Shown here: positions 1 to 64,000 of the stretch, piece after piece | How the letters are laid out: the number at the start of each line of letters is the position of its first letter | Position numbering within the stretch: position 1 is the first letter of the stretch | Source: Patescibacteria group bacterium | GTDB lineage: Bacteria; Patescibacteriota; Patescibacteriia; JAXHNJ01 | Direction of reading: 5' to 3' | Assembly (NCBI GenBank): GCA_041649715.1 | Contig: JBAZMP010000003.1 | Location: 100,894-164,893, forward strand | DNA length: 64,000 bases | Notes under the pieces: model-generated | What the model was told of the DNA's origin: nothing | Database searches by the model: none | The model's input: only the letters and a program-made list of their open reading frames with translations | Position numbers and translations under genes: made by a program

Positions 1-1197
1 ATCGCCACACTGAGCTAACTGGCAACTGTTCAAACATGAATCATTATTAGAAGAATTGGCATCGTCACAGGCTTCACTGGTTTGTTGGATTCCATCGCCG
101 CATGATTCTATCAAGCAGGTGGCTGAACAGCCATCGTTATCAGCAATGTTGCCATCATCACAGGCTTCACTAGTTTGCTTGATACCATCGCCGCATGATT
201 CTATCAAGCAGGTAGCTGAACAACCATCGTTATTATCCAAGTTACCGTCGTCACATTGTTCACCTGTTTCACTTACATTATTTCCACATACCGGCAGAAG
301 AGTGTTTGTAAACGTACACTTGACTGTTTCCCCCGCCGCAACGCGGTACGTTACAGTCCGGCTTGAGATGTCGCCGGTACTATCCGAGTCGTCGCACGTA
401 ATATCGGTCAGCTCCCAACCAGCCAGTGCGTCTTCCCAAGTTGTATGGGTTCCAGGAGTGACGTATCGAGAAACAGTCGAGCGCGGGCTGATGTTACCGG
501 CAATAATCCCGTGGAAGGTAAACTGGGTTGTCTCTGTTGCGGGGTCGACCAATTTAACCAATTGGACTCTTCCTTCTTGGGTACAAGTGCTGCTGCATCC
601 ATCAAAATTAGTTAAATTTCCATCATCACATTGCTCACTGGTTTGTTGGATTCCATCGCCGCAGACTGGCGGAACAATTATATTTTCTGGCCAGCAAACT
701 GACGTTGCTAACTCATCTTGACCAGCATTATTTACGTGAACCAACAGAGCACATATGGTATGACTTCCTGGTGTTAAATTAAAAGTAACTTCTGTTTGTC
801 CGCTAGCTGGCCAGGGTCCACCCGTACCCCTATCCCCGCTTACAACAGGATCTGTATAATCGCTGTTACAAGCCGCGGGGTTAACGGCAGGATCAAGAGA
901 TATAGGCGTACCATTATCTGTCACTCGGACCCGGTAATGAAAACCGCTACCTGGAACAAAACATTGATTGCCTTGAGGCGCCCAACTCCCCCAAACTTTA
1001 TAGGTATTACCGGTTGTATTAGTAATACCATCAATTGTTATTGAATCTGCCACATCTGCCGTGGTACTTTTTGGCACAAAAAATACCCCGATCATGGAGG
1101 TATAAAAGATGATTGAGAGCATGCTCATGATGTTTATGGACTTATAGACTCTGTGCCATAAAACACGGCTCTTTCTCTTCATTCTTAATTTTGTCAT
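1..1197 (-). CDS. Secreted protein with Myxococcus-type cysteine-rich repeats (CGDG..CDDGN..DGCS..C units, TIGR02232-like), C-terminally truncated at the window edge
   Basis: Minus-strand translation from ATG at 1197 reads MTKLRMKRKSRVLWHRV..MLSIIFYTSMIGVFFVPKS (hydrophobic signal/anchor). At least four tandem ~35-aa units of the form CGDGI(Q/K)QTSE(Q/A)CDDGN..DGCS(S/A)TC follow. The ORF runs off position 1. The +strand ORF 56-721 is its mirror image. Confidence 0.6.
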   Translation of the reverse strand, partial: MTKLRMKRKSRVLWHRVYKSINIMSMLSIIFYTSMIGVFFVPKSTTADVADSITIDGITNTTGNTYKVWGSWAPQGNQCFVPGSGFHYRVRVTDNGTPISLDPAVNPAACNSDYTDPVVSGDRGTGGPWPASGQTEVTFNLTPGSHTICALLVHVNNAGQDELATSVCWPENIIVPPVCGDGIQQTSEQCDDGNLTNFDGCSSTCTQEGRVQLVKLVDPATETTQFTFHGIIAGNISPRSTVSRYVTPGTHTTWEDALAGWELTDITCDDSDSTGDISSRTVTYRVAAGETVKCTFTNTLLPVCGNNVSETGEQCDDGNLDNNDGCSATCLIESCGDGIKQTSEACDDGNIADNDGCSATCLIESCGDGIQQTSEACDDANSSNNDSCLNSCQLAQCGD

Positions 1198-1362
1198 AGT
1201 TTTTGCCCTAATATTAGATAATTTTATTAATATATAAACTGACTTATTTAAGCTTAGGCAAATTTGGCTAAGATGTCAAATAAATAAACCGCCCCTTTAC
1301 TTAACGCCAAAAGGCGGAATCTGTCAAGACTCTTTGCGCACAGCCAGAGTAAATTCCAATTA

Positions 1363-1500
1363 TCAAATCCCAAATCACAAATAAATCCCAATGTCTAAAT
1401 CCAAAATCCGAAAACGGTTTGGAACATTAGAATTTGGTGCTTTGAATTTGTTTGGGATTTGATGCTTATGATTTAGGATTTCAAACGAAAAACCGTCGCT
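1363..1500. repeat. Imperfect long palindrome of AAATCC/CAAATCACAAAT-type units; member of a dispersed repeat (second copy at 39607-39730)
   Basis: Left arm 'caaatcccaaatcacaaataaatcccaatgtctaaatccaaaatccgaaaacgg' is largely complementary to right arm 'ggatttgatgcttatgatttaggatttcaaacg'. It shares the 13-mer 'ccaaatcacaaat' with the 39.6 kb locus. Confidence 0.45.
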
Positions 1501-1517
1501 CAAACCATCAATCAGAA

Positions 1518-2150
1518 TTAATTCTCAACCATCTGCCCCACAACTACCATCCTCTTGCTCGTCGTTCCCGGCGGCCAGCAGGTCACCAGAGTAATCATCC
1601 CTTCGCCCTTATCAACCTTTACGATGGCTGTTTCATCCGCCGAAACGGTCCTTGGGCTTTCTGTCACTCGATAATTAATCCGTTCTTCATTGTTATTTAA
1701 TAACACTATTTCATCCCCTATTTTCAGCTCATCCAACCTTACCCAGACCAGGGCGTATTTCGCGGTCGGATGGAGAGAAGAGCTGTGGCCGAAAAATACG
1801 AGATTTTGTTTTTTTAAATCCGCGATGCCGTTCGGATACTGGACAATGCCGGAATCAAGCTGACTTTCCACCCAGTCGTTTTTGCTGCCCGCCAAATCAG
1901 CCGGGGCCAGGATAATCTCGGCGTCGGTGCCTATCGCGGGAATAAGAATCTTTTTCAAGCCGGCCGGGGAAATTTTATCTTCAACCACCGTGTTAGCATT
2001 CGGTAATTCAACCGTTTGGATCGTGGCAAAATAGCGGCCGTGAACAATCGGCCAGCCGAAAATAATAATCAGGCCCAAACAGACAAAACCAATGATTAAT
2101 ATTATTTTGGGGGCGAAAGACGGTTTACTTTTATTGTTAGCGGTAACCAT
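1518..2150 (-). CDS. Sortase family transpeptidase
   Basis: N-terminal membrane anchor, then the catalytic TLxTC motif region (..GEGMITLVTCWPPG..). Typical sortase length. Confidence 0.75.
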   Translation of the reverse strand: MVTANNKSKPSFAPKIILIIGFVCLGLIIIFGWPIVHGRYFATIQTVELPNANTVVEDKISPAGLKKILIPAIGTDAEIILAPADLAGSKNDWVESQLDSGIVQYPNGIADLKKQNLVFFGHSSSLHPTAKYALVWVRLDELKIGDEIVLLNNNEERINYRVTESPRTVSADETAIVKVDKGEGMITLVTCWPPGTTSKRMVVVGQMVEN

Positions 2151-2411
2151 TTATTTAAAAGATATGATTTGTAAGCCAAATTTTTCTATCTCTTCCCTGG
2201 GCCAAAATTTTACCTCTTTAGTCTTTAAGACGTAAGTCACCTTTTTCTCCAGGGTCCGGCCGGTGTATTCTTTTGTCTTCGGATCCCATTCGCGCAAGAA
2301 CAGAATATCACCCGGCTGGCAGGAAAAATCCGCCAGCCTTAATTCAAAAGACTTATCTCCTTCTAATATCTTCCGGAAAAATTCCGGCCACACTTTTTTT
2401 TCGATATTCAT
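2151..2411 (-). CDS. Small ASCH/PUA-like (DUF3850-like) protein
   Basis: 86-aa ORF abutting the sortase start. The family call is by recollection of DUF3850-type small proteins only. Confidence 0.4.
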   Translation of the reverse strand: MNIEKKVWPEFFRKILEGDKSFELRLADFSCQPGDILFLREWDPKTKEYTGRTLEKKVTYVLKTKEVKFWPREEIEKFGLQIISFK

Positions 2412-2427
2412 TCTATTAATGTTAATA

Positions 2428-2877
2428 TTAAAAATCTTCCTCGGATATCACCTTAATGCCGTTTCTTTTCAATAAGGCAGCGGTGACTCCGTCTCCTTTT
2501 ATTTTATGTCCGGAAAAAGTCCCGTCGTAAGTCAGGCCGCAGCCGCAGGAAGGGCTGCCCTGTTTTAAAATAGCCTCTCTAGCCCCCAACAACTTAGACA
2601 ACTTCAAAACTTCTTTGGCCCCAGCGATAAAATATTTGGTCACGTTTTTTCCGCTAAATTCTTTAACTTCCGCTCTTCCCTTTAAAACATCATCGCCCTC
2701 GCCTTTGATGATCTCGGCGTTTGGCCGAGGCGTGCTTTGACCGCCCAATTGCTCGGGGCAAACCGGCACTAATCTAACTTTTTTTGCTAAATCTAACACT
2801 TTCCGATTCGGTTTGCACTTCCCGTCATACCGGCAATTCAAACCGAGCAAACAGGCGCTGCAAAGAATTTTTTTCAT
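2428..2877 (-). CDS. DUF523 family protein (TudS-like [4Fe-4S] thiouracil desulfidase family)
   Basis: Begins MKKILCSACLLGLNCRYDGK..VCPEQLGG.. and has SPSCGCG. This is the conserved Cys/RYDG pattern of DUF523. Confidence 0.7.
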   Translation of the reverse strand: MKKILCSACLLGLNCRYDGKCKPNRKVLDLAKKVRLVPVCPEQLGGQSTPRPNAEIIKGEGDDVLKGRAEVKEFSGKNVTKYFIAGAKEVLKLSKLLGAREAILKQGSPSCGCGLTYDGTFSGHKIKGDGVTAALLKRNGIKVISEEDF

Positions 2878-2907
2878 AGGTATATTATATGTCTATTACT
2901 TATTGGC

Positions 2908-2936
2908 CGCCAATTGCCCGCAGGCGGCCTTGATAT
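2908..2936 (-). repeat. 29-bp duplicate of the rlmN 3' end (encodes ..IKAACGQLAANK*), direct repeat of 3620-3648
   Basis: 'cgccaattgcccgcaggcggccttgatat' occurs identically at 2908-2936 and 3620-3648. The second copy is the genuine C-terminus of rlmN (..KAACGQLATKDKL). Confidence 0.8.
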
Positions 2937-3076
2937 TGAGGCCTTTTATATTAGCAATATCCTCTTCTCTGATTTTGAATATATAAATAACCCGAGCGCT
3001 AACGCGAGTCATATTATCTAATAATTTATTTTTCAATTTTTTCTTTCAAAACTCGCTTAGATTTAATCTAACATCA

Positions 3077-3568
3077 TTATTCCAGAACTAATCGGCATTC
3101 CTTTTCCACGCATTTTGACACGACTCCCTTGCGGCAAGGAATAGGCTGTCTCGCCTCAAACTCGCTATCACTTTCACCCTGCAACGGTAACATTCCGCCA
3201 TCCATGCAAACACGCATACTGGATCTGACCCTGACATTCCAGCGGGCTAAATATTTTTTGTTAATAGACACATCATCATAGCATTCGATGCAATCATCGG
3301 TATCTACTTTGAGGCAATCGGCATCAGACTCACAGGCAAAATAATCAACAGACGAGCAACCCTCCCAATCTATCGGCCCGCCGTTATACATGGCTACGGC
3401 AGAAACTTCAGTTAAACATAATGGGTTGGCAATCTTGTTTTTTTCGGCTAGGTCATTTTTTAACCGGCTGTTTTCGTTAAATAAAACAATCGTAGAAATT
3501 AACAGCAAAATCTCGGCGATGATTATACCCGAAATTAGTATTCTATAAAATATTTTATTAAGATCCAT
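3077..3568 (-). CDS. Hypothetical membrane-anchored cysteine-rich protein (lies between the two rlmN-end repeats)
   Basis: 163-aa ORF with an N-terminal TM helix (ILISGIIIAEILLLISTIVLF) and a C-terminal domain with about 12 cysteines. The surrounding segment is AT-rich. Confidence 0.5.
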   Translation of the reverse strand: MDLNKIFYRILISGIIIAEILLLISTIVLFNENSRLKNDLAEKNKIANPLCLTEVSAVAMYNGGPIDWEGCSSVDYFACESDADCLKVDTDDCIECYDDVSINKKYLARWNVRVRSSMRVCMDGGMLPLQGESDSEFEARQPIPCRKGVVSKCVEKECRLVLE

Positions 3569-3601
3569 ATGTTTATTATATTAACATTATTTTGCCGAAA
3601 A

Positions 3602-4603
3602 TCATAATTTATCTTTCGTCGCCAATTGCCCGCAGGCGGCCTTGATATCGCGGCCGAAACGGAAGCGTTCGGTGACCGCCACGCCGGCCTTCAATAATAT
3701 TTCCTTGAAATTTTTCACCACCGGAATGGAAGAGGAAATAAAATTACCGGTCGGATTGTAATTGATCAAATTCAGGAAATAAAGCGGCCTTTTTAACAGC
3801 CCGGCCAGCTGCCTGGCCTCCTCCTCCGAATCATTGACGTCTTTGATCATCAGATATTCAAACATCACCCGCCGGTTGGTTTTTTTTATATATTCGTCAA
3901 CCGCGGACAAAACTTTTGCCAGGGGATATTTTTTATTGATGGGCATGATCTTGCTTCTTAACTCGTCATTCGGCGCATGCAGGGAAATCGCCAGATTCAC
4001 CTGCCGTTTTTCGGAGGCAAGCTTTTCTATCCCTTCGGTGATCCCGGCCGTGGAAATAGAAATATGCCTGGCTCCCAGATTAAAGCCGTCTTTATCATTC
4101 AATAATCTTATGGCGGCCATAACATTTTCATAATTTAAAAACGGCTCGCCCATACCCATAAATACAATATTAGTCACTTTTTCTTTTTTTGATTTTAGCC
4201 GTCTGGCAAAAAATAAGACCTGTTCCAGTATCTCGCTGACCGTTAAATTCCTTACCAAACCCATTTTTCCGGTGGCGCAAAAGGAGCAATCCAGGGGGCA
4301 GCCGACCTGGCAGGAAACGCAAACCGTCCGTCTGTCATCTTTGTGTTTCATTAACACGGTTTCAATTCTTTGGCCGTCAGAAAGGCAAAGCAAGGCCTTC
4401 TCGGTCCGGGCATCGACGGAGGCAAGAACTTCAGCATTAATTTCCAGCGGACAGGCTGTTTTTAACTTTTCCCTCAAAGCCAAAGGCAGACTGGACACTT
4501 TCGACCAATCTTGCGCCAAATCCCCTAAAACCGCCGACCAGGCCTGTTTCAGGCGGAATTTCGGCTCCGCGCCCAATGATTCTTCTAAGTTATCTAGATT
4601 CAT
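3602..4603 (-). CDS. rlmN: 23S rRNA (adenine2503-C2)-methyltransferase RlmN (radical SAM)
   Basis: Radical-SAM CxxxCxxC motif (CPLDCSFCATG). RlmN/Cfr-type overall arrangement. Confidence 0.85.
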   Translation of the reverse strand: MNLDNLEESLGAEPKFRLKQAWSAVLGDLAQDWSKVSSLPLALREKLKTACPLEINAEVLASVDARTEKALLCLSDGQRIETVLMKHKDDRRTVCVSCQVGCPLDCSFCATGKMGLVRNLTVSEILEQVLFFARRLKSKKEKVTNIVFMGMGEPFLNYENVMAAIRLLNDKDGFNLGARHISISTAGITEGIEKLASEKRQVNLAISLHAPNDELRSKIMPINKKYPLAKVLSAVDEYIKKTNRRVMFEYLMIKDVNDSEEEARQLAGLLKRPLYFLNLINYNPTGNFISSSIPVVKNFKEILLKAGVAVTERFRFGRDIKAACGQLATKDKL

Positions 4604-4673
4604 AATATGTTATTGATTATACAACAAAATTTCCGATCGATAAACGCGAAAATTTTAAGGATAAAAAATGATA

Positions 4674-4701
4674 TTGACATATTCAGCCAATATATTAGCA
4701 T
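4674..4701 (+). promoter_or_regulatory. Candidate sigma-70 promoter (TTGACA-16-TAGCAT) for 4726..5439
   Basis: 'ttgaca' at 4674-4679 and 'tagcat' at 4696-4701, with a 16-nt spacer. Confidence 0.35.
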
Positions 4702-4725
4702 TTAAATGTCATTAACGAAAAAAAT

Positions 4726-5439
4726 ATGGCCAGAGAACAAGGCTTATCTCATAACCCGGAAGAGGAAAAAATACTCTCGCTCCTCGCGGAGAAGAAAAAT
4801 TTAGACAATCGCGAAATCAGCAATCTCGCTTTTCAGGAAATCGTTCTGTCCAAATTAACCGGTCAATTCGGCCAGGAAATGCTGAAGGCCGGCATAAAAC
4901 CGGAATGTGTCGAACAAATCACGGTGAATATATTAGCGATTCAAGACAAAAAAATCGTCAGCCAGATGCTGGCGCTACCCGCTAAAATGCGCGAAAGTCG
5001 GTTTGTTACTTACGCCCAGAGCGGCAAAAGCGCCCAAGAGATCCTAAAGGATATGACGATCCTGATCGAACAGACTACAAACGCTTTGGGTGGCGCACCG
5101 GTACTTGGTTTTCACACCAGCCGGACAAAAATATCGCCGCATGAACGATACAATCCCGCGACAAGCACTAACGAAAGACTCTGGGTAGTTAGCGGGACGG
5201 AACATACCGATTACGCGGAAACTCCCCAGGCTTATGCCGCCCGGGACTATGAGCATCTCTATCGCAAAAAGGGAGATCCCGCCTACATTTACTTGGTCAG
5301 AGATAACGAAAAAAACGAAATTGACCCGACCACTGGCTGGTCGAGGGCTTCAAGCTTTGATGTAATCGCGGAGTTGAAAACGGCCGAAGTCGACCAGGAG
5401 ATAGAAAATATCGTTAGTCGCTTAAGAACCGTTGCCTAA
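4726..5439 (+). CDS. Hypothetical protein
   Basis: 237-aa ORF with a promoter-like element upstream. No recognisable motifs. Confidence 0.5.
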   Translation: MAREQGLSHNPEEEKILSLLAEKKNLDNREISNLAFQEIVLSKLTGQFGQEMLKAGIKPECVEQITVNILAIQDKKIVSQMLALPAKMRESRFVTYAQSGKSAQEILKDMTILIEQTTNALGGAPVLGFHTSRTKISPHERYNPATSTNERLWVVSGTEHTDYAETPQAYAARDYEHLYRKKGDPAYIYLVRDNEKNEIDPTTGWSRASSFDVIAELKTAEVDQEIENIVSRLRTVA

Positions 5440-5447
5440 AATAAAAA

Positions 5448-5483
5448 GGCATTAGCGACCCCCAAAGGAGAAAAGCTAATGCC
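5448..5483. terminator. Hairpin between convergent genes (9-bp stem ggcattagc/gctaatgcc)
   Basis: Inverted repeat 5448-5456 / 5475-5483 between the 3' ends of 4726..5439 (+) and 5476..5787 (-). There is no strong U-run. Confidence 0.35.
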
Positions 5484-5787
5484 TGTTCAACGTGCTGACG
5501 ATCATACTAGAGATGAGGGTGAAGAAGCCTTCGTCGGTTCCGTAACGGTTCCAGATCTCGTCAATCATATTCTCTAGCCCAGACCCATGGCCAAAGAGAT
5601 CTTTTATTGTCTTTTCTACGCCTTGAGTGTTCCCCTTTCCGATCTGAGTTCTTACATGCCACATCAACACTTGTAAAAGCAGGATCTCATTTACGTCAGG
5701 TGGCGGCCTCTTCGTTTCCGGATGATAATCATCTAGGGTCCACCCGGCTAAAAATTCAGCAAGACGGTGAATGCGGCTGACATTCAA
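5476..5787 (-). CDS. Hypothetical protein
   Basis: 103-aa ORF. No recognisable motifs. Confidence 0.4.
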   Translation of the reverse strand: MNVSRIHRLAEFLAGWTLDDYHPETKRPPPDVNEILLLQVLMWHVRTQIGKGNTQGVEKTIKDLFGHGSGLENMIDEIWNRYGTDEGFFTLISSMIVSTLNRH

Positions 5788-5938
5788 TGAACATCACCTC
5801 CCTTAAAGAAACAGTAAAAAAACTACACTATCTTTCTACTCAAGCAAGTGTGTAACTTATCACACATTGCACTTTTTGTCAAGTAGAAACAAAAAAGCCC
5901 TTATTTTGGAAAAGGACTTTTTTGCATTATTTTCGCTT

Positions 5939-8890
5939 TTATAATATATTGATCACCCGTAGCTGCGGCCCGCCGTAACTTTCCGGCATAACCACCAGCT
6001 CGTCCTGGCCGTCTTCATCCACATCCTGGCCGTAGATGCTTAAATATCCCTGAACCGCCGGCGGAAAAGACCGGACAATACCGGCCCTGATCCCTTGCCG
6101 CGTGAAAATCCTGATTTCATTAGACATGCCTGTTCCCGGCGAGAATAAGATTTCATCGTCTCCGTCGCCGTCCACATCCCCGCCCGCCACCGTGCCGCCG
6201 ATATTATAACTCAAGTCCAGGGCAAAGAAACCCGGCGACAAACGACGGCCTTTGCCGGTGAAAACCTGGATATGGGCCTTGCCGACGTGCGGCACCGTCA
6301 GGATTTCCTTGACGCCATCGGGTTCGATATCAGCCAGTCCCAGTTCAATGCCGCCCCTAAAGCCCCGGCCATAAGCCATGAAATTTCCTATTAATTGCCC
6401 TCCCGCGTTGTGAACAGTCACGTGGGGTCCGCCGCCTGTCAGGGCTGCCACCGCGATCTCCGCCACTCCGTCGCCCGTCATGTCGCCGCAGGCCAGACTG
6501 ACGCCGCCCCGGAAACGACCGTCCAAGGCGAAGAACTGGCCCGTCACCTGGCCGCCGGAATTAAAGATCCGGATATGGGGCGGGCTTCCCTTGCCCGGAG
6601 CCGTCACGATCTCGCTTTTCCCGTCGCTGTTCAGATCGCAAACGGCCACCTTGACGCCGGTCCGGACATTATCGGCGTAAGCGTAAAATTCATTAAGAAT
6701 ACTGCCGTTAAGATCGAATATTCGGACCAAGGGCGGATAGTTGCTGCCGGAGCCGACCACAATTTCTTGGTCACCGTCACCGTTTACCTCCCCGGCGCTG
6801 GTTGAAAAACCGCTGCGCCAGTTCTGGTCAAAGGCAAAAAACTGGTGTTCCGCCTTATTTACCACCAGATTGGATAGGGTCGGCACCTGTCCGCTCAGAT
6901 TTATCAGCCGCAACAGATCGTTCTTAAAATCGGCGACTAGTAATTTATCGTTCAAAAAAGCCATGCCTTTCGGCGCGTGCCATTCGCTTACCTCGCCGGA
7001 ACCGTCACGCTTGCCCCGGAAGCCCGAGCCGGAAACCAAAGAAGTCTCCTGCCGGCTCAAATCCAGTTTCCTCACTCTTAAGCTGCCGGCTTCGGAGATA
7101 TACAGGTTGTTGTCCGGGCCAAGCTCTATGTATTCAGGAATAGCTAAGACCGCGGTCGCAAAACTTCCCTCGCGATAACCCAGCTGGCCGGTTCCGACCA
7201 ATGTCGTCACCCGATTATCAGCCAGGTTGATCGCTCTTACGGCATTATTACCCTTATCCACCACGTAAAGGTTTTTTTCATCGGCTGAAAGGGTCAAGGT
7301 ATAAGGGCCATTAAAACTGGCGGCCGCCCCCACCCCGTTTACAAAACCCTTGCTCCCCGAACCGGCGATCAGCGAAGTCTGGCCGGTGGCGATTTTTATT
7401 TTTCTGATCCGCTGGTTATTGCTGTCCGCGATAAAAAGCGTGTCGCCGTTTTTATTGATAGCGATGCCAGTCGGCCGGTTAAAATAGGCGCAAGCTGAAG
7501 CCCCCCAGTCATATTCATCCGGGCAGGGCCCCCCTTCCTGATAGCCGTTGTCCAAATTTACGTCAATATTGCCGGTGTCCGGATTTATTAAATTAATGAC
7601 ACCCGCCCCGGTCAGATAATGCGTGGTCCCGGTGGCGATATCGACCGAGCGGATTCTTTGGCTGTTCCGGTCCGCGACATAAAGCTTGGTTCCTTTCGGA
7701 TTGATCGCCATGGAAACGACATCGGAAAAACGCGCGTCCGTGCCCGTCCCTTCCTTATAATTATCCATTAAAAAGCCCGCGACCACCCTGACCTCCTGGT
7801 TCAAAAGGTTGTACTCGGCGATCTTATTGCCCTGGGCATAAGCGATATAAATCTTGGTGCCGTCCGGAGAAGTAACCAGCTCCTGGGGCCGGCCTAAAAG
7901 GGACAAAGAGGGCACGCCCGTTTCATCACCGTAGCGATGCCGGCCGGCGATCTTCTGCAAATCTTGCCCGCTCAGATCTGTCGTCTGGATACTTGAACCG
8001 CCGCTCTGAAGCATCAGAATCCGGACGCGGCCCGCCCAAGTTCCGATCAGCATGTCTGACGATTGGTTTAATAATTCTGTTTCCACTCTTCGTATCAACA
8101 TTGATTTACTGCCGCTCCTCGGATTGATCCGCCAGATCTCGTTGTACATGCCGGACGGTCCGGCCGTCACGTATAGATAATTTTTATAATAAAAAACCGC
8201 TCTTGGCTCGGTAAAACCGGAAGCCAGGGTAGTTTTCGCCTTGGTCGTTACGTTAATGGACAAGATTTTGCCGCTTGAGTTTTCTGCCACATAAAGCAAA
8301 CCATTATGATAAGAGATCTTCAAGGGACCGTTCAGGTCAGCCGCCAATACCTCGGGAATGCCGCCGTAGATACTGGTTTTAACGACCCGGTTGTTGCCGG
8401 TATCCGAAATATACAAATAATTCCCGGAAACAATAATCGCATCCGGCCGGCTGATACCCGGCACATATAAACTGACCACAATATCATTCCTTATCCGCCG
8501 TATCAGGCTGGAGCCGGTATCGGCGATATAATAATTCCCATGGCCATCATAGGTTATCCCTTCGGGTTCGCTGAAAGTCGCCTCTAACCTCGTCGTGTCA
8601 AAGTTGCCGTACTCACCGCCTCCGGCGTAAGTAGAAATAATACCATTTTTGTCTATTTTTCTGATGACATTATTGGCCGTGTCGGCAATATAAAGTTCGT
8701 TATTCGGGCCGAAAGTAAAACCCTTGGGCATATCCAAATAAGCCTCATTTGCCTGCCCGCCGTCGCCTGTGTACATTTTACCGAAATATAGGCTGGTCGG
8801 CCCTGTCGCCGCTTGGGCCCCTTCCGCCTGTACGGCAAAAAAACCCATACTGATGACAATAAAGGCGACAAAACATAATAATTTTTTCAT
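5939..8890 (-). CDS. Large secreted NHL-repeat / FG-GAP(VCBS)-repeat protein
   Basis: Signal peptide MKKLLCFVAFIVISMGFFAVQA. Many NHL-like units (YIADTANNVIRKI, YISDTGNNRVVK, YVADRNSQRIRSV, FIADSNNQRIRKI, YVVDKGNNAVRAI). FG-GAP-like DxDGDG units toward the C-terminus (DVDGDGDDEILF, DLNSDGKSEIV). The start is set at the internal Met preceding the signal peptide. The gene is visibly G+C-rich. Confidence 0.7.
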   Translation of the reverse strand: MKKLLCFVAFIVISMGFFAVQAEGAQAATGPTSLYFGKMYTGDGGQANEAYLDMPKGFTFGPNNELYIADTANNVIRKIDKNGIISTYAGGGEYGNFDTTRLEATFSEPEGITYDGHGNYYIADTGSSLIRRIRNDIVVSLYVPGISRPDAIIVSGNYLYISDTGNNRVVKTSIYGGIPEVLAADLNGPLKISYHNGLLYVAENSSGKILSINVTTKAKTTLASGFTEPRAVFYYKNYLYVTAGPSGMYNEIWRINPRSGSKSMLIRRVETELLNQSSDMLIGTWAGRVRILMLQSGGSSIQTTDLSGQDLQKIAGRHRYGDETGVPSLSLLGRPQELVTSPDGTKIYIAYAQGNKIAEYNLLNQEVRVVAGFLMDNYKEGTGTDARFSDVVSMAINPKGTKLYVADRNSQRIRSVDIATGTTHYLTGAGVINLINPDTGNIDVNLDNGYQEGGPCPDEYDWGASACAYFNRPTGIAINKNGDTLFIADSNNQRIRKIKIATGQTSLIAGSGSKGFVNGVGAAASFNGPYTLTLSADEKNLYVVDKGNNAVRAINLADNRVTTLVGTGQLGYREGSFATAVLAIPEYIELGPDNNLYISEAGSLRVRKLDLSRQETSLVSGSGFRGKRDGSGEVSEWHAPKGMAFLNDKLLVADFKNDLLRLINLSGQVPTLSNLVVNKAEHQFFAFDQNWRSGFSTSAGEVNGDGDQEIVVGSGSNYPPLVRIFDLNGSILNEFYAYADNVRTGVKVAVCDLNSDGKSEIVTAPGKGSPPHIRIFNSGGQVTGQFFALDGRFRGGVSLACGDMTGDGVAEIAVAALTGGGPHVTVHNAGGQLIGNFMAYGRGFRGGIELGLADIEPDGVKEILTVPHVGKAHIQVFTGKGRRLSPGFFALDLSYNIGGTVAGGDVDGDGDDEILFSPGTGMSNEIRIFTRQGIRAGIVRSFPPAVQGYLSIYGQDVDEDGQDELVVMPESYGGPQLRVINIL

Positions 8891-9012
8891 GTTTTTATAT
8901 TTATTAATAAGACCCTGTGATATTATTTTAGCACAAATGACACTTATAATCAAGAAAGCTGCGCTTTCTAGATCTGCTTTTTTAAAAAACGGATTTTTGT
9001 TAGAATAAAATC

Positions 9013-11043
9013 ATGTCTTTTATCGCTATGCTGATAACGAGAGTAAAAACGGAGCGGTGGGCGGTTATTGCCGTCTTTCTGGCGCCTTTTATTATCTTCT
9101 CGCAAAAAATTTTCCGGAACATCCCCCTTTCCTACGGGGATTACTTAAGCCAGTACTATATCTGGCAGTCGTATCTCGTCAATGCCCTCAAATCTTTCCG
9201 CCTCCCTCTCTGGAACCCGCATGTTTTTTCCGGCACCCCGTTTTTGGCCAACCCGCAGGCCGCCGCCTTCTACCCTTTAAACTGGCTGAAGATCCCCTTT
9301 GCCAGCGGCGGATTCCTGCCTTTTTACGTTTTTCAAACTTTTACGGTCATGGAGATCAGCTTGGGGGCGATCTTTTTTTATCTGCTGGTGAAATATTATA
9401 CCAAAAAAATTGCCCCCGCTTTTTTTTCCGCCCTAGTTTATTGTCTTTCCCCCGTCATCCTTGTTTTTTTCCTAGATTGGGTGACCATCCTTTCCGTCAT
9501 CACCTGGTGGCCTCTGACGATTTTGTGGACGGAAAAATTTTTCGAAAATTATAAACGCCGTTATTTAATCTATTTGATATTCACCCTTTCTCTTGCCTGG
9601 CTGGGCTGCCATCCCGGTCAATTCTTCCTCAGTTTTGCCGGCTTAATAATTTTCTGGTTCATTAAAAGTGTGAAGAAAAGAAATTTGCCTGTCTTGGCCT
9701 GGCTGATCGTCATCTCATTCTTTACCCTTGCTTTGGTGGCCATCCAGATAATCCCGGCCTTCGAATTCATGCTCCGCGCTTCCCGCGCTGAAATGATATA
9801 CGCCATCGCCCCCTCCACCCCCTTCACTTTAAGCAACTTGGCCGGATTTTTCACCCCGGAAAGTTATTCCCATCTTCCTACCGCTGTCGGGATCATCGCG
9901 ATGTTTTTTGTTGTCCTATCCTTTTTTGGCGCCAAAAAAAATAAATATATAAAGACGTGGATACTCTTTTTGCTGATCAGCCTACTTCTATATGCTTTCT
10001 GCGCCGTTTTCGGCCTGCGGCTGACGAACAGTCCCGTCTTATATAACCTCATCCGTTACACGGAAAGAATGCTTTATTATCCTGTTTTTTCTCTGGCGTT
10101 GCTGGCCGGTTTCGGCCTGCCGATATTCTTTGACCTCGTTATCAACAATCGCCGAAAAATACTCATTATTTTTATTTTCTTTTCACTGGCCGCCCTAACA
10201 TTTATTTCTTTGGGCGCTTCGGTAAAATCCCTGTATATAAGCCTGACAGCGCTTGTCCTTCTTGCTTTTTTGATGTTTATTTTTTCCCGACACGAAAAAT
10301 GGCAAAGGATTATCGCCGGCCTCATCATCCTTGTAAATTTAGCCTTCACAGGTTATTTTTACGCGGAAATAATCAATCCGAAAAAACAGCAGAATATCCA
10401 AGACTATCTGACTGCCCACCGTCTCGCCCCGGCCGAGCCCGATCCCATTCCAAAAAACAAATTTTTTAAAAACTCAGCCATGATATATGGCAGGTATGCG
10501 ACCGAGGGCTGGGATTCACTTATCCTTTCCAGTTATGAAAAAGTAAGCGCCAGCCAAAATATTAAAAACCTTCCCCGTTTCTGGCTGGTAAGCGAGGTAA
10601 AAAAACAGCCGACGCAAGAGGCGGCGGCAAAAATATTGAACGAGGAAATAATCGACCTAAAAACCTACGGTTTGGTCACCGGGGAATTTGCTTGGGAGAA
10701 CAAAAAAGCCGCGACGGGGAATAAAATTGATATTATCGCGGAAAAACCGGAAAAAATTGAACTGGCCGTCTCGTCAAACCAACCGAGCATTTTAGTCGTC
10801 AAAGACAGCGATTATCCCGGCTGGCAAGCCAGCCTCGACGGACAAACGGTAAAAATCGAGCGGATAAACGTCTATATGCGGGCAATAAAAATGCCGGCGG
10901 GAAACCACAAAATAACCATGAAATACCAGCCCGTAAGTTTAAGAATCGGCGCCGCCGTCAGCCTTATCACCATTTTACTGCTGATCGGCTATCTTATCTT
11001 TCTTTCCAAACCAAAAAACTTGACACAAAAAAAATTCCCTTAG
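9013..11043 (+). CDS. YfhO-family polytopic membrane protein (putative glycosyltransferase)
   Basis: More than 10 predicted TM helices. The C-terminal extracytoplasmic tail (..DSDYPGWQASLDGQTVKIERINVYMRAIKMPAGNHKITMKYQP) is typical of YfhO-like proteins. Confidence 0.6.
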   Translation: MSFIAMLITRVKTERWAVIAVFLAPFIIFSQKIFRNIPLSYGDYLSQYYIWQSYLVNALKSFRLPLWNPHVFSGTPFLANPQAAAFYPLNWLKIPFASGGFLPFYVFQTFTVMEISLGAIFFYLLVKYYTKKIAPAFFSALVYCLSPVILVFFLDWVTILSVITWWPLTILWTEKFFENYKRRYLIYLIFTLSLAWLGCHPGQFFLSFAGLIIFWFIKSVKKRNLPVLAWLIVISFFTLALVAIQIIPAFEFMLRASRAEMIYAIAPSTPFTLSNLAGFFTPESYSHLPTAVGIIAMFFVVLSFFGAKKNKYIKTWILFLLISLLLYAFCAVFGLRLTNSPVLYNLIRYTERMLYYPVFSLALLAGFGLPIFFDLVINNRRKILIIFIFFSLAALTFISLGASVKSLYISLTALVLLAFLMFIFSRHEKWQRIIAGLIILVNLAFTGYFYAEIINPKKQQNIQDYLTAHRLAPAEPDPIPKNKFFKNSAMIYGRYATEGWDSLILSSYEKVSASQNIKNLPRFWLVSEVKKQPTQEAAAKILNEEIIDLKTYGLVTGEFAWENKKAATGNKIDIIAEKPEKIELAVSSNQPSILVVKDSDYPGWQASLDGQTVKIERINVYMRAIKMPAGNHKITMKYQPVSLRIGAAVSLITILLLIGYLIFLSKPKNLTQKKFP

Positions 11044-11100
11044 ATAAAAAGAACTTCCTAAAGGATATTTTCGGCCCAAAGGCATGCTCTAATAATAAAA

Positions 11101-12366
11101 TTAACGGCGGCGGAAATTTCTGTTCCGACCGCGAAAGGACCGGCTGGTTTGATATTGCCTTCCGGTTCGAATTATTTTGGCTCCGCCGCCTATAATCCGG
11201 CGCGGCGGCAAAACCGGCAAAGCGGTAACCGGAATTGTTTTCTTGATAAGCTTTTCAATATACTTAACCGTTCTTAGCTCTTCCCGGCCGACAAAAGAAA
11301 CGGCCCGGCCCGCCCGGCCGGCGCGAGCCGTGCGGCCGATCCGGTGCACGTAATCATCCGGATTATCCGGCAAATCATAGTTGAGGACGATGGAAATATT
11401 GTCCACGTGGATGCCGCGGGCGGCGATATCGGTCGCCACCAGCACGCGGTATTTGCCGGTCTTGAATCCCGCCATCGCGGCTTGTCTTTGAGTCAAAGAC
11501 CGGTTCGAATGAATTTCCGTCGCCGAATGCCCCATCTCCCTGACTTGCGCGGCGATCTTTTTGGCGCCGTGTTTGGTGCGTGAAAAAACCAGGAACGTAC
11601 CGGCATTGTCAGACAATAATTTTTCTAGGAGCTGGACCCGCGCATCCTTGGCCACGATAAATATTTCTTGTTCCACTTCGGCAACGGTCGTGCCGGACGG
11701 CGCCACTTCAATGCGCCAGGGCATTTTCATAAAGCGTGCCGCCATCGCTGAAACCTCCTTAGGCATCGTCGCCGAAAACATCAGCGTCTGGCGATCCTTA
11801 GGGGCGAAGTTTAAAATCTGTCTGATCTGCGGCATAAAACCGATATCGAGCATCCTGTCCGCTTCGTCTATGACTATTATTTTTACTTTTTCCAGAGTGA
11901 GATTTCTTTTTTGCAGATGATCAATTAAGCGCCCCGGGGTAGACACAATGACGTGTGGCTGGCGGCGTAACGCCTGAATCTGCAGATTAGCTGAAGCGCC
12001 GCCGATCAGTACGACGGTGCGCAGACCGAATTTATGCCCGATCTTGTGAAAAACCTCATCCACCTGCAAAGCCAATTCGCGGGTCGGCAGTAAAATCAAT
12101 CCCTGGCCCTTATGCCGACCGAGTATTTGAATCATCGGCACGCCATAAGCGAGTGTTTTGCCCGTGCCGGTCTGGGCGATCCCCACGATATCCCTGCCTT
12201 CTAGCGCGGCCGGGATGCATTGATGCTGAATAGGCGTGGGCAAAGTGAAACGCAGATGCTTTAAAACCTCAAGCAAAGCCGGAGCAATGCCCAGGTCATT
12301 GAAGCTGGAGGGAATTTTATTCGTTTGTGTCATAAAAAAGGGTGACCCGATTTTCCATTGGGTCAT
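11101..12366 (-). CDS. DEAD-box ATP-dependent RNA helicase
   Basis: Motifs AQTGTGKTLAY (I), PTRELA, DEAD (II), SAT (III) and HRIGRTARAGRAG (VI). Start uncertain: the ORF-track start at 12411 is a TTG, so ATG at 12366 or 12333 is more likely. Confidence 0.85.
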   Translation of the reverse strand: MTQWKIGSPFFMTQTNKIPSSFNDLGIAPALLEVLKHLRFTLPTPIQHQCIPAALEGRDIVGIAQTGTGKTLAYGVPMIQILGRHKGQGLILLPTRELALQVDEVFHKIGHKFGLRTVVLIGGASANLQIQALRRQPHVIVSTPGRLIDHLQKRNLTLEKVKIIVIDEADRMLDIGFMPQIRQILNFAPKDRQTLMFSATMPKEVSAMAARFMKMPWRIEVAPSGTTVAEVEQEIFIVAKDARVQLLEKLLSDNAGTFLVFSRTKHGAKKIAAQVREMGHSATEIHSNRSLTQRQAAMAGFKTGKYRVLVATDIAARGIHVDNISIVLNYDLPDNPDDYVHRIGRTARAGRAGRAVSFVGREELRTVKYIEKLIKKTIPVTALPVLPPRRIIGGGAKIIRTGRQYQTSRSFRGRNRNFRRR

Positions 12367-12520
12367 CCTGACACAAAAGATTCGAGTCGTTGGCCGCCTA
12401 AATACGACCAAAATTTATTAATACATTATGTATAACAAAAAAAACCACTTATGTCAAAAAGAGGGAATTAAAATCACCTGACAACAAGTGCTGCCTGGAC
12501 GTGGCACCGGTAAATTGTTT

Positions 12521-12928
12521 CTAAGCGGTTGGTGACGGCTTACTGATGTCTTTCTTCTTTACGCCGACAAGCATCGAACCGACCGCCTGAGCGATAAATA
12601 ACAGATAGGCAACCCAGCTGGCCAGAAAGATGCCCTGCGTGCCGTTCACTAAGAGCATCACCACCATGAACACGGTCGTCATGCCTGACCATAACAGACC
12701 GGCGATAACCGCTTGTTTCCGGCTAACCGGTTTAAGCCACCGACCAAAGGCATAGGAAATAATAATCAAGAAACCGACGACGATGGCCATGCCCAAGGGA
12801 GGCGGGGCGGTCATTTCGGCCCCCTCTTTAACCCCGTAGATAAGAGAAATAATAAAGATGGCGATCATCAATAAGAACCATTGCAATAGGCCGAAGGCAA
12901 AAATTTTAATGATAAATATTTTGTTCAT
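12521..12928 (-). CDS. Hypothetical small membrane protein
   Basis: 135 aa with about 4 TM helices. Confidence 0.45.
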   Translation of the reverse strand: MNKIFIIKIFAFGLLQWFLLMIAIFIISLIYGVKEGAEMTAPPPLGMAIVVGFLIIISYAFGRWLKPVSRKQAVIAGLLWSGMTTVFMVVMLLVNGTQGIFLASWVAYLLFIAQAVGSMLVGVKKKDISKPSPTA

Positions 12929-12974
12929 ATATAAAGGATAGTTTTTGCTCAGGTGGCGTTGCCAACGTTTTAGT

Positions 12975-13049
12975 TGGCAGGGGCGCCTGGATTCGAACCA
13001 GGAATAATGCTTTTGGAGAGCATTGTGATAGCCATTTCACTACACCCCC
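12975..13049 (-). tRNA. tRNA-Trp (anticodon CCA), CCA encoded
   Basis: Minus-strand cloverleaf GGGGGTGTAGTG..ATGCT-CTCCAAA-AGCAT..GGTTCGAATCC..CGCCCCTGCCA. Anticodon loop CUCCAAA. Confidence 0.8.
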
Positions 13050-13354
13050 AGATAATAGATACGGATTATTTCAATTCCTTATGCCCCGTATGCTTACGGC
13101 ACCATCGGCAGTGTTTTTTTAGCTGCAGTTTTTCTTTAACGGTCTTTTTGTTCCTTTTGGAATAATAATTGACGTGTTTGCACACCGTGCATTGGAGTTT
13201 GACGAGATTGTCCTGGGACATGAATTTAAGTTGATTTAAGTTGATTAGTTTATTGAGTTAATTAAGATCATTTTTGACTTGATAAATAGTTGAAATATTT
13301 ATTTAAGCCGACTAGTAATCCTTCATATTCTCGGTCAATTTCTGCAAACGCCTT

Positions 13355-13427
13355 AGCCCACGGTCAGATTCGAACTGACGACCTACTGTTTACAAAACAG
13401 TTGCTCTACCAGCTGAGCTACGTGGGC
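13355..13427 (-). tRNA. tRNA-Thr (anticodon UGU), no encoded CCA
   Basis: GCCCACGTAGCTCAGCTGGTAGAGCAACTGTTTTGTAAACAGTAGGTCGTCAGTTCGAATCTGACCGTGGGCT. Anticodon loop UUUGUAA. Confidence 0.8.
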
Positions 13428-13536
13428 TCGGGCTAAGGCGGGCGGGTCTACCAACTGTCACCCAGAGGGTGATCCGCCTCTGGCGGAAGCTACGTCGGCC
13501 TGTCAGATTTAAGAAAAACGTAATATCCATCCCCAG

Positions 13537-13623
13537 TGGTGGGCAGGGTAGGATTCGAACCTACGAAGCCCGGAGGGCAGCAGATTTACAGTCTGCCCCA
13601 TTTGACCACTTTGGTACCTGCCC
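13537..13623 (-). tRNA. tRNA-Tyr (anticodon GUA), class II long variable arm, CCA encoded
   Basis: GGGCAGG..GCAGA-CTGTAAA-TCTGC-TGCCCTCCGGGC..GTAGGTTCGAATCCTAC-CCTGCCCACCA. Confidence 0.8.
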
Positions 13624-13668
13624 ACCACTGGGGACGAAAAATATTTATTAATTAAACAACATTGGATT

Positions 13669-13697
13669 CGCCGTGTACCAGTAAACGGTACACGGCG
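13669..13697. other. Perfect 11-bp/7-nt-loop hairpin (cgccgtgtacc-agtaaac-ggtacacggcg) between tRNA-Tyr and its partial copy
   Basis: Perfect palindrome with no adjacent U-run. A processing or stability element rather than a canonical terminator. Confidence 0.4.
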
Positions 13698-13722
13698 ACG
13701 TGATCCCTCCAGTGGTTCACGT

Positions 13723-13795
13723 CGAACCTACGAAGCCCGGAGGGCAGCAGATTTACAGTCTGCCCCATTTGACCACTTTGGTACCTGCCCACTAT
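13723..13795 (-). pseudogene. Partial duplicate of tRNA-Tyr (5' end through variable arm; T-arm and 3' acceptor strand replaced)
   Basis: 13723-13791 is identical to 13555-13623 of the intact tRNA-Tyr. The downstream part ('gtgatccctccagtggttcacgt') cannot form a T-arm or acceptor stem. Confidence 0.65.
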
Positions 13796-13889
13796 TGTTT
13801 TCAATAATTGTTTTTAAGTAACTTTTTGAATGCCTTCCCGCCTTTATTAGAATATATACATTATACATTACACATAATACATAATTGAT

Positions 13890-14170
13890 ACAGATTTATG
13901 CCGCCTTTGTCGGCACCCCGGCCGCGGGCGGTGGCAGTCTGTCCATTTACCTGTCCGCCTCGGTTGGAACCGCGGAGCCTGCCCCGAGCTAAGTCAAGGG
14001 GGTACCTGCCCCTAGATTGTCAAAAAGGATGAAGCCCAAAAGCGGATTTGTTACCCTACGGGTGATCTCCCGAAGGGAGATACCGATGATCCTTCGTTTA
14101 CCCTCAGGACAAGCTCTACTCCTTACCCCTCCTTCGCCTACGGCTTCGGAGGGCAGACATGTAGTTGTAA
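13890..14170 (-). other. G+C-rich unassigned, probably structured RNA-like element inside the tRNA cluster
   Basis: About 280 bp of locally high G+C with many short helices (gatctcccgaagggagatc, cggcttcgg, cctgccccgag/cctgcccctag) between two minus-strand tRNAs and co-oriented with them. No convincing ORF. RNase P RNA, tmRNA and SRP RNA signatures are not recognisable by eye. Confidence 0.3.
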
Positions 14171-14183
14171 TTTGTCTGCGGCC

Positions 14184-14259
14184 TGGAGCCGATGGTCGGA
14201 TTTGAACCGACGACCTACTCCTTACCATGGAGTTGCTCTACCAACTGAGCTACATCGGC
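14184..14259 (-). tRNA. tRNA-Thr (anticodon GGU), CCA encoded
   Basis: GCCGATGTAGCTCAGTTGGTAGAGCAACTCCATGGTAAGGAGTAGGTCGTCGGTTCAAATCCGACCATCGGCTCCA. Anticodon loop AUGGUAA. Confidence 0.8.
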
Positions 14260-14290
14260 ATCCCCAGGCCGCAGACAAATTTAAATTTAT

Positions 14291-15181
14291 TTACAAAGAA
14301 TCTATCTGTTTTTTTATTTCCTCGAGTTTTTTGTTCTCCGGATTGACGGCCTGCAATCGGTCAAAGGTCCTGATCGCCAAACCCTTATTTTTCATCTCCA
14401 GACAAACCTGGAGAAGATTATGCAAAATCTTGGGATTTTTAGGTTCTAGTTTTAAAGCCTCTTGGCAGCAGTGTAAAGCCTTGTCTGTCTGACCTAAAGC
14501 CTGATAAACACGGGCTAAATCCAGGTAGTAGGAGGGTTTTTTGTTATTATAAGTGATAGAAGCTAAAAGTTCTTCTTCCGCTTCTTTCAGGTTTCCCAGC
14601 GAAGAAGCGACCAGTCCAAGACCGGAAAGGGCCTGATCATCGGACGCGTTCAATTTAATAAGGAATCGGAATATCTCTTTAGCATGCTCGAAATCCTTCA
14701 TTTCGAGGTAGAGATCGCCCAAATAATGATAGGCGTCTAAATTTTTCGCGTCAAGGCTTAAGACCTCAACACATTTGCCTTCCGCTTCCTTAAAAAGTTC
14801 CCGGTCCTTCAAGGCTCCTGCTTCGCTTAAAAGACTGGAAATTTTCCGCTCTTGTTCGCTTTTTTCTTCCAGGGTGGTCGGGGTTTTGCTTCGGCGCTGA
14901 TATCTTTTTTCCAGTTCGATGATATTCTGGCGCCAATTCCGGGCCTGGTTTTCCAATTTTTTATACACAGGACGGCTATACTTGCTGACTTTTTGAAAAA
15001 GGTTCGAGGCTTTCCTTTTTAGTTTTTGTTCGATCAATTGTTCTTTGACCTGATTCTCCTTTTCTTGGGGCACTTTTTTGATGTCAATGACGCTTAAAAC
15101 GGGAAATTTTCTGATAATAATAATGATGATAACGCTTATAGCGATTAGACCGATGAGGCCGGTGATAATATCTATCAGCAT
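14291..15181 (-). CDS. TPR-repeat protein with N-terminal membrane anchor
   Basis: N-terminal TM helix, then several 34-aa TPR-like units (AYHYLGDLYLEMKDFEHAKEIF.., YYLDLARVYQALGQTDKALHCCQEAL). Confidence 0.55.
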   Translation of the reverse strand: MLIDIITGLIGLIAISVIIIIIIRKFPVLSVIDIKKVPQEKENQVKEQLIEQKLKRKASNLFQKVSKYSRPVYKKLENQARNWRQNIIELEKRYQRRSKTPTTLEEKSEQERKISSLLSEAGALKDRELFKEAEGKCVEVLSLDAKNLDAYHYLGDLYLEMKDFEHAKEIFRFLIKLNASDDQALSGLGLVASSLGNLKEAEEELLASITYNNKKPSYYLDLARVYQALGQTDKALHCCQEALKLEPKNPKILHNLLQVCLEMKNKGLAIRTFDRLQAVNPENKKLEEIKKQIDSL

Positions 15182-15190
15182 ATTAAAATA

Positions 15191-15970
15191 TTATTTTTTT
15201 TCCAATGATATTTCCGTTTCGTTTCCGTCTTCAAATCGGACCCGGTAAGATTCCTTGACGATATTCCAGGCCACCACTTTGCCTCTGCCCTTTTTGGTCT
15301 TAACCAGGCTTTCCATAGGCGGAAACTTCGCCTTTAATTCTTTATAATAAGCCTCCTCAAAGGAAAGACAGCACAAAAGCCGGCCACAGGCCCCCGATAA
15401 TCTCTCGCTGCCCCGATGAGCCACTTGCTGGTCGCGCGCGAGATCTGTAGTGACATTCCCCAGCTTTTTCATGAACTTAATGCAGCAAAGTTCGCGGCCG
15501 CAGGCCCCGAACCCGCCTTCGCGCCGGGCCTCGTCGCGCATGCCGATTTGCTGCAGCCTTATGGATTTTTGAAAATGCCGCGTCAGATCTTTGACCAAAT
15601 CCCTGAAATCCACCCGGCCGTCGGCGACGAAAGCAAAGGTCAGCCGGCCGCCGTCAAAAGAGAAATGGGTATCAATCAGTTTCATGGGCAAATTCTGCTT
15701 TTTTATCATATCGCGGCAGTAGCTTTCCGCCTCAATCTTTTTCCGGGAAAATTCCTGGGCTTGCCGGCATTCCTCCTCACTGGCCTGACGGATAATTTTC
15801 TCCGCGGTTTGGCCGGTCCCCTCATTACTTTCAAAAAAACCGGTAACCTGACCAAGCTCCTGGCCGTTTTCGATCTTCACTAAAACCCGCTCGCCGACGG
15901 CCAGCTCGAATTCGGGATAGCTTACCGTGTTTTCCGCCCAAGGATAAATTTTCAAGCGTACAAAACGCAT
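15191..15970 (-). CDS. PSP1 C-terminal domain protein (RicT/YaaT-like)
   Basis: Conserved paired GACGRELCC / GACGRLLCC motifs characteristic of PSP1/YaaT. Confidence 0.7.
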   Translation of the reverse strand: MRFVRLKIYPWAENTVSYPEFELAVGERVLVKIENGQELGQVTGFFESNEGTGQTAEKIIRQASEEECRQAQEFSRKKIEAESYCRDMIKKQNLPMKLIDTHFSFDGGRLTFAFVADGRVDFRDLVKDLTRHFQKSIRLQQIGMRDEARREGGFGACGRELCCIKFMKKLGNVTTDLARDQQVAHRGSERLSGACGRLLCCLSFEEAYYKELKAKFPPMESLVKTKKGRGKVVAWNIVKESYRVRFEDGNETEISLEKK

Positions 15971-15982
15971 AGATTGAGAATG

Positions 15983-16573
15983 TTAATCGAGACTTAAGCG
16001 GACGAAACGCCTTATTTTTATATTTTCGCCTAAAATTGCGATTTTCTCTTTTATCAAGGCATCTATCGTCTTTTTATCATCCTTGATAAATGGCTGTTTC
16101 AAAAGGCAGACTTCCTCGTAGAATTTATTTATTTTGCCCGCCATGATTTTCTCTCGGATCTTTTCCGGCTTTCCCTCCGCTTTTAACTGCTCTCTCATGA
16201 TTTCTTTCTCTTTTTCCAGGATTTCCGGCGGCACCTCTGATGGCTCAAGGTAAGTGGGTGAAAACGCCACCACTTGCATGGCGATATCTTTGGCTAAATT
16301 TTTGAATTCCTCGTTGCGGGCGACAAAATCAGTTTCGCAGGCGATCGCCACCAAGGCGGCCACCCTGTTGTTCGTATGCATGTAGGAGACGACAAGACCC
16401 TGATGAGTTTGCCGGGCTTGTTTCTTTTGGACGATCTTTTCTCCCTTTTTCCTTAAAAAATCAACCGCCCGGTTCATATCGCCGCCGCTTTTTTCCAGGG
16501 CCTCTTTTATATCAATCACGCCGGCGCCCGTCTTTTCCCTTAATTCTTTGACTATATCCGTGTTTATTTTCAT
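15983..16573 (-). CDS. tsf: Translation elongation factor Ts
   Basis: N-terminal UBA-like ..LREKTGAGVIDIKEALEKSGGDMNRAVDFLRKKG... Lies downstream of rpsB as in the canonical rpsB-tsf pair. Confidence 0.9.
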   Translation of the reverse strand: MKINTDIVKELREKTGAGVIDIKEALEKSGGDMNRAVDFLRKKGEKIVQKKQARQTHQGLVVSYMHTNNRVAALVAIACETDFVARNEEFKNLAKDIAMQVVAFSPTYLEPSEVPPEILEKEKEIMREQLKAEGKPEKIREKIMAGKINKFYEEVCLLKQPFIKDDKKTIDALIKEKIAILGENIKIRRFVRLSLD

Positions 16574-16596
16574 ATGATCGCAATTTTATTGTTTAA

Positions 16597-17319
16597 TTAT
16601 TTTTCTTCCTTTGGCTTGTCCGCGGTTTCTTCTTTTTTGTCTTCCTCTTTTAAGGCCAGGGCTTCGGCAATCGTCCGCGTGATCAGTTCAATGGATTTTG
16701 TCGCATCGTCATTGGCCGGAATAACGTAGTCAATGCCTTCAGGATCGCCGTTGACATCCACCAGCGCGATTATGGGGATCTTCTTTTTCTTCGCCTCGCG
16801 GATCGCTGTCTTCTCAACAATGACATCAACCACGTAGAGGGCGTCGGGCACCCGGGTCAAATTTTCAATCCCGCCGATATTCTTTTCCATCTTTTCTATA
16901 TCTTCCAAAATTTTCATTCTTTCTTTTTTCTTGTATTTTTCCAGCTCACCGCTCGCCGCCTCGGCCTTGAGCTTTTTAAACCGGTTGATCATCTTCAGGA
17001 TGACGGAAAAATTCGTGAAGATGCCGCCGATCCACCGCTGGGAAATATAAGGCATTTTTGTCTTTTCGGCGTATTTTTTAATGATGTCGCGGGCCTGATT
17101 TTTGGTCCCGACAAAAAGAATCAGCCCTTTTTGCTCGGCGATTTTCTGGACGAAAGCGGCCGCTTTTTCCAGCCCCTCCTTGGTTTTTACCAGATTAATG
17201 ATCGAGATGCCGTTTCGCGAAGAAAATACAAAAGGCTTCATTTTAGGATAAAGCCGACCGACTTTATGGCCAAAATGAGCCCCGGATTTTAGCATCTCAT
17301 CTAAAGAGATTTCTTTCAT
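16597..17319 (-). CDS. rpsB: 30S ribosomal protein S2
   Basis: MKEISLDEMLKSGAHFGHKVGRLYPKMKPFVF.. and overall S2 pattern. Has a C-terminal acidic/lysine-rich tail. Confidence 0.9.
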   Translation of the reverse strand: MKEISLDEMLKSGAHFGHKVGRLYPKMKPFVFSSRNGISIINLVKTKEGLEKAAAFVQKIAEQKGLILFVGTKNQARDIIKKYAEKTKMPYISQRWIGGIFTNFSVILKMINRFKKLKAEAASGELEKYKKKERMKILEDIEKMEKNIGGIENLTRVPDALYVVDVIVEKTAIREAKKKKIPIIALVDVNGDPEGIDYVIPANDDATKSIELITRTIAEALALKEEDKKEETADKPKEEK

Positions 17320-17494
17320 ATTTTTTCTCCTTTTACTCCTCTATTCCGGCGGATTTTTGCTTTTTAGGGCTTTATTTTTCCATAAAAGCCAGGAGGCAAA
17401 AGCAGGCCAGAATATGTGTGATTTAATGTTATTAAACGCTTGTGTTTAATATTCTAACAAAAATCCCGTTCTTTGACAAGGAGCGGGACAAAAC

Positions 17495-17523
17495 TTGCCA
17501 AAAAGCCGGCCTTTTGCTAATAT
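17495..17523 (+). promoter_or_regulatory. Candidate promoter TTGCCA-17-TGcTAATAT immediately upstream of rpmE (would give a leaderless or near-leaderless mRNA)
   Basis: 'ttgcca' at 17495-17500 and extended -10 'tgctaatat' ending at 17523. The rpmE ATG is at 17531. Confidence 0.3.
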
Positions 17524-17530
17524 AAACCAT

Positions 17531-17785
17531 ATGAAAAAAGATGTTCATCCAACCTATTATCCGGAGGCTAAGGTAATTTGCGCCTGCGGCCATACTTTTA
17601 AGACCGGCTCGACCCAAAAGGAGATCCGGACGGAAATTTGCTCCACCTGTCATCCTTTCTACACCGGCAAACAAAAAATAATGGACACCGCCGGCCGAGT
17701 GGACCGCTTTAAGAAAATCTTGGAAAAAAAGACGGTTAAGGCCAAAACAACCGCCAAGAAAAAGGGCAAAAGGGGCAAAAAATAA
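17531..17785 (+). CDS. rpmE: 50S ribosomal protein L31
   Basis: [42 protein letters not shown] matches the L31 zinc ribbon. Start moved to the canonical MKKD. Confidence 0.9.
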
Positions 17786-17833
17786 CCCCCTCCGCGCCTC
17801 CCCCTTTTTTATATAGGGGAATTTTTTTAACCC

Positions 17834-18904
17834 ATGGAAGAAAAAATAAAGCAAATTGAAAAAAGGCACGATGAGCTTGAACGCCAGCTTCAAGATTCAA
17901 ACCTGATCGCTGATCAGAATAATCTTAAAAAAATATCCCGGGAATACAACGATCTGGGAGAAGTTTTGGATAAATACAAGAATTTGCAAGAAGTAAACCA
18001 ATCCTTGGCCGAAACAAAAAATTCCCTCCGTGAGGAAACAGACCAGGAGCTTTTAAATCTGGCCTCGGAAGAACTGCAAAACCTGGAGAAAAAAAAAGTA
18101 GATCTGGAAAAAGAGATCAAGGAGATCATTGAACCCCAGAATCCCTTGGACAAAAAAGACACTCTCATTGAGATCCGGGCCGGCACCGGCGGCGACGAAG
18201 CCGCTCTTTTTGCCGCTGATCTTTTCCGGATGTATCACCGCTTCGCCGAGAAAAAGGGCTGGCAGACCAACCTGATAAACGCCAGCCACACCGGCATCGG
18301 CGGCCTCAAGGAAGCGATTTTTGAGGTGAAAGGCCGGCAGGTCTATTCCCAGTTAAAATTTGAGAGCGGCGTCCACCGAGTCCAGCGGGTGCCGAAAACG
18401 GAAAAATCAGGCCGCATCCACACCTCAGCCGCCACCGTCGCCATAATGCCGGTGGCGGAAGAAGTTGATATTGAATTAAAACCGGAAGATCTAAAGATCG
18501 AGACCTCCACCTCGCGCGGCCACGGCGGACAATCGGTCAATACGACCTATTCCGCTATCCGCCTCACCCATCTGCCGACCGGCCTGATCGTTTCCTGCCA
18601 GGATGAACGCAGCCAGCAGCAGAACCGAATCAAAGCCCTGCAAGTGTTGCGTTCCCGCCTACTCGCGGCCGCCGAAGAAAAACGCCAGAAAGAAGAATCC
18701 CAAAAAAGAAAATCCCAAATCGGCACCGGCGACCGATCGGAAAAAATCCGGACCTACAATTTCTCCCAGAACCGCGTCACCGACCACCGGATCAACAAAA
18801 GCTGGCACAATCTGACGGAAATTCTGGACGGCGATCTTGATGAAATAATCAACTCATTAAAAACTGCCGATGAAACTCCAAGGCCTTCTCCACCAAGCCG
18901 TTAA
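17834..18904 (+). CDS. prfA: Peptide chain release factor 1
   Basis: GGQ motif (RGHGGQSVNTT) and an RF1-type PxT tripeptide (RVPKTE). Confidence 0.9.
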   Translation: MEEKIKQIEKRHDELERQLQDSNLIADQNNLKKISREYNDLGEVLDKYKNLQEVNQSLAETKNSLREETDQELLNLASEELQNLEKKKVDLEKEIKEIIEPQNPLDKKDTLIEIRAGTGGDEAALFAADLFRMYHRFAEKKGWQTNLINASHTGIGGLKEAIFEVKGRQVYSQLKFESGVHRVQRVPKTEKSGRIHTSAATVAIMPVAEEVDIELKPEDLKIETSTSRGHGGQSVNTTYSAIRLTHLPTGLIVSCQDERSQQQNRIKALQVLRSRLLAAAEEKRQKEESQKRKSQIGTGDRSEKIRTYNFSQNRVTDHRINKSWHNLTEILDGDLDEIINSLKTADETPRPSPPSR

Positions 18905-19703
18905 AAAATTAAAAGGCAACAAAATCTCTTCCGCTGACCTTTCCGCGGAAATTTTATTATCGCATATCTTAAAAAAACCGCGCTCCTATCTATATATCTG
19001 GCCGGATAAAACTATAACCAAGAGACAAGAAACAAGATACAAACATATGATTCAACAACGCTTGAAAAACGAGCCGGTCGCTTATTTAATCAATAACAAG
19101 GAATTTTACGGCCTAAATTTTTACGTGGACAAAAACGTCTTGATTCCCCGGCCGGAAACGGAAGTGCTGGTCGATGAAATATTCAAACATATCCGAATCG
19201 CGAATCACGAATCCCGAATCACAATCTGCGACATCGGAACGGGATCAGGCTGTATTGCCATCACGTTAAAAAAATACTTGCCCAAAGCAAAAGTCTACGC
19301 TTCAGATATTTCCAAAAAGGCTTTAGCGGTGGCCAAGAAAAATGCGAGAAAACTTAAAGTAAAAATATTAAATAAGCAAGGCGACCTCCTTAAACCTTTA
19401 AAAAAGATAAAAATTAACATAATCGCCGCCAATCTCCCCTATCTTACCCCTCGCCAAATGAAAGAAGAGTCTATCCAAGCCGAGCCAAAACTGGCCCTTT
19501 CAGGCGGGAAGGATGGCTTAGACTTATATAAAGAATTGCTGAACCAAGTTAAAGAGTATGCGCAAAAACCGCTGATTTTCCTAGAAATTGACCCAAGGCA
19601 GGCGATGAAAATAAGAAGATTAATCAAGAAAAAATTACCCCAGGCAGTGATTGAAATAAAGAAAGATTTATCAGGCAGGAATAGAATAGCAATTATTAGG
19701 TAA
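18870..19703 (+). CDS. prmC: Release factor glutamine N5-methyltransferase (HemK/PrmC)
   Basis: NLPY motif (IAANLPYL), SAM-binding DIGTGSGCIA. Overlaps the prfA 3' end, as is common. Confidence 0.85.
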   Translation: MKLQGLLHQAVKKLKGNKISSADLSAEILLSHILKKPRSYLYIWPDKTITKRQETRYKHMIQQRLKNEPVAYLINNKEFYGLNFYVDKNVLIPRPETEVLVDEIFKHIRIANHESRITICDIGTGSGCIAITLKKYLPKAKVYASDISKKALAVAKKNARKLKVKILNKQGDLLKPLKKIKINIIAANLPYLTPRQMKEESIQAEPKLALSGGKDGLDLYKELLNQVKEYAQKPLIFLEIDPRQAMKIRRLIKKKLPQAVIEIKKDLSGRNRIAIIR

Positions 19704-19835
19704 AATTTCGCAAAAAAGAGAGGTTTGATACACAATTCAAGCCCCTTTTTAATAACTACAAAAATTAATAGTTTTATATCTAATTTTTATCAATTATTTC
19801 GAGTGAGGTTATCGCGGCCCAAAAACACTTCTGTC

Positions 19836-19864
19836 TTGACAAATTCCCAAATATGTGCTAGCAT
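19836..19864 (+). promoter_or_regulatory. Strong sigma-70-like promoter TTGACA-17-TGcTAGCAT at the upstream edge of the GC-rich island
   Basis: 'cttgacaaat' then a 17-nt spacer ending in 'tgc', then 'tagcat'. Nearly the same architecture recurs at 25522-25550. Confidence 0.5.
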
Positions 19865-20011
19865 GGGGAGTTAAAATCAAAAATAAAACCTTTTCATTTT
19901 CAACCCCCAAATACGAAAAGGAGTGTAAATTTGGGGAAAAAGTCGTGTTGTTTGACAACCGAATACACTGTTTATCTTATCCCGACACCTCAAGAAAGGA
20001 GTAGGGAGAAT

Positions 20012-20302
20012 GTGAAGACGAAAACACGGGATGCGCCGATCAAAGTCCGGGTCGGGGCCGTGGAACAAAAGGGCGAGCACGGGGTGCCGTTCCTGGTTAC
20101 CTGGCCAACGAGCCCGACTTTGAAAGATTTAGGCAGTATCACGATCGAGCAGACAGCCGAGACCCTGCTAGGTGAACCCCCCTGTACGGGTGGCGAATAC
20201 CTAGTGGCTTTTGGTGTCTACCAGAAGGAAAAGGGTTGGCGTGCTCAAAAAGCCCGCCGATTCCGTCCGGATGATTTCAGAAATCCTGACATCATCCAGT
20301 AA
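20012..20302 (+). CDS. Hypothetical small protein (first gene of GC-rich island)
   Basis: GTG start preceded by 'aaggag' about 10 nt upstream. About 96 aa (VKTKTRDAPIKVRVGAVEQKGEHGVPFLVTW..). G+C-rich. Confidence 0.45.
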   Translation: MKTKTRDAPIKVRVGAVEQKGEHGVPFLVTWPTSPTLKDLGSITIEQTAETLLGEPPCTGGEYLVAFGVYQKEKGWRAQKARRFRPDDFRNPDIIQ

Positions 20303-20356
20303 AAGCATCGAGCATGTAGAACATGAGCATGTAGCACTCAGAAAGGATCGGCTACA

Positions 20357-21067
20357 ATGGCCAAGAAATCAATAAGGGGTTTGTTTGTCAAGACTGACGG
20401 ACAAGCTCCCAGACCCGGGTCCCCTTCCGGAAGTGCTTGGGCTCCGCCGGCTGGAACAGGTTTTGTCCCCGGCTCAGCTCCCAAGTCATATCTGGATACC
20501 GGCCCCCGGCGCGGTCAATCAAGCGGGAACGCGACCGCGGTAACTTCTACCGCCGTCGACACGCAGTTTACGGCCGAGATCGAGGAACAGCTCCGGACCG
20601 TGCCGACTCCCAAGGGTTTCGACATGTTCCTGGGCGCCCTCGAAAACTTGACCCAGTTCATCCCCGACGAAGGAAACCGCTTCAAGGCGGCGATGGTAAC
20701 GGCGGCCGCCAGCGGGCTGACGCCGGCACAAATCGTCGAGGCCCTGGAAGCGCAGCTGGCAGCCCTGGAAAAAATCCTGGCGACCTTCCAGAGCGATCTG
20801 GAAACGGAAGCCAACGAGTCGATCGCCGAACGCGAGTCGCAGCTAAAAACGCTGGCGACCCAGATCGGCGACCTCCAGCGGCAGCTGGCCGACATACAGA
20901 GAGAAATGCAGAAACTCTCTGACGATCAGAGAAGACTACAGGATGAAAACGCCCAGGTCGAGCAGCGTAAAAGCTTGGTAACCAACCGTTACTCAAGCGC
21001 GCACGCGGCCAAACTGGGCAAAACCCAAGAGCTGCTTTCAAAGGTACAGCGGTACCTCGGGCAGTAG
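20357..21067 (+). CDS. Hypothetical protein: Pro/Gly/Ser-rich disordered N-terminus plus helical/coiled-coil C-terminal half
   Basis: 236 aa. RBS 'aggatcgg' upstream. The C-terminal half has heptad-like text (LEAQLAALEKILATFQSDLE..LQRQLADIQREMQKLSDDQRRLQDENAQVEQ). Confidence 0.55.
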   Translation: MAKKSIRGLFVKTDGQAPRPGSPSGSAWAPPAGTGFVPGSAPKSYLDTGPRRGQSSGNATAVTSTAVDTQFTAEIEEQLRTVPTPKGFDMFLGALENLTQFIPDEGNRFKAAMVTAAASGLTPAQIVEALEAQLAALEKILATFQSDLETEANESIAERESQLKTLATQIGDLQRQLADIQREMQKLSDDQRRLQDENAQVEQRKSLVTNRYSSAHAAKLGKTQELLSKVQRYLGQ

Positions 21068-21081
21068 GAAAGAGGAACGAA

Positions 21082-22185
21082 ATGGTAGAGACACCCTCTT
21101 TGCCGCAGCTCAAGGGCTTCGGCAATGACATGCTTTCAAGCAAGGAGAAGACAATCGGAGCGATTGTCACTATCCTGCTGATTGGCGCCGCGCTGCTCGG
21201 GCTTAATGCCCTTCTTCCCGGCATCAATCATTTTCTCTCGGGTCTGCTGGCCGCGGTCGGCAAGCTCGTGATGCTTGCCATCTCCCTGGCCGGCCTAGCC
21301 TTGTTCCTGGCCGTCGCCATGAACAAGCGGACCCACACGCTTCTCAAGCTGGGGTTCTACTGGCTGGCGCGCAAGACCACGATGGCCTTCGTCAGGTACG
21401 GCCCGACCACCATCATTGAGATCTACAACGATCACCTGACCGCAAAAGCTCAGAAGTTCGGCGAGAAAAAGATGGTCGTGGATTCCAAGCGGGAGGTCGT
21501 GGCGCGCACCATTGAAGAGAACCAGGCTTCGATCAACGAGAGCCAGGCGAACGCCAAAACTCTCAAATCCCGGCACTTCGACGACAAACAGAGAAGGTGG
21601 GATTCGATCGAACACAAGAATCTCTTCATGGAGTACAGCTCGAACATCAGCTTCCGCGAGGCCTCCAACGTGAATCTGCGCAAGCAGCTTATCAGGCTGG
21701 AATACTATCTCCAGATCCTGGAGAAGTTCCAGCAGGCGTTCAATCACCGCCGTAACGTGATCAAGAACTTCTGCAAGATCCTAAACACGGAGTACGAAGC
21801 CATGAAGGCGGCCGCGGAGGGAACTCACGAACTCTCGGCGCTCTTCGGCACCGACGACCTAAAGCAGGTCTTCGACATGACCATCGACTTCATGAGAGAG
21901 CGGATCGCTTTCTTCACGAGCGAGGTCGACACCTTTATGAGCGAGAACCTGCCGGTCGTCACCGAGCTCGACCTGCAGAACGAAGTGGCGGAAGACCAGC
22001 TTCTCGCCAGACTGACGGACATGGACAAGAAAGCCGATCACCTGATCGACCAGGCCGCCCAAGATGAGGTGGCCCTGACCGATATCCGGGGATTGGCAAC
22101 GTTGGTCAAGTCCAACCAGGCAACCGCGGCCACCCAAACGACGCCCTCTTCAACAAGAAGGCATCGCTACCTGGGCGGAAACTAA
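21082..22185 (+). CDS. Hypothetical membrane protein (2-3 N-terminal TM helices, long cytoplasmic helical domain)
   Basis: 367 aa. TM segments IGAIVTILLIGAALLGL / LSGLLAAVGKLVMLAISLAGLALFLAV. The remainder is predicted helical. Starts 15 bp after the previous stop, so it is probably co-transcribed. Confidence 0.55.
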   Translation: MVETPSLPQLKGFGNDMLSSKEKTIGAIVTILLIGAALLGLNALLPGINHFLSGLLAAVGKLVMLAISLAGLALFLAVAMNKRTHTLLKLGFYWLARKTTMAFVRYGPTTIIEIYNDHLTAKAQKFGEKKMVVDSKREVVARTIEENQASINESQANAKTLKSRHFDDKQRRWDSIEHKNLFMEYSSNISFREASNVNLRKQLIRLEYYLQILEKFQQAFNHRRNVIKNFCKILNTEYEAMKAAAEGTHELSALFGTDDLKQVFDMTIDFMRERIAFFTSEVDTFMSENLPVVTELDLQNEVAEDQLLARLTDMDKKADHLIDQAAQDEVALTDIRGLATLVKSNQATAATQTTPSSTRRHRYLGGN

Positions 22186-22238
22186 TAAGTCTCTCATTTT
22201 CCCAATTCTCAACCAGAAAAGTCAGTAAAGGAGTAGTC

Positions 22239-23717
22239 ATGAAAAACCTTACTCTTCTCTCGAAGGTCCTGATCGGAGTCGTGATCCTCGCAATCGTCGG
22301 TTCCCTCCTGTGGTTCAGCGGCATCCTCAACAAGGAGCGGCCGCTGCGGGTCAGCGTGGTCACCTGGGGTGGCTATGCCGGGGGACAGCTTTGGAACGAA
22401 GGTTTCAAAGCCAGCGAGGAAAGCCGCTTCCTTAAGGAATACGGCGTTCCCGTCGAGTTCGTCCTGAACGATGATATCGAAAGCAGCTTGAAGGCTTGGG
22501 AAGCCGGCGAAGTTGACGCTCACTGGTGGACCGCCGACGTATTTTCGACGGTCGCTGATGAGCTAGCCGCTTACAATCCCAAGGTCTTCATGCAGGCTGA
22601 CTGGTCCAGAGGCGGCGACGCCATCGTGGTCGTTCGCGGCATCAATTCCGTGAACGATCTGCGAGGCCGGAAAATCGCCGTCGCTTTCAAGACCCCCAGT
22701 CACAGCTTTCTGCTTTGGGCCCTTGAATCCGCGGGCATGACCCCGAACGACGTCCAGATCGTGGAAGTCGCTTCCGCCATCGACGCGGCGGCGGCATTCA
22801 AAGCTGGACAAGTCGATGCGGCTGTTGTTTGGGCACCGGATGATCAAGGCTGTGTCGATGCGGTACCCGGCTCAACAATCTTGGCCAACACCAAGGATGC
22901 CAAGTACATCATCAGCGACGTCTTCTTCGCGAAAGAAGAAGTCCTCGTCGCCCGCCATGACGATTTTGTTTCCCTGGCGGAAGGCTGGCTCAAAGGCAGC
23001 GCGTTGATCAACACCGATCCGACGGCCAAGAACAGAGCGGCTGAAATCCTCTCAACTGGATTGAGCGTATCGGTAGATTACGCTCTCGGAGCCATCAACA
23101 ATGTTCGCCTCACCACTCTGGGAGACAACATCAACTTCTTCAACATCAATGGCAACTACCAGGGCGTCAAGGGCGAAGACATTTATACCAAGACGGGAAG
23201 AATGTACCAAAAGTACGGCATCATCAAGGGAAGCTTTCCGGATTGGCGCTCTGTCGTCGATCTTTCAATCGTGAAGGAAGTCATCGAAAGAGGCAAGCTG
23301 ACGGGCAATATGAACGCGGCTGAAGCGGCCACGACCTTCGAGCGGCCGACCGAAAAGATGGCCTCCGCCCCGGCCATGGCGACCAAACGCGTGACGATCA
23401 ACTTCGCCACCAACGTTTACGCCTTGGACGAAAACGCCATGCGCATCCTTGACCTGCAAGCGGCTGACGCTCTGCGGTTCATGGGCGGCGTACGCGTCCG
23501 TATCACTGGCAACACCGATAATGTCGGCGATTACCAGATGAACATGAACCTGTCCCAGAAGCGGGCCGAAGCGGTCGCCGATTACCTGGCGAGAACCTAC
23601 AAGTTCGACCGCAACCGGTTCGTCATCGTGGGCAAGGGTCCGGACAATCCGGTCGCCTCAAATGAGACGCCGGACGGCCGGGCAAAGAACCGTCGCACGG
23701 ATATCGAACTCTTCTAG
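22239..23717 (+). CDS. Membrane-anchored NMT1/SsuA-type ABC substrate-binding protein fused to a C-terminal OmpA-like domain
   Basis: N-terminal anchor (LLSKVLIGVVILAIVGSLLWF). Central domain resembles nitrate/sulfonate/taurine-type binding proteins. The C-terminus carries an OmpA-C-like segment (NTDNVGDYQMNMNLSQKRAEAVADYL..GKGPDNPVASNETPDGRAKNRRTDIELF). Confidence 0.6.
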   Translation: MKNLTLLSKVLIGVVILAIVGSLLWFSGILNKERPLRVSVVTWGGYAGGQLWNEGFKASEESRFLKEYGVPVEFVLNDDIESSLKAWEAGEVDAHWWTADVFSTVADELAAYNPKVFMQADWSRGGDAIVVVRGINSVNDLRGRKIAVAFKTPSHSFLLWALESAGMTPNDVQIVEVASAIDAAAAFKAGQVDAAVVWAPDDQGCVDAVPGSTILANTKDAKYIISDVFFAKEEVLVARHDDFVSLAEGWLKGSALINTDPTAKNRAAEILSTGLSVSVDYALGAINNVRLTTLGDNINFFNINGNYQGVKGEDIYTKTGRMYQKYGIIKGSFPDWRSVVDLSIVKEVIERGKLTGNMNAAEAATTFERPTEKMASAPAMATKRVTINFATNVYALDENAMRILDLQAADALRFMGGVRVRITGNTDNVGDYQMNMNLSQKRAEAVADYLARTYKFDRNRFVIVGKGPDNPVASNETPDGRAKNRRTDIELF

Positions 23718-23814
23718 GGCCACGGCCTGAAAGATAGTTTGGTATCATACCGCCAAAGGGGCGGGAGTCAACTGATTCCCGCCCCTCTCATCAACCTCCT
23801 GGGAAGGAGAACGA

Positions 23815-24612
23815 ATGCATAACAATGGAGACCTGTTTTGCCTCCGAGGCAAACTGCCGCCGAAAACTCGAATGGTAATCGAGCTCGCCGGCCTGGTCAT
23901 CATTCTCCTTGTCTGGTGGGCGGTCGTCGCGACTGGTCTGGTCAAGCCGAAAATGCTGCCTTCACCGATTTCCGTCGTTACCTGCTTCGGTGAACTGGTG
24001 AAGCAAAATCACTTGGTCGGAAACCTGCTCTTCTCGTTGATGCTCAACATCCTGGGGTATATTGAGGCCATCCTGATCGCTGTACCGCTTGGTTTTCTGA
24101 TCGGCCTCCAGCCTATCCCGCGAGCCCTGAGTGAAAGATACATCACCGCCGGACGGTTCCTGCCGCTTTCGGCCGTGGTCGGTCTGTTCATTATGTGGTT
24201 CGGGATGTACACCAACATGAAAGTGCAGTTTCTGAGCTTAGGCATCGTTGTCTATCTCCTGCCGATGGTCATCCAGAGAGTCGACGAGGTCGATCAGATC
24301 TATTTCGACACCGTCAAGACTCTGGGCGCCAGCAAATGGCAGGCCGTGACGAGCGTTTTTATCCCGGGTGCGCTCTCCAAGATCTCTGACGACATCCGGG
24401 TCATCGTCGCCATAAGTTGGACCTATATCATCATCGCTGAGGTGGTGAACAGGACCCAAGGCGGCATCGGAGCGCTGTGTTACGGCGTCAGTCGCGCTAG
24501 CCGTCCGGACAAAGTATTCGCCATTTTGGCTATAATCATCCTGATCGGGATCGTCCAGGACAAATTCTTTCTTTTCCTGGACAAGAAACTCCTCAAGCAC
24601 AAGTACGTCTGA
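23815..24612 (+). CDS. ABC transporter permease (NitT/TauT family, SsuC/TauC-like)
   Basis: Six TM helices. Region resembling the EAA loop (..LGASKWQAVTSVFIPGALSKISDDIRV..). RBS 'ggaaggag' upstream. Confidence 0.7.
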   Translation: MHNNGDLFCLRGKLPPKTRMVIELAGLVIILLVWWAVVATGLVKPKMLPSPISVVTCFGELVKQNHLVGNLLFSLMLNILGYIEAILIAVPLGFLIGLQPIPRALSERYITAGRFLPLSAVVGLFIMWFGMYTNMKVQFLSLGIVVYLLPMVIQRVDEVDQIYFDTVKTLGASKWQAVTSVFIPGALSKISDDIRVIVAISWTYIIIAEVVNRTQGGIGALCYGVSRASRPDKVFAILAIIILIGIVQDKFFLFLDKKLLKHKYV

Positions 24613-24630
24613 ACAAAGGAGGTTTGAAAG

Positions 24631-25446
24631 ATGCCGACGCTACTCCCAGTCGTCTTCGAAAATACAAACCTCCCGGACGTCATCGAGCTGCGCAACATTT
24701 GCCAGACGTACGACGGAGGAAAGGCTTGGGTCTTACAGTATGTCAACCTCCTGATCGAGGACATCCCCGACCAGGGACAGTTCGTGGTCATACTCGGACC
24801 CTCAGGCTGCGGCAAATCAACGCTTCTGAAATATATTGCCGGCCTGCAAAAACCGACCAGTGGGGAAGTGCTGATCAGCGGAAAGGTCCGTACCGATGAC
24901 GTCGTCGTCGGCATGGTCTTCCAGCAGTACTCCTCCCTGCCCTGGTTCACGGTACTTGAGAACGTCATGCTGGGGCTAAGGTTTCAGAACGTGCCGGAGA
25001 AGGAAGCCCGGGAAAAAGCGATGCAAATGCTCGAAGTCGTCGGACTGGCCTGCGAGGCGAACAAATTCGCCAAAAGCACCCAGCTTTCCGGCGGCCAGAT
25101 GCAGCGCGTCGCCATCGCCCGCAGCTTGATCTCCAACCCCGGCATTATCCTGATGGACGAGCCGTTCGGCGCCCTGGACATCAACACCAGGCACCAGATG
25201 CAGCTCCTCCTCTGCGATATCTGGGAAAAGCTGCAGTCAACCATCATCTTCGTCACCCATGATATCAACGAAGCCGTGTTCCTGGCTGACGATATCTATG
25301 TGATGACGAAGAACCCCGGTTACATCTGCAAGCACTGGATAATTGACCTGCCCAAGCATCGTGACCGGTCAACCAAGCGTGACCCGCGGTTCATCGAACT
25401 CGCCAACGAGATCGATGATTACATGCAGAACTTACGCATCAAATAG
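24631..25446 (+). CDS. ABC transporter ATP-binding protein (NitT/TauT family)
   Basis: Walker A GPSGCGKST, signature LSGGQMQRVAIARSL, Walker B ILMDEPFGALD, H-loop VTHD. Confidence 0.85.
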   Translation: MPTLLPVVFENTNLPDVIELRNICQTYDGGKAWVLQYVNLLIEDIPDQGQFVVILGPSGCGKSTLLKYIAGLQKPTSGEVLISGKVRTDDVVVGMVFQQYSSLPWFTVLENVMLGLRFQNVPEKEAREKAMQMLEVVGLACEANKFAKSTQLSGGQMQRVAIARSLISNPGIILMDEPFGALDINTRHQMQLLLCDIWEKLQSTIIFVTHDINEAVFLADDIYVMTKNPGYICKHWIIDLPKHRDRSTKRDPRFIELANEIDDYMQNLRIK

Positions 25447-25468
25447 CTCATTTTTCATTCGCACATAA

Positions 25469-25500
25469 GGCTGACCCCTCAAAAGGTCAGCCTTTTTCTT
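25469..25500 (+). terminator. Rho-independent terminator after the ABC ATPase gene
   Basis: Stem ggctgacc/ggtcagcc followed by 'tttttctttt'. Confidence 0.6.
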
Positions 25501-25521
25501 TTGCCCAAATTCCTAAAATCC

Positions 25522-25550
25522 TTGACAAATAAATAATTTCGTGCTAATAT
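25522..25550 (+). promoter_or_regulatory. Strong sigma-70-like promoter TTGACA-17-TGcTAATAT for the AAA+ ATPase gene
   Basis: 'cttgacaaat'..'gtgctaatatg'. Same architecture as 19836-19864 and 33648-33676. Confidence 0.5.
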
Positions 25551-25623
25551 GTTGGGTTAATTTGCACCTTGTAATTTTGATATTTTTCACAGAGGCATTG
25601 AAAAAAAGAAAGGCAGGCACAGA

Positions 25624-27480
25624 GTGAAAGATGGTATAAAAAAGCAGCCGTTATCGCACGGAGAAGACGATTTTGAAAGCAGCGGTATTCCCGGTCTCGA
25701 CGACGCGGTCAAATCACTGGATAACATTCCCAAAATCCTGGGCCGCAGACGAGAAATGACGCGGAAAACGGAAGGTCATCTTCGCAAAGAAATGGCCGAA
25801 ACCGGCGAAACAGAGGAAAATCCTCTTCAGCCGGCCCTGGTTCGCGCCATGATCACCGCGGGCAAGCTCGCCCGTCATCTCGAGTCACAGCGGGAAAAAC
25901 CCGGCTATTACGGCGTGGTTTTTTCCCGACTGGCAGCAATGACCGATCCGGAAAAGTTCGATTACGGCAAGATTCAGCCGGGCACCAAGGTCAAAATCCT
26001 CACCAACGAAAACCAGCCGGAATTAATGGGGCAAGTGGGCTACACAGCCAACGAACCCGATTCGGACGGTCTTGTCATGGTGCTTTTCGATGAAGGCGAA
26101 TTCGGCCATTTCCTGGCTGTGCCGCCGGACGAAAAGCAACCGAGGGAGATCGAAATTGTCCCCGGCCAAGACCGAGTCATCGTCCTTTTCGAAGGACGCT
26201 TCATCGAGCTGGCTTCTCCGGAAGGAATGACCCTTTCCAGCGGCCAGGTGGTCAAGCTGGATCTGAAAACCAACCAGATCCTGGATATCGTCAGCCTAGA
26301 ACTGCCGGGCGAGATCGCCACGGTAAAATGTATCTTGGGCGGCCGCGTCCAAATCGACTTCCACGGTACCGATAAAATCGTGGCGGCCGGCGACCTGACC
26401 AAGACCTTAGAGCCCGGCAATCAGGTGATCTTAGACTCAACCAACCAGCTGATCACTGGCAACCTCGGCGACATGGATGTTTCCTACCGCTACAACCGCC
26501 CGCCGGCCATCACCTGGGATGATATCGGCGGACAGACCGCAGCCAAAGCCATACTCCAAGAGATGATTGAGGCGCGCTTCGATCATCCGGCCGCTTTTGA
26601 AAGGTTTCACAAGAAACCCCCCAAGGGCCTGCTTCTGCTCGGCCCCACCGGCTGCGGCAAGACGATGTTGGCCGAAGCCATGGCCTATTCGCTTTCGAAG
26701 CGCTTCGGTGAAACCGCCATGCGTTCCGGCTTTTTCCTGGTCAAGGGACCGGAGATTCTGCGCTCGCTCGTCGGCGAACAGGAAGCTATCATGCGCCACA
26801 TCTTCGTCCTGGCAGACAAGCACTTCGCCAAATTCGGCTTCCCCGCCATCATCTTCATCGATGAATGCGAAGGCATCTTGAAAAAGCGGGGCACGGGCAC
26901 CAGCGGCGACTACTTCGAAACGCTGGTGCAAACCTTCTTGGCCCTGATGAACGACACCAAGGCCATCGTCGTACTGGCGACAAATAGGCCGGATATGCTC
27001 GACCCGGCGGTGGTCCGCCACAAGCGCATCGACCGCAAGATTCCGGTTCGTCGTCCGGATCGGCCGGCCTCCGAGGAAATCTTCAGAATCTATCTGAAAG
27101 ATCTCCCTCTCTCCGAGGGCTTGACCGGCGAGACACTGGCCAAACTGGTGACAACCGAGCTTTTCTCGGACTGCTACGGCATGTACAAACTCATTGTCCA
27201 GACCGAAAACGGAACAGAAGAGAAAATCTTTGGCCTAGCGCAGGTCATCAACGGCGCCATGATCGCCGGGATAGTAGATGAGGCCACCTCGGCCGCCGTC
27301 AACCGGCAGATCAAAGACGGTAAGGAAACCAGTCTGACCGCAGATGACCTAAAAGAAGCCCTGAGCAGAGTCTATCAGGGCGAACTCCTGACCGATCACA
27401 CCGAAGACCAGAAAGAATTCGGGGAAAACCTGACCGGCAAGGTCCTGGAAGCCCACAAGCTCTTTGTGGGCCGCAAATAG
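25624..27480 (+). CDS. ARC/Mpa-family (proteasome-associated-ATPase-like) AAA+ unfoldase; no C-terminal GQYL-type proteasome-docking tail
   Basis: Predicted GTG start. N-terminal short helix, then a beta-rich inter-domain region, then an AAA module: ITWDDIGG, Walker A LLLGPTGCGKT, Walker B IIFIDECEG. ARC/Mpa-like stretches (FFLVKGPEILRSLVGEQE.., KKRGTGTSGDYFETLVQTFL, ATNRPDMLDPAVVRHKRIDRKIPVRRPD) are matched against the ARC/Mpa family from memory. The protein ends ..LFVGRK. Confidence 0.75.
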   Translation: MKDGIKKQPLSHGEDDFESSGIPGLDDAVKSLDNIPKILGRRREMTRKTEGHLRKEMAETGETEENPLQPALVRAMITAGKLARHLESQREKPGYYGVVFSRLAAMTDPEKFDYGKIQPGTKVKILTNENQPELMGQVGYTANEPDSDGLVMVLFDEGEFGHFLAVPPDEKQPREIEIVPGQDRVIVLFEGRFIELASPEGMTLSSGQVVKLDLKTNQILDIVSLELPGEIATVKCILGGRVQIDFHGTDKIVAAGDLTKTLEPGNQVILDSTNQLITGNLGDMDVSYRYNRPPAITWDDIGGQTAAKAILQEMIEARFDHPAAFERFHKKPPKGLLLLGPTGCGKTMLAEAMAYSLSKRFGETAMRSGFFLVKGPEILRSLVGEQEAIMRHIFVLADKHFAKFGFPAIIFIDECEGILKKRGTGTSGDYFETLVQTFLALMNDTKAIVVLATNRPDMLDPAVVRHKRIDRKIPVRRPDRPASEEIFRIYLKDLPLSEGLTGETLAKLVTTELFSDCYGMYKLIVQTENGTEEKIFGLAQVINGAMIAGIVDEATSAAVNRQIKDGKETSLTADDLKEALSRVYQGELLTDHTEDQKEFGENLTGKVLEAHKLFVGRK

Positions 27481-27503
27481 CCTTTGAACCTTATAACAAC
27501 ATT

Positions 27504-27537
27504 ACACTCCGGGAGAAATCTCGGAGTGTTTTTTTAT
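27504..27537 (+). terminator. Rho-independent terminator after the AAA+ ATPase gene (downstream boundary of the GC-rich island)
   Basis: acactccg-(10 nt)-cggagtgt followed by 'ttttttt'. Confidence 0.6.
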
Positions 27538-27550
27538 ATTGCAATATTTT

Positions 27551-28249
27551 TTAATATGTTGGCGCTATGGGTAAAACATAGTCATCTTCATGTATCAGAT
27601 GCATGTTTTCAGTAATATAGGAATAATCAGAATCTTCATATTTTACATCAATTAAAAATCGACATAAATAATATCCAAATAAAACCTCGTCATTGCCCAT
27701 TGACTCGCAGTTGGCAATCTTAACTCCTTTTCTATCGTAATAATTAATACCGCCATCAAGGCAACCGATATAGGGAAACATACTAAATGGAGCATCGCAT
27801 ATTTCCGCATATATCCGGCCGTATCTTTTAGTATTCCAGGAAACGATTGGCCAATTGTCATAGTGCTCTCTATTAATGATGTTATTAATAACTGTCATAT
27901 CTACCCTGTCATTTTCGGGATTCTTTAAGGGTTTTTGGGTGAAAAGAAAAGGCGTGCCATATAATATTAAAATCGAAATAATTATAAGTATAAGGGCTGA
28001 TAAAACATTCTTTCTATTAATTAGTGAGATAAGACAGGCAAAAATATATAATGCGATTGCATAGATGCTATAAAATAAAAATAATATGTCAACGGTAATG
28101 CTAGATTCAAGATATTGAAATAGCGAAACGTATATATTTACCTCAAAAAAATCAAAAAAGAATAAATACTCAATAACGGTGACAACGATTAATCCCAAAA
28201 GGATTAATATCTTCTTTTTGGTCGGTTTTAAGTGTTTTAAAAATCGCAT
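27551..28249 (-). CDS. Hypothetical membrane protein in a very AT-rich segment
   Basis: 232 aa. Three N-terminal TM helices and a Cys-containing extracytoplasmic domain. The segment is noticeably more A+T-rich than its neighbours. Confidence 0.45.
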   Translation of the reverse strand: MRFLKHLKPTKKKILILLGLIVVTVIEYLFFFDFFEVNIYVSLFQYLESSITVDILFLFYSIYAIALYIFACLISLINRKNVLSALILIIISILILYGTPFLFTQKPLKNPENDRVDMTVINNIINREHYDNWPIVSWNTKRYGRIYAEICDAPFSMFPYIGCLDGGINYYDRKGVKIANCESMGNDEVLFGYYLCRFLIDVKYEDSDYSYITENMHLIHEDDYVLPIAPTY

Positions 28250-28268
28250 ATTTTTTGTTATTTAAATT

Positions 28269-29399
28269 CTACCACTCCCATTCGCGTCCTTCCGGTATGA
28301 CCTCAACCCAGGTCTGACCGCGGTTGAACTCTATTTCCTGTCCGCTAGAATCATAAAAAATAGTGCGGTCGGTCCGCTCCGGTTTTTTCCAGGTGCCTTC
28401 GACCGCAAGGCCATCCCGCAAGACAAAAGCCTTACCCTCACCATGAGTACTTAAACCAAGCCTGCCCTTTTCGCCCAGATACTCCTCCGGCGGGACAATT
28501 TGAACGATAATATTCTTAGCCTTCAATTCCTGCTTATTATTGGCATCCACTTGCACTTGATCCGCGTTATATCTTAAATATAAATTTTCCTCTTTGATGT
28601 ATTTCCACTCCACTTCGTAGGTATAAGAGGAAAATTTAACTTTATAAAACTTTTGGTCTTCGCCCCTATCAGCCAGAACCGCATCGTCTTTAAAAAGCCA
28701 CATCCTCGTGGTTGATTGCTTTTCTAAAAGTCCCTTGTCGCGCAAGGCATAAACGAGCTTCTCCCCGGAAGTGAAAAGATTGTGCGGGGCAAAGAGGGTG
28801 TGGTCCCGCCAAAAATAGACCGCGTCCCTGGATAGGGCATTTAAATCATTGGTGTCATAATCGCGGATATTGCCTAAGGCGGCCGGCGAACCGCCGGCGT
28901 GAGCGTACAAAGCGGCGTATTCATAAGCCCAGTCCAAATAATAGGGGCGGGCCGATCTTACCGGACCAATAACGGGGGCGGTTGAACCGCCGGTAAATAA
29001 AACCAGGAAACGAGTCGCGCCGCCTTCCGCTAAAGTTTCGTAAATAATCGATGCCTGGCTAAGGCCGGCTTGCGGCCGCACGGACAGCAGATTCTCAATC
29101 ATCACTCCGACCGGCCATAGATTGGCGGCCGCCGCGTCCTTTACTTTCTGGCCGTCAAACCGACGGTAATATTCCTCCGGCTTAAGGACAACAGTCATCG
29201 GAGGGGTATCGTTTTTAACCTTGTCATGCGCCAAAACCGGCAAGATATCGAAACCATTTAAAAATATTGAAAGGCTGAAGAACACCCCGGCAAAAACAAA
29301 CAAACCGACCACTATGAAAAGACGAGCCTTCAAATCAAAAAGAGGGCTGACTTTTTTCTTTGTTAAAATCTTATTGTTCTTTTTGTTTTTGTTTTTCAT
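28269..29399 (-). CDS. DUF3048 domain protein (YerB-like), membrane-anchored
   Basis: N-terminal TM, then ..ENLLSVRPQAGLSQASIIYETLAEGGATRFLVLF.. typical of DUF3048. Paralogous to the next gene. Confidence 0.65.
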   Translation of the reverse strand: MKNKNKKNNKILTKKKVSPLFDLKARLFIVVGLFVFAGVFFSLSIFLNGFDILPVLAHDKVKNDTPPMTVVLKPEEYYRRFDGQKVKDAAAANLWPVGVMIENLLSVRPQAGLSQASIIYETLAEGGATRFLVLFTGGSTAPVIGPVRSARPYYLDWAYEYAALYAHAGGSPAALGNIRDYDTNDLNALSRDAVYFWRDHTLFAPHNLFTSGEKLVYALRDKGLLEKQSTTRMWLFKDDAVLADRGEDQKFYKVKFSSYTYEVEWKYIKEENLYLRYNADQVQVDANNKQELKAKNIIVQIVPPEEYLGEKGRLGLSTHGEGKAFVLRDGLAVEGTWKKPERTDRTIFYDSSGQEIEFNRGQTWVEVIPEGREWEW

Positions 29400-29416
29400 T
29401 TTTTTGTAACGTGAAA

Positions 29417-30499
29417 CTAGTTATAAGTAACGGTCCGGTCATCCGGCACCACTTGAATCCAAGTCTGTCCCGCGTTGAATTCTATCTCTTTGCCCGTCTC
29501 GTCGTAGAACAGGGTCCTTTGGTTCCGACCTTCCTTTTTCCAGGTGGCGGCTGTCGCCTTCCCGTCCTGAAAAATGACCGCCTGCCCTTCGCCGATCGTT
29601 ACCATAGAAAGCCGGCCTTCCTCGATGACCGAGGTCTTGACATACTGAACCACGACATTTTTGGCGGCCATCTGTTCGTTTTTTTGATTGACGAACGGCT
29701 CGCCGCCCTGCGCCCTCAAATAGACGTTTTTCTCCCGGTCATATGTATATTCCACCTTATAGGAGAAACTGGAATAATCGATAGCGATGTTCCTTTGTTC
29801 GGTCGGCCGACTGCCCAGGGCCGCCTCTTCCTTAAATTGGTAGCCCTCATAGTTACCTTCCGCGGGCGCTTTTTTATCCCGTAGAGCAAAGATCAAAAGA
29901 TCGCTGGAAGTGAAAACATTGTGGGGCGCCGCAATTTTTTTGTCTCGCCAGAAATAACGGCTGTCATAGAACTGGTCTAGATTAAACACGTCGTAAGTTG
30001 AAATCAAAGACATAGCCAGGGGGCTGCCGCCGACATGACCATAAAGAGCGTTATATTCCTTCACCCAGTCTAAAAAGTACGGCCGGGCCGAGCGGACGGG
30101 ACCGATTTTGGCTATCGATGAAGTTAAATTATAAACGGCCATAAAACGGGTAATCCCCCCTTCGGCTAAAGCCTCGTAGACCAGATTCGCGTTCTCCAAA
30201 CCCGCTTGGGGCCTGACCGTCACCAAATTTTCAATCATTACGGCCACGGGGTATAATTGGCGGTTTTCCCTCACATCATAAACTCCGTCAATCACCCGCC
30301 TGACCTGGTCTTCTTTATTGTTGACAATTGAGCCGTTAGAATTGTCTTTTCCCTGGCGGCCGAAAATAAAATACCCGAGCAGACTGACGGCTACGAGCAA
30401 AGCACCGGTAATACTAATAAGCAGCCATTTCTTGCTTTTTTTGACCGTCGCCAGATATTTTTCTTTTTCTCCTTCAATTTTTATCTTTGTCTCACCCAT
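29417..30499 (-). CDS. DUF3048 domain protein (paralogue), membrane-anchored
   Basis: ..ENLVTVRPQAGLENANLVYEALAEGGITRFMAVY... Start set at MGETKIK. The K/R-rich upstream extension in the ORF track is the rplY 3' end read in another frame. Confidence 0.6.
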   Translation of the reverse strand: MGETKIKIEGEKEKYLATVKKSKKWLLISITGALLVAVSLLGYFIFGRQGKDNSNGSIVNNKEDQVRRVIDGVYDVRENRQLYPVAVMIENLVTVRPQAGLENANLVYEALAEGGITRFMAVYNLTSSIAKIGPVRSARPYFLDWVKEYNALYGHVGGSPLAMSLISTYDVFNLDQFYDSRYFWRDKKIAAPHNVFTSSDLLIFALRDKKAPAEGNYEGYQFKEEAALGSRPTEQRNIAIDYSSFSYKVEYTYDREKNVYLRAQGGEPFVNQKNEQMAAKNVVVQYVKTSVIEEGRLSMVTIGEGQAVIFQDGKATAATWKKEGRNQRTLFYDETGKEIEFNAGQTWIQVVPDDRTVTYN

Positions 30500-31199
30500 T
30501 TTTTTCTTCCTTAGTTTTTGGCGCCGCCGGCTCATTCTTTTTTTCCTCGCCTTCTTCCTCTTCCTTCTTCTCTTTTTCGACCTTCTCCACTTCTTCAACT
30601 TTTTCTTCCGGTTTTTCCTCCAGGGCTTTTAATTCTTCTTCGCTTCTGGGTGGTATGACTTTGGCCACCGCTTCCCCGCTCTGGTCCAAAACTTCGATAT
30701 TGGCCGGGATTTTTAAATCGCGGACGTAGATAATATCTTCAAAAGTCTTAAGACGGCTCAAATCCACTTCTATCTCATGAACCAGGTCGGCCGGCAAACA
30801 AGTGATCTTAAGACGGTCTAAACTTTTGACCAAAACGCCGGACAAACCCTTAACGGCTGGCGATTCGCCGACAAAATTCAAAGCGACTTCCGTGGTAATC
30901 TTTTCGGTCATTTTTACCTGGTGAAAATCCGCATGTATCATCTGGTCACTCTTGGAGTCAAATTGGATCGCCTGGATCAGCACCTTTATCGGCTTTTTTT
31001 CGGCGATAATCAGATCTACTAGGCTTGATTCTCCGGCTTTGGCAAAAACTTTTTTTAGATCAAAATAGTTGACGGCTAAAGAAAGCGGCTTAGTATCATG
31101 GCCGTAAACCACGGCCGGCACCATATTTTCTTTTCGCAATTTATTATTTTGTTTGCCCTTTGCTTCGCGGATTTTCGCTTTTAGCGTTATAGTTTCCAT
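30492..31199 (-). CDS. rplY: 50S ribosomal protein L25 (general stress protein Ctc form, acidic/lysine-rich C-terminal tail)
   Basis: METITLKAKIREAKGKQNNKLRKENMVPAVVYGH.. matches the L25/Ctc N-domain. Low-complexity EK-rich tail. Confidence 0.8.
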   Translation of the reverse strand: METITLKAKIREAKGKQNNKLRKENMVPAVVYGHDTKPLSLAVNYFDLKKVFAKAGESSLVDLIIAEKKPIKVLIQAIQFDSKSDQMIHADFHQVKMTEKITTEVALNFVGESPAVKGLSGVLVKSLDRLKITCLPADLVHEIEVDLSRLKTFEDIIYVRDLKIPANIEVLDQSGEAVAKVIPPRSEEELKALEEKPEEKVEEVEKVEKEKKEEEEGEEKKNEPAAPKTKEEKNG

Positions 31200-31205
31200 A
31201 ATCTA

Positions 31206-31568
31206 TTAACAATTTGATAATAATAGTCCGTCAGATTTTAAATAATAATGAAGATCGATTATTTCGTTTATTTGCACGGGGGTTAAACCTTGAAATTTTT
31301 TTACTTCATCGGACTTAAGGTCGGTGACCAGGCCCCGCGAACTGACCGTTGACAAATCGGTCGTCACCAGGGCTAAAACTTGGACTCCGCAGGTCTGGCA
31401 TTCCAAATGAAATAAGTGAGCTGAGCCGGTTTCTTCAATAATCCGCATAAAGAGAGGATTATACGGCGACTGACACGCCGGGCATTGCTGCAGATTCTTA
31501 ATATTATGCTTCAGAAAATGAGAATTTTGACCATGACTCATAAAAAAAGATATGTCTCTTTTTATCAT
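31206..31568 (-). CDS. Hypothetical protein with putative zinc-ribbon (CPAC..CQTC)
   Basis: 120-aa ORF with paired CxxC motifs. Confidence 0.4.
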   Translation of the reverse strand: MIKRDISFFMSHGQNSHFLKHNIKNLQQCPACQSPYNPLFMRIIEETGSAHLFHLECQTCGVQVLALVTTDLSTVSSRGLVTDLKSDEVKKFQGLTPVQINEIIDLHYYLKSDGLLLSNC

Positions 31569-31627
31569 TATATCTTAAGGTATCTATATTATAACACAAA
31601 TAAATAATTTATTCAAGAAAGAACCCG

Positions 31628-32731
31628 CTATATTTTTTGCCGGGCGATTACGCTTTGGGCCAATCCGAGCATTAAAAGCGAACTGATTAGAGAACTACCG
31701 CCATAGCTGACCAAGGGAAGTGGGATGCCCGTCACCGGCAATATTCCCAAATTCATGGCGATATTTATGAACATTTGGCCGAAAAGGGAAAGGATAACGC
31801 CACAGAGAAGAAAAAGCGCGAAATTGCTGCTGGCTAGGCGCAAAGCCCGGAAAAGACGGAGAAAAACGAAAAAATACAAAACCAAAAGGAGGAAGGAACC
31901 GACAAATCCTAATTCTTCGGCTATCACCGCAAAGATAAAATCTTTTTCCGCCACGGGCAAAAAGTTCAATTGACTCTGGGTGCCTAAGCCCAATCCCCGG
32001 CCGAAAACTCCGCCCGAACCGACGGCAATAATGGACTGCAAGGGATTATAACCGCTGCCCAAAGGGTCACGGTTAGGATTGATAAAATTGAGAATCCTGT
32101 CTTTTTGATAATCCTGCAATATAAATAACCAGCTGCCCACCGCCACGATGATGAGTAAAATGATCAACAGAAGAATATGCCAGCGGCGTGTTTTATTAAT
32201 GAGCAAAAAACCCAGCCAGATAAACAGCACGATAATCAAAGAACCAAAATCGGGCTGTAAAAGGACTAAAACCAAATAAGGAATCACGATAAGAGAACTG
32301 ATGAAAATTTGTTTTAACCGATAGATTTCGGCCTGATGGTCCGAAAAGTACTTGCTTAAAAAAATGATCAAAGTAATCTTCGCGACCTCCACCGGCTGAA
32401 AAGTCTGGCCAAAAAAAGTAAACCAGGCGGTTGAACCCCTGATCGGCTGACTGAAGATAAGGACCAATAGAAGCAAAGCGCCGCCGAACAGATAAAAAAT
32501 AAAGCTGTAAGCGCCAAAAAAACGGTAATCAATGATGATCATCCCAAAAAATAAAATGAGCCCGACGCCAAAAAAAATCGCCTGGCGGGTGAAGTTGTTT
32601 ATTTGAAGATTGTCTTTACTGATGTTTAAGGTATAGATCGCCGCCAACCCGAAAAAAACCAACAGCAAGACGCCAGATAAAAGCAGCCAATCGATTTTTT
32701 TTATGGTGACTAAGTAATTTCTAGTCTGCAT
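31628..32731 (-). CDS. SEDS-family cell-cycle protein (FtsW/RodA)
   Basis: Ten TM helices. The C-terminal region (..GVTGIPLPLVSYGGSSLISSLLMLGL) is typical of FtsW/RodA/SpoVE. Confidence 0.8.
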   Translation of the reverse strand: MQTRNYLVTIKKIDWLLLSGVLLLVFFGLAAIYTLNISKDNLQINNFTRQAIFFGVGLILFFGMIIIDYRFFGAYSFIFYLFGGALLLLVLIFSQPIRGSTAWFTFFGQTFQPVEVAKITLIIFLSKYFSDHQAEIYRLKQIFISSLIVIPYLVLVLLQPDFGSLIIVLFIWLGFLLINKTRRWHILLLIILLIIVAVGSWLFILQDYQKDRILNFINPNRDPLGSGYNPLQSIIAVGSGGVFGRGLGLGTQSQLNFLPVAEKDFIFAVIAEELGFVGSFLLLVLYFFVFLRLFRALRLASSNFALFLLCGVILSLFGQMFINIAMNLGILPVTGIPLPLVSYGGSSLISSLLMLGLAQSVIARQKI

Positions 32732-32733
32732 TT

Positions 32734-33588
32734 TTATAAAGACATAAAATTACCGGTCTCAAAAAGATTGGCTTCCGGCCGGATAACAAGACTGGCGCTT
32801 AAGGGGATATTTTTTTGCCAGGAAGCGGAAACTTCTTTGGTTTCCAAGGATTTAAATTGTCTTAATATATACTTGCTCGCAGCCAAAGGAATCCCGTTAA
32901 CTTCCACCACGATCGGCACCTCCACTGTCCAAAAATCGTAAAATGAATCGTTAATTACCTTCGCTTCCGCGGTCGCCGATGCTTGCCCGCCTGTCACTTG
33001 GCTCAAACTTATCTTGGCCTCTTGGACGCTAAATTGCACATCGTTAAAAAGGGTGATGTCACTTACTTTTTGCCAGGCCGTCCGAGCCACCTTAAATTCC
33101 ACGGCTTTCGGTTCAGTGTTCGCCTGGTAAAGTTGATTAAGGAGGATAAAATACTTCTCTTGGCCCGGCAGAATAAATCCGGTGCTAGAAACCGTTTCCT
33201 GGCCATCGATCAAAAAGGTATAGTCCAGGGTTCTCATTCCCCACTTCGCGTTTGGATTCTTTATTTTGGCCACCAAATCATAATGATTAGAGCCAGTGGG
33301 CAAGGCCTTGGTCAGCGAAACCTCAAGATCCTTAGGTTTATTTTGGGTCAAAAAGACGGGATTGATAAATTCCCGGCTCATTTGGCTAACCATCTGATTT
33401 TCGCGGGGAGAGGCCAGGGCAAAAACGATAAAACTAAACGCGATATATATTATCATGATCAAATCAAGGCTGAGCATTACGATCACCCACCATTTTTTGA
33501 AAAAATATTTATGCCCGACGAGCCAAGCCGCGATTTTTAAGTATAAATCGTTCAAATTGTAATTGGTATCGGCCATTTTTTTACTCAT
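32734..33588 (-). CDS. Hypothetical membrane-anchored protein
   Basis: 284 aa. One or two N-terminal TM helices and an extracytoplasmic beta-rich domain. Overlaps the upstream gene by a few bp, suggesting an operon. Confidence 0.45.
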   Translation of the reverse strand: MSKKMADTNYNLNDLYLKIAAWLVGHKYFFKKWWVIVMLSLDLIMIIYIAFSFIVFALASPRENQMVSQMSREFINPVFLTQNKPKDLEVSLTKALPTGSNHYDLVAKIKNPNAKWGMRTLDYTFLIDGQETVSSTGFILPGQEKYFILLNQLYQANTEPKAVEFKVARTAWQKVSDITLFNDVQFSVQEAKISLSQVTGGQASATAEAKVINDSFYDFWTVEVPIVVEVNGIPLAASKYILRQFKSLETKEVSASWQKNIPLSASLVIRPEANLFETGNFMSL

Positions 33589-33647
33589 TAATACCGTCTT
33601 ATTTTATCATAAAGAGTCATATATTTCAAGGTCAGCCGACTCACCCA

Positions 33648-33676
33648 TTGACAAAAACCTAATCTTATGCTAATAT
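33648..33676 (+). promoter_or_regulatory. Sigma-70-like promoter TTGACA-17-TGcTAATAT
   Basis: 'attgacaaaaacctaatcttatgctaatatgg'. Confidence 0.5.
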
Positions 33677-33682
33677 GGTTAG

Positions 33683-33850
33683 TTCTTTAAAATACTGGTT
33701 TTCAAAATTGCCATAGCCAAAAGTGACCGAAGGTCATCCTGAGAGAGACGAAGGAGCCTATCTCGGTTTTTTCTGGCTATGGCTACAGATAGATGGGTAG
33801 TCCTCTAGCAAACTCACTTCGGCACATGTGCCGAAAAAGGGAGGGAAGAC
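33683..33850 (+). promoter_or_regulatory. Long structured 5' leader (candidate cis-regulatory RNA) upstream of 33851..34420
   Basis: 9-bp outer stem gccatagcc/ggctatggc encloses an inner stem ctgagaga/tatctcgg whose loop exposes ACGAAGGAGCC. Then a perfect 18-nt palindrome ttcggcacatgtgccgaa directly before the RBS. Confidence 0.35.
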
Positions 33851-34420
33851 ATGTCTTCTTTCTCCGAAGGGCAAACTCATCAGTTGATGGATGCCCTAGA
33901 AGGAGCCGACTATACCTCGGCTCATATTACAAAGCTTGGCCAGTACAAAGACCTGCGGGGTATTCGTGATGTCTTGGAAGGAAAAGCTGAAATTGTATAC
34001 TTTCAACATCCAATCATCAACTGTGATGCTCAACCCCGCACTCACAGTAGTTGGAAGATGAGAATTGAGAAGCACCTCAAGGGCGGACAGCTCCGCTGGG
34101 ACTCCAACAAGGTGGAACTCTGGTTCTGCGACGAGCAGAAAAACGGCTCCATCTGGGGTGATCAGCTTCGCAAGAAGCTCAAAGGACAGCCCGTCCTCAA
34201 CGCCTGTGTTCTGGAATACTTGCTGAATAATCCCAGGCTCATTCCCGAGAGCTGGAAGGGCAAGCAAGTTTTCTTCTGGGGCACTATCTATCGCTATGCA
34301 GAAACCGACCAATTACAGGTTCGTTACCTCTGCTGGCGAGACGGCAAGTGGTCCTGGAACTTCTACTGGCTCGGCCACAGTTTCGACGGCAGCTGCCCCG
34401 CGGCTCTCGCCTGCAAGTAG
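33851..34420 (+). CDS. Hypothetical Trp-rich protein (G+C-rich gene)
   Basis: 189 aa with a good RBS (aagggaggg). No recognisable family. Confidence 0.5.
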   Translation: MSSFSEGQTHQLMDALEGADYTSAHITKLGQYKDLRGIRDVLEGKAEIVYFQHPIINCDAQPRTHSSWKMRIEKHLKGGQLRWDSNKVELWFCDEQKNGSIWGDQLRKKLKGQPVLNACVLEYLLNNPRLIPESWKGKQVFFWGTIYRYAETDQLQVRYLCWRDGKWSWNFYWLGHSFDGSCPAALACK

Positions 34421-34550
34421 TCAATCCTTTAGATTCGTTTTCGTGACCCGCATCGGTTTATCTGGTGTGGGTCTTTTTTATTTAGTGCTTTCCTGCCAGA
34501 AAAAATCGTGCTATAATGAGAGTGTTCTAAATCACTAATTATAAAAAAAT

Positions 34551-34856
34551 ATGTTTTCTACCTCAAAAGACGTCTTACTCTGGGTCTTAAGCGTTTGCCT
34601 CGCTTTCTTCACCTTTTTCTTGTGCTGGGCTCTTTATCTCATGATCAAGATGTTACGAGAAGGCAATAAAGCCATGGAAATGATCAAGGAAAAAATTGAG
34701 GCCTTCAGCGACCTGATGCTCACGATTAAAGAAAAAATCGTCAACTCCGCCACCTCATTGAATACGATGGCTTCCGCGGTCAGCAAAGTAATTGAATTTT
34801 TCAAGGAAAGAAAAGACAAGAAAAAGAAAAAGAAATCCGACGAGGACGATTTTTAA
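34551..34856 (+). CDS. Small membrane-anchored hypothetical protein with lysine-rich tail
   Basis: 101 aa. N-terminal TM, then a helical region, then a KKKKKK tail. Confidence 0.4.
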   Translation: MFSTSKDVLLWVLSVCLAFFTFFLCWALYLMIKMLREGNKAMEMIKEKIEAFSDLMLTIKEKIVNSATSLNTMASAVSKVIEFFKERKDKKKKKKSDEDDF

Positions 34857-34943
34857 ACCAAGAACTCCGCAAAGACACCCTTAGCCAAAAGGGGTCTTTT
34901 TTGTTATAATATACTAACTTAATTAACCGACCAAAAACCTTTT

Positions 34944-37900
34944 ATGGATTTCGTCCATCTCCATGTCCACTCCCACTATTCCCTGCTTGACGGTCTGCCG
35001 AAAATAGACGAGTTGGTGGCCAAGGCTAAAGAATACCAGATGAAAGCCGTCGCCCTGACTGACCATGGCGTTATGTATGGCACGATTGAGTTCTACCAAA
35101 AAGCTAAAGCCGCCGGCCTTAAGCCCATCATCGGCGTAGAAGCCTACATCGCCCCTCACGGCCACACCGAAAAAAGGCCGAAAATCGATGAACGGCCTTT
35201 TCACATCGTTCTCCTGGCCAAAAACAAGACCGGTTACCAGAATCTTATAAAACTGACCAGCCTCGCCCACCTTGAGGGTTTTTATTATAAACCGCGGGTT
35301 GATCTTGAATTACTGAAAAAATACAGCGAAGGCTTGATCGCCCTCACCGCTTGCCTCCAGGGTGAGATTCCCCGCCTTATTCTCAGTAAAAATGAAGAGG
35401 GCCTTTTAGCCGCCCTGAAAAGATACCAGGATATTTTCGGCCCGGATAATTTTTATTTGGAGCTGCAGTCGCATCCGCATATCGAACATCAAGAAGAAGT
35501 AAATCAGAAAATAATAGAATTATCAAAAAAATTAAATATTCCGCTGGTCGCCACCTGTGATACCCACTATCTGAACTCGGAAGACGCGGAAGCCCAGGAT
35601 ATTCTTTTATGCATTCAGATGAAGAAAAAATTGGAGGATAAAGACAGGATGAGCTATATCGGCGAGGATTTTTCTCTGCGCTCCCCAGAAAGAATGGCCA
35701 GGGATTTTAAAAACGTGCCGGAAGCCCTGGAAAACACGGGCAAAATCGCGGAAAAATGCAATCTTGAGATCGAACTGGGCAAGATCCTTCTCCCCCACTT
35801 TGAAGTGCCGAACGGCCAATCACCGGACGCCTATCTCGTCGCCTTATGCCAGAAAGGATTATCGGAAAAATTCGGGTCCAAGACCGACAATCTGATCAGG
35901 GAACGGCTAAAATACGAGCTGGAGGTGATAAAAAAAACCGGTTTTTCCCCCTACTTTTTGATCGTCCATGATTTTGTGAACTGGGCGAAAAACAACGAAA
36001 TTGTGGTCGGGCCCGGCCGCGGCTCGGCGGCAGGCTCACTGGTCTCCTATCTTCTGAATATCACCAACATCGACCCCCTTAAATACGACCTTCTTTTTGA
36101 AAGATTTTTGAATCCTGAAAGAATTTCTCTGCCGGATATCGATATGGATTTTGCCGATACCCGGCGCGACGAAGTAATCCGCTACGTCGAAGATAAATAC
36201 GGCAAAGACCACGTTTCCCAAATAATCACTTTCGGCACCATGGCGGCCCGGGCGGCCGTCCGAGACACCGGCCGGGTTTTGGGTCTCGCCTACTCATACT
36301 GCGACCAAGTCGCTAAGCTGATCCCGATGAATTTGAACTTAGACAAAGCCATCGCAACCATACCAGAGCTAAAAGAAATCTACGAAAACGATCCCGAGGG
36401 CAAAAAGCTCCTGGAGGCCGCCAAAAAGCTTGAAGGCGTCGCCCGCCACTCTTCCACCCATGCCTGCGGCGTCCTCATCACCCGCGAGCCCCTAACCCAA
36501 TATGTTCCCATCCAGTACGCCTCCCAGGATGATCAAATCATCATCAGCCAATATTCGCTCCATCCGATTGAAGACCTGGGTCTGCTCAAAATGGATTTCT
36601 TGGGCCTTAAGAACCTGACCATCATTGAAACCGCCCTGAAGATCATTGAAAAAACTTCTCACCAGAAGATTGCCATAGACAAAATCCCGTTAGACGACGA
36701 AAGAGCCTTTAAGATTTTGCAGGAAGGCAAAACGACCGGCGTCTTCCAGCTAGAAAGCACCGGCATGAAAAGATACCTGCGCCAGCTTAAACCGACTGAA
36801 CTGGAAGATATTATCGCGATGGTCGCTTTATATCGTCCCGGGCCGATGGAATGGATACCGAACTACATCGCCGGCAAACACAAAAAACGGCAGGTCGAAT
36901 ATCTCCACCCCCTGCTTAAACCAATCCTGGAAAAAACCTACGGCGTCGCCATTTACCAGGAACAAGTCATGCAAATCGCCCGCGACCTGGCCGGTTTTAC
37001 TTTGGGCGAAGCCGATGTTCTAAGGAAAGCGGTCGGCAAGAAAATCCGAAAATTACTGAATGAGCAAAAGGACAAGTTCATCCAGGGCTGTATTAAAAAT
37101 AAAATCCCGAAGGAAGCCGCCGAAAAGGTTTTTAACTTCATTGAACCCTTTGCCGGCTACGGCTTCAACCGGGCTCATGCCGCCTGTTATGCCATGATCG
37201 CTTATGAGACCGCCTATCTTAAAGCAAATTTTCCCCAGGCTTTCATGGCCGCCTTGCTTACCTCGGACCTGAACGACATCGACCGGATCGCCATTGAAGT
37301 GGAGGAATGCAAACTTTTGAACCTAGAGGTTCTGCCGCCGGACATCAACGAAAGTTTTTCCACTTTTTCCGTCACCTTGGACCCGGTAACCCAGAAAGTG
37401 ACCAACCGCCTCCGTTTCGGCCTGCCCGCCATTAAAAATGTCGGAGCCAATCTTGTCGAAGAAATTATCCGGGAAAGAAAAGCTAACGGTCCATACGTAA
37501 ATCTTGAAGATTTTCTCACGCGGGTAAAAACCAAGGATCTGAACAAAAAATCCCTGGAAAGTTTGATAAAATCAGGGGCCCTGGACCGCTTCGGGGAAAG
37601 GAACCAGATGCTTCTAAACATAGAAACTCTCTTAAAATTGGCCAAGGGAGCGGAAAAAGAAGCGGACCAGCGACAAAGCAATCTTTTCGGCCGGCTGCCC
37701 GTCGAAAACAAGCCCAGGCTCAAACTGACACCCGAGGAAAAAACCCCTAAAAAATTGAGGCTTTCCTGGGAAAAAGAACTTTTGGGCCTGTATATTTCCG
37801 AACACCCCTTAAAAGAATATCAGGAAGATCTGAAAAACATCGTCACTCCCATCCGAGAACTCGGCGACTCTTTCAACCGCCGGACAAACGTAAAAATCGG

Positions 37901-38414
37901 CGGGATTATCACCACCCTGCAGCGGGTCATTACCCGGACCAATGAACCCATGCTTTTTGTCCGCCTGGAAGACACAGGCGCCGCCATCGAAGTCCTGGTC
38001 TTTCCCAAGATCCTTAAGGAAAATCCGACCGTCTGGCAGGAAGATAAAATAATCATCGTCGAGGGAAAATTAAGCGACAAAGACGGTATCATCAAAATGC
38101 TATGTAACAAAGCGGTTGAATTTGATAAGGGAAAAATCGAGGAAATAAAAAAACAGTTGACCGATGAAAATTACAGCCGCAAAAAATCCGCTTACATCAA
38201 TATCTCGTACTCCAATTTCAAGAAACATATACTGGACCGGCTAAAAGTCGCGGTTCTCGCGCATCCGGGCGACCATAAAGTTTTCCTGGTCATAGAAAAG
38301 AAAATCGGCGACAAGCTGCAAACAGTTGCCACACCGCATATGATGGACTATAATCAAGATATAGCCAAAAAGATTGAACTTATATTGGGCCCCAATAATT
38401 TAAAGATTTTATAA
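34944..38414 (+). CDS. dnaE: DNA polymerase III alpha subunit
   Basis: N-terminal PHP domain (FVHLHVHSHYSLLDG), polymerase core (..GPGRGSAAGSLVSYLL..DIDMDF..) and a C-terminal OB fold. 1156 aa. Confidence 0.9.
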   Translation: MDFVHLHVHSHYSLLDGLPKIDELVAKAKEYQMKAVALTDHGVMYGTIEFYQKAKAAGLKPIIGVEAYIAPHGHTEKRPKIDERPFHIVLLAKNKTGYQNLIKLTSLAHLEGFYYKPRVDLELLKKYSEGLIALTACLQGEIPRLILSKNEEGLLAALKRYQDIFGPDNFYLELQSHPHIEHQEEVNQKIIELSKKLNIPLVATCDTHYLNSEDAEAQDILLCIQMKKKLEDKDRMSYIGEDFSLRSPERMARDFKNVPEALENTGKIAEKCNLEIELGKILLPHFEVPNGQSPDAYLVALCQKGLSEKFGSKTDNLIRERLKYELEVIKKTGFSPYFLIVHDFVNWAKNNEIVVGPGRGSAAGSLVSYLLNITNIDPLKYDLLFERFLNPERISLPDIDMDFADTRRDEVIRYVEDKYGKDHVSQIITFGTMAARAAVRDTGRVLGLAYSYCDQVAKLIPMNLNLDKAIATIPELKEIYENDPEGKKLLEAAKKLEGVARHSSTHACGVLITREPLTQYVPIQYASQDDQIIISQYSLHPIEDLGLLKMDFLGLKNLTIIETALKIIEKTSHQKIAIDKIPLDDERAFKILQEGKTTGVFQLESTGMKRYLRQLKPTELEDIIAMVALYRPGPMEWIPNYIAGKHKKRQVEYLHPLLKPILEKTYGVAIYQEQVMQIARDLAGFTLGEADVLRKAVGKKIRKLLNEQKDKFIQGCIKNKIPKEAAEKVFNFIEPFAGYGFNRAHAACYAMIAYETAYLKANFPQAFMAALLTSDLNDIDRIAIEVEECKLLNLEVLPPDINESFSTFSVTLDPVTQKVTNRLRFGLPAIKNVGANLVEEIIRERKANGPYVNLEDFLTRVKTKDLNKKSLESLIKSGALDRFGERNQMLLNIETLLKLAKGAEKEADQRQSNLFGRLPVENKPRLKLTPEEKTPKKLRLSWEKELLGLYISEHPLKEYQEDLKNIVTPIRELGDSFNRRTNVKIGGIITTLQRVITRTNEPMLFVRLEDTGAAIEVLVFPKILKENPTVWQEDKIIIVEGKLSDKDGIIKMLCNKAVEFDKGKIEEIKKQLTDENYSRKKSAYINISYSNFKKHILDRLKVAVLAHPGDHKVFLVIEKKIGDKLQTVATPHMMDYNQDIAKKIELILGPNNLKIL

Positions 38415-38416
38415 AA

Positions 38417-39571
38417 ATGCCGGCCAAAAAACCGAAGTTAAAAAGCAGCCAAAAATACAAAAGCTTCATCATTGTCTTTGTCGGCTTCACCGGCCTGCTT
38501 TTTCTTTTCGTCGTTTATTATTCTTTTTCCAAAACCGTGATTCTTGTCAGTCCCAAGCAAAAAACCGTGGAAACGACCGTAAATCTCGCCATCAAAGAAA
38601 ACCTAACGGCGGAAGATGAGAAAGACGACCTAACCTTACAAGGCTTAATTTTGACCAAGGAAGCCAGCGGCCAAAAAACGGTAACATTATCGGCGAGCGA
38701 GGAAGTGCCAGCCAAAGCCACCGGAACAGTGACTATGTATAATAACTGGTCGCAACCCCAACCCTTGGCCGCGACCACCCGCCTGCTTTCCGCCTCGGGT
38801 GCCCTTTTCCGCACGGAGACAATGGTGACCGTACCGGCTAAAGGCTCGGTGGAAGTGAATGTCATGGCCGATCAAGAAGGGGCGACCGGCAATATCGGAC
38901 CAGAAAAATTTTCCGTTCCCGGCCTTTCCAAACAGATGCAAGGACTGGTTTATGGCGAAAACAAGGCAGCCATAACCGGAGGACTGCGGAACGCCAGTGT
39001 CGTGACGGCGGAAAACGTTCTATCCGCTCAAAATGATCTAGTGGCCGAATTAAAGACCCAGGCCCTGGAAGACCTAAAAACCACGGTTAAAAATACCGAC
39101 GAAGCTTTCACTTTAGACCAAGACAGCGTGACTTACGAAACCGAGAGTAAAACCGTCACGCCAGACATCGGCCAGGAAACCGATCAATTCGCCCTTGATT
39201 TAAAGATTAAATTGATCGGGATTGCTTTTTCCACGGCCGAAGTAAACGACATAGCTTTGGAAAAATTAAACCAGGAACTTACTTTGGATCAAAAAATCAC
39301 GAATGAAAGCTTTGAGATTTCTTATACGGTGGAAGGTTTTGACTTAATCGATAAAACAGCTTCTCTAAAAGTCAACGCCTCGGGCTCGGGGCAAATAAAA
39401 TTATCAAGCGCCATTTTTAACCGCGACAACTTGGTCAACAAGGACCGCCAGCAGATCACCGCCTACTTCAGTGAGTTCGATACCATTGAAAACGTGGAGG
39501 TCAAGTTCTCCCCTTTCTGGGTTTTTAAAGCGCCGGCCCTAAAAGACCATATTGAGATAAAATTTAAATAA
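38417..39571 (+). CDS. Hypothetical membrane-anchored protein
   Basis: 384 aa, N-terminal TM. Its start is 2 bp after the dnaE stop, so it is probably co-transcribed. Confidence 0.45.
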   Translation: MPAKKPKLKSSQKYKSFIIVFVGFTGLLFLFVVYYSFSKTVILVSPKQKTVETTVNLAIKENLTAEDEKDDLTLQGLILTKEASGQKTVTLSASEEVPAKATGTVTMYNNWSQPQPLAATTRLLSASGALFRTETMVTVPAKGSVEVNVMADQEGATGNIGPEKFSVPGLSKQMQGLVYGENKAAITGGLRNASVVTAENVLSAQNDLVAELKTQALEDLKTTVKNTDEAFTLDQDSVTYETESKTVTPDIGQETDQFALDLKIKLIGIAFSTAEVNDIALEKLNQELTLDQKITNESFEISYTVEGFDLIDKTASLKVNASGSGQIKLSSAIFNRDNLVNKDRQQITAYFSEFDTIENVEVKFSPFWVFKAPALKDHIEIKFK

Positions 39572-39606
39572 CATTTTTTTACATTCCAACAATATAAATA
39601 TATTGA

Positions 39607-39730
39607 GGGTTTTTTAAATTCCAAATCACAAATTCCAAGCTCCAAATAAGCTCCAATTTTCCAAATTCTAAGGCCCAAAACCCTTTTTTCGTATTGGTTA
39701 TTAGGTCATTATAATTTGGGGCTTATTTGG
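39607..39730. repeat. Second copy of the CCAAATCACAAAT-type imperfect palindromic repeat
   Basis: 'ttccaaatcacaaattccaagctccaaataagctccaatt..' with complementary arm 'aatttggggcttatttggaattt'. Shares a 13-mer with 1363-1500. Confidence 0.45.
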
Positions 39731-39834
39731 AATTTAACGCTTGGTTATCGGTAATTTAATATCCTCAACAAATAAAAAAATATATAATGCCAAAACTTGA
39801 CGACAAACACTAAAAAAGATATGCTAATAGTTGC

Positions 39835-40000
39835 CTTGAAGCGATTGGAATGGCTACCAACCATCCGCTCCACAAGAGCCGATAATACGCTAAGCTGAAA
39901 GGTAAATCAAATAACAAGTGGGCTAAGGTTTTGTCTAAACCGGCCAATCTGGGTGGAACCGCCCAAAGAGGGTCCCAAAGAAAATTGCTTTGGGATTTTT
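39835..40000 (+). promoter_or_regulatory. T-box riboswitch leader of thrS
   Basis: T-box sequence 'aatctgggtggaaccgcc' at 39945-39965. Terminator hairpin 'cccaaagaaaattgctttggg' plus 'attttt' at 39974-40000 overlaps the antiterminator. Upstream stem I region contains AGAGC/GCTGAAAGG elements. Confidence 0.7.
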
Positions 40001-40022
40001 AAATAATTAACAACAAAAACAT

Positions 40023-41762
40023 ATGGAAAAGAATTTAGACACTATTCGCCATTCTGTCAGCCACGTGGCGGCGGCCGCGGTCAAACAGCTTTTTCCCGGC
40101 GTTAAATTTGCCATTGGGCCGACCATTGGTGAAGGCTTTTATTACGATTTTGATTTGCCGCGGGCGTTGACCCCGGCGGATCTGCCGAAGATTGAAAAAA
40201 GGATGGCGGAACTGATCAAGCAGAATCTGCCTTTTGAACGTTATGAAGTTCCCTTTCAAAAAGCCGTGGAAATGGCCAGTGAACAGCCTTACAAGCGCGA
40301 GCTCATCAATGAACTTAAAAGTAAGAATGAGACGATCTCTTTCTACAAAGTGGATGGTTTTGTTGACCTCTGCCGAGGCCCGCATATTGCCAATACAAAA
40401 GAAATCAATCCCAAGGCTTTTAAATTAATCAAGATTGCCGGCGCTTACTGGCGGGGTAATGAAAAAAATAAGATGCTGCAGAGGATCTACGGCACCGCTT
40501 TTCTGACCGAAAATGAGCTGAAAAAATATTTGGAGCAAAAAGAGGAAGCGGAAAAAAGAGACCATCGAAAACTCGGCTACGATCTTGAACTGTTTACGTT
40601 TTCTGATTTAATTGGAAAAGGACTGCCACTTTATACCCCCCGCGGGTCCTTGCTGAGACGAATGCTTAACGATTATGTGGAAGAAATCCAGACCGCACAA
40701 AACTATGAACAAGTTTGGACGCCGCAGATCGCGAAAGCGAAATTATTTAAAATTTCCGGCCATTATGATAAATACCGTGAAGGGATGTTCCGGGTCATTT
40801 CCAATTACAGTGACGAAGAATTCTACCTGAAGCCGATGAACTGTCCGCAACATACCCAAATTTATAACAGCCGGCCGCGCAGTTACAAAGATTTGCCGTT
40901 GCGCTACACTGACTTCGCCATGCTCTACCGGGACGAAAAACCCGGCGAATTGAGCGGCCTGGCCCGGGTCCGTTCCTTTTCACAGGATGACTGCCACATT
41001 TTTTGCCGGGAAGACCAGGTTGATAAGGAAATCGACACCATGCTGGCCATGATCAAAAAAATAATGAAAACCTTTAACCTAAAATACCGGTACCGGCTCT
41101 CTACGAGAGACCTTAAAAACACCAAACAATACCTGGGCGACCCGAAAATCTGGGATAAAGCGGAAAAGTGGGCGGTAAAAATTATGCAGCGCAACAAAAT
41201 TGACTATTTTGACGCCCCCGGTGAAGCGGCTTTTTACGCGCCGAAAATGGATTTAATGGCGACCGATGCCCTGGGCCGCGAATGGCAACTTTCCACCATT
41301 CAGATCGATTACGTCATGCCGGAGCGATTTGGCTTGGAATATACGGATGAAAAAGGCCAAAAAAAACGACCGGTAATGCTCCACCGCGCAATCATCGGTT
41401 CCCCTGAAAGATTTCTTATGGTTCTTATTGAACAATACGCCGGCGCTTTCCCGGTTTGGCTGGCCCCAATCCAAGTCCAGATCATTCCGGTCGGCTCCAA
41501 GCACGTCAAATTTTCCGAAAAACTCGGCCAACAATTCCGTAAAGAAAATTTAAGAGTCGAGGTTGACGACGTGAATGAAACCGTGGGCTATAAGATCAGA
41601 AAAGCGGAAAAAATGCGGGTCCCCTATATGCTCGTCATCGGCGACAAAGAAATGAAAGCCAAGTCTTTGGCCATCCGCGACCGCGGAAAAAAGGCCGTCA
41701 GAAAAGTGGCTTTGAAGAAATTCATTGCGGAAGTAAAAAAGAAAATCGAAGATAAAAAATAA
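40023..41762 (+). CDS. thrS: Threonine--tRNA ligase (short form lacking N-terminal TGS domains)
   Basis: Class II aaRS motifs, a ThrRS zinc-site region (..NCPQHTQIY..) and a C-terminal anticodon-binding domain. 579 aa. Confidence 0.85.
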   Translation: MEKNLDTIRHSVSHVAAAAVKQLFPGVKFAIGPTIGEGFYYDFDLPRALTPADLPKIEKRMAELIKQNLPFERYEVPFQKAVEMASEQPYKRELINELKSKNETISFYKVDGFVDLCRGPHIANTKEINPKAFKLIKIAGAYWRGNEKNKMLQRIYGTAFLTENELKKYLEQKEEAEKRDHRKLGYDLELFTFSDLIGKGLPLYTPRGSLLRRMLNDYVEEIQTAQNYEQVWTPQIAKAKLFKISGHYDKYREGMFRVISNYSDEEFYLKPMNCPQHTQIYNSRPRSYKDLPLRYTDFAMLYRDEKPGELSGLARVRSFSQDDCHIFCREDQVDKEIDTMLAMIKKIMKTFNLKYRYRLSTRDLKNTKQYLGDPKIWDKAEKWAVKIMQRNKIDYFDAPGEAAFYAPKMDLMATDALGREWQLSTIQIDYVMPERFGLEYTDEKGQKKRPVMLHRAIIGSPERFLMVLIEQYAGAFPVWLAPIQVQIIPVGSKHVKFSEKLGQQFRKENLRVEVDDVNETVGYKIRKAEKMRVPYMLVIGDKEMKAKSLAIRDRGKKAVRKVALKKFIAEVKKKIEDKK

Positions 41763-41782
41763 TAATTATTTCAAGATAAAAA

Positions 41783-41810
41783 TAAGAGGGTGATATTCCA
41801 CCCTCTTTTG
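41783..41810. terminator. Hairpin terminator between thrS and the convergent small membrane gene
   Basis: aagagggtg-(6 nt)-caccctctt followed by 'ttggcaattttt'. Confidence 0.55.
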
Positions 41811-41817
41811 GCAATTT

Positions 41818-42072
41818 TTAAGCTTTTTCGCCGCTCATGAAATCTTCTTGTGATTTTTTCACCGAAAGCCGATAACCGAAATATATCAGGGCAATGCCGC
41901 CGACGATAAACCAAGTCGGCTCACAAGTTAGCCAGAATTTAAGCCCGGCCTGCCAGAAACCGACCAAAGGATTGACTCCCATCATCTGGAGACCAAAACC
42001 GAAAAAAAGCAAAATGATCAAGCCGAAAAGAAAAAGGACCATACCCAGAAACATCAAAATGCCGCCAAGCAC
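41818..42072 (-). CDS. Small hypothetical membrane protein
   Basis: 84 aa, 2-3 TM helices. Confidence 0.4.
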   Translation of the reverse strand: MLGGILMFLGMVLFLFGLIILLFFGFGLQMMGVNPLVGFWQAGLKFWLTCEPTWFIVGGIALIYFGYRLSVKKSQEDFMSGEKA

Positions 42073-42139
42073 CGCTTACCTCCTTTTCTAAAAGACAACT
42101 TGGTTGTTTAGTTTAAATCTTAAAAAATAAAATGTCAAT

Positions 42140-42664
42140 CTAGAAATCCATTATCAGTCGCCAGATGATTAATCCGGCTAAAAGGAATCCGCTGATAATG
42201 TATTCCGCCGAAGTATTGGTCGGAATCCAGCCTTTAAATTTAAGCCTTTTGGTAATCGGGGAAAAAGGATATTTGGTAAACCGCATGATGCTATCCATCA
42301 AAAAATGGATGAATAAGAATAAAACCGGAATGTAATTGCGAATAAGGATAGATAAAATCAAAATAAGAATAATCCCCATTGGTTCCTGGATCCAGGAGCG
42401 CGGTTCGGTTATTTCCGAACGTTTTTTATTGAAACGGTCCAAAAATAAAATCCACTTGTGCGGCAAAAATTTCCCGAGTAATTGACGCCGTTTGTTTCTT
42501 CGGATACTCGCCTTAACATCTTCCCAGAAATATCTAAATTGCGTGAAAATATGGTCGATATCAATGCCCCAGCCGAAAAGATGGGCCAACAAATAATTTG
42601 TCCCGCTTAAGTTCAGGGCCCTGGCCAGTATTTCTGAGGCGACAATATGACTGGGTATTAACAT
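42140..42664 (-). CDS. Hypothetical membrane protein (possibly membrane-bound metal-dependent hydrolase-like)
   Basis: 174 aa, His-rich N-terminal part and several hydrophobic segments. The family call is weak. Confidence 0.35.
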   Translation of the reverse strand: MLIPSHIVASEILARALNLSGTNYLLAHLFGWGIDIDHIFTQFRYFWEDVKASIRRNKRRQLLGKFLPHKWILFLDRFNKKRSEITEPRSWIQEPMGIILILILSILIRNYIPVLFLFIHFLMDSIMRFTKYPFSPITKRLKFKGWIPTNTSAEYIISGFLLAGLIIWRLIMDF

Positions 42665-42721
42665 ATAGGGCTATATTAGCAAATTGACGGAAAAGCCGCA
42701 AACCGCTAGAATTTCTACTAT

Positions 42722-44008
42722 ATGAAATATTTTTTCTATATCCTGGGCTGCCAGATGAACTATGCCGACGCCGAAAGAGTAGCCGCGGTGCTAGACAAGC
42801 TTGGTTATAAAAAAGGCGCTTTTGAAAAAGAAGCGGATTTGATCGTGGTGGTCGCCTGTTCGGTTCGCCAGTCGGCGGTCAACAGAATATATGGCAAAAT
42901 TGAACAGTGGCAAAAAATCAAGAACAAACGGAAACTGATCACGATTCTCACCGGCTGCGTCCTGCCTGGTGACCAGAAAAAAATGGAGCCTTATTTTGAC
43001 ATAATCTTCAATATCAAAGACTTGAACAAGCTGCCCCTTATGCTTAAATCCCCCCTTAAAAACCAAAGTCTTTGTCTAACTCCCTCCGAATACCTTTGCC
43101 TCTCGCCAAAATATTCCTCCGCCTACACCGCTTATGTCCCGATCATGACCGGCTGCGACAATTTTTGTTCCTATTGCGTCGTTCCCTATTTGCGCGGCCG
43201 GGAATATTCCCGGCCCCAACAAGAAATTGTCGCGGAAGTAAAAAAGTTAGTGAAAAAAGGCTACAAAGAAATTGTCCTGCTCGGCCAAAACGTAGACTCC
43301 TACGGCCATAAAAAAGGCAAAGTTTATGCCGATAATAAACCATTCATTAAACTACTAAGGGCGATTGACGTCCTTCCGGGCCATTTCTGGCTGCGTTTTA
43401 TCTCCAACCACCCCAAAGACATGACCGAGGATTTGATCAAAATAATCCCCAAATTAAAAAAAGTTAACCCTTATATCCACCTGCCCCTGCAGGCCGGAGA
43501 CAACCAAATATTAAAAAAGATGAACCGACCTTATACCGCTAGCCAGTACTTAAAGATAGTCAGCCTGATCAGAAAGAATATTCCCGGTGTGGCTTTGACC
43601 ACTGATATTATTGCCGGTTTTCCGGGCGAAACAAATGAGCAATTCCAGAACACTTTAAAATTAGCCAAACAGGCTAAATTTGACATGGCCTATCTGGCCC
43701 AATATTCTCCCCGGCCAAACACCGCGGCTTATAAATTGAAAGATGACGTGTCAAAAGAAGAAAAAAGAAAACGGGAATTTGCCTTGAACGAAGTGATTAA
43801 AAAAACCGCCCTTTTTAATAACAAAAAACTAGTTAACAGTATTCAGGAAATTTTAGTGGACAGACAAAAGGGAAACTTTTATTACGGCCGTACTAAAACC
43901 TACAAGGTGGTTAAGCTTGAATCCGCCAAAAATCTTATCGGCCAATTCATAAAAGTGAAAATCACAAAAGCTGAATCCTGGAAACTTATTGGCGAATTAA
44001 TAAAATAA
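42722..44008 (+). CDS. miaB: Radical-SAM methylthiotransferase (MiaB/RimO family; probably tRNA-i6A37 methylthiotransferase)
   Basis: N-terminal MTTase domain (..ILGCQMNYADAE..), radical SAM CDNFCSYCVVP, C-terminal TRAM domain. Confidence 0.75.
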   Translation: MKYFFYILGCQMNYADAERVAAVLDKLGYKKGAFEKEADLIVVVACSVRQSAVNRIYGKIEQWQKIKNKRKLITILTGCVLPGDQKKMEPYFDIIFNIKDLNKLPLMLKSPLKNQSLCLTPSEYLCLSPKYSSAYTAYVPIMTGCDNFCSYCVVPYLRGREYSRPQQEIVAEVKKLVKKGYKEIVLLGQNVDSYGHKKGKVYADNKPFIKLLRAIDVLPGHFWLRFISNHPKDMTEDLIKIIPKLKKVNPYIHLPLQAGDNQILKKMNRPYTASQYLKIVSLIRKNIPGVALTTDIIAGFPGETNEQFQNTLKLAKQAKFDMAYLAQYSPRPNTAAYKLKDDVSKEEKRKREFALNEVIKKTALFNNKKLVNSIQEILVDRQKGNFYYGRTKTYKVVKLESAKNLIGQFIKVKITKAESWKLIGELIK

Positions 44009-44037
44009 AGCCCGCTTGTCTTTAAGACTTACGAGCT

Positions 44038-44667
44038 TTAAGAATGATGATTTGAATTGTGGTGGTTCACCGCGTGCCGGAACCACCCAAAGAGCACATA
44101 GACCAGTGACCCGCCGATGAAGATCGCGACTAAGTGCCAGAGAACGATCTTATGCACGAAAGGGATAGTCTCGCCAAAGTGGTACATGACGATCGTTTCA
44201 AACAAGAGCTTGAGCTCGGCCACCGCGATGATCACGTAGATACCGTATTTTAACCGGCCGATCCGGGCCGCCAGGATGGCGCCGACTTTAAACGTCGGAA
44301 TAGGGACTATGGTCGCCATCGCCAGGCCGGCGTAACCCAGGGCGTCAATCGTCTTCAGAATCAGTTTGATTATTTTCCGCCGAAACCTCTTTTCCTTTTC
44401 CTCCGAATCCTGGCGGAAATGAAGATAGCTTTGCACCATCTTTCTCTGGTACAGCCAGGTAATCATTTTCTGGGGAAAATGAATCCGCTTGACGAGCACC
44501 CGCCAGCCGAAAACATAGTAAATAAGCAAGGTCATCGGAATCTCACTTGCCGACAAAATGAAGAAAGTCCAGAACAAAGGAAAGCCCCGGTTGTAAAAGT
44601 GGACTAAAGCCGCTTCATCTTGAAAAATAATCAGGCTTACAAGTCCGATTATTTCCCACATCTTCAC
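44038..44667 (-). CDS. Hypothetical polytopic membrane protein
   Basis: 209 aa, 5-6 TM helices. Confidence 0.45.
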   Translation of the reverse strand: MKMWEIIGLVSLIIFQDEAALVHFYNRGFPLFWTFFILSASEIPMTLLIYYVFGWRVLVKRIHFPQKMITWLYQRKMVQSYLHFRQDSEEKEKRFRRKIIKLILKTIDALGYAGLAMATIVPIPTFKVGAILAARIGRLKYGIYVIIAVAELKLLFETIVMYHFGETIPFVHKIVLWHLVAIFIGGSLVYVLFGWFRHAVNHHNSNHHS

Positions 44668-44713
44668 CTCCTTTAAAAGAACATTTTTAATACCTTATCA
44701 TAAAAAATCATAC

Positions 44714-45598
44714 ATGTCAAGGGTAAAACAAAAGCTAATCATCGTTATGGGCCCCACCGCTTCCGGTAAATCAAGCCTGGGCATTGATTTGGCGAAAAAA
44801 TATAACGGCATAATAATTTCCGCCGATTCAAGGCAAGTTTACAAGGGCATGGATCTGGGCACGGCCAAAGTGACCTCCCGCGAAATGAAGGGAATCCCCC
44901 ATTTCCTGCTTGATGTCATTTCACCCAGACAGCAATACAACGTGGTTCAGTTCCGAAAAGAAGCGCTGAAAGTGATTAAAAAATACCAGACTAAAAAGAA
45001 TATTTTTGTCGTTGGCGGCTCGCCTTTTTATATAGAGAGCTTGATCAACCCGCGCGACACTTTTGATATCCCGCCGGATTTTAAGTGGCGGAAAAAACTG
45101 GCTAAATTATCAGCAAATCAGTTATTTAGCCGGCTAAAAAAACTTAATCCCCAAAAAGCCGAGGAGGTTGATAAAAACAATCCCCGCCGGCTGATCCGGG
45201 CCATCGAAATAGCCAAAGCCAAACCTTCCAAAAACAAGGCGGAAAAAATTGATTTTGAAGTCTTGAAAATCGGTCTTTCTTTGCCCCGCCAGAAACTCTA
45301 TGAAAAAATCGATAAAAGAGTTGATTTGAGATTCAAAAAAGGAATGATTGATGAGGTTAAGAAATTAAAAAAATTCGGCCTCACCTGGAAACGCCTGGAA
45401 GCCTTTGGTCTGGAATACCGTTATATCGCCAGATACTTAAAAGGAGTGCTACCGAAAGAAGAAATGATCCAGCAGCTTAAATATGCCATTCATGACTTCA
45501 CCCGCCGCCAGCTGACTTGGTTTAGAAAAGACAAAGCTATTCACTGGATAAAGAATAAGAAACAGGCGGAAAAATTAATTAATATTTTCCTAAAATAA
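44714..45598 (+). CDS. miaA: tRNA dimethylallyltransferase
   Basis: P-loop GPTASGKS, ..SADSRQVYKGMDLGTAK.. and overall MiaA pattern. Confidence 0.85.
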   Translation: MSRVKQKLIIVMGPTASGKSSLGIDLAKKYNGIIISADSRQVYKGMDLGTAKVTSREMKGIPHFLLDVISPRQQYNVVQFRKEALKVIKKYQTKKNIFVVGGSPFYIESLINPRDTFDIPPDFKWRKKLAKLSANQLFSRLKKLNPQKAEEVDKNNPRRLIRAIEIAKAKPSKNKAEKIDFEVLKIGLSLPRQKLYEKIDKRVDLRFKKGMIDEVKKLKKFGLTWKRLEAFGLEYRYIARYLKGVLPKEEMIQQLKYAIHDFTRRQLTWFRKDKAIHWIKNKKQAEKLINIFLK

Positions 45599-45603
45599 AA
45601 AGA

Positions 45604-45627
45604 GGGCGGACCCCAATGGATCCGCCC
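45604..45627. terminator. Bidirectional hairpin terminator between miaA (+) and the transcarbamylase-like gene (-)
   Basis: gggcgga-(10 nt)-tccgccc. Confidence 0.5.
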
Positions 45628-45650
45628 TTGCTGATAAAAGTACAAAAACG

Positions 45651-46670
45651 CTATTCGAGCAGGCCCGGCACGAGACAAAGCTTGAGCGCGACCTTTCTTG
45701 TTTCAAGACCAGAGATGATGGCCGCCTCATTCGCGACAATCTTGCCGCCTGTTTGGACGAACCGGCCGTTAACTTCCTTAATAGAATCGTTAGCGTCGAT
45801 GATGGCATCCGGCAACTCGACATCCGTATTGGGCAACGGATGGGTCAACACTCCTTTCAGGGCGTCCAGCGCTTTTTGGGTCACGTGGAACGGCCGGTAC
45901 ATCTCTGCCACCCTCTCAGAGGAAAGTTTTTCCTCATCAAGGTTAGTCTGCGGCCGGATGGCGTAAACGCCGTTGTGTTCGCTGAATACCTCATCCAGGC
46001 TGGGCATTGTCCTGTCAGTGAGCTCCCGGAATTTGACCCCTTTCTCCCGCATGTGCTCGCGAATGCCGACTGGAATCGGCCGGCTTTCCGGCGAAAGAAA
46101 CGTGATCTCGACGTCGTCAAACATGCACAACTCGTAGGCCAATGAATGAGCGGCTCGGCTATTTTGCAAATCGCCGAAGATAAGGAACTTTTTGCCGTCC
46201 AGCGTCCCGAGCTTCTTCCGGAATATGTGGCCGTCAATAAAGGCCTGGGTCGGATGCTGGAGATTGCCTGCCCCGCCGTTAACCGTCGGCTTACCGATTC
46301 TTTCTTTTACCCTGTAGACCCAATCCTTGGGAAAACGCAGGACGAAAAGATCCAACCGGCCGTAACCCGAAATGATGCCCATGGTTGCGGTGTAGGACTC
46401 GCCTTTCGCCACTGACGAGGTGACGGCGAAACTGTTGTCGTAAAAAACCTTGGCCCCTAGCGAATCGGCGGCGAAAATGAATGACCAATAGGTGCGGGTC
46501 GACTCCTGGGCGAAGAAGATACCGATACGTTTCCCTTCCAAGGGGTTCGTATCGATCCGATCGGGATGATCCGACATATCCCAGATCAGCTCCAAATGTT
46601 TCCGATCAAACTGCTGCATCTCGATGATATGCGGCCAATCCCGCCATTTGCCGACTTTCTGTCCGTTCAT
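45651..46670 (-). CDS. Aspartate/ornithine carbamoyltransferase-family protein, divergent (STRTY in place of STRTR); orphan, G+C-rich
   Basis: Carbamoyl-phosphate-binding region FFAQESTRTYWSF, HPTQ motif (NLQHPTQAFIDG) and HPLP motif (LTHPLPNTD) resembling ATCase. No other pyrimidine or arginine biosynthesis genes are nearby. Confidence 0.6.
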   Translation of the reverse strand: MNGQKVGKWRDWPHIIEMQQFDRKHLELIWDMSDHPDRIDTNPLEGKRIGIFFAQESTRTYWSFIFAADSLGAKVFYDNSFAVTSSVAKGESYTATMGIISGYGRLDLFVLRFPKDWVYRVKERIGKPTVNGGAGNLQHPTQAFIDGHIFRKKLGTLDGKKFLIFGDLQNSRAAHSLAYELCMFDDVEITFLSPESRPIPVGIREHMREKGVKFRELTDRTMPSLDEVFSEHNGVYAIRPQTNLDEEKLSSERVAEMYRPFHVTQKALDALKGVLTHPLPNTDVELPDAIIDANDSIKEVNGRFVQTGGKIVANEAAIISGLETRKVALKLCLVPGLLE

Positions 46671-46884
46671 CTCACACGCTCCTTTCTTTCTGGAAAACGC
46701 CCGTTTATTACTTCTTTTGACAAAGATCTATTTAAAAAAAATCGCCCCGGGGGTGATCAATACCTTCGAAAAAAGGGGCATAAGCCCCCAACAAAATTAA
46801 TTTAGTTTTCTTTATGTATTTCATTCTGAAAGTTAGACTACACCCGCTAAATTCATCTGTCAAGCAAACAGTTATCCACAAGTA

Positions 46885-48378
46885 TTATTTAAGCTTATGT
46901 AAGAGCATTTCACTGGCTACCTTATGATCGGCCTGGCCGCCGGTTTTTTTCATCACCTGGCCAAGTAAGAACTTAAAAGTCGCTTCCTTGCCGCCTTTAT
47001 ACTCCTTAACCGGACCGGGATTTTCTTTGATGACCTCCTTTATCACCTCTGCTAGTTTTTTTTCATCGCCCATCATTCCCCACCCCTTTTCTTCCATGAT
47101 ATTTGAAGGGTCTCCGCCGGTTTCAAACATAACTTTTAGAACCTCCTGGCCGACCAAATTATTGATCTTCTTCTGCCAGATAAGCTTGATAAATTCGGCG
47201 AAATTTTCCGGGGTGATCCTTAAATCTCTGATTTTGGTCTTGCTTTCGTTTGATAAACTCAACAAGCGATTGATCAGCCAATTGGCGATCAACCGGGAAA
47301 ATTCTTTTTTGTTCTGCTCATAAGTGTAAAGTCCCTGATCGGTTTTTGACTCCGCTTCCAGCCATTTTTTCAGCTCCGAGGTCACCCCTTCCGTATAATC
47401 CGCCAGGTTCAAATCACCGATCAAAACTTGAGAGTCTTTTTCTTCAAAACCATATTCCTCTTTGAACCTGCCCCTTTTGGCGGCCGGCAATTCCGGTATT
47501 TTTCTTTTCAATCCCGCCAGATTCGCTTGATCGAAATGAAGCGGCGGCAGATCCGGTTCGGGAAAATATCGGTAATCATGGACCCCTTCCTTGACCCTAA
47601 GTTCTACGGTCACTTGTTTTTTTTCATCCCAACCCCGGGTAGAAGACTCCGTCGGCGGTTTTTTTTGGTCCCAAAGCTCCGTTTGCCGTTCAATTTCATA
47701 CGCCAACCCTTTTTCCACCGATTTAAAGGAATTTAAGTTCTTGATTTCTGTTTTGGGGTATAATTTATCGTCGCCTTCAAAACGCAAGGAAATATTGGCG
47801 TCGCAGCGCAGATGGCCCTTTTCCATGTCGGCCTCGGAAATGCCTAAATAGCGCATAATCAGCCTCAAATCCTGTAAAAAAATCTTGGCTTCTTCGGGCG
47901 TCCGCAAATCCGGCTCAGTAACAATCTCCATCAGGGGCGTGCCGGCCCGGTTAAAATCAATAAAGGTTTTGTCTTTGGCGTGGATCAGTTTACCGGTATC
48001 CTCTTCCAAATGCAGATCCTTGATCCTCACCCTTCTTTTTGTCTCGCCGGCATCTATTTCAAAACGGCCGTTCCGGCCGATAGGCTCGGAATATTGCGAT
48101 ATCTGGTAACCCTTGGGCAAATCGGGATAAAAATAACTTTTACGGTCGAAATGAGTGGTCAGGCCGACTTCGCAATTCAAAGCCATGGCCGCCATCACGG
48201 AAAAATCCACCGCTTTCTGATTGGCCACCGGCAGAGTGCCGGGCTGGCCGGTGCAGACCGGACAAATAGTGGTATTGGCCGGTTTGTCCTCGCCGGTATT
48301 ATCACAAGAACAGAACATCTTTGATTTTGTTTTTAGCTGGACATGGATTTCCAAACCGATGATGGCTTCGTATTTCAT
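46885..48378 (-). CDS. gatB: Aspartyl/glutamyl-tRNA(Asn/Gln) amidotransferase subunit B
   Basis: MKYEAIIGLEIHVQLKTKSKMFCSC.. and a C-terminal GatB/YqeY domain. Confidence 0.9.
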   Translation of the reverse strand: MKYEAIIGLEIHVQLKTKSKMFCSCDNTGEDKPANTTICPVCTGQPGTLPVANQKAVDFSVMAAMALNCEVGLTTHFDRKSYFYPDLPKGYQISQYSEPIGRNGRFEIDAGETKRRVRIKDLHLEEDTGKLIHAKDKTFIDFNRAGTPLMEIVTEPDLRTPEEAKIFLQDLRLIMRYLGISEADMEKGHLRCDANISLRFEGDDKLYPKTEIKNLNSFKSVEKGLAYEIERQTELWDQKKPPTESSTRGWDEKKQVTVELRVKEGVHDYRYFPEPDLPPLHFDQANLAGLKRKIPELPAAKRGRFKEEYGFEEKDSQVLIGDLNLADYTEGVTSELKKWLEAESKTDQGLYTYEQNKKEFSRLIANWLINRLLSLSNESKTKIRDLRITPENFAEFIKLIWQKKINNLVGQEVLKVMFETGGDPSNIMEEKGWGMMGDEKKLAEVIKEVIKENPGPVKEYKGGKEATFKFLLGQVMKKTGGQADHKVASEMLLHKLK

Positions 48379-48390
48379 AATTGTCCAAAT

Positions 48391-49047
48391 TTATAATAAT
48401 TTTTTTATGGCCTGCCAGACTTTTTGGTGGATAATCTGCGGGGCAAGAAATTTTCCTTTTTCCAGGCAGGGAATCATTTGCCAATTTTTATATTTCTTAA
48501 CTAAAACCTGGCATTGTTTATAGGCGAGTTTTTGGTGATTAAAATCAACTTCATGTATATCGCGCTTGCCCCTCGCTATCATCAACTTTCTGGTTACGTT
48601 TGGCGGAACATCAAGAAATAAAGTTAGGTCTGGCCTAGGTATACCCAACACCCTAAATTCTAGCTCATCCAGCCAGGCATAAAATTTTTCCTTTTTAACC
48701 TTACCCTTAATTTTTATGGCCTGATGGATTTTATTGGCGGGAGAATAACGATCAGAAACAATAATCTTACCTTCTTTGAGTGCTCGCCACATTTTTTCTT
48801 TGGCTTCAAACCGATCTAGGGCATAAAGCAGTGAAATCAGATGGGGATCAGTTTGCTTGGTTTGACCGAAATCCCCTTTTAAATAACGCCTGACCATCCG
48901 GCCGAAAAATGATTTTTCATATTGAGGAAAATCAGTCAGATAGGTCTTCCGGCCGGCCCTTCTTAAATGAGATAATAATAATTTTATTTGGGTGGATTTA
49001 CCCGAACCATCAATGCCATCGATAACTATTAATTTCCCTTTTTTCAT
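48391..49047 (-). CDS. tmk: Thymidylate kinase
   Basis: P-loop IVIDGIDGSGKSTQ and a DRY-like motif (VSDRYSPANKIHQAI). Confidence 0.8.
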   Translation of the reverse strand: MKKGKLIVIDGIDGSGKSTQIKLLLSHLRRAGRKTYLTDFPQYEKSFFGRMVRRYLKGDFGQTKQTDPHLISLLYALDRFEAKEKMWRALKEGKIIVSDRYSPANKIHQAIKIKGKVKKEKFYAWLDELEFRVLGIPRPDLTLFLDVPPNVTRKLMIARGKRDIHEVDFNHQKLAYKQCQVLVKKYKNWQMIPCLEKGKFLAPQIIHQKVWQAIKKLL

Positions 49048-49129
49048 AGCCTTATTTTACCACACATTATGGTAAGAAAAAAGCCCGTGCTTTTACCACG
49101 ATAAGCCACGGGCTATCCTTCATATTTAA

Positions 49130-49576
49130 TCACTTCTTTTTCTTTTTTCCGCCCTCCTGGTCGGTTTTACCAATCCGACGCGAAACCTTGGCGCGTTCCA
49201 GGGGAAATCTGATCATCCGGGATCGCTTGGCTAAAGCCTGTAGCATCGCCTGCCGGATATACCAGACAGCATAGGAGATAAACTTGTAACCCCTGGTTTC
49301 GTCGAAGCGATGAGCGGCCTTAATGAGACCGACGTTCCCCTCATTGACCAGATCTGCCAAAGACAGTCCTTGATTGACATATTCCTTGGCCAAAGAAACC
49401 ACATAGCGCAGATTCGCCCGGACAAGCTGGTGCAGCGCTTTTTCGTCGCCTTTTCTGAACCTTTTCATCAGCTCTCTTTCCTGCTCCCGGGTCAGAAGAG
49501 GAATTTTATCGATTTCATCAAGATAACGATCAAGACTTACAGCCCCTTCTTCTTTGCCGTCATCATCAGAAAACAT
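49130..49576 (-). CDS. Truncated sigma-70 paralogue (regions 1.2-3.0 only; lacks region 4)
   Basis: Start set at [11 protein letters not shown] with RBS 'aaaggagtgg'. Contains ..[55 protein letters not shown].. and then ends in ..[13 protein letters not shown] with no helix-turn-helix for the -35 element. Confidence 0.55.
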
Positions 49577-49729
49577 AACCGCCACTCCTTTGCTAAAAGA
49601 TTCTATTATTTGAATAGTTAAAGAACTTCCTTCTAACTTAGGCTTAGTCCAAAAAGAGCAAAATGTCAAGAGATAGAAAAAAGCCCGTGGCGGTCAAAGA
49701 CCGACGGGCTTTTGTGAGTATCCCCTCCA

Positions 49730-50611
49730 TTAGCTCTCGACATGCCCCCTTAAATAGCGGGCGCGACTTTCATGACGAAGGCGCAATATGGCCTTCTCCT
49801 TGATTTGTCTGACCCGTTCGCGGGTCAACTTAAGCTCAGTGCCGATTTCCTCCAACGTGCAAGGCTTATCGTCTTCCAGACCGAAGTAACGAACAATAAT
49901 GAACCGTTCGCGCCGAGTCAGAGTATCAAGCGCCTTCTGCATGTCTTCGCTCAAAGCGGCCACATATACCTGTTCATCTGGCGGCTCCGCTTTGGGATCA
50001 GGGAGAGACTCGCCAAGAGTATCCTCGTTTTCGTAACCGATAGACGCATCAAGAGAAAGGTGACTGTTTGTTATCTGCATGGTGTCGCGGACTTCATCGG
50101 CCGGCAACTTCAGCTTTTTCGCAATTTCCTCCGCGCTAGGAGAACGCCCAAGCTCTTGATCGAGGTTTTGGGCTGCTTTGCCGATCCGATAGAGCGTACC
50201 CGCTCGATTCAAAGGCAGTCTGACGATACGTGATTGCTCGGCCAGCGCCTGGAGCATCGCTTGCCTTATCCACCAGACAGCATAGGAAATGAACTTGTAG
50301 CCGCGTTTCTCGTCGAAACGGTAAGCCGCCTTTATTATACCGAGGTTTCCCTCGTTAACAAGATCGGCCAACGGCAGACCCTGGTTGACGTACTGTTTCG
50401 CCACCAAGACGACGAATCGCAGATTGGCTTTCACTAAATCGTGAAGGGCCTCCTCATCTCCTTTCCGTATCCTTCGGGCTAAATCCTTCTCCTGCTCCCG
50501 CGTCAGGAGAGGAGTTTCGTTGATCTCTTTAAGATAGATGCTCAGGCTTTCTTCGGCCTGATGGCCAGGATTTACTTCCTGGTAATCTTCCCGGTCGTCT
50601 TCCGAGATCAT
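49730..50611 (-). CDS. RNA polymerase sigma-70 family factor (RpoD-like, regions 1.2-4)
   Basis: Start at MISEDDRED with RBS 'gggggagaaat'. Region 2 [34 protein letters not shown]. Region 4 ..LEEIGTELKLTRERVRQIKEKAILRLRH. Confidence 0.8.
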   Translation of the reverse strand: MISEDDREDYQEVNPGHQAEESLSIYLKEINETPLLTREQEKDLARRIRKGDEEALHDLVKANLRFVVLVAKQYVNQGLPLADLVNEGNLGIIKAAYRFDEKRGYKFISYAVWWIRQAMLQALAEQSRIVRLPLNRAGTLYRIGKAAQNLDQELGRSPSAEEIAKKLKLPADEVRDTMQITNSHLSLDASIGYENEDTLGESLPDPKAEPPDEQVYVAALSEDMQKALDTLTRRERFIIVRYFGLEDDKPCTLEEIGTELKLTRERVRQIKEKAILRLRHESRARYLRGHVES

Positions 50612-50750
50612 ATTTCTCCCCCCTTTCAACGGGGAAAAAGTGGGGTTTTTAAGGAATTCAAGGGACAAAGGTACCTTCTTTTATCAGCATAGCGCGAATA
50701 AAAAAGGTGTCAAATTGGTTATCGACCCAGGGCGTTATGTAAAATTTATA

Positions 50751-52130
50751 CTATTTCCTGAGCTTGATATATTTGACCAAAATGGGATGCTTCTCCCGAA
50801 CAAGCTGGTACATACGTTTAGCGATTTCACGGATGGAGAAATGGGCGGCTGGCGACGTTCTCAGCTTCACAAAATGATACAATTCACGCAAATTCAAGTT
50901 AATGAGGATACGCCGGCGGTAAGCGTTTAAGACCAGATACCTGGACTCTTCCGGAAATTTGGCCGCAATCTTTGGGTAGACTTCTTCTACTTTATTAGTC
51001 GAGGCTAAAAAAATCTGTTTTAATTCCGCGTTTTCCTCGATTACCGGAGGGGTCTGATAGCCGTTTTCTATGGTCAGATCCTGCACCGTCTGGGTGCACA
51101 TGCGGTGACGTTTAAACTCATAATACGCCCCCTCGTCCATGACGCAATCAAAAATATAATAGACGTGCTCCAATTCCTTCAAAGGTATGTCGTAATCACC
51201 ATACTTTTTTAAGGCTTCATCGATCACCTCTTCCTTTTCCTCCTTGGTCATATTTGAAACCCGGCTTCTCACCTCCACGAAAGACTGGTGGCAATAACGA
51301 TAAAGCAAAGCGCTGACGAGGATATCTTCGGCATTATCACGATATTCTACCAGCATGACGTTGGTCTGATCGTTGCTCTTGGTGGAAAAATACTTCTGGG
51401 CTAATTCAGCCAAACCCAAAGCCGTCTCTCTTAAATAAATATTGGGTTGAGCGTATTTTACCAAAGTCGGCAGATTCTTTTGGCTGACCTTTTTGATTTC
51501 CTGGCCCAAATCCTGCACTTCGGCCAAGGGGTGCGAAAGCATCTTGGTGATGGCATATTCAAGAACCCTCGCATTCATGGTCACTCCGATATTGGCCAGT
51601 GAAGCGACGGGTAAAATATAGCGAGCGGAATCCAGAGCCTGAGGTTTAAGTCTCGCCTCGTATTTGGCCGGCTCTTCGTCCATTTTTTTCGGTATCTTAT
51701 TTTTCAAATACTCTAGAATTTTCACGTAAAAATTCAAATAATTTTTCATCAGAAACTTCAGGGTTTCCAGATACAGCCCCTCAAATTCTGTTTTTTCCAT
51801 GTTGGGCGGAAAATAAAAATCATCTTCAGCAAAGACCTGATAACGGGAGGATTTCTCGGTATAGGAAGCGAGGCGGTTGCCCTCCAAGACTTCAGTGGCC
51901 AACCGAGAGATATTTTCCACCGCCAAATTAAGCACGGCGTGCTCGGCCACCGAGGAGTGCCCGTAACCGACGACCCATTTTTCATTGAACTCGGCCGATT
52001 TTTCTTCGGTCAGTTCGTCGGCAATCTCGGCAAAATTCTTGTCGGTGCGCGAACATTTGGCAAAAGTCACCGCTTTTACCTCCGGCGGCAGATCCTTAAG
52101 TAGATAGACCCTTCTTTTGTTCTCTGGCAT
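50751..52130 (-). CDS. thyX: Thy1/ThyX-family FAD-dependent thymidylate synthase, unusually long (459 aa)
   Basis: N-terminal ..HSSVAEHAVLNLAVENISRLATEVLEGNRLASYTEKSSRY.. (ThyX-like motif block with RHR replaced), an internal ..EFKRHRMCTQ.. and a C-terminal ..LNAYRRRILINLNLRELYHFVKLR..AHFSIREIA.. (NAR/AQ-EI-like block). ThyX motifs and the typical ThyX length of about 220-250 aa are recalled from the family. Confidence 0.55.
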   Translation of the reverse strand: MPENKRRVYLLKDLPPEVKAVTFAKCSRTDKNFAEIADELTEEKSAEFNEKWVVGYGHSSVAEHAVLNLAVENISRLATEVLEGNRLASYTEKSSRYQVFAEDDFYFPPNMEKTEFEGLYLETLKFLMKNYLNFYVKILEYLKNKIPKKMDEEPAKYEARLKPQALDSARYILPVASLANIGVTMNARVLEYAITKMLSHPLAEVQDLGQEIKKVSQKNLPTLVKYAQPNIYLRETALGLAELAQKYFSTKSNDQTNVMLVEYRDNAEDILVSALLYRYCHQSFVEVRSRVSNMTKEEKEEVIDEALKKYGDYDIPLKELEHVYYIFDCVMDEGAYYEFKRHRMCTQTVQDLTIENGYQTPPVIEENAELKQIFLASTNKVEEVYPKIAAKFPEESRYLVLNAYRRRILINLNLRELYHFVKLRTSPAAHFSIREIAKRMYQLVREKHPILVKYIKLRK

Positions 52131-52134
52131 ATTT

Positions 52135-52554
52135 TTACCTTCCCGTGCTCCCGTGCCGGCCGCAGCCTCTGCGGGTCGCAGAAATTTTACGCACTTCTTT
52201 TATTCTAGCAGAAAAGACCGGCTGGATTAAGACCTGGGCAATCCGGTCCCCTTTTTTAATAGAAAAACTGCCCTTTGATATATTCTGCAGAGTAACTGAA
52301 TATTCGCCGCGGTAGCCGGAATCGTAGACACCGCCCAATGATTTGATACCCTTTGCCCCCAGCCCCCCTCTGTCCCAGATCAAAGCAACCGTGCCTTTCG
52401 GAATTTCCATTTTAAAACCCAGATAAAAGATGTGACGCTCGCCGGGCTTTAAAACCTTATTCTCTCGAGAATACAGATCCAGGCCGGCGTCGCCGGGATG
52501 GGCATAAAAAGGCAATCTTACCTCTTTCTTTAATTTCTTTATTTTAAGCAGCAT
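52135..52554 (-). CDS. dut: dUTP diphosphatase
   Basis: ..AHPGDAGLDLYS..GRSGLG..GVYDSGYRGE.. matches trimeric dUTPase motifs. Confidence 0.75.
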   Translation of the reverse strand: MLLKIKKLKKEVRLPFYAHPGDAGLDLYSRENKVLKPGERHIFYLGFKMEIPKGTVALIWDRGGLGAKGIKSLGGVYDSGYRGEYSVTLQNISKGSFSIKKGDRIAQVLIQPVFSARIKEVRKISATRRGCGRHGSTGR

Positions 52555-53134
52555 TTATTTTCTTGTAAATTTTTTTGACCTCCTTTGATAATTCCCCCAG
52601 ACTGCCTTCGTTTATTATCGTGTAATCCGCCATCGCAATCGGCCCCCCTTTTTCCAAGTTTTCAATCTCCGCTTGGTCGCGCGACTCGGCCTCCACCCGG
52701 GGAAAGGAACGGTATTTCATTTTTTCGTCCTGGCCATGACGGCTCGCCCTCTCTTCCAGCCGGGCATAGCGGGTTTGAGGCGAGGCATATACCGCCACGA
52801 TCACCAAATCCTTACCGTACTTTTCCTTTAAGACCTTGTATTCTGACCAGCCATAGAGACCATCGCCAATGACATTACCCCTTATTAAGCCGGCATCGAA
52901 TTTTGCTAAGTTTAATATGGCAAAGGCCGCCATGCCGTATTTCTGCCGAAAAGCTTCCCGGATCGGCCGTTCGTTGGCTTCGGTCGGCGCCAGCCCCCTC
53001 CTTTTGACCTCGTCCAAGGTAATCTGACCGAAACGGATATACTGGTAACCCTGCTGCACAAAAAAATCCCCCACTTCGCTTTTGCCACTACCGGGCATGC
53101 CCACCAGACAGACCAGTTTATTGCCCATAAGCAA
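52544..53134 (-). CDS. P-loop nucleoside/nucleotide kinase (dNMP-kinase-like)
   Basis: Walker A VGMPGSGKSEVG. The context is a thymidylate-metabolism operon. Specificity unknown. Confidence 0.5.
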   Translation of the reverse strand: MLMGNKLVCLVGMPGSGKSEVGDFFVQQGYQYIRFGQITLDEVKRRGLAPTEANERPIREAFRQKYGMAAFAILNLAKFDAGLIRGNVIGDGLYGWSEYKVLKEKYGKDLVIVAVYASPQTRYARLEERASRHGQDEKMKYRSFPRVEAESRDQAEIENLEKGGPIAMADYTIINEGSLGELSKEVKKIYKKINAA

Positions 53135-53139
53135 AAAAA

Positions 53140-53673
53140 TTATTTTTCTTCCTTTATAACAACTTCGCCTTCGGAGGCTCTCATCTCTTCAATCTCACCC
53201 GCAAAAAGAGACTGAACGATCTTATTCCATTCCGGATTCTCTTGGTATATATCTACTTGGATGCCGGCCTCCCTTAAATATTTCACCGCTTTTTCGTTGC
53301 GGTAGACCTTGCCTACGACCACTCTTTTAATGCCGGCCGCGACGACGTATTTGGCGCAGTGAATACAAGGGCTATATTTCGTATACATGGTGGAACCTTC
53401 GGTGCTCGCCCCAGGGATAATTGCTACTTGCAGGATCACATTGTGTTCGCCGTGGATCGTCCTCACACAATGGCCTTCCTCCATCATATGCCCCCCATCG
53501 TTACAGTGGGGCAAGCCCGGCGGAGAACCATTATAGCCCGTGGATATTATCCGTTTGTTCAAAACAAGGACGGCGCCGGACTGCAAACGGTCGCAGGTCG
53601 AACGTGTGGAGATTATTTTTGCCACCGCCATAAAATAATCGTCCCAGGATGGGCGGAAATTTCTTTTTGGCAT
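53140..53673 (-). CDS. dCMP deaminase (ComEB-like zinc deaminase)
   Basis: Zinc-binding HGEHNVI ... PCIHCAKYV motifs (H(A/C)E / PCxxC). Confidence 0.75.
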   Translation of the reverse strand: MPKRNFRPSWDDYFMAVAKIISTRSTCDRLQSGAVLVLNKRIISTGYNGSPPGLPHCNDGGHMMEEGHCVRTIHGEHNVILQVAIIPGASTEGSTMYTKYSPCIHCAKYVVAAGIKRVVVGKVYRNEKAVKYLREAGIQVDIYQENPEWNKIVQSLFAGEIEEMRASEGEVVIKEEK

Positions 53674-53687
53674 AAGCTAAAAATCAA

Positions 53688-54371
53688 TTAAGATATCTTA
53701 ACCTTGATCCCCGGCCCCATCGTGGAAGCCAAAGTAAGGCTTTTTATCAAGACCGGCTTGCCCTCTTTGGGCAGAGATTTTTTCACCGCTTCCAAAAAAA
53801 CCTTTAGATTTTCTAAAAGCTTCTTTTCTTCAAAAGATACCTTGCCGATCATCTGGTGCAGGTTGCCCTGTTCATCGGACTTGAAAGCGATTTTTCCCTT
53901 TGATAGCTCGGCCACTATTTTGGCCGGGTTGGCGTTGATAGTTTCGTTCTTGGGATTGGGCATCAAACCTCTCTGGCCCAGGATTTTGGCGATTTGAGCC
54001 AGTGTCTTCATCATCTCCGGCGAAGCGACCGCTACGTCAAAATCCGTTTTTTGTGTTTGCTTGATTTCCTTGATCAGTTCCTCCCCGCCGACCAGATCCG
54101 CGCCCGCCGCCTTGGCCTCTTTTTGTTTTTCCGGCGAGGTAAAAACAGCAATCTTCATTTTTTTCCCGGTGCCGTGCGGCAGGACCACTGAACCGCGAAT
54201 GACCTGCTTCAATTTAGGGTCTAGGCTTAAGTTTATGTGTAACTCAAGACTCCCGTCAAACTTGGTTGTGGCGGTTTTTTTGGCGATCTTCAAACCTTCG
54301 TCCAAAGAGTAAACTTTCCCGTTTTCAACTAATTTTTTCGCCTCTAAATATTTTTTTCCTCTTTTTTTCAT
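53688..54371 (-). CDS. rplA: 50S ribosomal protein L1
   Basis: MKKRGKKYLEAKKLVENGKVYSLDEGLKIAKKTATTKFDGSLELHINL.. is the L1 signature. Confidence 0.9.
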   Translation of the reverse strand: MKKRGKKYLEAKKLVENGKVYSLDEGLKIAKKTATTKFDGSLELHINLSLDPKLKQVIRGSVVLPHGTGKKMKIAVFTSPEKQKEAKAAGADLVGGEELIKEIKQTQKTDFDVAVASPEMMKTLAQIAKILGQRGLMPNPKNETINANPAKIVAELSKGKIAFKSDEQGNLHQMIGKVSFEEKKLLENLKVFLEAVKKSLPKEGKPVLIKSLTLASTMGPGIKVKIS

Positions 54372-54499
54372 GGCTGATCCCTTTCGTGGTGCAAACGCCC
54401 GTTTTTACCGGGCTCCCACGTTAGTTTGTTATTTCGGGATTTAAGTTTTGTGACTCGTGATTCGGCCGAGTCCCGAATCCCGGATCTCGAATCTCTATA

Positions 54500-54922
54500 T
54501 TAGACTACTTCAATTCCCATGTTTCTGGCCGTGCCGGAAACAATCTTCATGGCGCCAGCGAGATCCTTGGCGTTCAAATCGGGCATTTTGATCTTGGCGA
54601 TTTCTTCAATCTGTTTTTTGGTCACCTTCCCCACTTTCTTCTTTAGCTGATCGCCCGACCCCTTTTCTATTCCCGCCGCTTTTAAAAGCAGGGCCGAGGC
54701 GGGCGGAGTTTTCAAAACAAAAGAAAAAGTCCGGTCCGCAAAAACCGTGATTTCGGCCGGGATAATATCGCCGCCCTTATCCTTGGTCTTATTGTTGAAT
54801 TGAGTGCAGAATTCCTGAATATTAAGACCGTGCTGACCCAGGGCCGGGCCAACGGGCGGAGCCGGTGTCGCTTTACCCGCCGGCAGTTGTAATTTAATAA
54901 TGGTTTTAATTTTTTTTGCCAT
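54500..54922 (-). CDS. rplK: 50S ribosomal protein L11
   Basis: [38 protein letters not shown]... Confidence 0.9.
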
Positions 54923-54940
54923 TCTTGTAATCTCCTTTTA

Positions 54941-55486
54941 CTAAATCTTCTTGACTTGCAAGAAGTCCAGCTCCACCGGCGTTTCGCGGCCGAACATGGA
55001 GACCAGCACCTTGATCTTGCCTCTCGCCTCGTCAATCTCCGACACCTTGCCCTCAAATTCTTTGAAAGGCCCGTCGGTGATCTTGACCGGCGTACCGACC
55101 GTGACGTCAATTTTGAATTTCGGCTCTTCCACGCCCATCCGGCGCTGCAGCTCTTTCACTTCCTGATCAGAAATAGGCGTCGGCGTGGTGCCGGAACCGA
55201 CAAAACCCGTAACATTGGGGGTGTTACGGACAACATACCAGGAATCATCCGTCACGATCATTTCCACTAGCACATAACCGGGAAATATCTTTTCCACCAC
55301 CGTCCGGCGCTTGCCGTTTTTTATCTTGATTTTTTTCTCCGTCGGTATCAAAACACTGAATATTTTGTCTTCCATATCCATGGATTCTATCCTTTGTTTC
55401 AAGTTACGTGAAACGTTTTCTTCATAGCCGGAGTAAGTATGCAGGACATACCATCTTTTACCCTGTTGTAAGGTTTGTTTGGGCAT
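54941..55486 (-). CDS. nusG: Transcription termination/antitermination factor NusG
   Basis: NGN domain (RWYVLHTYSGYEENV) and a C-terminal KOW (..GTPVKITDGPFKEFEGKVSEIDEARGKIKV..). Confidence 0.85.
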   Translation of the reverse strand: MPKQTLQQGKRWYVLHTYSGYEENVSRNLKQRIESMDMEDKIFSVLIPTEKKIKIKNGKRRTVVEKIFPGYVLVEMIVTDDSWYVVRNTPNVTGFVGSGTTPTPISDQEVKELQRRMGVEEPKFKIDVTVGTPVKITDGPFKEFEGKVSEIDEARGKIKVLVSMFGRETPVELDFLQVKKI

Positions 55487-55490
55487 ATTA

Positions 55491-55745
55491 TTAGGAAATA
55501 ATACGGGTTAAACCAAAACTTAATAAATAATCGACCAAACCCAAAAAAAGAGCCACGCCCACGCTTACGCCGATGACGATTAGGGTATTTTTGATCGTCT
55601 GCTTCCGCGTCGGCCAGTTGACCTTTTTTAACTCTTCTTTTGACTCTTTAAAGTAAGAAATGAGCCGATTGGCCATATTATTGCTGGTTCTTAAAACCCC
55701 GTCGCCGGGGTCTTTATCATCTGTGGATATTATAACAAACCCCAA
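55491..55745 (-). CDS. secE: Preprotein translocase subunit SecE
   Basis: ..ELKKVNWPTRKQTIKNTLIVIGVSVGVALFLGLVDYLL.. Single C-terminal TM helix. Sits upstream of nusG as in the canonical cluster. Confidence 0.8.
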   Translation of the reverse strand: MGFVIISTDDKDPGDGVLRTSNNMANRLISYFKESKEELKKVNWPTRKQTIKNTLIVIGVSVGVALFLGLVDYLLSFGLTRIIS

Positions 55746-55767
55746 AAATTAACGCAAGCGGTAAAAA

Positions 55768-56322
55768 TCACCAAGCTGTTTTCCTTATCCCAATGGCTTT
55801 AGCGGTTATATTGCTTGCGATATGAAGTAATGCGCCTAAAATGATGGAGAAAAGTAAGATAGCCAGTGGTGGGATATAAATAATGAAGCCAAAGATCATC
55901 CCTCCTAACGTGAAATCAATCTGGTCAAAGGGAAACCAGGACTTGCCAGGCGGCAGATTTCGCCTTCTCTTGAAAAAACTTTTGACCAGATCGCCGACCA
56001 TCGCGCCAAAACCCTCAAGCGCCCCTAACAAAAGCGGTGTTTCTTCATAATCGATCAGGGAAAGTGAACGGAAAAAATCCGAATTTATGTATGCGTATCT
56101 TTGGATGACAAAAATAAGCGTACCGCCCAACACGGCGACAACCAGACCCCTTAGGGTCTTATTCGGGCCAAAGATCGGCTGACCGGCCACAGTCCGCCCA
56201 CCGTCTATGGGGACGGCAAGCCACTTAAACCATCTTCTGAAAATGACCGGCAGCATATTGGCGATACCAATCGGCAGAAAATACCAAACGGTTCTTAAGA
56301 CAAAAATAATAATGGCCTCCAT
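55768..56322 (-). CDS. CDP-archaeol synthase-like (CarS/DUF46) CTP-transferase-family membrane protein
   Basis: 184 aa, 5 TM helices. Motif block GDLVKSFFKRRRNLPPGKSWFPFDQIDF resembles CarS rather than bacterial CdsA (no PGHGG..DR.D). Confidence 0.5.
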   Translation of the reverse strand: MEAIIIFVLRTVWYFLPIGIANMLPVIFRRWFKWLAVPIDGGRTVAGQPIFGPNKTLRGLVVAVLGGTLIFVIQRYAYINSDFFRSLSLIDYEETPLLLGALEGFGAMVGDLVKSFFKRRRNLPPGKSWFPFDQIDFTLGGMIFGFIIYIPPLAILLFSIILGALLHIASNITAKAIGIRKTAW

Positions 56323-56326
56323 GAAT

Positions 56327-56782
56327 TTAACGGGAAATAAAATAATAAAAAGAGTAGTAAGCGATCAGATAAAGGAACAACAAATGCCGCAAGGGCAAAA
56401 TAAAACTAAATTTTTTGAATTTGAAGCTGGCGGCCGTCAAAAAAAGATTAACCAGAAACAAATAGAACCAGGGGTGAAAAAAATGAATAAATATTACGCC
56501 TTCCGACAAGCGGTCGGTTGTCACATCGACGAGCCAGCCTTCCTCGCTGGCCGTCTGGTATTTTTTGGCTACCAAACCATCCATCCAGTCGAGGATCAAC
56601 ACAAAAACCAGAACAAAAAATGACAACAACTTGTATCTGTCCCATAAAAGAATGAAAATCAGACTGAAAGGGAGGGCCAGATACGAGATATAATTTGGAT
56701 TGACTTTGGGCCAAGGCAACCGCAAAAGCCAAAGATCAATCACGTCCCTGGCTTTTTGGATTATGCCAATTTTCGGCGGCAT
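56327..56782 (-). CDS. CDP-alcohol phosphatidyltransferase family protein
   Basis: D..DG..AR/K...G..D...D pattern (LDWMDGLVAKK..SEEGWLVDVTTDRLSE) and multiple TM helices. Confidence 0.65.
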   Translation of the reverse strand: MPPKIGIIQKARDVIDLWLLRLPWPKVNPNYISYLALPFSLIFILLWDRYKLLSFFVLVFVLILDWMDGLVAKKYQTASEEGWLVDVTTDRLSEGVIFIHFFHPWFYLFLVNLFLTAASFKFKKFSFILPLRHLLFLYLIAYYSFYYFISR

Positions 56783-56793
56783 GCATTTTGGGG

Positions 56794-58848
<2,055 letters not shown>

Positions 58849-58852
58849 TTAA

Positions 58853-61144
58853 TTATTTTCTTATTTTGATATTATATTTATCTCCCAAATTTTCGTATAT
58901 CCTATTCATCACTTCATCCACTTCCTCGGCTCTAAGAGTCCGGTCGGCTTGGAAGGTCAGGCGCAGCGCCAAAGAGATCTGGCCTTCTTTTTCAAACCGG
59001 TCAAAGACTTCTACTTCCGTAATTAAGTTCGTTAATCCCTTGATTTCGTTTTCAACCGCCTGATAAGAGACTTCCTTGGGTTTGAAAAAAGAGATGTCGC
59101 GGATCACAACCGGGTATTTTTTCGGCTTTATAAAATCTGACTTATCTTTAGCCTCCTTAATTAACTCATATAAATTTACTTCAAAATAAACTACGGGTTT
59201 ATTAAATTTGAAGTAAGCCATCAATTTCATCCCCAATTGTTGCGGAATCAATTTATAAAACACTTTGGAGGACAAATTAAGTTTTCTCCCTAATAGATTG
59301 ATGAGACCTTTTAATCTATAAAATGAGTCCGGGCCATATGCGACAATTGCCAGCTTAATTTGTTCTGCGGCGGTAAACGTATGCCCTATTTCAAACAAAC
59401 CGATATTATCGCTGATTTCTTTGTTAAATTCCAGATTTTTAATAAGTAAAGGAATTAACGATTGCCTCATCAATGCCTGGTCAGGATTGATGGGATTCGT
59501 GACTCGATAATGGTGATTTGGATCTAAATTGAACTGGCAAGCCAGGTTTTCACTATAAAAGGAGTAGTTATATACCTCGGAAAGACCGGCGGCCGCCAGG
59601 ATATCTTTTATCTTATTCTCCCAAACTAGCTCTTTTGGTAAATCCACTGGCTTTAATGTGCCCTTTAAATAAGTGGGTTTTAACTTATTGTAATCATAAA
59701 GCCGGCCGATTTCCTCAATTAAATCTTCCGGCAACCGCACGTCATCTCTCCAGCTCGGCACTTGGATTTTCAATACTTTTTCCTTAAAAGCAATAATTTC
59801 AAAGCCCAAACTCTTTAATATCAGCTTCACTTTGCTTTCGGCTAAATTGATATTCAAGTATTTCTTTATCAAAGATAAAGACAAATTAATAGTGGCCGGC
59901 TTTGCTTGAACCTTAGAAGTAACCGATAAGATTCCCGGCACCACCCTGCCATTGCCGAGTTTGGCTATTAAGGAAGCCGCCCGATCCGCCACCAGTTCTG
60001 ACATCTGATAATCCAATCCTTTTTCAAACCGCATTTCGCTTTCCGAGCGAAGATTCAATTTTTGGGCGGTCTTGCGGATATTACCCGGATTGAAAATCGC
60101 GGATTCCAAAATCACCGTCTTGGTTTTATCAGAAATTTCGGAATCCTTTCCGCCCATCACGCCGGCCACGGCCAAGGCTTTTTTGCCTTCGGTGATCAAA
60201 AGCATATTCGGATCTAATATTCTTTCCTTGCCATCGAGAGTCTCAATCTTTTCATTCTTATAAGCCGGTCTGACCACAATCTGCTTATCGGCCCCGCTTA
60301 ATTTTTCATAATCAAAGGCGTGCAGCGGCTGACCCATTTCCAGCATCACGTAATTGGTCACATCCACCACATTATTAATTGGCCTGACGCCCGAAGCTCT
60401 CAATCGAGATTTCATCCATTCCGGCGAATCTTTGATCTGCAGGTTTTCAATCACCCTGGCCGTGTATTTCGGACATAATTTGCTATCTGAAACTTTCACC
60501 GTAAGTTTCTTGCCGATCTCATTCGTCTTTTCCTTAATCCTAAACCGGTCAGGATTAAAATTTAATTTGCGCTTGGTGACAGCGGCCACTTCTCTGGCCA
60601 CTCCTAAAACCGAATAACAATCGGCCCGGTTGGGTGTTAAGGCCAGGTCCAAGACGGTGTCATTCAAGCCCAGCACCGCTTTGATGCTTTTGCCGATGGG
60701 CTCTTTTTTGTCCAAAAGATATATTCCGGCGTGATCCTTGCCCAGTCCCATTTCATCTTCAGCCAAGAGCATGCCTTCAGATTCTACACCGCGGATTTTG
60801 GTTTTTTCCAAAATTATTCCATTCGGCAATTTCGCTCCCACCAAAGCCGTCGGCACTTTCTGACCGACTTCGATGTTCGGCGCGCCGCAAACGATGTTCA
60901 AGACCACGCCCTTTTTCACCCTGACCTTGCAGACCCTTAATTTATCGGCGTTGGTGTGCTTCACAATTGTGATAATTTCCCCGACCACCACTTTATCCAA
61001 AGTATCTCCCGAGGCTTTTACTCCCTCTGCCTCGGTTCCTGACAACGTTAAAACTTCCGCTAGTTTTTCCGGCGTTTTATCGATTTTTACGAAATCTTTG
61101 AGCCAGTTGTATGATATTTTCATTTTGTTATTTACTACTGTCAC
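58853..61144 (-). CDS. pheT: Phenylalanine--tRNA ligase beta subunit
   Basis: N-terminal tRNA-binding domain (MKISYNWLKDFV), then B3/4, B5 and FDX-ACB-like domains. 763 aa. Downstream of pheS. Confidence 0.85.
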   Translation of the reverse strand: MTVVNNKMKISYNWLKDFVKIDKTPEKLAEVLTLSGTEAEGVKASGDTLDKVVVGEIITIVKHTNADKLRVCKVRVKKGVVLNIVCGAPNIEVGQKVPTALVGAKLPNGIILEKTKIRGVESEGMLLAEDEMGLGKDHAGIYLLDKKEPIGKSIKAVLGLNDTVLDLALTPNRADCYSVLGVAREVAAVTKRKLNFNPDRFRIKEKTNEIGKKLTVKVSDSKLCPKYTARVIENLQIKDSPEWMKSRLRASGVRPINNVVDVTNYVMLEMGQPLHAFDYEKLSGADKQIVVRPAYKNEKIETLDGKERILDPNMLLITEGKKALAVAGVMGGKDSEISDKTKTVILESAIFNPGNIRKTAQKLNLRSESEMRFEKGLDYQMSELVADRAASLIAKLGNGRVVPGILSVTSKVQAKPATINLSLSLIKKYLNINLAESKVKLILKSLGFEIIAFKEKVLKIQVPSWRDDVRLPEDLIEEIGRLYDYNKLKPTYLKGTLKPVDLPKELVWENKIKDILAAAGLSEVYNYSFYSENLACQFNLDPNHHYRVTNPINPDQALMRQSLIPLLIKNLEFNKEISDNIGLFEIGHTFTAAEQIKLAIVAYGPDSFYRLKGLINLLGRKLNLSSKVFYKLIPQQLGMKLMAYFKFNKPVVYFEVNLYELIKEAKDKSDFIKPKKYPVVIRDISFFKPKEVSYQAVENEIKGLTNLITEVEVFDRFEKEGQISLALRLTFQADRTLRAEEVDEVMNRIYENLGDKYNIKIRK

Positions 61145-61210
61145 CCTGAGGTGTCCTTCGGCGCGGCTCAGGGCTCAGCATGACAATGTGGACAAAGCCT
61201 GTTAACTCGT

Positions 61211-62245
61211 TTAAAATTGTTTTAAAAACCTTAAATCATTCTGATAAGATAACCGGATATCATCAATCCCGTAATAAAGCATCATAAAACGGTCAATGCC
61301 CATACCAAAAGCAAAGCCGGTAAATTTTTGCGGATCCACGCCCATGTTCTTCAATACTTTGGGATGGACCATGCCTGAGCCCATCATTTCCAGCCACCCG
61401 GAGCCGCCGCAGACGGAACAACCCTTTCCGCCGCATAATAAACAGCTCATATCAAAATCCATCGAGGGTTCGGTAAAGGCGTAAAAATGCGGCCTGACCC
61501 GGGTCTTAACGTTTTTTCCGAAAAGACTCTGCAGGAAAATTTTTATCGTTCCGATCAAATCAGTAATTTTAATATCCTTGTCGATAACCAGCCCTTCCAC
61601 CTGGTAAAAGGTGGTCTCATGACCGGCGTCCGTGGCTTCGTGACGGAACACCCGGCCGGGCACGATCAATCTGACCGGCGGTTTTCTTTTTTCCATGGCC
61701 CGGATCTGCATGGGCGAAGTGTGCGTGCGCAGCAATAAATCAGACGAAATATTCTTGCCCTGTTTCGGGGTTTCGATATAAAACGTGTCCCACACATCGC
61801 GCGAAGGATGATCCTTGGGAATATTCAGTAAGTCAAAATTATATTTCGCACTTTCCATCTCCGGGCCGGGCACGACTTCAAAACCCATCCGGACAAAAAT
61901 ATCGATGGTTTTTCTTAAAAACAAGGTCAAGGGATGTAAATTCCCCTGGGCTATCTTTTCTCCCGGCAAGGTCAAATCGATCTCTGGTTGTTTCCCGACC
62001 TGGCCGGACAATCTTAGGCGGGTTTCTTCCACCAGACTTTCAATCTCTTTTCGGATCTCATTGCCCAGTTTGCCGATCTTCGGCCTTTCCTCTTTGGATA
62101 GATCCTTGATGCCGCGTAAGATCTGCGATAACTGTTCCTTACGGCCTAAATATTTATTTTTTTTGAACTCTAAATCCGCCAGAGATTTTATGCTTGAAAT
62201 TTCGGCCTTGGCCTGATTTAATATATTTTTTAGCCTATCTTCCAT
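61211..62245 (-). CDS. pheS: Phenylalanine--tRNA ligase alpha subunit
   Basis: Class II motifs (..FRHEATDAGHETTFYQVEGLV.., ..GFAFGMGIDRFMML..). Confidence 0.9.
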   Translation of the reverse strand: MEDRLKNILNQAKAEISSIKSLADLEFKKNKYLGRKEQLSQILRGIKDLSKEERPKIGKLGNEIRKEIESLVEETRLRLSGQVGKQPEIDLTLPGEKIAQGNLHPLTLFLRKTIDIFVRMGFEVVPGPEMESAKYNFDLLNIPKDHPSRDVWDTFYIETPKQGKNISSDLLLRTHTSPMQIRAMEKRKPPVRLIVPGRVFRHEATDAGHETTFYQVEGLVIDKDIKITDLIGTIKIFLQSLFGKNVKTRVRPHFYAFTEPSMDFDMSCLLCGGKGCSVCGGSGWLEMMGSGMVHPKVLKNMGVDPQKFTGFAFGMGIDRFMMLYYGIDDIRLSYQNDLRFLKQF

Positions 62246-62618
62246 AATTTTTTTTCTTCAAGGAAAAGAAAAATTCCAAAATAACTAAGAACAGAAAAAA
62301 TAGAATAAGATTCCACCAGCGCAGATATTGCGCCGCCTGCAATACCAACGAACCGACCACCAGTATCGTAAAAAACAGGCCTTGCCGGAAAGAAATCCCC
62401 AAATGCCGGTAGAATGGCGTATTTCTTTGAAAAAGATATCTAAAGAGAAAACCCAGCAGAAAAAAGGTGCCCAGCAAGGAAAGAAAAAGCGTGAAGTAAA
62501 AAAGCAACAAGGCCAAAGACCCGCTTTCGGGGCTCATCGTAAAGATGACTGCCAGAAGCGACAACCAGGCGACAATCGTGCCAAAAAGCATTAATATTAG
62601 ATACTTTTTGAGAGACAT
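62235..62618 (-). CDS. Hypothetical small membrane protein
   Basis: 127 aa, 3-4 TM helices. Overlaps the pheS start by 11 bp. Confidence 0.4.
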   Translation of the reverse strand: MSLKKYLILMLFGTIVAWLSLLAVIFTMSPESGSLALLLFYFTLFLSLLGTFFLLGFLFRYLFQRNTPFYRHLGISFRQGLFFTILVVGSLVLQAAQYLRWWNLILFFLFLVILEFFFSLKKKNYGR

Positions 62619-62748
62619 TTTTCCTTGGCATTTACCAAAATAAAGGGTTAAAAACCTACCTCTATTTTAGCAAAAAAATGGCCGTTTGGCAAGAAAATGA
62701 CCTTTTTAATATTCGGCTTATTTGAGCCAAAAAATCTGCTCATTAAAC

Positions 62749-64000
62749 TTATTTTCTTTGCGCTCTAGTACGGTCAATCTCGGTTAAAAATTGTTTGCGC
62801 AGACGGACGTTTTTTGGCGTGATCTCCAGATATTCATCTTCGGCCATCACTTCCAATCCCCGCTCAAGCGTCAAAAGCATCGGGGGCGTAATCTGAATGG
62901 CGATATCAGAGCTTGAAGAACGCATATTGCTCATGTGCTTGCCTTTGGTCGGATTAACGGTCATCTGGTCGCCCTTGGCAGTGTTGCCGATCACCTGGCC
63001 CTGGTATACTTCTGTATTGGGCCCCACGTAAAGCACGCCGCGCACCTGGAGATTAGACAGGGCGTAAGCGAGGGTTTTCCCGGCCTGGCCGGAAATCATA
63101 GAACCGGTTTGCCGTTTTTCGATTTCCCCGGCGTGAGGTTTAAAACCGATAAACTGGCTGCAAAGGATCCCTTCGCCCCGGGTATCGACGATAAATTCGT
63201 TCTTATAGCCCAGCAATCCGCGAGTGGGTATTTCATAGACCAAGCGGGTATGCGCCTGCTCCGGCCGCATTTCTAAAAGTTTTCCTTTTCGCTTGGACAT
63301 TTTTTTTATCACCACGCCGCTGTATTTTTCCCTGATATCAATAGTCACCTCTTCAAAAGGTTCGCAGGTTTTTCCTTCAATTTCCTTGATGATGACGTGC
63401 GGCTGGGAAACCTGCAGCTCATAACCCTCGCGCCGCATATTTTCAAGCAAGATAGCGATGTGCAGTTCGCCCCGACCAAAAACCCTGTAATATTCACTGG
63501 AGGAAAAATCAATTTTCAAGCCGACATTAACCTCTAATTCCTTTTTCAATCGCTCACGAATCTGCCGGCTGGTGACAAACTTACCTTCATGGCCGGCAAA
63601 CGGTGAATTATTGACCAGGAAATTCAGGCCAATGGTCGGTTCGTCAACTTTGATCGCCGGCAGCAAAGCTTCGTCTTTATTCTGGCAAACAGTATCGCCG
63701 ATATAGATATCCGGCAGGCCAGCCAGCATGACAATATCGCCGGCTAAAACTTGCGGCACTTCTTTTCGGGTCAAGCCTTCAAAAGTAAAAAGCCTGGTAA
63801 TAGTTCCGGGTAAAATCTTACCATCATCTTTTTTCACGAAAACCTGGTCCCCTGTTTTGATTTTTCCCTGATAAACCCGGCCAACGCCCAAACGGCCCAA
63901 GTAATTATCATAAGCGAGATTAAAGGGCTGGAATAAAAAAGGCTTGGTTATTTCCCCGGCGGCCGGCTTAACCTGAGCCAAAATGGTTTCCAACAGTGGG
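62749..64000 (-). CDS. typA: Translational GTPase TypA/BipA (N-terminus beyond window end)
   Basis: ..VFGRGELHIAILLENMRREGYELQVSQPHVIIKE.. is TypA-like rather than LepA. The ORF continues past position 64000. Confidence 0.75.
   Translation of the reverse strand, partial: PLLETILAQVKPAAGEITKPFLFQPFNLAYDNYLGRLGVGRVYQGKIKTGDQVFVKKDDGKILPGTITRLFTFEGLTRKEVPQVLAGDIVMLAGLPDIYIGDTVCQNKDEALLPAIKVDEPTIGLNFLVNNSPFAGHEGKFVTSRQIRERLKKELEVNVGLKIDFSSSEYYRVFGRGELHIAILLENMRREGYELQVSQPHVIIKEIEGKTCEPFEEVTIDIREKYSGVVIKKMSKRKGKLLEMRPEQAHTRLVYEIPTRGLLGYKNEFIVDTRGEGILCSQFIGFKPHAGEIEKRQTGSMISGQAGKTLAYALSNLQVRGVLYVGPNTEVYQGQVIGNTAKGDQMTVNPTKGKHMSNMRSSSSDIAIQITPPMLLTLERGLEVMAEDEYLEITPKNVRLRKQFLTEIDRTRAQRK

What the first reader, a model, noticed from the sequence alone, without database searches (positions are those of the whole stretch)
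13890..14170. G+C-rich unassigned element between tRNAs: possible structured ncRNA
About 280 bp with strikingly higher G+C than flanking AT-rich spacers. It contains many local helices, some with GNRA-like loops (gatctcccGAAGggagatc, ccgaagccg/cggcttcgg), and has no convincing ORF. It is co-oriented and probably co-transcribed with the minus-strand tRNAs. I could not recognise P4/CR-I-V of RNase P RNA, the tRNA-like end or tag ORF of tmRNA, or the SRP domain IV motif. One stretch (GGGUAACAAAUCCG) weakly resembles the GGUAACAGUCCG element of type A RNase P RNA. It is either a divergent known RNA or something new.
Basis: partly seen in the sequence, partly recalled or inferred. Interest (0 to 1): 0.55.

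Follow-up and report, generated by a model that had tools for sequence, protein, structure and literature searches.

The report
Broken tRNA copies, decayed nuclease cassette
The G+C-rich "unknown RNA" between the tRNAs is a patchwork of broken copies of the neighbouring threonine and tyrosine tRNA genes with stable hairpins inserted into their loops; it appears to be the decayed remains of a small nuclease-gene cassette that sits inside tRNA genes in many bacterial phyla and for which I found no published description.

Summary
Window 13891-14168 is G+C-rich, full of hairpins, has no credible ORF, and reads best on the minus strand. It is not a discrete new RNA gene and matches no Rfam family.

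On the minus strand it is a mosaic:
- A partial copy of tRNA-Thr(GGU), nt ~24-76.
- A partial copy of tRNA-Tyr, nt 1-43.
- G+C-rich hairpins inserted in the D, anticodon and T loops and near the T stem.
- Downstream, the last 16 codons of a lost 80-aa GIY-YIG nuclease gene.

Other Patescibacteria keep the intact unit: a hairpin-interrupted 5' tRNA-Tyr copy, then the GIY-YIG ORF, then intact tRNA-Tyr. A scan of species genomes found this small nuclease gene within 300 nt of a co-oriented tRNA in 40 of 52 loci. These span several phyla and many tRNA types. In about 35 loci, partial copies of a neighbouring tRNA were detected, usually on the other side of the ORF.

The closest long-contig relative lacks X entirely, and the spacer varies from 24 to about 680 nt.

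Best reading: X is a relic of a selfish, homing-type cassette nested in a tRNA gene. X itself is probably junk. The cassette family and its stereotyped hairpins seem undescribed and are moderately interesting.

The parts
14184..14259 (-). Intact tRNA-Thr(GGU), the parent of the first pseudo-copy. It lies inside an 18-bp leader/trailer helix formed by 14264-14281 and 14169-14186.
   Evidence: ARAGORN; Rfam tRNA 73.4 bits; 18-nt perfect inverted repeat.
14158..14168 (-). Pseudo-tRNA-Thr(GGU) nt 24-34, ACAACTACATG (9 of 11 match the parent GCAACTCCATG). It ends after G34 of the anticodon.
   Evidence: Alignment A3 with the parent tRNA and with L018 and L013; coordinates.
14127..14157 (-). Hairpin insertion 1, in the anticodon loop: TCTG-CCCTCC-(GAAGCCGTAGGCGAA)-GGAGGG.
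   Evidence: MFE -15.9 kcal/mol, z -3.0 against shuffles. The same position holds TCCGCC..GGCGGA in L013 and CCCCGC..GCGGGG in L018.
14116..14126 (-). Pseudo-tRNA-Thr(GGU) nt 35-45, GTAAGGAGTAG (11 of 11 match the parent).
   Evidence: blastn-short hit of parent nt 34-45; alignment A3.
14092..14115 (-). Insertion 2, AGCTTGTCCTGAGGGTAAACGAAG. It is shared with L018 5108-5135 (CTTGCCCTGAGTGTAAACGAAGG), where it interrupts the T loop of that genome's pseudo-tRNA-Thr.
   Evidence: blastn 91.7% over 24 nt and nhmmer E=4.4e-8 for X against L018; alignment A3. The segment is not significantly structured on its own (z +1.2).
14030..14091 (-). Pseudo-tRNA-Thr T arm and 3' acceptor remnant (GATCATCGGT ... 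AACAAATCCGC TTTTGGGCTTCA). A double hairpin, ATCTCCC-TTC-GGGAGAT plus CACCC-GTA-GGGT, is inserted in the T loop at 14053-14081.
   Evidence: Alignment A3; coordinates and fold; inserted segment z -3.5.
13891..14012 (-). Pseudo-tRNA-Tyr nt 1-43: GGGGCAGGTACC at 14001-14012, GGTAAATGGACAGACTG at 13935-13951, TAAATCTG at 13891-13898. A degenerate insertion occupies the D loop (13952-14000). A 36-nt double hairpin, CCACCGCC..GGCCGG GGTGCCGAC-AAA-GGCGGCA, sits after G34 (13899-13934).
   Evidence: Alignment A4 with pseudo-tRNA-Tyr of L005, L013, L024 and L029 and with the parent. blastn 92% over 50 nt to L005 and 89% over 53 nt to L013. The motif recurs at six further distinct sites in L005, L013, L024 and L029. 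The window's own insertions are no longer significantly structured (z +0.7 and -0.65), whereas the L005 and L013 versions score z -3.6 and -3.9.
13810..13857 (-). Remnant of the C-terminus of an ~80-aa GIY-YIG (UPF0213-type) gene: IYSNKGGKAFKKLLKN. The stop codon follows at 13801-13803.
   Evidence: This is the best tblastn hit of the L013 GIY-YIG protein in the whole 64-kb window: 69% over 16 aa, E=0.007, at the syntenic position. The intact ORFs match Pfam PF01541 and PDB UPF0213 proteins 1zg2 and 1ywl.
13664..13792 (-). Second pseudo-tRNA-Tyr: 2 nt of leader plus tRNA nt 1-69, 100% identical to the intact gene over 71 nt. It is interrupted in the T loop by a 54-nt double hairpin (13668-13721), continues for ATCC, and then ends.
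   Evidence: blastn 71/71 identity; sub-threshold Rfam tRNA hit, 22.2 bits; hairpin MFE -30.1 kcal/mol, z -5.95.
13537..13623 (-). Intact tRNA-Tyr(GUA), the parent of both pseudo-tRNA-Tyr copies. It lies inside a leader/trailer helix (13530-13547 with 13617-13634).
   Evidence: ARAGORN; Rfam; inverted repeat.
13447..13499 (-). Pseudo-tRNA-Thr 5' fragment, GCCGACGTAGCT ... CAGTTGGTAGA. A double hairpin, TCCGCC-AGA-GGCGGA plus TCACCC-TCT-GGGTGA (13458-13487), is inserted in the D loop. It lies just upstream of intact tRNA-Thr(UGU) at 13354-13428.
   Evidence: Sequence; coordinates and fold, z -3.9. Analogous fragments lie upstream of tRNA-Thr genes in L003, L008, L009 and L024.

Best explanation
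X is not an RNA gene of its own. It is a mosaic of two tRNA pseudogene fragments: tRNA-Thr(GGU) nt ~24-76 followed by tRNA-Tyr nt 1-43. Their loops carry inserted G+C-rich hairpins.

The tRNA-Tyr part is the upstream arm of a small cassette seen intact in other Patescibacteria. That cassette reads: [5' part of the tRNA, interrupted by hairpins in the D and anticodon loops] - [80-aa GIY-YIG nuclease ORF, starting 0-20 nt after the last tRNA segment in most cassettes] - [intact tRNA]. In this genome the ORF has been deleted down to its last 16 codons, and the arm and its hairpins have begun to decay.

Shown: the mosaic anatomy, the homology to intact cassettes, the ORF stump, and the cross-phylum association between this nuclease and tRNA genes.

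Inferred mechanism:
- The cassette is a selfish, homing-type element, probably transcribed from the tRNA promoter.
- The nuclease breaks cassette-free copies of the tRNA gene.
- Repair from a cassette-bearing copy installs the ORF together with a partial duplicate of the tRNA, so that an intact tRNA is always retained.
- The hairpins cut the direct repeat into identical stretches that are mostly 7-28 bp long. This would hinder recombinational loss of the ORF and possibly re-cleavage.
- In the transcript the hairpins fold locally, so the truncated copy cannot interfere with folding of the real tRNA.

On this reading X itself most likely has no function today.
For: - No Rfam family matches, even at E<=10.
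- Colinear exact matches of Thr+Tyr to X total 52 nt, against 22 +/- 6.5 in shuffles (1 of 2000 reach it). Controls with other tRNAs or the opposite strand give 19 and 31.
- Alignments A3 and A4 place the parent tRNAs and the homologous modules of L005, L013, L018, L024 and L029 on X. nhmmer gives E=5e-9, 4e-8 and 2e-7.
- A GIY-YIG C-terminal stump sits at the syntenic position. Intact ORFs are present in L005, L012, L013 and L024.
- The gene order TPR - Thr(GGU) - Tyr - Thr(UGU) - Trp is conserved, but the Thr-Tyr spacer ranges from 24 nt (L008) to ~680 nt (L013). L003 lacks X.
- Genome scan: 52 loci were found. In 40, a tRNA lies within 300 nt of the ORF, and all 58 tRNAs are co-oriented with it. 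About 35 loci also carry partial copies, mostly 100% identical, of a neighbouring tRNA. Some of these listed matches are cross-matches between different neighbouring tRNAs.
- The architecture is stereotyped, with insertions after nt 12-22 and 33-37.
- The inserted segments are strongly structured: median z -3.5, and 23 of 31 have z < -2.
- Cassette units occur in tandem, as expected if breaks are repaired by unequal alignment.
Against: - No cleavage or mobility has been demonstrated.
- An 80-aa GIY-YIG domain lacks the DNA-binding domain of characterised homing endonucleases.
- The intact tRNA copy beside the ORF has the same sequence as a naive target, so self-immunity is unexplained.
- Hairpin-bearing pseudo-tRNA-Thr fragments without any ORF recur at the same positions in distant relatives (window, L013, L018). 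Their stems differ in sequence but keep pairing. That could mean long-term retention, and therefore function, rather than junk.
- The pseudo segments stay about 100% identical to their parent tRNA even without an ORF. This needs gene conversion, recent origin or selection.
- There are no expression data.
- Assignment of the T-arm remnant in X (14030-14091) rests on about 75-80% identity, counted by hand, over short segments.
Confidence: 0.75

Rival explanations
1. X, or its hairpin-bearing pseudo-tRNA modules, is a functional structured RNA co-transcribed with the tRNA operon. It could be a tRNA-like processing or insulating spacer, an mRNA-stabilising leader, or a decoy for tRNA-binding enzymes or anticodon nucleases.
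For: - The hairpins are significantly stable, and many have UUCG, UACG or GAA-type loops.
- At the same tRNA position, stems differ in sequence between genomes but keep pairing: CCCTCC/GGAGGG, TCCGCC/GGCGGA and CCCCGC/GCGGGG.
- Modules persist across lineages whose neighbouring TPR protein is only 29-45% identical.
- Insertions fall in or beside tRNA loops, often leaving the flanking stems in place.
- The minus strand folds better than the plus strand.
Against: - X as a unit is absent from the closest relative with a long contig (L003) and from L007, L008, L009 and L012.
- The module combinations differ in every genome.
- Two of X's own hairpin insertions are degenerate (z about 0), and the adjoining ORF has been lost.
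- The fragments lack an acceptor partner, so no cloverleaf can form.
- Choosing stems because they pair makes the 'covariation' argument partly circular.
Confidence: 0.12
2. The hairpins are independent miniature palindromic mobile elements, like REP/BIME elements, Rickettsia palindromic elements or yeast mitochondrial GC clusters. On this view they happen to insert into tRNA-like loops, and the tRNA fragments are ordinary duplication debris unrelated to the GIY-YIG gene.
For: - The identical 18-nt palindrome TCCCGATAGCTATCGGGA occurs in pseudo-tRNA-Ser (L033) and pseudo-tRNA-Phe (L067, L071).
- The same 35-nt double hairpin occurs in pseudo-tRNA-Tyr and pseudo-tRNA-Thr(UGU) of L013.
- Several of the insertions are perfect palindromes.
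Against: - Within the 64-kb window, hairpins of the T...A form occur only in the tRNA cluster: 3 found, all at 13458-13487 and 14066-14080, against 0.48 expected.
- They co-occur with the GIY-YIG ORF and pseudo-tRNA segments in a fixed architecture across phyla.
- Most stems are different sequences, not copies of one element.
Confidence: 0.08
3. X is a scar of classical integrase-mediated insertion and excision of phages or islands at tRNA genes (att-site duplications), or a remnant of a group I intron of the kind known in Patescibacteria tRNA genes.
For: - Partial tRNA copies beside intact ones are the usual signature of integrating elements (10.1101/2022.07.05.498093).
- The breakpoints lie in the anticodon and T loops, which integrases favour (from my own knowledge of that literature).
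- Group I introns occur in anticodon loops of Patescibacteria tRNAs (PMC13011429).
Against: - No integrase lies near the cluster. The neighbours are TPR, RicT, EF-Ts, S2, L33 and a DEAD-box helicase.
- The partial copies lie tens of nt to about 270 nt from their parent, not kilobases away. They are interrupted by hairpins, and they include 5' parts as well as 3' parts.
- There is no Intron_gpI hit at E<=10.
- The insertion follows G34, not a U, and no 3' exon follows it.
- There is no phage match.
Confidence: 0.04

Closest known systems
Partial tRNA genes left by integrating mobile elements (phages, ICEs, genomic islands)
   Same: An intact tRNA gene is accompanied by a co-oriented partial duplicate. 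Foreign DNA lies between them. The arrangement is patchy among relatives (10.1101/2022.07.05.498093).
   Different: Here the unit is about 0.35 kb, not 9-23 kb. It encodes a mini GIY-YIG nuclease, not an integrase. Either the 5' or the 3' part of the tRNA can be the partial copy. The partial copy is itself split by stereotyped G+C-rich hairpins in the D, anticodon and T loops.
Free-standing GIY-YIG homing endonuclease genes, e.g. phage T4 SegB in the tRNA gene cluster
   Same: A GIY-YIG gene sits among tRNA genes. SegB cleaves a tRNA-gene region of a related phage and spreads by repair-mediated co-conversion (PMC2330249). SegB has also been linked to segmental amplification of tRNA loci (PMC13096335, abstract). 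That parallels the tandem cassette units seen here.
   Different: From my own knowledge, Seg proteins are over 200 aa and carry DNA-binding domains. These proteins are about 80 aa, a bare catalytic domain whose nearest solved relatives are UPF0213 proteins 1zg2 and 1ywl. They are bacterial and chromosomal, they are nested within a duplicated tRNA gene, and no activity has been shown. tblastn finds no match in phage records.
Group I introns in anticodon loops of Patescibacteria tRNA genes
   Same: Same phylum, same kind of target (the anticodon loop of a tRNA gene). Such genes are also missed by standard tRNA finders (PMC13011429).
   Different: There is no ribozyme core (no Rfam hit). The inserts are 18-80 nt hairpins. 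The insertion follows G34 rather than U35. The interrupted copy is truncated and sits beside an intact, uninterrupted tRNA gene.
Short G+C-rich palindromic selfish repeats (yeast mitochondrial GC clusters, REP/BIME, Rickettsia palindromic elements)
   Same: These are short G+C-rich palindromes in an A+T-rich context. They can sit inside RNA or protein genes at structurally tolerated positions. This comparison is from my own knowledge of those families.
   Different: The hairpins here are not dispersed. In this window they are confined to the tRNA cluster. They share a form (T, a C-rich arm, a 3-4 nt loop, a G-rich arm, A; often two in tandem) rather than a sequence. They are tied to the GIY-YIG/pseudo-tRNA architecture.

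Membership tests
Known structured RNAs (RNase P RNA, tmRNA, SRP RNA, 6S RNA, group I intron and all other Rfam 15 families) | A covariance-model match at or near the family's gathering score | tested here: not met
   The only hits in the window at gathering score are the four tRNAs. In E<=10 mode on 13600-14300 nothing falls on 13891-14168. The only nearby hits are chance miRNA-model matches on the leader/trailer stem and a 22-bit tRNA hit on the second pseudo-tRNA-Tyr. ARAGORN finds no tmRNA.
tRNA pseudogene / tRNA gene fragment | Colinear sequence identity to a parent tRNA gene, without a complete cloverleaf | tested here: met
   Segments matching Thr(GGU) nt 24-34 and 35-45, the T arm and 3' end, and Tyr nt 1-11, 17-35 and 36-43, lie in the correct order. 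The chain score is 52 against 22 +/- 6.5 in shuffles, p about 0.0005. Neither ARAGORN nor Rfam calls a tRNA there.
Group I intron in a tRNA gene | A ribozyme core (P3-P9), with 5' and 3' exons flanking it and a U at the end of the 5' exon | tested here: not met
   There is no Intron_gpI hit. The insertion follows G34. After 8 nt of tRNA sequence the copy ends in A+T-rich DNA and the GIY-YIG stump.
Integrase-type att duplication at a tRNA gene | A tyrosine or serine recombinase gene and a kilobase-scale island between the intact tRNA and an uninterrupted partial 3' copy | tested here: not met
   The neighbouring genes are housekeeping genes. The partial copies lie tens of nt to about 270 nt from the parent, are interrupted by hairpins, and include 5' parts.
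Free-standing GIY-YIG homing endonuclease cassette | An intact GIY-YIG ORF next to its target gene | tested here: inconclusive
   In the window only 16 C-terminal codons remain. Intact ORFs (PF01541, E 1e-15 to 1e-18) occupy the same position in L005, L013 and L024, and sit beside tRNA-Trp in L012.
Free-standing GIY-YIG homing endonuclease cassette | Patchy presence or absence at orthologous sites, and association with the target gene beyond chance | tested here: met
   At the same tRNA-Tyr locus the cassette is present in L005, L013, L024 and L029, is decayed in the window, and is absent in L007, L008, L009, L012 and L018. In 40 of 52 loci a co-oriented tRNA lies within 300 nt.
Free-standing GIY-YIG homing endonuclease cassette | Site-specific DNA cleavage of the cassette-free allele, and a DNA-binding domain | not testable with these tools
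   The protein is about 80 aa, a catalytic domain only. Its nearest solved relatives are UPF0213 proteins of unknown function. Biochemistry is needed.
Dispersed palindromic repeats (REP / GC-cluster type) | Many copies scattered through intergenic regions of the genome | tested here: not met
   All three T...A-type hairpins in the 64-kb window lie in the tRNA cluster. Only 64 kb of the genome could be examined.

The most novel reading that the evidence does not exclude
The hairpin-interrupted tRNA copies may not be debris. They could be the nucleic-acid partner of the mini GIY-YIG nuclease, which has no DNA-binding domain of its own. The tRNA-identical segments of 7-28 nt, separated by conserved-form hairpins, could target the nuclease to the tRNA gene (a guide or recruitment role). 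They could instead act as an uncleavable decoy or antitoxin for a tRNA-directed nuclease. Or they could be the immunity and anti-recombination device of the element. Any of these would define a previously undescribed, cross-phylum system nested in tRNA genes.
Probability: 0.12. Interest if true: 0.8.

Novelty: new variant of a known kind. Interest (0 to 1): 0.42.

Why it matters
For this window the result is deflationary. The candidate 'new ncRNA' is tRNA-gene debris, and annotation pipelines should not call it an RNA gene.

The element it derives from is more interesting.
- About 80-aa UPF0213-type GIY-YIG genes lie next to co-oriented tRNA genes in Patescibacteria, Bacteroidota, Ignavibacteria, Marinimicrobia, Omnitrophota and others.
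- They are usually flanked by a partial copy of that tRNA, split by hairpins of a stereotyped form.
- If these are active homing elements, they are a compact selfish element that persists even in the very small genomes of Patescibacteria.
- They would also be a source of tRNA-gene turnover and allele replacement, a cause of spurious or missed tRNA calls, and a possible source of small nucleases specific for tRNA genes.
- They would give a testable function to a widespread protein family of unknown function.

Tried and rejected
- Rfam at gathering and at E<=10: nothing on X. RNase P RNA, tmRNA, SRP RNA, 6S RNA and group I intron are rejected.
- ORFs in X: no Pfam match.
- Self-similarity of X elsewhere in the window: none, apart from tRNA-derived pieces.
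- Promoter and terminator scan of 12900-14500: counts at chance level, nothing informative.
- Phage records: no DNA match for X and no protein match for the GIY-YIG.
- Covariation test on the hairpin family: abandoned. I had picked the stems because they pair, so the test would be circular. One alignment I built for it (A5) contained a made-up control row and was not used for anything.
- Pyrimidine-rich 5' arms (33 of 35): at first I read this as a strand signal. I rejected that because a palindrome has the same 5' arm on both strands. It describes the hairpin family but says nothing about which strand matters.
- Permuted or split tRNA idea (3' part followed by 5' part): rejected, because the two parts come from different tRNAs (Thr, then Tyr).
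- Simple tandem duplication of the Thr-Tyr junction: rejected, because it predicts the opposite order of the fragments.
- Literature searches: none found a description of the cassette. Subscription-only literature was not searchable.
Full report
**1. The observation**

The region is as described. G+C is 0.50-0.69 across 13900-14199, against 0.23-0.37 in the spacer at 13750-13899. The quoted hairpins exist. The only ORFs, 79 aa and 62 aa, have no Pfam match. The four tRNA genes (Trp, Thr-UGU, Tyr, Thr-GGU) are all on the minus strand. The 304-nt stretch folds modestly better than shuffles on the minus strand (z -2.24) than on the plus strand (z -1.21). The tRNA cluster 13340-14270 holds 5 perfect G+C-rich hairpins against 0.35 expected.

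**2. Known RNA families**

Rfam 15 at gathering thresholds finds only the four tRNAs. With permissive filters (E<=10) on 13600-14300, nothing falls on 13891-14168. The only extras are chance microRNA-model hits, caused by an 18-bp helix that flanks tRNA-Thr(GGU), and a 22-bit tRNA hit at 13733-13790. RNase P RNA, tmRNA, SRP RNA, 6S RNA and group I introns are therefore not supported.

**3. Organism and context**

The neighbouring genes on the minus strand are rpsB, tsf, ricT (PSP1) and a TPR protein upstream, then L33 and a DEAD-box helicase downstream. The RicT protein is identical to one from a 'Patescibacteria group bacterium' MAG, so the window comes from a member of the candidate phyla radiation.

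**4. What X is made of**

Read on the minus strand, X breaks down completely.

- 14158-14168, ACAACTACATG: tRNA-Thr(GGU) nt 24-34, 9 of 11 matching.
- 14127-14157: a hairpin inserted after G34.
- 14116-14126, GTAAGGAGTAG: nt 35-45, 11 of 11 matching.
- 14092-14115: an inserted segment also present in L018.
- 14030-14091: a T-arm and 3'-acceptor remnant, with a double hairpin (14053-14081) in the T loop.
- 14013-14029: a 17-nt spacer.
- 14001-14012, GGGGCAGGTACC: the start of tRNA-Tyr.
- 13952-14000: a degenerate D-loop insertion.
- 13935-13951: tRNA-Tyr up to G34.
- 13899-13934: a 36-nt double hairpin.
- 13891-13898, TAAATCTG: tRNA-Tyr nt 36-43.

The colinear exact-match total of Thr+Tyr against X is 52 nt, against 22 +/- 6.5 in shuffles (1 of 2000 reach it). 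Other tRNAs give 19 and the opposite strand gives 31. The 'RNase P-like' GGGUAACAAAUCCG is a hairpin arm joined to the remainder of the T loop.

- A second pseudo-tRNA-Tyr at 13722-13792 is 71/71 identical to the real gene. It is cut in the T loop by a 54-nt double hairpin.
- A 5' fragment of a tRNA-Thr at 13447-13499 has a double hairpin in its D loop.

**5. Relatives**

Using the adjacent TPR protein as anchor, I obtained 22 metagenomic loci. Three more came from RicT homologues.

The order TPR - Thr(GGU) - Tyr - Thr(UGU) - Trp is conserved, but the Thr-Tyr spacer ranges from 24 nt (L008) to about 680 nt (L013). The closest relative with a long contig (L003, RicT 70% identical) has no X at all.

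X is therefore not conserved as a unit, but its modules recur.
- L018 and L013 carry, right after their tRNA-Thr(GGU), a partial copy starting at nt ~22-24. It has a hairpin at exactly the same anticodon position. The stems differ in sequence: CCCCGC/GCGGGG, TCCGCC/GGCGGA, and CCCTCC/GGAGGG in the window.
- L018 also shares CTTGYCCTGAGKGTAAACGAAGG with X.
- L005, L013, L024 and L029 carry the 5' part of tRNA-Tyr with the same 35-38-nt double hairpin after G34. L024 and L029 also have a D-loop hairpin, as X does.

**6. The missing gene**

In L005, L013, L024 and L029 the interrupted tRNA-Tyr copy is followed within 5-20 nt by the start codon of an 80-81-aa ORF. That ORF matches Pfam GIY-YIG (E 7e-15 and 2.5e-18) and ends about 0-30 nt before the intact tRNA-Tyr. 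Its nearest solved relatives are UPF0213 proteins 1zg2 and 1ywl.

In the window, the best tblastn hit of this protein anywhere in the 64 kb is at 13857-13810 on the minus strand, exactly between X and the next tRNA-Tyr copy. It reads IYSNKGGKAFKKLLKN against IKSYKGGEAFKKLIEN (E 0.007), and a stop codon follows shortly after.

X's tRNA-Tyr half is therefore the upstream arm of a cassette whose ORF has been deleted. Consistent with decay, the arm carries mismatches to the parent. Its two insertions are no longer significantly structured (z +0.7 and -0.65), whereas the L005 and L013 equivalents score z -3.6 and -3.9.

**7. The cassette is general**

An alignment of four such ORFs was used to scan one genome per GTDB species. 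It found 52 loci in Patescibacteria, Bacteroidota (including complete chromosomes), Ignavibacteria, Marinimicrobia, Omnitrophota, Acidobacteriota and others.

- All 58 tRNA genes in these 3-kb loci are co-oriented with the ORF. In 40 of 52 loci a tRNA lies within 300 nt: 20 upstream and 20 downstream.
- The tRNAs are of many types: Tyr, Ser, Val, Ala, Asn, Pro, Arg, Cys, Glu, Gln, Trp, Met, Phe, Leu, Asp and Gly.
- About 35 loci also have partial copies, mostly 100% identical, of a neighbouring tRNA, usually on the other side of the ORF. Some of these listed matches are cross-matches between different neighbouring tRNAs.

Two configurations occur.
- The first is [5' part, interrupted] - ORF - [intact tRNA].
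- The second is [intact tRNA] - ORF - [3' part with a hairpin in or in place of the anticodon arm].

In the first configuration the insertions follow nt 12-22 (D loop) and nt 33-37 (anticodon loop). This leaves identical stretches that are mostly 7-28 nt long, although L037 keeps an uninterrupted 50-nt stretch. Tandem units occur in L005, L024, L034, L035, L055, L058 and L067.

**8. The hairpins**

The inserted segments were defined objectively as the gaps between tRNA-identical stretches. They are strongly structured: median z -3.5, and 23 of 31 have z < -2.

Most have the form T, a C-rich arm of 5-7 nt, a 3-4-nt loop, a G-rich arm, then A. Examples are TCCGCC/GGCGGA, TCACCC/GGGTGA, TCTCCC/GGGAGA, TGCCGCC/GGCGGCA, TCTCGC/GCGAGA, TCCCGAT/ATCGGGA and TCCGGC/GCCGGA. 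They often come in tandem pairs, and some are perfect palindromes.

In the 64-kb window this form occurs three times, all in the tRNA cluster, against 0.48 expected. So they are not a dispersed repeat here.

**9. Most likely mechanism**

Shown: the anatomy, the homology to intact cassettes, the ORF stump, the cross-phylum association with tRNA genes, the patchy distribution and the tandem amplification.

Inferred:
- The cassette is a selfish, homing-type element, probably transcribed from the tRNA promoter, because there is little or no room for one before the ORF.
- The nuclease breaks cassette-free tRNA genes.
- Repair from a cassette-bearing copy installs the ORF with a partial duplicate of the target, so an intact tRNA is always kept.
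- The hairpins fragment the direct repeat. This would hinder recombinational or single-strand-annealing loss of the ORF, and perhaps re-cleavage. In RNA the hairpins fold locally.

Signs of allele replacement fit this model. X's tRNA-Tyr fragment carries the ACAGA/TCTGT anticodon-stem pair found in L013 and L029, not the window's own GCAGA/TCTGC. The 5' fragment at 13488-13499 (GCCGACG) matches tRNA-Thr(UGU) of L013, not the window's AGCCCACG.

Weak points:
- No activity has been demonstrated.
- The protein is only a bare 80-aa catalytic domain.
- Self-immunity of the intact copy is unexplained.
- ORF-less hairpin-bearing fragments persist at the same positions in distant lineages, which leaves room for an RNA-level or DNA-level function.

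**10. Comparison with what is known**

- Partial tRNA genes are a well-known by-product of integrating elements (10.1101/2022.07.05.498093). Those islands are kilobases long, carry integrases, and leave uninterrupted 3' repeats.
- T4 SegB is a GIY-YIG homing endonuclease in a tRNA cluster (PMC2330249). It has been linked to amplification of tRNA loci (PMC13096335, abstract). It is a larger phage protein.
- Patescibacteria do carry group I introns in tRNA anticodon loops (PMC13011429), but X has no ribozyme core and no 3' exon.
- Seven full-text searches found no description of mini GIY-YIG genes nested in duplicated, hairpin-interrupted tRNA genes. Literature outside the searchable library could not be checked.

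**11. Verdict**

The finding is real as a sequence feature, but it is not a new ncRNA gene. It is a decayed arm of a GIY-YIG cassette nested in a tRNA gene, together with a hairpin-riddled partial tRNA-Thr copy. X itself is of low interest. The cassette family and its stereotyped hairpins look like a new variant of mobile elements that target tRNA genes, and they deserve a dedicated census and biochemistry.

Noticed in passing
window 14264-14281 with 14169-14186; 13530-13547 with 13617-13634; L005 about 4912-4926 with 5003-5016; L018 about 4940-4950 with 5024-5036: The intact tRNAs sit inside long leader/trailer helices that extend the acceptor stem. The helix around tRNA-Thr(GGU) is 18 perfect bp and includes the encoded CCA. 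Relatives have different sequences but the same pairing. This could be an RNase III-type processing stem, or the inverted ends of a unit that carries the tRNA. It remains unexplained.
   Followed up: partly
L003 7690-7840: In the closest long-contig relative, the only tRNA-Thr(GGU)-like gene has a 5' acceptor strand (GCCCACC) that cannot pair with its 3' strand (CATCGGC), and ARAGORN misses it. It looks like a chimera of a Thr(UGU) 5' end and a Thr(GGU) body. A 5' tRNA fragment carrying nested hairpins precedes it.
   Followed up: partly
L029 1501-1770; L030 1492-1503: In L029 the GIY-YIG ORF reads through into the intact tRNA-Tyr, and its stop codon TAA is U35-A36-A37 of the anticodon loop. 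In L030 the start codon ATG lies inside the last tRNA-Ser-derived segment, TTAAGGATG.
   Followed up: no
L033 1418-1435; L067 1400-1417; L071 1403-1420: The identical 18-nt perfect palindrome TCCCGATAGCTATCGGGA is inserted in the D loop of a pseudo-tRNA-Ser in one Bacteroidota genome and of pseudo-tRNA-Phe in two others. This suggests the hairpin modules move or are exchanged between cassettes.
   Followed up: partly
all hairpin insertions listed: In 33 of 35 stems the 5' arm is pyrimidine-rich (C-rich) and the 3' arm is G-rich, usually bracketed by T...A. This property is the same on both strands of a palindrome, so it defines the family but does not show whether RNA or DNA is the relevant form.
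   Followed up: yes
L012 6795-7233; L051 1400-1840: A more divergent GIY-YIG ORF (45% identical to the tRNA-Tyr-associated ones) sits immediately upstream of tRNA-Trp. It is preceded by a tRNA-Trp 5' copy that runs through the anticodon into the hairpin CCCGC-TGAATCG-GCGGG. This is the same architecture at a different tRNA in the same gene cluster.
   Followed up: partly
L031 1205-1836: After tRNA-Tyr and the GIY-YIG ORF, ARAGORN calls an 87-nt 'tRNA-Phe(AAA)'. Its 3' 44 nt are identical to the tRNA-Tyr. This is probably a cassette-derived tRNA-Tyr copy with an altered anticodon region, mis-called as a tRNA gene.
   Followed up: no
L005 5440-5476: A run of N and a duplicated block around the cassette indicate an assembly gap or a collapse of tandem cassette units in that metagenomic contig. 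Copy number there is uncertain.
   Followed up: no
L012 5270-5307; L013 5380-5417: A conserved ~30-nt leader (ACGGAGGMTGGARCGYGATT...GA) directly precedes the tRNA-Tyr 5' end in two genomes. In L013 it precedes the pseudo-copy rather than the intact gene.
   Followed up: no
window 12521-12928 (minus strand): A 135-aa ORF downstream of tRNA-Trp, at the position where secE/nusG would be expected in many bacteria, has no Pfam match.
   Followed up: no

Follow-up and report, generated by a model that had tools for sequence, protein, structure and literature searches.

The locus raises the question of what is encoded by two neighbouring genes, A and B, which the original prediction described as a soluble coiled-coil protein and a membrane-anchored helical protein of unknown family. 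We analysed them within the window, meaning the whole stretch of 64,000 nucleotides presented here. Both open reading frames are real and lie on the plus strand:

20357–21067, plus strand: A, the partner protein, 236 aa with an ATG start (MFA5070630.1)
21082–22185, plus strand: B, a predicted membrane-anchored PspA/Vipp1-like protein, 367 aa with an ATG start (MFA5070631.1)

The close spacing of the two genes was confirmed, with the gap counted at 14 nt and not at the 15 bp given earlier. Homologues of A and B with 58–72% identity are present on other Patescibacteria contigs. At E ≤ 1e-3, the B profile retrieved 541 cluster representatives, of which almost all are full length; a word-indexed search with the 138-sequence B profile returned only 7 proteins. 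Because of these homologues, the large B family, and the preserved A–B order, the two frames represent more than chance ORFs; A and B are genuine conserved genes. Neither protein matched any family in Pfam, NCBIfam, PADLOC, or PHROG beyond coiled-coil noise. The pair is kept in other genomes, and no clear homology to an unrelated, well-characterised family was found for A or B.

The description as a soluble and membrane protein pair proved too narrow, since the two genes lead a cassette of five genes in strict synteny, which includes an ABC importer. The cassette has the order A, B, SBP-OmpA protein (C), permease (D), and ABC ATPase (E), to which a classical AAA+ ATPase (F) is added here and in some other loci. 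The surrounding features are as follows:

19836–19864, plus strand: promoter-like site (TTGACA-17-TAGCAT, TG-extended) upstream of the S-A-B-C-D-E unit; a consensus match only
20012–20302, plus strand: S, small ORF of 96 aa from GTG 20012, a Patescibacteria-type accessory gene ahead of A
22239–23717, plus strand: C, predicted N-terminally anchored solute-binding protein (NMT1/SsuA/OpuAC-like) with a C-terminal OmpA-type peptidoglycan-binding domain
23815–24612, plus strand: D, ABC importer permease (BPD_transp_1 at 2e-13)
24631–25446, plus strand: E, ABC ATPase (ABC_tran at 3.6e-30)
25467–25494, plus strand: terminator-like hairpin past E with a 10-bp stem and a T-run; a consensus match only
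25522–25550, plus strand: second promoter-like site (TTGACA-17-TAATAT), inside the second copy of a 40-nt box; a consensus match
25624–27480, plus strand: F, 618-aa classical-clade AAA+ ATPase (MFA5070635.1)
27504–27529, plus strand: terminator-like hairpin at the island end with an 11-bp stem and T7

The Pfam matches of C are NMT1/NMT1_2/Phosphonate-bd plus OmpA, and the translation of E retains intact Walker A (GPSGCGKS), signature (LSGGQ), Walker B (ILMDEP), and H-loop motifs. Judged by sequence, C–D–E carries the parts of a type I ABC importer, consisting of an SBP, a BPD_transp_1 permease, and an ABC_tran ATPase. Homologues of S lie directly upstream of A in loci L001, L002/L003, L106, and L155; S itself had no family match, and its RBS region resembles that of gene C. 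The two copies of the 40-nt box (19835–19874 and 25521–25560, matching at 70%) are located ahead of S-A-B-C-D-E and ahead of F, respectively, each with one of the promoter-like sites inside it, so that the two transcription units have this box in common. The AAA+ ATPase that had been noted in the island is indeed present as F, which has a single AAA module (residues ~296–510) behind an N-terminal region of ~290 aa that is partly alignable to the Mpa/ARC OB region. The longest PDB alignment of F is also with Mpa/ARC and includes part of the OB region, while the score against the CdvC profile is 78 bits with a cut-off of 650. The N-terminal 299 aa of F showed no Pfam match and no detectable MIT domain. 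F homologues adjoin the cassette in L001, L035/36, L046, and L053/54 and are found a few kb away from it in L043, L058, and L062/63; the adjoining copies come from several independent lineages. F is not essential, because it is missing from most cassettes.

The predicted compositional island was also recovered, with a GC content of 0.555 in comparison to 0.455 elsewhere in the window. The GC3 of the island is 0.61–0.80, and that of the flanking genes is 0.31–0.61. The seven genes form a codon-usage island that was probably acquired horizontally. The GC excess recurs in other low-GC carriers of the cassette, so it is by itself no proof of recent transfer. At the island edges, no tRNA and no integrase was found, and the sole repeat on both sides of the island, an AT-rich 18-mer with two mismatches, may be there by chance.

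Comparison of the loci revealed an A homologue immediately ahead of B in 66 of 67 viral/CPR loci; among the genome loci with enough flank, the figure is 58 of 74. C lies downstream of B in 56/60 viral/CPR loci, and D and E are both present in 52/56 of these, but in only 26 of the 50 genome loci with enough flank. The carriers comprise Patescibacteria, Burkholderiales isolates, Bacteroidota, and at least 60 viral contigs, including Lak megaphages of about 540 kb from human and animal gut (with the full cassette in Lak-A1); dozens of the viral contigs with the cassette are 200–500 kb in size. In isolates and Patescibacteria, the cassette occupies an ordinary chromosome context among housekeeping genes. 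A KdpD-family kinase and an OmpR-type regulator stand beside it in 10 loci, often so in Burkholderiales isolates, and an NfeD/Band_7 pair follows it in L001. A–B occurs without C–D–E in the jumbo phage RsoM2USA, a cultured Ralstonia phage, and in many Bacteroidota loci, which adjoin Usp and lipid enzymes; because it is found without any C–D–E, the pair appears to have a function of its own. The genome scan for cassette relatives covered phage-type motifs only, and a locus search with the Patescibacteria-type alignment among GTDB representatives found nothing. The B family extends over hundreds of species-level genomes and has no Pfam or NCBIfam model. Regarding A and B as the prime unknowns of the island therefore undersells their spread over hundreds of bacterial genomes and many huge phages. 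The cultured carriers (Undibacterium, Massilia, Collimonas, Albitalea, Scleromatobacter, and phage RsoM2USA) provide entry points for experiment.

Analysis of B pointed to two parts of the protein:

21139–21321, plus strand: B residues 20–80, predicted hydrophobic helical hairpin serving as membrane anchor (AlphaFold2 model)
21397–21933, plus strand: B residues 106–284, the PspA-aligned region, helices alpha1 to alpha5, PspA residues 23–184 (hhalign)

With a 138-sequence B alignment and a PspA/Vipp1 alignment of 10 sequences only, hhalign gave a Prob of 93.3%, an E of 2.7e-7, and a score of 54 over 162 columns, placing B 108–279 on PspA 23–184, while reversed-alignment controls reached 10–11% with a score of ~28. 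A second, independent B alignment of 130 sequences returned the same register with 81.9% and an E of 1.1e-5 (control 16%). The PspA-like region begins at a conserved Pro (P108), the counterpart of the PspA "EDP" motif. PspA_IM30 leads the Pfam tally over the B-family members, with 23/138 matching at E<0.1 (best 4.2e-5) and 10 matching the next family, and it is the top match of the B family consensus (E 9.8e-5, model positions 23–206 of 220). The consensus scored 22.5 bits against the PspA_IM30 (PF04012) gathering threshold of 33.9, and the B of the window alone had no Pfam match. Neither the five-sequence nor the 138-sequence B profile gave anything significant against PDB sequences, where Vipp1 appeared in register at E 0.07–0.26 among generic coiled coils. 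The B profile reached only 10% in hhalign against the single E. coli PspA sequence, and the PspA alignment was required. A tblastn search of PspA against plasmids returned copies that are almost all enterobacterial. The alternative likeness to TelA/XpaC was not borne out: A and B had no TelA (PF05816) or XpaC (PF10112) match, and both families are absent from the 25 Pfam families most often matched by the 138 B-family members.

The B structure was modelled with AlphaFold2 on the 138-sequence alignment (mean pLDDT 80.8). Beyond the hydrophobic hairpin, the model contains helices at residues 82–106, 108–165, 176–252, 260–295, 301–333, and 335–351, in agreement with the earlier description of 2–3 TM helices followed by about 260 aa of helix. 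Residues ~106–350 are predicted to adopt an ESCRT-III fold, in which a long alpha1-alpha2/3 hairpin with a charged tip (RHFDDKQRRWDS) is followed by the alpha4/alpha5 helices. In the Foldseek search with this model, ranks 1–6 were all Vipp1 (prob 1.00, target TM-score 0.54–0.63), with further Vipp1/PspA and CHMP1B at lower ranks and no match at E ≤ 1e-3. Basic residues flank the membrane hairpin on both sides (K22-K23 ahead of it and a K/R-rich stretch at 83–100 past it), suggesting an N-in/C-in topology, and B is thus likely anchored in the cytoplasmic membrane by a two-helix hairpin with both ends inside. The basic helix at residues 82–106 corresponds in position to the membrane-binding helix alpha0 of PspA and directly precedes the "DP"-equivalent position, but is unaligned to PspA alpha0 in hhalign; it is the hairpin, not alpha0, that is predicted to supply membrane attachment. 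By profile comparison and model, the cytoplasmic domain of B is a remote homologue of PspA/Vipp1 in the ESCRT-III superfamily, and we predict that B represents an integral-membrane member of the PspA/Vipp1 (IM30) branch.

A consists of a basic-hydrophobic-acidic motif (residues 1–13), a P/G/S/A/T-rich linker (residues 14–70), and a helical domain with a coiled-coil end (residues 71–236). P, G, S, A, and T together make up 39 of the 57 linker residues, and this segment corresponds well to the low-complexity N-terminus of ~60 aa that had been described. The remaining ~165 residues gave generic coiled-coil matches only, and the sequence search of A against PDB sequences returned nothing significant. 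The alignments of the A profile with apolipophorin-III (E 4.6e-5) and with the Q/S-rich coiled coil 8qox_B in the PDB are heavily composition-biased, and both candidates were discarded. An amphipathic membrane helix at the N-terminus was rejected likewise, as 35% of shuffles equalled it in a hydrophobic-moment test to which naively called ORF starts added noise. Comparison of A with B by hhalign gave 26–31% (controls 3–4%), which we judged unconvincing, and comparison with PspA gave 2–22%, near the controls, leaving PspA homology of A unsupported. The suggestion of a PspA/ESCRT-III-like pair consequently holds for B, through the in-register profile match, the leading sub-threshold PspA_IM30, and the fold searches, but not for A. 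On sequence grounds, A belongs to an unplaced helical family and may be a constant cytoplasmic partner that contacts B.

We consider it somewhat probable, as the best explanation of the whole, that A–B is a membrane-stabilising or membrane-remodelling module tied to solute import. In this mechanism, A and B would be expressed on one transcript with the peptidoglycan-tethered ABC importer C–D–E, and B, with A as a co-polymer, adaptor, or regulator, would form a coat on the inner membrane face around or beside the transporter. Polymerisation would use the alpha1-alpha2/3 hairpin and the alpha4/alpha5 helices, as in PspA and Vipp1 on membranes, and in times of envelope or osmotic stress the coat would prevent leakage and preserve the energised state of the membrane. 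Where present, F may take apart or recycle the B polymer, as Vps4 does for ESCRT-III. In bacteria, the KdpD-type two-component systems of Burkholderiales and the Usp neighbours of Bacteroidota could place the cassette under stress control, while in huge phages it might preserve or remodel the host envelope over the course of long infections. We infer the polymerisation of B, the A–B contact, the role of F, the coupling to transport, and the physiological role.

The close association with the importer could also mean that A and B serve C–D–E as dedicated subunits with an accessory or regulatory task, for example as a cytoplasmic gate, scaffold, or localisation device, with the PspA-like hairpin as a stalk only and with uptake of one solute, not membrane repair, as the function. 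The strict A-B-C-D-E order in most loci would fit such a role, as would ABC parts that all look catalytically intact by their motifs, an SBP domain in C that resembles NMT1, SsuA, OpuAC, and phosphonate binders, and nearby KdpD-type sensors that could report osmotic or ionic need. We nevertheless regard this explanation as unlikely, given the A–B pairs of RsoM2USA and many Bacteroidota loci that lack C–D–E and the incomplete presence of D and E in genome loci; furthermore, we know of no type I ABC importer that needs such partners. It is distinctly improbable that the likeness of B to PspA is convergent and that A and B are generic coiled-coil membrane proteins, such as an EzrA/DivIVA-like cytoskeletal, division, or tethering pair. 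Coiled coils do dominate the B-family hmmsearch of PDB sequences, and EzrA, ATG, and other coiled-coil families are among the weak Pfam matches, but the match to PspA runs in register from the conserved Pro/"DP" motif over ~160 columns at ~26 score units above the reversed controls and was reproduced with the second B alignment. In addition, the PspA_IM30 count is more than twice that of the next Pfam family, and the six best Foldseek matches of B are all Vipp1.

The abundance of the cassette on viral contigs, including those of Lak megaphages, and weak matches of A to the Bacillus HBL and MakB toxin families would be expected if the cassette served phages in attack or defence, whether in superinfection exclusion, in the timing of lysis, or as a pair of pore-forming alpha-helical toxins, and were only prophage cargo in bacteria. 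We give this explanation very little probability. No PADLOC family was found for A or B beyond coiled-coil noise, the cassettes of isolates and Patescibacteria are located among housekeeping, not prophage, genes, and the tip of the B hairpin is charged, not hydrophobic as in alpha-pore-forming toxins. Against families of alpha-helical pore-forming toxins (HBL/Nhe/Mak, ClyA-type), A gave sub-threshold matches only, and these lie on its low-complexity coiled-coil segment. Phage carriage suggests that giant phages actively control the integrity or shape of the host membrane. As a tentative extension, A–B may be the core of a mobile ESCRT-III-derived membrane-remodelling machine exchanged between bacteria, including Patescibacteria, and huge phages (Lak megaphages, RsoM2USA). 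During infection, the phages would deploy the membrane-anchored PspA-like polymer to hold together or reshape the host membrane, along with A, an ABC importer tethered to the wall, and in some cases an AAA+ ATPase resembling Vps4.

PspA, Vipp1, and ESCRT-III are universal membrane repair and remodelling polymers, and to our knowledge the well-studied bacterial members are all peripheral proteins. The soluble domain of B resembles PspA/Vipp1 (PF04012) in the register of helices alpha1 to alpha5 and in the long alpha1-alpha2/3 hairpin, and its best structural matches are Vipp1 and PspA. The gene company also recalls Psp systems, with a Band_7/NfeD pair (L001), stress regulators, and an occasional AAA+ ATPase. 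Unlike peripheral PspA and Vipp1, B would be integral, anchored by two helices near its N-terminus, where it also bears a conserved motif; it is ~140 aa longer, falls under the Pfam threshold, and always has A as its partner, in most cases together with an ABC importer. The cassette contains no PspB, PspC, PspF, or LiaI-type partners, in contrast to Psp/Lia systems.

A similar operon was noted briefly by Ravi et al. (2024, mSystems, PMC11237479). It combines PspA, SIG+PBPB+OmpA, a permease, and an ABC ATPase with a divergent membrane-anchored Snf7 ("SIG+TM+Snf7", for example OGG56892.1 from Candidatus Handelsmanbacteria) and a double AAA+ ATPase; the authors suggested a link between membrane remodelling and solute transport and made no mention of phages. 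Compared by description, the two share a parts list of a TM-anchored ESCRT-III-like protein, PBP-OmpA, permease, ABC ATPase, and classical AAA+. They differ in that the order here is A-B-SBP/OmpA-permease-ATPase-AAA+, the first gene (A) is not recognisably PspA, F carries one AAA module preceded by an N-terminal region of non-AAA type in place of an inactive-plus-active AAA tandem, and B is nearer to PspA than to Snf7 by Pfam. We found no report of the cassette or of its phage distribution in the jumbo- and huge-phage literature.

The classical-clade AAA+ gene beside B, here and in about ten other loci, resembles the pairing of ESCRT-III with Vps4 (CdvB/CdvC, Snf7/Vps4), although no MIT domain could be detected in F, most cassettes lack F, and B has no recognisable MIM motif. 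A 2025 review (PMC7619361) described the ESCRT-III/AAA+ pairing as apparently absent from bacteria. The mobile machine proposed above, if true, would constitute a virus-encoded ESCRT-III-type system together with a bacterial ESCRT-III/AAA+ pairing, and the AAA+ ATPase that is sometimes found beside the cassette is relevant to how polymers of the PspA type are taken apart in bacteria.

In LiaI-LiaH of Bacillus and in PspB/C-PspA, a PspA-type protein is held at the membrane by a small TM anchor under envelope-stress control. B shares this logic of a membrane anchor and a PspA-type effector, whereas A is unrelated to LiaI or PspB/C, and no LiaF/S/R or PspF accompanies the pair. In B, the anchor and the PspA-like domain are predicted to lie in one polypeptide, and a PspA-like domain that carries its own membrane anchor, with A as its partner and in most cases an ABC importer alongside, would represent a new architecture.

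The window derives from a Patescibacteria (CPR) metagenome-assembled genome, on a contig of 235,657 bp, in which the two ORFs under study belong to an island of seven genes, all on the + strand:

19836–19864: promoter-like site from a consensus scan
20012–20302, + strand: S, small ORF of 96 aa with a GTG start
20357–21067, + strand: A, helical partner protein of 236 aa
21082–22185, + strand: B, putative membrane-anchored PspA-like protein of 367 aa
22239–23717, + strand: C, anchored NMT1/SsuA-like solute-binding domain fused to an OmpA peptidoglycan-binding domain
23815–24612, + strand: D, BPD_transp_1 permease
24631–25446, + strand: E, ABC ATPase with intact motifs
25624–27480, + strand: F, classical AAA+ ATPase

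The pair originally noted, A and B, is real and both genes are conserved, here separated by 14 nt on the same strand; they were deposited as hypothetical proteins WC528_05120 (MFA5070630.1) and WC528_05125 (MFA5070631.1), respectively. The island is set in a chromosomal neighbourhood: prfA and prmC lie a short way upstream, and other parts of the window encode FtsW/RodA, DnaE, YfhO, two DUF3048 proteins, and a DEAD-box helicase. In the consensus scans, E is followed by a terminator-like hairpin, a second promoter-like site, F, and a strong terminator-like hairpin. A 40-nt box is found at 19835–19874, before S-A-B-C-D-E, and at 25521–25560, before F (70% identity), with both copies including the −35 and −10 promoter-like hexamers; this box common to the two promoter regions suggests that F may be co-regulated with the S-A-B-C-D-E unit.

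The GC content of the island is 0.555 versus 0.455 for the remaining window, and the GC3 of its genes is 0.61–0.80 versus 0.31–0.61 in the flanking genes, a composition that would be compatible with horizontal acquisition. Since the cassette (A-B-C-D-E) also exceeds its flanks by 3–15 GC points in several unrelated low-GC carriers, phages included (L002, L158, L155, L054, and L005), recent transfer may not be the whole explanation of the high GC seen here. The island borders show neither a tRNA nor an integrase, nor any convincing att repeat. An imperfect, AT-rich 18-nt direct repeat (16/18 matching, at 19881–19898 and 27677–27694) brackets the GC-rich island and could be an insertion scar or chance. 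S appears beta-rich and has no family match; its homologues immediately precede A in loci of Patescibacteria type alone (L001, L002/L003, L106, and L155), and L001 carries a second copy at 11178–11456. Tandem DUF3048 paralogues adjoin the cassette downstream on the opposite strand in the window (28269–30598, −) and upstream in L001 (249–2478), and this tandem beside both cassettes suggests that the two genomes have the neighbourhood partly in common. Four clustered tRNA genes (Trp-CCA, Thr-TGT, Tyr-GTA, and Thr-GGT) are located at 12975–14259 (−), and a 1003-aa NHL/FG-GAP repeat protein, probably a surface protein, is encoded at 5939–8953 (−) with a local GC of 0.55.

The predicted model of B (mean pLDDT 80.8) bears out the expected transmembrane helices followed by a long helical part, with a hydrophobic helical hairpin at residues 20–80 and then approximately 270 aa of helix. 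A word-indexed search returned four relatives, three at 61–72% identity and one, from a Campbellbacteria genome, at 29%; an exhaustive HMMER search with their profile yielded 541 cluster representatives at E≤1e-3, of which 214 reached E≤1e-10. Almost all are full length at 320–380 aa, and B thus represents a large, unannotated family. Most members carry the N-terminal motif K-S/A-F-W-x-R-P-E-G, and the family keeps the hairpin, a conserved Pro in its turn, a basic helix, and several conserved C-terminal blocks. Pro108 is nearly invariant, usually within [I/V]-D-P-I-G-I-[M/L]-K-x-Y-I-x-x-L, which is like the EDP-x-K-[M/L]-L-x-Q-x-I-x-[D/E]-M at the start of PspA helix alpha1.

Among the Pfam matches of 138 members, PspA_IM30 came first, with 23 members at E<0.1 (best 4.2e-5) and 10 for the next family, and this model was also the top match of the family majority consensus (E 9.8e-5, model positions 23–206 of 220), at 22.5 bits, under its cut-off of 33.9 bits. 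Membership of B in Pfam PF04012 itself was ruled out by that threshold. Comparison of the B alignment with a PspA/Vipp1 alignment (E. coli PspA from MG1655, Synechocystis Vipp1 from the PDB, and eight diverse IMG/VR PspA homologues) by hhalign gave a probability of 93.3% (E 2.7e-7, score 54, 162 columns), with B 108–279 matching PspA 23–184, versus about 10% and a score of 28 when either alignment was reversed. A second, independently built B alignment gave 81.9% in the same register, with a control of 16%. Foldseek of the B model against the PDB returned Vipp1 as hits 1–6 (probability 1.00, target TM-score 0.54–0.63), followed by further Vipp1, Synechocystis PspA, and CHMP1B at lower ranks, with no E-value as low as 1e-3. 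These tests are not decisive singly, but they agree in family and register, and because of this concurrence we consider it quite likely, from sequence and model comparisons, that B, anchored in the membrane, belongs as a remote member to the PspA branch of the ESCRT-III superfamily. One could suppose instead that the coiled coil of B resembles PspA by convergence; this explanation is weakened by a profile match that is in register and better than the controls.

The suggestion of a PspA/ESCRT-III-like pair therefore stands for B by Pfam, hhalign, and Foldseek and is not supported for A, for which hhalign against PspA gave 2–22%; the alternative of TelA/XpaC was not borne out, as neither family appeared in the Pfam scans of A and B or among the 25 families most often hit by the 138 B members. 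The low-complexity N-terminus foreseen for A was confirmed, with 68% Pro, Gly, Ser, Ala, or Thr at residues 14–70, and outside this linker only generic coiled-coil matches were obtained. Iterated searches over the fetched loci revealed homologues of one common architecture: an N-terminal motif (consensus M-S-L-F-K-K-L-K-S-L-F-V-E-E-D), a Pro/Ala-rich linker of about 40 aa, a helical domain with a conserved I-P-D-E-x-x-R-x-K-A-A block, and a C-terminal coiled coil. Pfam scans of the A consensus and eight members gave coiled-coil noise only, and hhalign of A against B gave 26–31% with controls of 3–4%, values that are not convincing as homology. Matches of the A profile to apolipophorin-III and a Q/S-rich coiled coil in the PDB were composition-driven and were rejected, and a hydrophobic-moment test gave no support for the N-terminal motif as an amphipathic membrane helix. 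A is a constant partner of B whose family is unplaced. A K-S-[L/F]-[F/W] element opens both partners (LKSLFVEED in A, 20357–20395; KPKSFWSRPEG in phage-type B, e.g., L009 8001–8070), and this very short motif could be a docking peptide common to A and B.

In the loci from Patescibacteria and viruses, A immediately precedes B in 66/67 (median gap 12 nt), a C-type protein (500–650 aa, C-terminal OmpA) follows B in 56 of the 60 with enough flank, and D and E come next in 52/56. In the genome set of 80 loci fetched from GTDB relatives, A precedes B in 58/74, C follows in 42/68, and D and E follow in 26/50; these lower counts for C and for D and E identify A-B as the core and the importer as a frequent addition. 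A-B without the ABC importer was also observed in Bacteroidota genomes (e.g., L154 8389–9990). A motif scan of GTDB species representatives found at least 558 confirmed B relatives. The genome set includes cultured Burkholderiales (Massilia glaciei, Scleromatobacter humisilvae, Albitalea terrae, Collimonas, and two Undibacterium), many Saprospiraceae and Lewinellaceae MAGs, and Calditrichia, Geobacter, Fibrobacteria, Paceibacterota, and Peribacteria. Mis-binned phage may account for some of the MAG contigs with the cassette; isolates, however, carry it amid ordinary chromosome, as in Undibacterium sp. TS12 (MCP, POT transporter, RtcB, cyclophilin, and thiolase), and in another Patescibacteria genome GroEL, pyruvate kinase, and PPDK lie beside it. 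A full S-A-B-C-D-E of bacterial/Patescibacteria type on a 96-kb contig binned as Nanoarchaeota (L155, JAUSIT010000016.1) could reflect mis-binning or cross-domain transfer.

IMG/VR contributed 60 distinct viral loci, on contigs of up to 512 kb (19 above 200 kb and 35 above 100 kb), with flanks typical of huge phages (T4-type RNA ligase, ThyA, PARP, DNA ligase, RlaP, and runs of small same-strand ORFs). Among GenBank phages, the B family is present in 15/15 Lak megaphage records (Prevotella, 540–551 kb) and also in RsoM2USA, a cultured jumbo phage of Ralstonia. The unannotated Lak-A1 genome (MK250016.1) carries, at about 358.8–365.2 kb (L161 7052–13418), a full A-B-C-D-E, whose ORFs are equally open under codes 11 and 15, and RsoM2USA carries A-B only, as gp55-gp54 annotated "hypothetical" (L069 6353–7918).

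Ten bacterial loci (L119, 5001–8100; L102, L108, L110, L096, L082, L094, L090, L095, and L086) have a KdpD-family histidine kinase (DUF4118, with or without KdpD-N or GAF, then HisKA and HATPase) and an OmpR-type regulator divergently upstream or directly downstream of the cassette. No kdpABC was within view of these loci, and for this reason the pair may be a dedicated regulator. On a 524-kb Lewinellaceae MAG contig with chromosomal-type neighbours, A-B alone is flanked on one side by DUF2130 and a CDP-alcohol phosphatidyltransferase and on the other by two universal stress proteins, an esterase, a patatin-like phospholipase, and a TIR protein. In L001, to which the window is most closely related, an NfeD-like (YqiJ_N) and a 685-aa Band_7 (flotillin-like) protein (12412–15251) are encoded within about 2 kb after F, a pair absent at the corresponding position of the window. 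Both are known to accompany PspA systems, Band_7 proteins classically so (Ravi et al. 2024, PMC11237479).

F matches the AAA modules of p97, Cdc48, and VAT (241 bits over residues 296–506), with intact Walker A (GPTGCGKT) and Walker B (IFIDECE) motifs. Its longest alignment is to Mycobacterium Mpa (F 182–568 with Mpa 19–435), extending into the OB region; it scores 240 bits on TIGR03689, for which the cut-off is 505 bits, and no more than 78 bits on CdvC, and Pfam matches nothing in residues 1–299. F homologues adjoin the cassette in L001, L035/36, L046, and L053/54 and lie within a few kb in L043, L058, and L062/63; most cassettes have none, and F is therefore an optional accessory. Its adjacency and AAA clade, rather than an MIT/MIM match, lead us to infer a Vps4-like role by analogy; according to a 2025 review, a Vps4-type regulator appears absent in bacteria (PMC7619361).

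We propose that B would be inserted in the membrane with both termini cytoplasmic, as suggested by the basic residues flanking its hairpin, and that its PspA-like domain would assemble on the inner membrane face, with A helping or regulating. The assembly may stabilise or reshape the membrane in the manner of PspA and Vipp1, and F, where it exists, may remodel the polymer. C-D-E would take in some small solute, with the OmpA domain of C pinning the complex to peptidoglycan. The bacterial cassette is apparently under stress-type regulation; in giant phages it may serve, through long and demanding infections, to maintain a sealed and energised host envelope or to remodel that envelope. That A-B merely serve the transporter C-D-E as accessories is made less probable by their occurrence without it, and a further rival explanation casts the cassette as a phage weapon or toxin.

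The most interesting outcome is the heavy representation of the cassette in giant phages, Lak megaphages included, which is apparently unreported; the jumbo- and huge-phage papers PMC7824862, PMC7162821, and PMC12880540 do not mention it, and silence in the searchable subset of the literature does not prove novelty. The nearest published description is a short passage and table row by Ravi, Anantharaman, Chen, Brenner, Datta, Aravind, and Gennaro (mSystems 2024, PMC11237479), on a membrane-anchored divergent Snf7 protein (e.g., OGG56892.1) whose operons also encode PspA, a permease and an ABC ATPase, a PBPB+OmpA protein, and a double AAA+ ATPase, and for which a link of remodelling with transport was proposed. 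In gene content the parts list is the same as here. However, the gene order differs, the first gene there is PspA whereas A is not recognisably PspA, and the double AAA+ architecture differs from that of F. The cassette combines a PspA-like protein that has its own putative membrane anchor with an obligate partner and, in the usual case, an ABC importer, and is of a kind noted in passing in 2024.

What the first reader, a model, noticed from the sequence alone, without database searches (positions are those of the whole stretch)
25624..27480. ARC/Mpa-like AAA+ ATPase without a proteasome-docking C-terminus and without Pup-proteasome genes nearby
The AAA module has ARC/Mpa-like stretches (FFLVKGPEILRSLVGEQE..., KKRGTGTSGDYFETLVQTFL, ATNRPDMLDPAVVRHKRIDRKIPVRRPD), which I matched against that family from memory. 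It is preceded by a beta-rich inter-domain region (tandem OB-fold-like) and a short N-terminal helix. The protein ends ..LFVGRK rather than the GQYL-type tail used to dock onto 20S proteasomes. It is transcribed from its own near-consensus promoter (TTGACA-17-TGcTAATAT). An ARC homologue in an AT-rich, reduced genome, acquired on a GC-rich island, suggests a proteasome-independent unfoldase role.
Basis: partly seen in the sequence, partly recalled or inferred. Interest (0 to 1): 0.7.

Follow-up and report, generated by a model that had tools for sequence, protein, structure and literature searches.

The report
Mpa-like ATPase on envelope-stress operon
A real relative of the bacterial proteasome ATPase (Mpa/ARC), in a tiny-celled Patescibacteria genome with no proteasome genes in view, is the last gene of a conserved seven-gene membrane module, so it probably remodels that module's coiled-coil proteins rather than feeding a protease.

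Summary
ORF 25624-27480 (+) encodes a 618-aa classical AAA+ ATPase. Its best family model, best structural matches and tree position are all Mpa/ARC. It has intact ATPase motifs, the Mpa-type double OB region and a β-grasp-like insert. It lacks the GQYL/HbYX tail, scores below the Mpa equivalog cutoff (240 vs 505 bits) and sits in a sister clade to Pup-ligase-linked Mpa homologues. No Pup, Pup ligase or 20S gene occurs in about 75 kb of annotated contig.

The gene is the seventh member of a GC-rich island (19.9-27.5 kb). The island also encodes a small "GWRA" protein, a 236-aa coiled-coil protein, a 367-aa two-TM helical protein weakly PspA/Vipp1-like, a solute-binding/OmpA fusion, a permease and an ABC ATPase. 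This module was catalogued in 2024 as a PspA/Snf7-ABC-AAA+ operon, with a different ATPase type. The six-gene core also occurs without any AAA. A second lineage of these ATPases (Bacteroidota) sits behind an analogous TelA-ABC module.

Best reading (about 0.45): an accessory, proteasome-independent unfoldase that remodels the module's coiled-coil proteins, Vps4-like in logic. New variant of a known kind; interest 0.58.

The parts
19835..19874 (+). Promoter-like block P1 ahead of the cassette (TTGACA-17-TAGCAT with TG). It shares a 40-nt block, 70% identical, with P2.
   Evidence: repeat family D4
20012..20302 (+). Small 'GWRA' protein, about 96 aa (the longest ORF starts at 19931, 123 aa). First gene of the conserved core module. 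No known family.
   Evidence: An HMM built from window and L001 copies finds it in L085, L086/87 (E 3.7e-21), L088 (5e-16) and L092 (1.4e-8). No Pfam or NCBIfam hit.
20357..21067 (+). 236-aa coiled-coil protein. N-terminal 'LFVK' segment, Pro/Gly-rich linker with 'KSYLG', C-terminal coiled coil ending RYLGQ.
   Evidence: Only coiled-coil-type Pfam hits below cutoff. Orthologues in L001, L088, L086 and L092/93. The (Y/H)LGQ tail occurs only where the AAA gene is present.
21082..22185 (+). 367-aa protein with two N-terminal TM helices, a long helical hairpin, a disordered tail and an RRHRYLGGN end. Candidate PspA/ESCRT-III-superfamily member.
22239..23717 (+). Solute-binding protein (NMT1/SsuA-like, NitT/TauT type) fused to a C-terminal OmpA-like peptidoglycan-binding domain.
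   Evidence: Pfam NMT1, NMT1_2 and OmpA; NCBIfam.
23815..24612 (+). ABC transporter permease (BPD_transp_1; TauC/SaoP-like).
24631..25446 (+). ABC transporter ATP-binding protein (TauB/SaoA-like).
25467..25494 (+). Intrinsic-terminator-like hairpin plus T-run after the ABC ATPase gene.
25521..25560 (+). Promoter-like block P2 of the AAA gene: -35 TTGACA 25522-25527, 17-nt spacer, TG-extended -10 TAATAT 25545-25550.
25624..27480 (+). ARC/Mpa-like AAA+ ATPase, 618 aa (the finding).
25690..25893 (+). Residues 23-90: N-terminal helices, in the position of Mpa's coiled coil. Conserved 'SGIPxLDxA..L..IP..LG' motif.
   Evidence: (pLDDT about 50-72)
25906..26472 (+). Residues 95-283: β-rich region. 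An extra β-domain (about 95-180) followed by the double-OB region homologous to ARC residues 79-210.
   Evidence: weak Prot_ATP_ID_OB_C hit at 231-277, E 0.17
26509..27183 (+). Residues 296-520: AAA module. Walker A GPTGCGKT (nt 26641-26664), pore loop 1 L-V-G (26767-26775), Walker B D413-E414 (26860-26865), SRH arginines R465 and R468 (27016-27027).
27178..27459 (+). Residues 519-612: β-hairpin 519-537 inserted in the helical subdomain, plus terminal strand 606-612. This is the predicted counterpart of Mpa's β-grasp domain.
   Evidence: DSSP of the model. The C-terminal 98 aa hit only pup_AAA. Definition of the Mpa β-grasp from PMC9599533.
27454..27477 (+). C-terminal tail HKLFVGRK. Clade-conserved KL(Y/F)(Q/V)GR(K/R). 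Not GQYL or HbYX.
27504..27529 (+). Intrinsic-terminator-like hairpin (11 pairs) plus T-run after the AAA gene.

Best explanation
The gene encodes a hexameric, ATP-driven protein unfoldase of the Mpa/ARC lineage that does not work with a proteasome.

It is an accessory seventh component of a conserved envelope module. The module comprises a small 'GWRA' protein, a 236-aa coiled-coil protein, a 367-aa membrane-anchored helical protein of probable PspA/ESCRT-III type, and a NitT/TauT-type ABC importer whose binding protein is tethered to peptidoglycan by an OmpA domain.

Proposed mechanism:
1. The N-terminal helices and β/OB ring of the ATPase engage exposed terminal segments of the module's coiled-coil proteins. 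Candidates are the YLG-type C-terminal tails.
2. The pore loops pull on them.
3. This disassembles or resets their membrane-associated assemblies.
This is the logic by which Vps4 recycles ESCRT-III, carried out here by an ATPase from the proteasomal-ATPase family.

Shown: family placement, domain architecture, intact ATPase motifs, absence of the docking tail and of nearby Pup/proteasome genes, conserved synteny, and an independent second lineage with an analogous module.

Inferred: hexamer formation, the identity of the substrates, the role of the tails, and the PspA-like nature of the partners.
For: ARC-clade identity:
- TIGR03689 is the best model for the whole protein, the AAA module alone and the C-terminal piece.
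- The top 30 PDB structural hits are all Mpa.
- 31% identity, E 1e-47 to a true ARC, including its OB region.
- NJ tree: ARC-like group including a true ARC 191/200; non-pupylation subclade 154/200.
- Walker A and B and the arginine fingers are intact.

No proteasome link:
- No GQYL/HbYX tail.
- No Pup, Pup-ligase or proteasome family in about 75 kb.
- A real Pup-ligase query finds homologues beside the Mpa-like genes of L007, L008 and L020, but none in the window or L001-L005.

Link to the module:
- The same gene order with the AAA gene last is seen in L001 (69% identity) and L088.
- The whole cassette forms one compositional island.
- The two promoters share a 40-nt block.
- The 236-aa protein's (Y/H)LGQ tail is present only in AAA-bearing loci.
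- Bacteroidota ARC-like ATPases independently follow TelA + NMT1-type SBP + permease + ABC ATPase.
- Ravi et al. 2024 describe PspA + TM-Snf7 + PBPb/OmpA + permease + ABC + AAA+ operons and propose ATP-dependent membrane remodelling.
- L004 has a bona fide PspA 1.2 kb from its ARC-like gene.

Against: - The AAA gene has its own promoter and is separated from the ABC genes by a terminator-like hairpin.
- The six-gene core module occurs without any adjacent AAA in Campbellbacteria (a complete genome) and in L092/L093. The ATPase is therefore dispensable for the module.
- The PspA/ESCRT-III identity of the partners is weak. There is no direct Pfam hit (part A). hhalign against PspA and TelA gives nothing. 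Foldseek's best E is 0.09, and BAR or coiled-coil proteins score as well as Vipp1. The 367-aa model is poor (pLDDT 55.7).
- Basic-Tyr-x-x-Leu-Leu tails are common across the whole 367-aa family, including an AAA-less locus. That tail is not specific to the ATPase.
- Pore loop 1 is Leu-Val-Gly, not aromatic, which may mean weak gripping.
- Only three independent loci of the window's clade were seen.
- There is no interaction evidence of any kind.
Confidence: 0.45

Rival explanations
1. It is a free-standing, general proteasome-independent unfoldase or chaperone, possibly feeding another protease. Its position next to the ABC/coiled-coil module is incidental or reflects co-transfer only. This is essentially the first reader's reading.
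For: It has its own promoter and terminators on both sides. The core module exists without it. The related 36-40% clade has quite different neighbours.
Against: Adjacency is conserved in L001 and L088. An independent Bacteroidota lineage shows the same kind of ABC-module adjacency twice. The promoters share a block. The 236-aa protein's tail co-varies with the ATPase. A published parallel exists with another AAA+ type.
Confidence: 0.27
2. It is an ordinary Mpa. The genome carries Pup, PafA/Dop and a 20S proteasome elsewhere, and the ATPase feeds tagged proteins to it.
For: Mpa-like fold, including the double OB and a β-grasp-like insert. A CPR relative (Saccharibacteria, L020) does have Pup-ligase genes next to its Mpa-like gene. 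Only about 75 kb of the 235-kb contig, and none of the rest of the genome, could be inspected.
Against: Its score is below the equivalog cutoff (240 vs 505 bits). There is no GQYL or penultimate Tyr. It falls in a clade separate from true ARC and the Pup-ligase-linked homologues. There is no Pup ligase in any frame and no GG(Q/E)-ending ORF in 64 kb. No proteasome family appears in about 75 kb.
Confidence: 0.04
3. It is a membrane-protein extractase or assembly chaperone for the transporter. It would pull the two-TM helical protein, or mis-assembled ABC components, out of the membrane (Msp1/FtsH-like logic) rather than recycling a polymer.
For: The linkage is the same as for the best explanation. 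The partner conserved across both lineages is the SBP-permease-ABC set, while the helical protein differs (PspA-like vs TelA).
Against: The ATPase has no membrane anchor and no protease domain. Nothing distinguishes this reading from the best explanation with present data.
Confidence: 0.14
4. It is a component of a mobile anti-phage defence island.
For: Compositional island. Weak PADLOC matches to IetA and TRIP13 AAA models, and an OmpA/ZorB-like match for the binding protein.
Against: The PADLOC scores (69 bits or less) are generic AAA or OmpA similarity, far below the ARC match. No integrase, flanking repeats or tRNA lies at the island edges. No close relative occurs on phages or plasmids. 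The island sits at the same prfA-prmC / DUF3048 neighbourhood in a 69%-identical relative.
Confidence: 0.05

Closest known systems
Mpa/ARC, the mycobacterial/actinobacterial proteasome ATPase (TIGR03689; PDB 5KWA, 7PX9)
   Same: Same lineage and architecture: N-terminal helices, double OB region, one classical AAA module, a β-hairpin inserted in the helical subdomain plus a terminal strand (β-grasp-like). It is the best HMM, structural and tree match.
   Different: Below the equivalog cutoff. No GQYL tail. An extra β-domain at about 95-180. Non-aromatic pore loop 1 (LVG vs FVG). No Pup, PafA/Dop or PrcAB nearby. It falls in a sister clade whose members sit in membrane-module contexts instead.
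PspA/Snf7-ABC transporter-AAA+ operons of the PSP/ESCRT-III-like systems (Ravi et al. 2024, PMC11237479; example OGG56892.1, Handelsmanbacteria)
   Same: Same gene content: a coiled-coil 'PspA' protein, a TM-anchored helical 'Snf7-like' protein, a PBPb+OmpA binding protein, a permease, an ABC ATPase and a classical AAA+ ATPase.
   Different: The published ATPase is described as 'inactive AAA + AAA'. Here it is a single AAA with OB domains of the Mpa lineage. The gene order differs, and the ATPase is on its own promoter. I could not confirm PspA/Snf7 homology directly.
Vps4/CdvC with ESCRT-III (archaea, eukaryotes)
   Same: Proposed working logic: a classical AAA hexamer encoded beside membrane-binding helical-hairpin proteins with exposed C-terminal motifs, which it would disassemble.
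   Different: Not the same family (CdvC 78 bits vs ARC 240 bits). No MIT domain. The tails are not MIM motifs. Function untested.
PAN / Rpt1-6 proteasomal ATPases
   Same: Coiled coil-OB-AAA plan. They are the next-best structural matches after Mpa.
   Different: They have a single OB domain and an HbYX tail and are partnered with a proteasome. HMM scores are lower (133-146 bits).

Membership tests
Mpa/ARC proteasome ATPase (TIGR03689 equivalog) | Whole-protein score at or above the curated equivalog cutoff (504.75 bits) | tested here: not met
   239.7 bits. Relatives score 283-357 bits; the Verrucomicrobiota protein L006 scores 428 bits.
Mpa/ARC proteasome ATPase | AAA module belongs to the ARC clade rather than PAN, CDC48, FtsH or Vps4 | tested here: met
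   Module-only scores: pup_AAA 185.5, CDC48 152.5, PAN 133, FtsH 124, CdvC 78. NJ tree with a true ARC: 191/200.
Mpa/ARC proteasome ATPase | Two OB domains between the coiled coil and the AAA module | tested here: met
   Predicted β-rich region 95-283. 471 columns aligned to Mpa chains. BLASTP aligns residues 183-295 to ARC 79-210. This rests on a prediction, and there is an extra β-domain.
Mpa/ARC proteasome ATPase | N-terminal coiled coil that binds Pup | tested here: inconclusive
   Helices 23-53 and 68-90 are predicted at low confidence. No Pup gene was found, and binding is not testable here.
Mpa/ARC proteasome ATPase | C-terminal β-grasp domain (hairpin inserted in the helical subdomain, a third strand and a helix) | tested here: met
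   Strands 519-527 and 530-537, and strand 606-612, in a high-confidence part of the model. The C-terminal 98 aa match only pup_AAA. Definition from PMC9599533. Prediction only.
Mpa/ARC proteasome ATPase | C-terminal GQYL (HbYX-type) 20S-docking motif | tested here: not met
   The protein ends HKLFVGRK, and its clade has KL(Y/F)(Q/V)GR(K/R). The ARC control ends NTGQYL.
Mpa/ARC proteasome ATPase | Genomic company of pup, pafA/dop and prcAB | tested here: not met
   None in about 75 kb. The rest of the genome is not testable with these tools.
PspA/Snf7-ABC-AAA+ operon (Ravi et al. 2024) | PBPb+OmpA binding protein, permease and ABC ATPase next to a classical AAA+ gene | tested here: met
PspA/Snf7-ABC-AAA+ operon (Ravi et al. 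2024) | PspA and TM-anchored Snf7-like (ESCRT-III superfamily) proteins in the operon | tested here: inconclusive
PspA/Snf7-ABC-AAA+ operon (Ravi et al. 2024) | ATPase of the 'inactive AAA + active AAA' two-domain type | tested here: not met
   A single AAA domain preceded by OB-type β-domains.
Vps4/CdvC | N-terminal MIT domain and Vps4-family AAA module | tested here: not met
   CdvC model 78 bits vs cutoff 650. The N-terminal region is helices plus β-barrels.
CDC48/p97, FtsH, PAN | Two AAA domains (CDC48); TM plus M41 protease domain (FtsH); single OB plus HbYX (PAN) | tested here: not met
   One AAA domain and no protease domain. Lower HMM scores. Separated from them in the tree.

The most novel reading that the evidence does not exclude
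The non-pupylation sister clade of Mpa/ARC, to which this protein belongs, is the long-missing bacterial counterpart of Vps4: a classical AAA unfoldase dedicated to recycling PspA/ESCRT-III-like or TelA-type membrane-stress assemblies coupled to ABC transporters. It would recognise short terminal motifs or small Pup-like adaptor peptides that need no ligase. If so, the proteasomal role of Mpa could be a later specialisation of an older membrane-remodelling unfoldase.
Probability: 0.2. Interest if true: 0.8.

Novelty: new variant of a known kind. Interest (0 to 1): 0.58.

Why it matters
A 2025 review states that a Vps4-like ATPase "appears absent in bacteria", which leaves open how PspA/Vipp1-type polymers are disassembled (PMC7619361).

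An unfoldase of the proteasomal-ATPase lineage that is repeatedly encoded behind PspA-like or TelA plus ABC-transporter modules, in two distant phyla, is a concrete and testable candidate for that role.

It also shows that Mpa/ARC-type ATPases have a sizeable non-proteasomal branch. This bears on how the Pup-proteasome system arose. It is also a warning for annotation: many of these proteins are auto-labelled "proteasome-associated ATPase" in organisms where no proteasome is in evidence.

Tried and rejected
- Sequence-only test of the N-terminal 295-299 aa against PDB and NCBIfam: no hit. Structure prediction was needed instead.
- hhalign of the 367-aa family (5 and 118 sequences) against a true PspA (L004) and a true TelA (L005): probability 0.3 or less. 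The templates were single sequences, so this is uninformative rather than negative.
- The idea that the window's small first-gene protein is the same as the small β-protein upstream of the 36-40% clade's ATPases: rejected (hhalign probability 0.06; the HMMs do not cross-hit).
- The idea that the window encodes a Pup-like acidic peptide like those after the ATPase in other clades: an HMM of five such peptides finds nothing (best E 0.73). The peptides themselves have no Pfam Pup hit.
- The idea that the RYLG tail of the 367-aa protein is specific to AAA-bearing loci: weakened, because similar basic-Tyr-x-x-Leu-Leu tails are family-wide.
- Defence-system reading: only generic PADLOC hits.
- Phage or plasmid origin: no close relatives. 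No flanking repeats or tRNA at the island edges.
- Metagenome scan for more window-clade loci: unproductive because the patterns were too specific. The exact AAA protein was not on record for the contig look-up.
- The first bootstrap run timed out. Two tree runs used a wrongly extracted ARC segment and are superseded.
Full report
**1. The observation**

Two orthologues conserve the N-terminus from the first residues (motif SGIPxLDxA..L..IP..LG), which supports the start.

Pfam sees one classical AAA domain at residues 336-476.

The best NCBIfam model is TIGR03689, the proteasome ATPase Mpa/ARC, at 239.7 bits (E 5.8e-71, residues 201-584). Next come CDC48 (157), PAN (146), FtsH (127) and CdvC/Vps4 (78). 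The score is well below the 504.75-bit equivalog cutoff.

Cut to the AAA module alone, the order is unchanged (185.5, 152.5, 133, 124, 78). The last 98 residues match only the Mpa model.

An AlphaFold2 model built on 49 homologues is confident (mean pLDDT 85). It shows:
- helices at 23-53 and 68-90, at low confidence;
- a β-rich block at 95-283;
- the AAA module;
- a β-hairpin (519-537) inserted in the helical subdomain;
- a terminal strand at 606-612.

Its top 30 PDB matches are all M. tuberculosis Mpa chains (best E 3.5e-33, 471 aligned columns, 28% identity, target-normalised TM-score 0.72). Rpt subunits of the 26S proteasome follow.

BLASTP to a genuine actinobacterial ARC (Tsukamurella, which ends ...NTGQYL) gives 31% identity over 422 residues, E 1e-47. 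Window residues 183-559 pair with ARC 79-497, so the match runs through ARC's OB region. Window residues 95-180 or so are therefore an additional β-domain. This is my inference, and the tandem-OB description is right but incomplete.

Taken alone, the N-terminal 295-299 residues give no sequence-level hit.

**2. Motifs**

Walker A (GPTGCGKT), Walker B (IDECE) and both SRH arginines (R465, R468) are intact.

Pore loop 1 is S-L-V-G in the window's clade, where most relatives have Y/F/W-V-G.

The C-terminus is HKLFVGRK. The clade consensus is KL(Y/F)(Q/V)GR(K/R). There is no penultimate Tyr, so no GQYL or HbYX motif.

[quoted passage not shown] The window protein keeps the second and, by prediction, the third. 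It lacks the fourth.

**3. Phylogeny**

I took AAA modules from the homologue set and from fetched loci and aligned them to a family HMM (222 columns). An NJ tree with 200 bootstraps gave the following:

| Split | Support |
|---|---|
| True ARC, the Pup-ligase-linked Verrucomicrobiota and Saccharibacteria proteins, and all non-pupylation ARC-like proteins, together against PAN-sized archaeal, FtsH-sized bacterial and two-domain CDC48-type modules | 191/200 |
| Non-pupylation proteins as one clade | 154/200 |
| The window's own clade (5 sequences at 59-100% identity) | 200/200 |

An earlier MAFFT-based tree without the true ARC agrees.

The outgroup labels rest on length and taxon, not on curated annotation. 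The method is simple distance-based NJ.

**4. Pup-proteasome genes**

Precomputed Pfam annotation covers contig positions 94.5-169.7 kb, which is the whole window plus margins. It shows housekeeping genes typical of CPR bacteria and no Pup, Pup_ligase or Proteasome family.

As a positive control I used a real Pup-ligase protein that lies immediately after the Mpa-like gene in a Saccharibacteria MAG (L020; PF03136, 374 bits). phmmer with it finds homologues beside the Mpa-like genes of L007, L008 (two) and L020 (two). It finds nothing in any frame of the window or of L001-L005. No window ORF ends in GG(Q/E).

The remainder of the genome could not be searched.

**5. Promoter and island**

TTGACA-17-(TG)TAATAT lies at 25522-25550. 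Terminator-like hairpins sit at 25467-25494, after the upstream ABC gene, and at 27504-27529.

A second promoter-like site at 19836-19864 precedes the cassette. The two share a 40-nt block at 70% identity that extends beyond the hexamers, which hints at common regulation.

The island 19931-27480 has GC 0.554 against 0.455 for the rest of the window. No other 7.5-kb stretch exceeds 0.491. GC3 is 0.69-0.80 in island genes and 0.31-0.59 in flanking genes. The internal intergenic regions are AT-rich.

No tRNA gene or flanking repeat marks the island edges. No close relative of the ATPase is on known phages or plasmids.

Source names on two cassette proteins place the contig in a Patescibacteria MAG.

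**6. Context: the main new point**

The ATPase is the last of seven co-oriented genes:

| Coordinates | Product |
|---|---|
| 20012-20302 | about 96-aa protein with a C-terminal GWRA...RP motif |
| 20357-21067 | 236-aa coiled-coil protein |
| 21082-22185 | 367-aa protein with two TM helices and a long helical region |
| 22239-23717 | NMT1/SsuA-type solute-binding protein fused to an OmpA domain |
| 23815-24612 | permease |
| 24631-25446 | ABC ATPase |
| 25624-27480 | the AAA ATPase |

The same series with the AAA gene last occurs in L001 (ATPase 69% identical) and in L088. L001 lies near the same prfA-prmC and DUF3048 genes. It also carries YqiJ/NfeD-like, Band_7 and Pro_CA_2 genes.

Ravi et al. 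2024 describe exactly this gene content: PspA, a TM-anchored divergent Snf7, a PBPb+OmpA binding protein, a permease, an ABC ATPase and a classical AAA+ ATPase. They propose ATP-dependent membrane remodelling comparable to Snf7 and VPS4. Their ATPase, however, is an "inactive AAA + AAA" protein.

**7. How firm are the partners' identities?**

Neither helical protein hits PspA_IM30, Snf7 or TelA directly.

An exhaustive profile search shows that the 367-aa protein belongs to a large family: 541 clusters at 50% identity, all about 330-370 aa. Among 118 members scanned, PspA_IM30 is the Pfam family hit most often (11 members, best E 7.5e-5; the next family has 4).

Profile-profile comparisons to single PspA and TelA sequences were blank.

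I treat the PspA/ESCRT-III assignment as plausible but unproven.

**8. Is the ATPase really tied to the module?**

For:
- The synteny described above.
- The shared island and promoter block.
- Bacteroidota ARC-like ATPases (L005, L094) independently follow TelA + NMT1-type binding protein + permease + ABC ATPase. L094 also has OmpA and VWA genes upstream.
- L004 has a true PspA 1.2 kb from its ARC-like gene.
- The 236-aa protein carries a (Y/H)LGQ C-terminal extension only in the three loci that have the ATPase. It is absent in L086 and L092/L093.

Against:
- The six-gene core occurs without any AAA gene in a complete Campbellbacteria genome and in L092/L093. The ATPase is therefore an accessory.
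- It has its own promoter and terminators.
- The basic-Tyr-x-x-Leu-Leu tail of the 367-aa family is widespread, not ATPase-specific.

**9. Mechanism and verdict**

Most likely (about 0.45), this is an Mpa-lineage unfoldase that has no proteasome partner and serves the envelope module. It would thread exposed terminal segments of the coiled-coil or PspA-like proteins to disassemble or reset their membrane-associated assemblies, as Vps4 does for ESCRT-III.

The family placement, architecture, motif integrity, absence of docking tail and nearby Pup genes, and the synteny are shown. Hexamer formation, substrates and tail recognition are inferred.

Rivals:
- a free-standing general unfoldase (0.27);
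- a membrane extractase or assembly chaperone for the transporter (0.14);
- a defence-island component (0.05);
- an ordinary Mpa with the proteasome encoded elsewhere (0.04).

The thing is a new variant of known kinds: an Mpa-type ATPase in place of the AAA+ component of a catalogued PSP-type operon. It is a member of a sizeable, largely unremarked non-pupylation branch of the ARC family.

It matters because a 2025 review states that a Vps4-like ATPase appears absent in bacteria, and this gives a testable candidate.

Noticed in passing
L002 9592-12443; L003 9570-12324; L004 9336-12083: The 36-40%-identical clade of ARC-like ATPases sits in a conserved four-gene unit. It comprises a small β-protein (108-142 aa), the ATPase, a 63-69-aa peptide and a DUF1360 membrane protein with a CxYC motif. 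The peptide has a basic N-terminus, an acidic helix ('PEIDEVLAKVDDAIE') reminiscent of Pup's Mpa-binding helix, and a C-terminal CxC. No Pup Pfam hit and no Pup ligase. It could be a ligase-free, membrane-tethered Pup-like adaptor.
   Followed up: partly
L005 310-6889; L094 4483-11048: Bacteroidota ARC-like ATPases follow TelA (PF05816) + NMT1-type binding protein + permease + ABC ATPase. They are followed by a 55-64-aa acidic peptide ('IDDVI(L/E)EI(D/E)T'). L094 also has OmpA and VWA genes upstream.
   Followed up: partly
L020 4476-9792: A Saccharibacteria (CPR) MAG has an Mpa-like ATPase (pup_AAA 315 bits) immediately followed by two Pup-ligase-family genes. Pupylation-type loci therefore exist in CPR. 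Verrucomicrobiota loci L007 and L008 show the same arrangement.
   Followed up: partly
window 19835-19874 and 25521-25560: The two promoter-like regions share a 40-nt block (70% identity): CTTGACAAAT...GTGCTA..ATG..GGG.TTAA. This suggests a common regulator or sigma-factor context for the cassette and the ATPase gene.
   Followed up: no
window 20357-21067 and 21082-22185: There are recurrent YLG-type short motifs: 'KSYLG' in the disordered linker and 'RYLGQ' at the C-terminus of the 236-aa protein, and 'RRHRYLGGN' at the C-terminus of the 367-aa protein. Basic-Tyr-x-x-Leu-Leu tails are common across the whole 367-aa family. Their binding partner is unknown.
   Followed up: partly
window 20012-20302; L001 3189-3440 and 11178-11456: The small 'GWRA' protein is the conserved first gene of the core module and belongs to no known family. 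In L001 it is duplicated, with the second copy just after the ATPase gene.
   Followed up: partly
L001 11178-17663: The related island in L001 is larger. It adds a YqiJ/NfeD-like protein, two Band_7 (flotillin/SPFH) proteins, a Pro_CA_2 protein and two unknown proteins. These partners are repeatedly linked to PspA systems in the literature.
   Followed up: no
window 27551-28249 (-): An orphan, very AT-rich (GC 0.31) gene for a 232-aa multi-TM protein with no family match abuts the GC-rich island, between it and two tandem DUF3048 paralogues (28269-30598).
   Followed up: no
window 5939-8953 (-): A second compositional outlier (GC 0.54-0.57 at 6-8 kb) coincides with a roughly 1000-aa NHL/TEN-repeat protein gene.
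   Followed up: no
one search hit table: Many members of the non-pupylation clade are auto-named 'proteasome-associated ATPase' by a source pipeline, although the loci inspected have no proteasome context. This is probably a systematic over-annotation.
   Followed up: no
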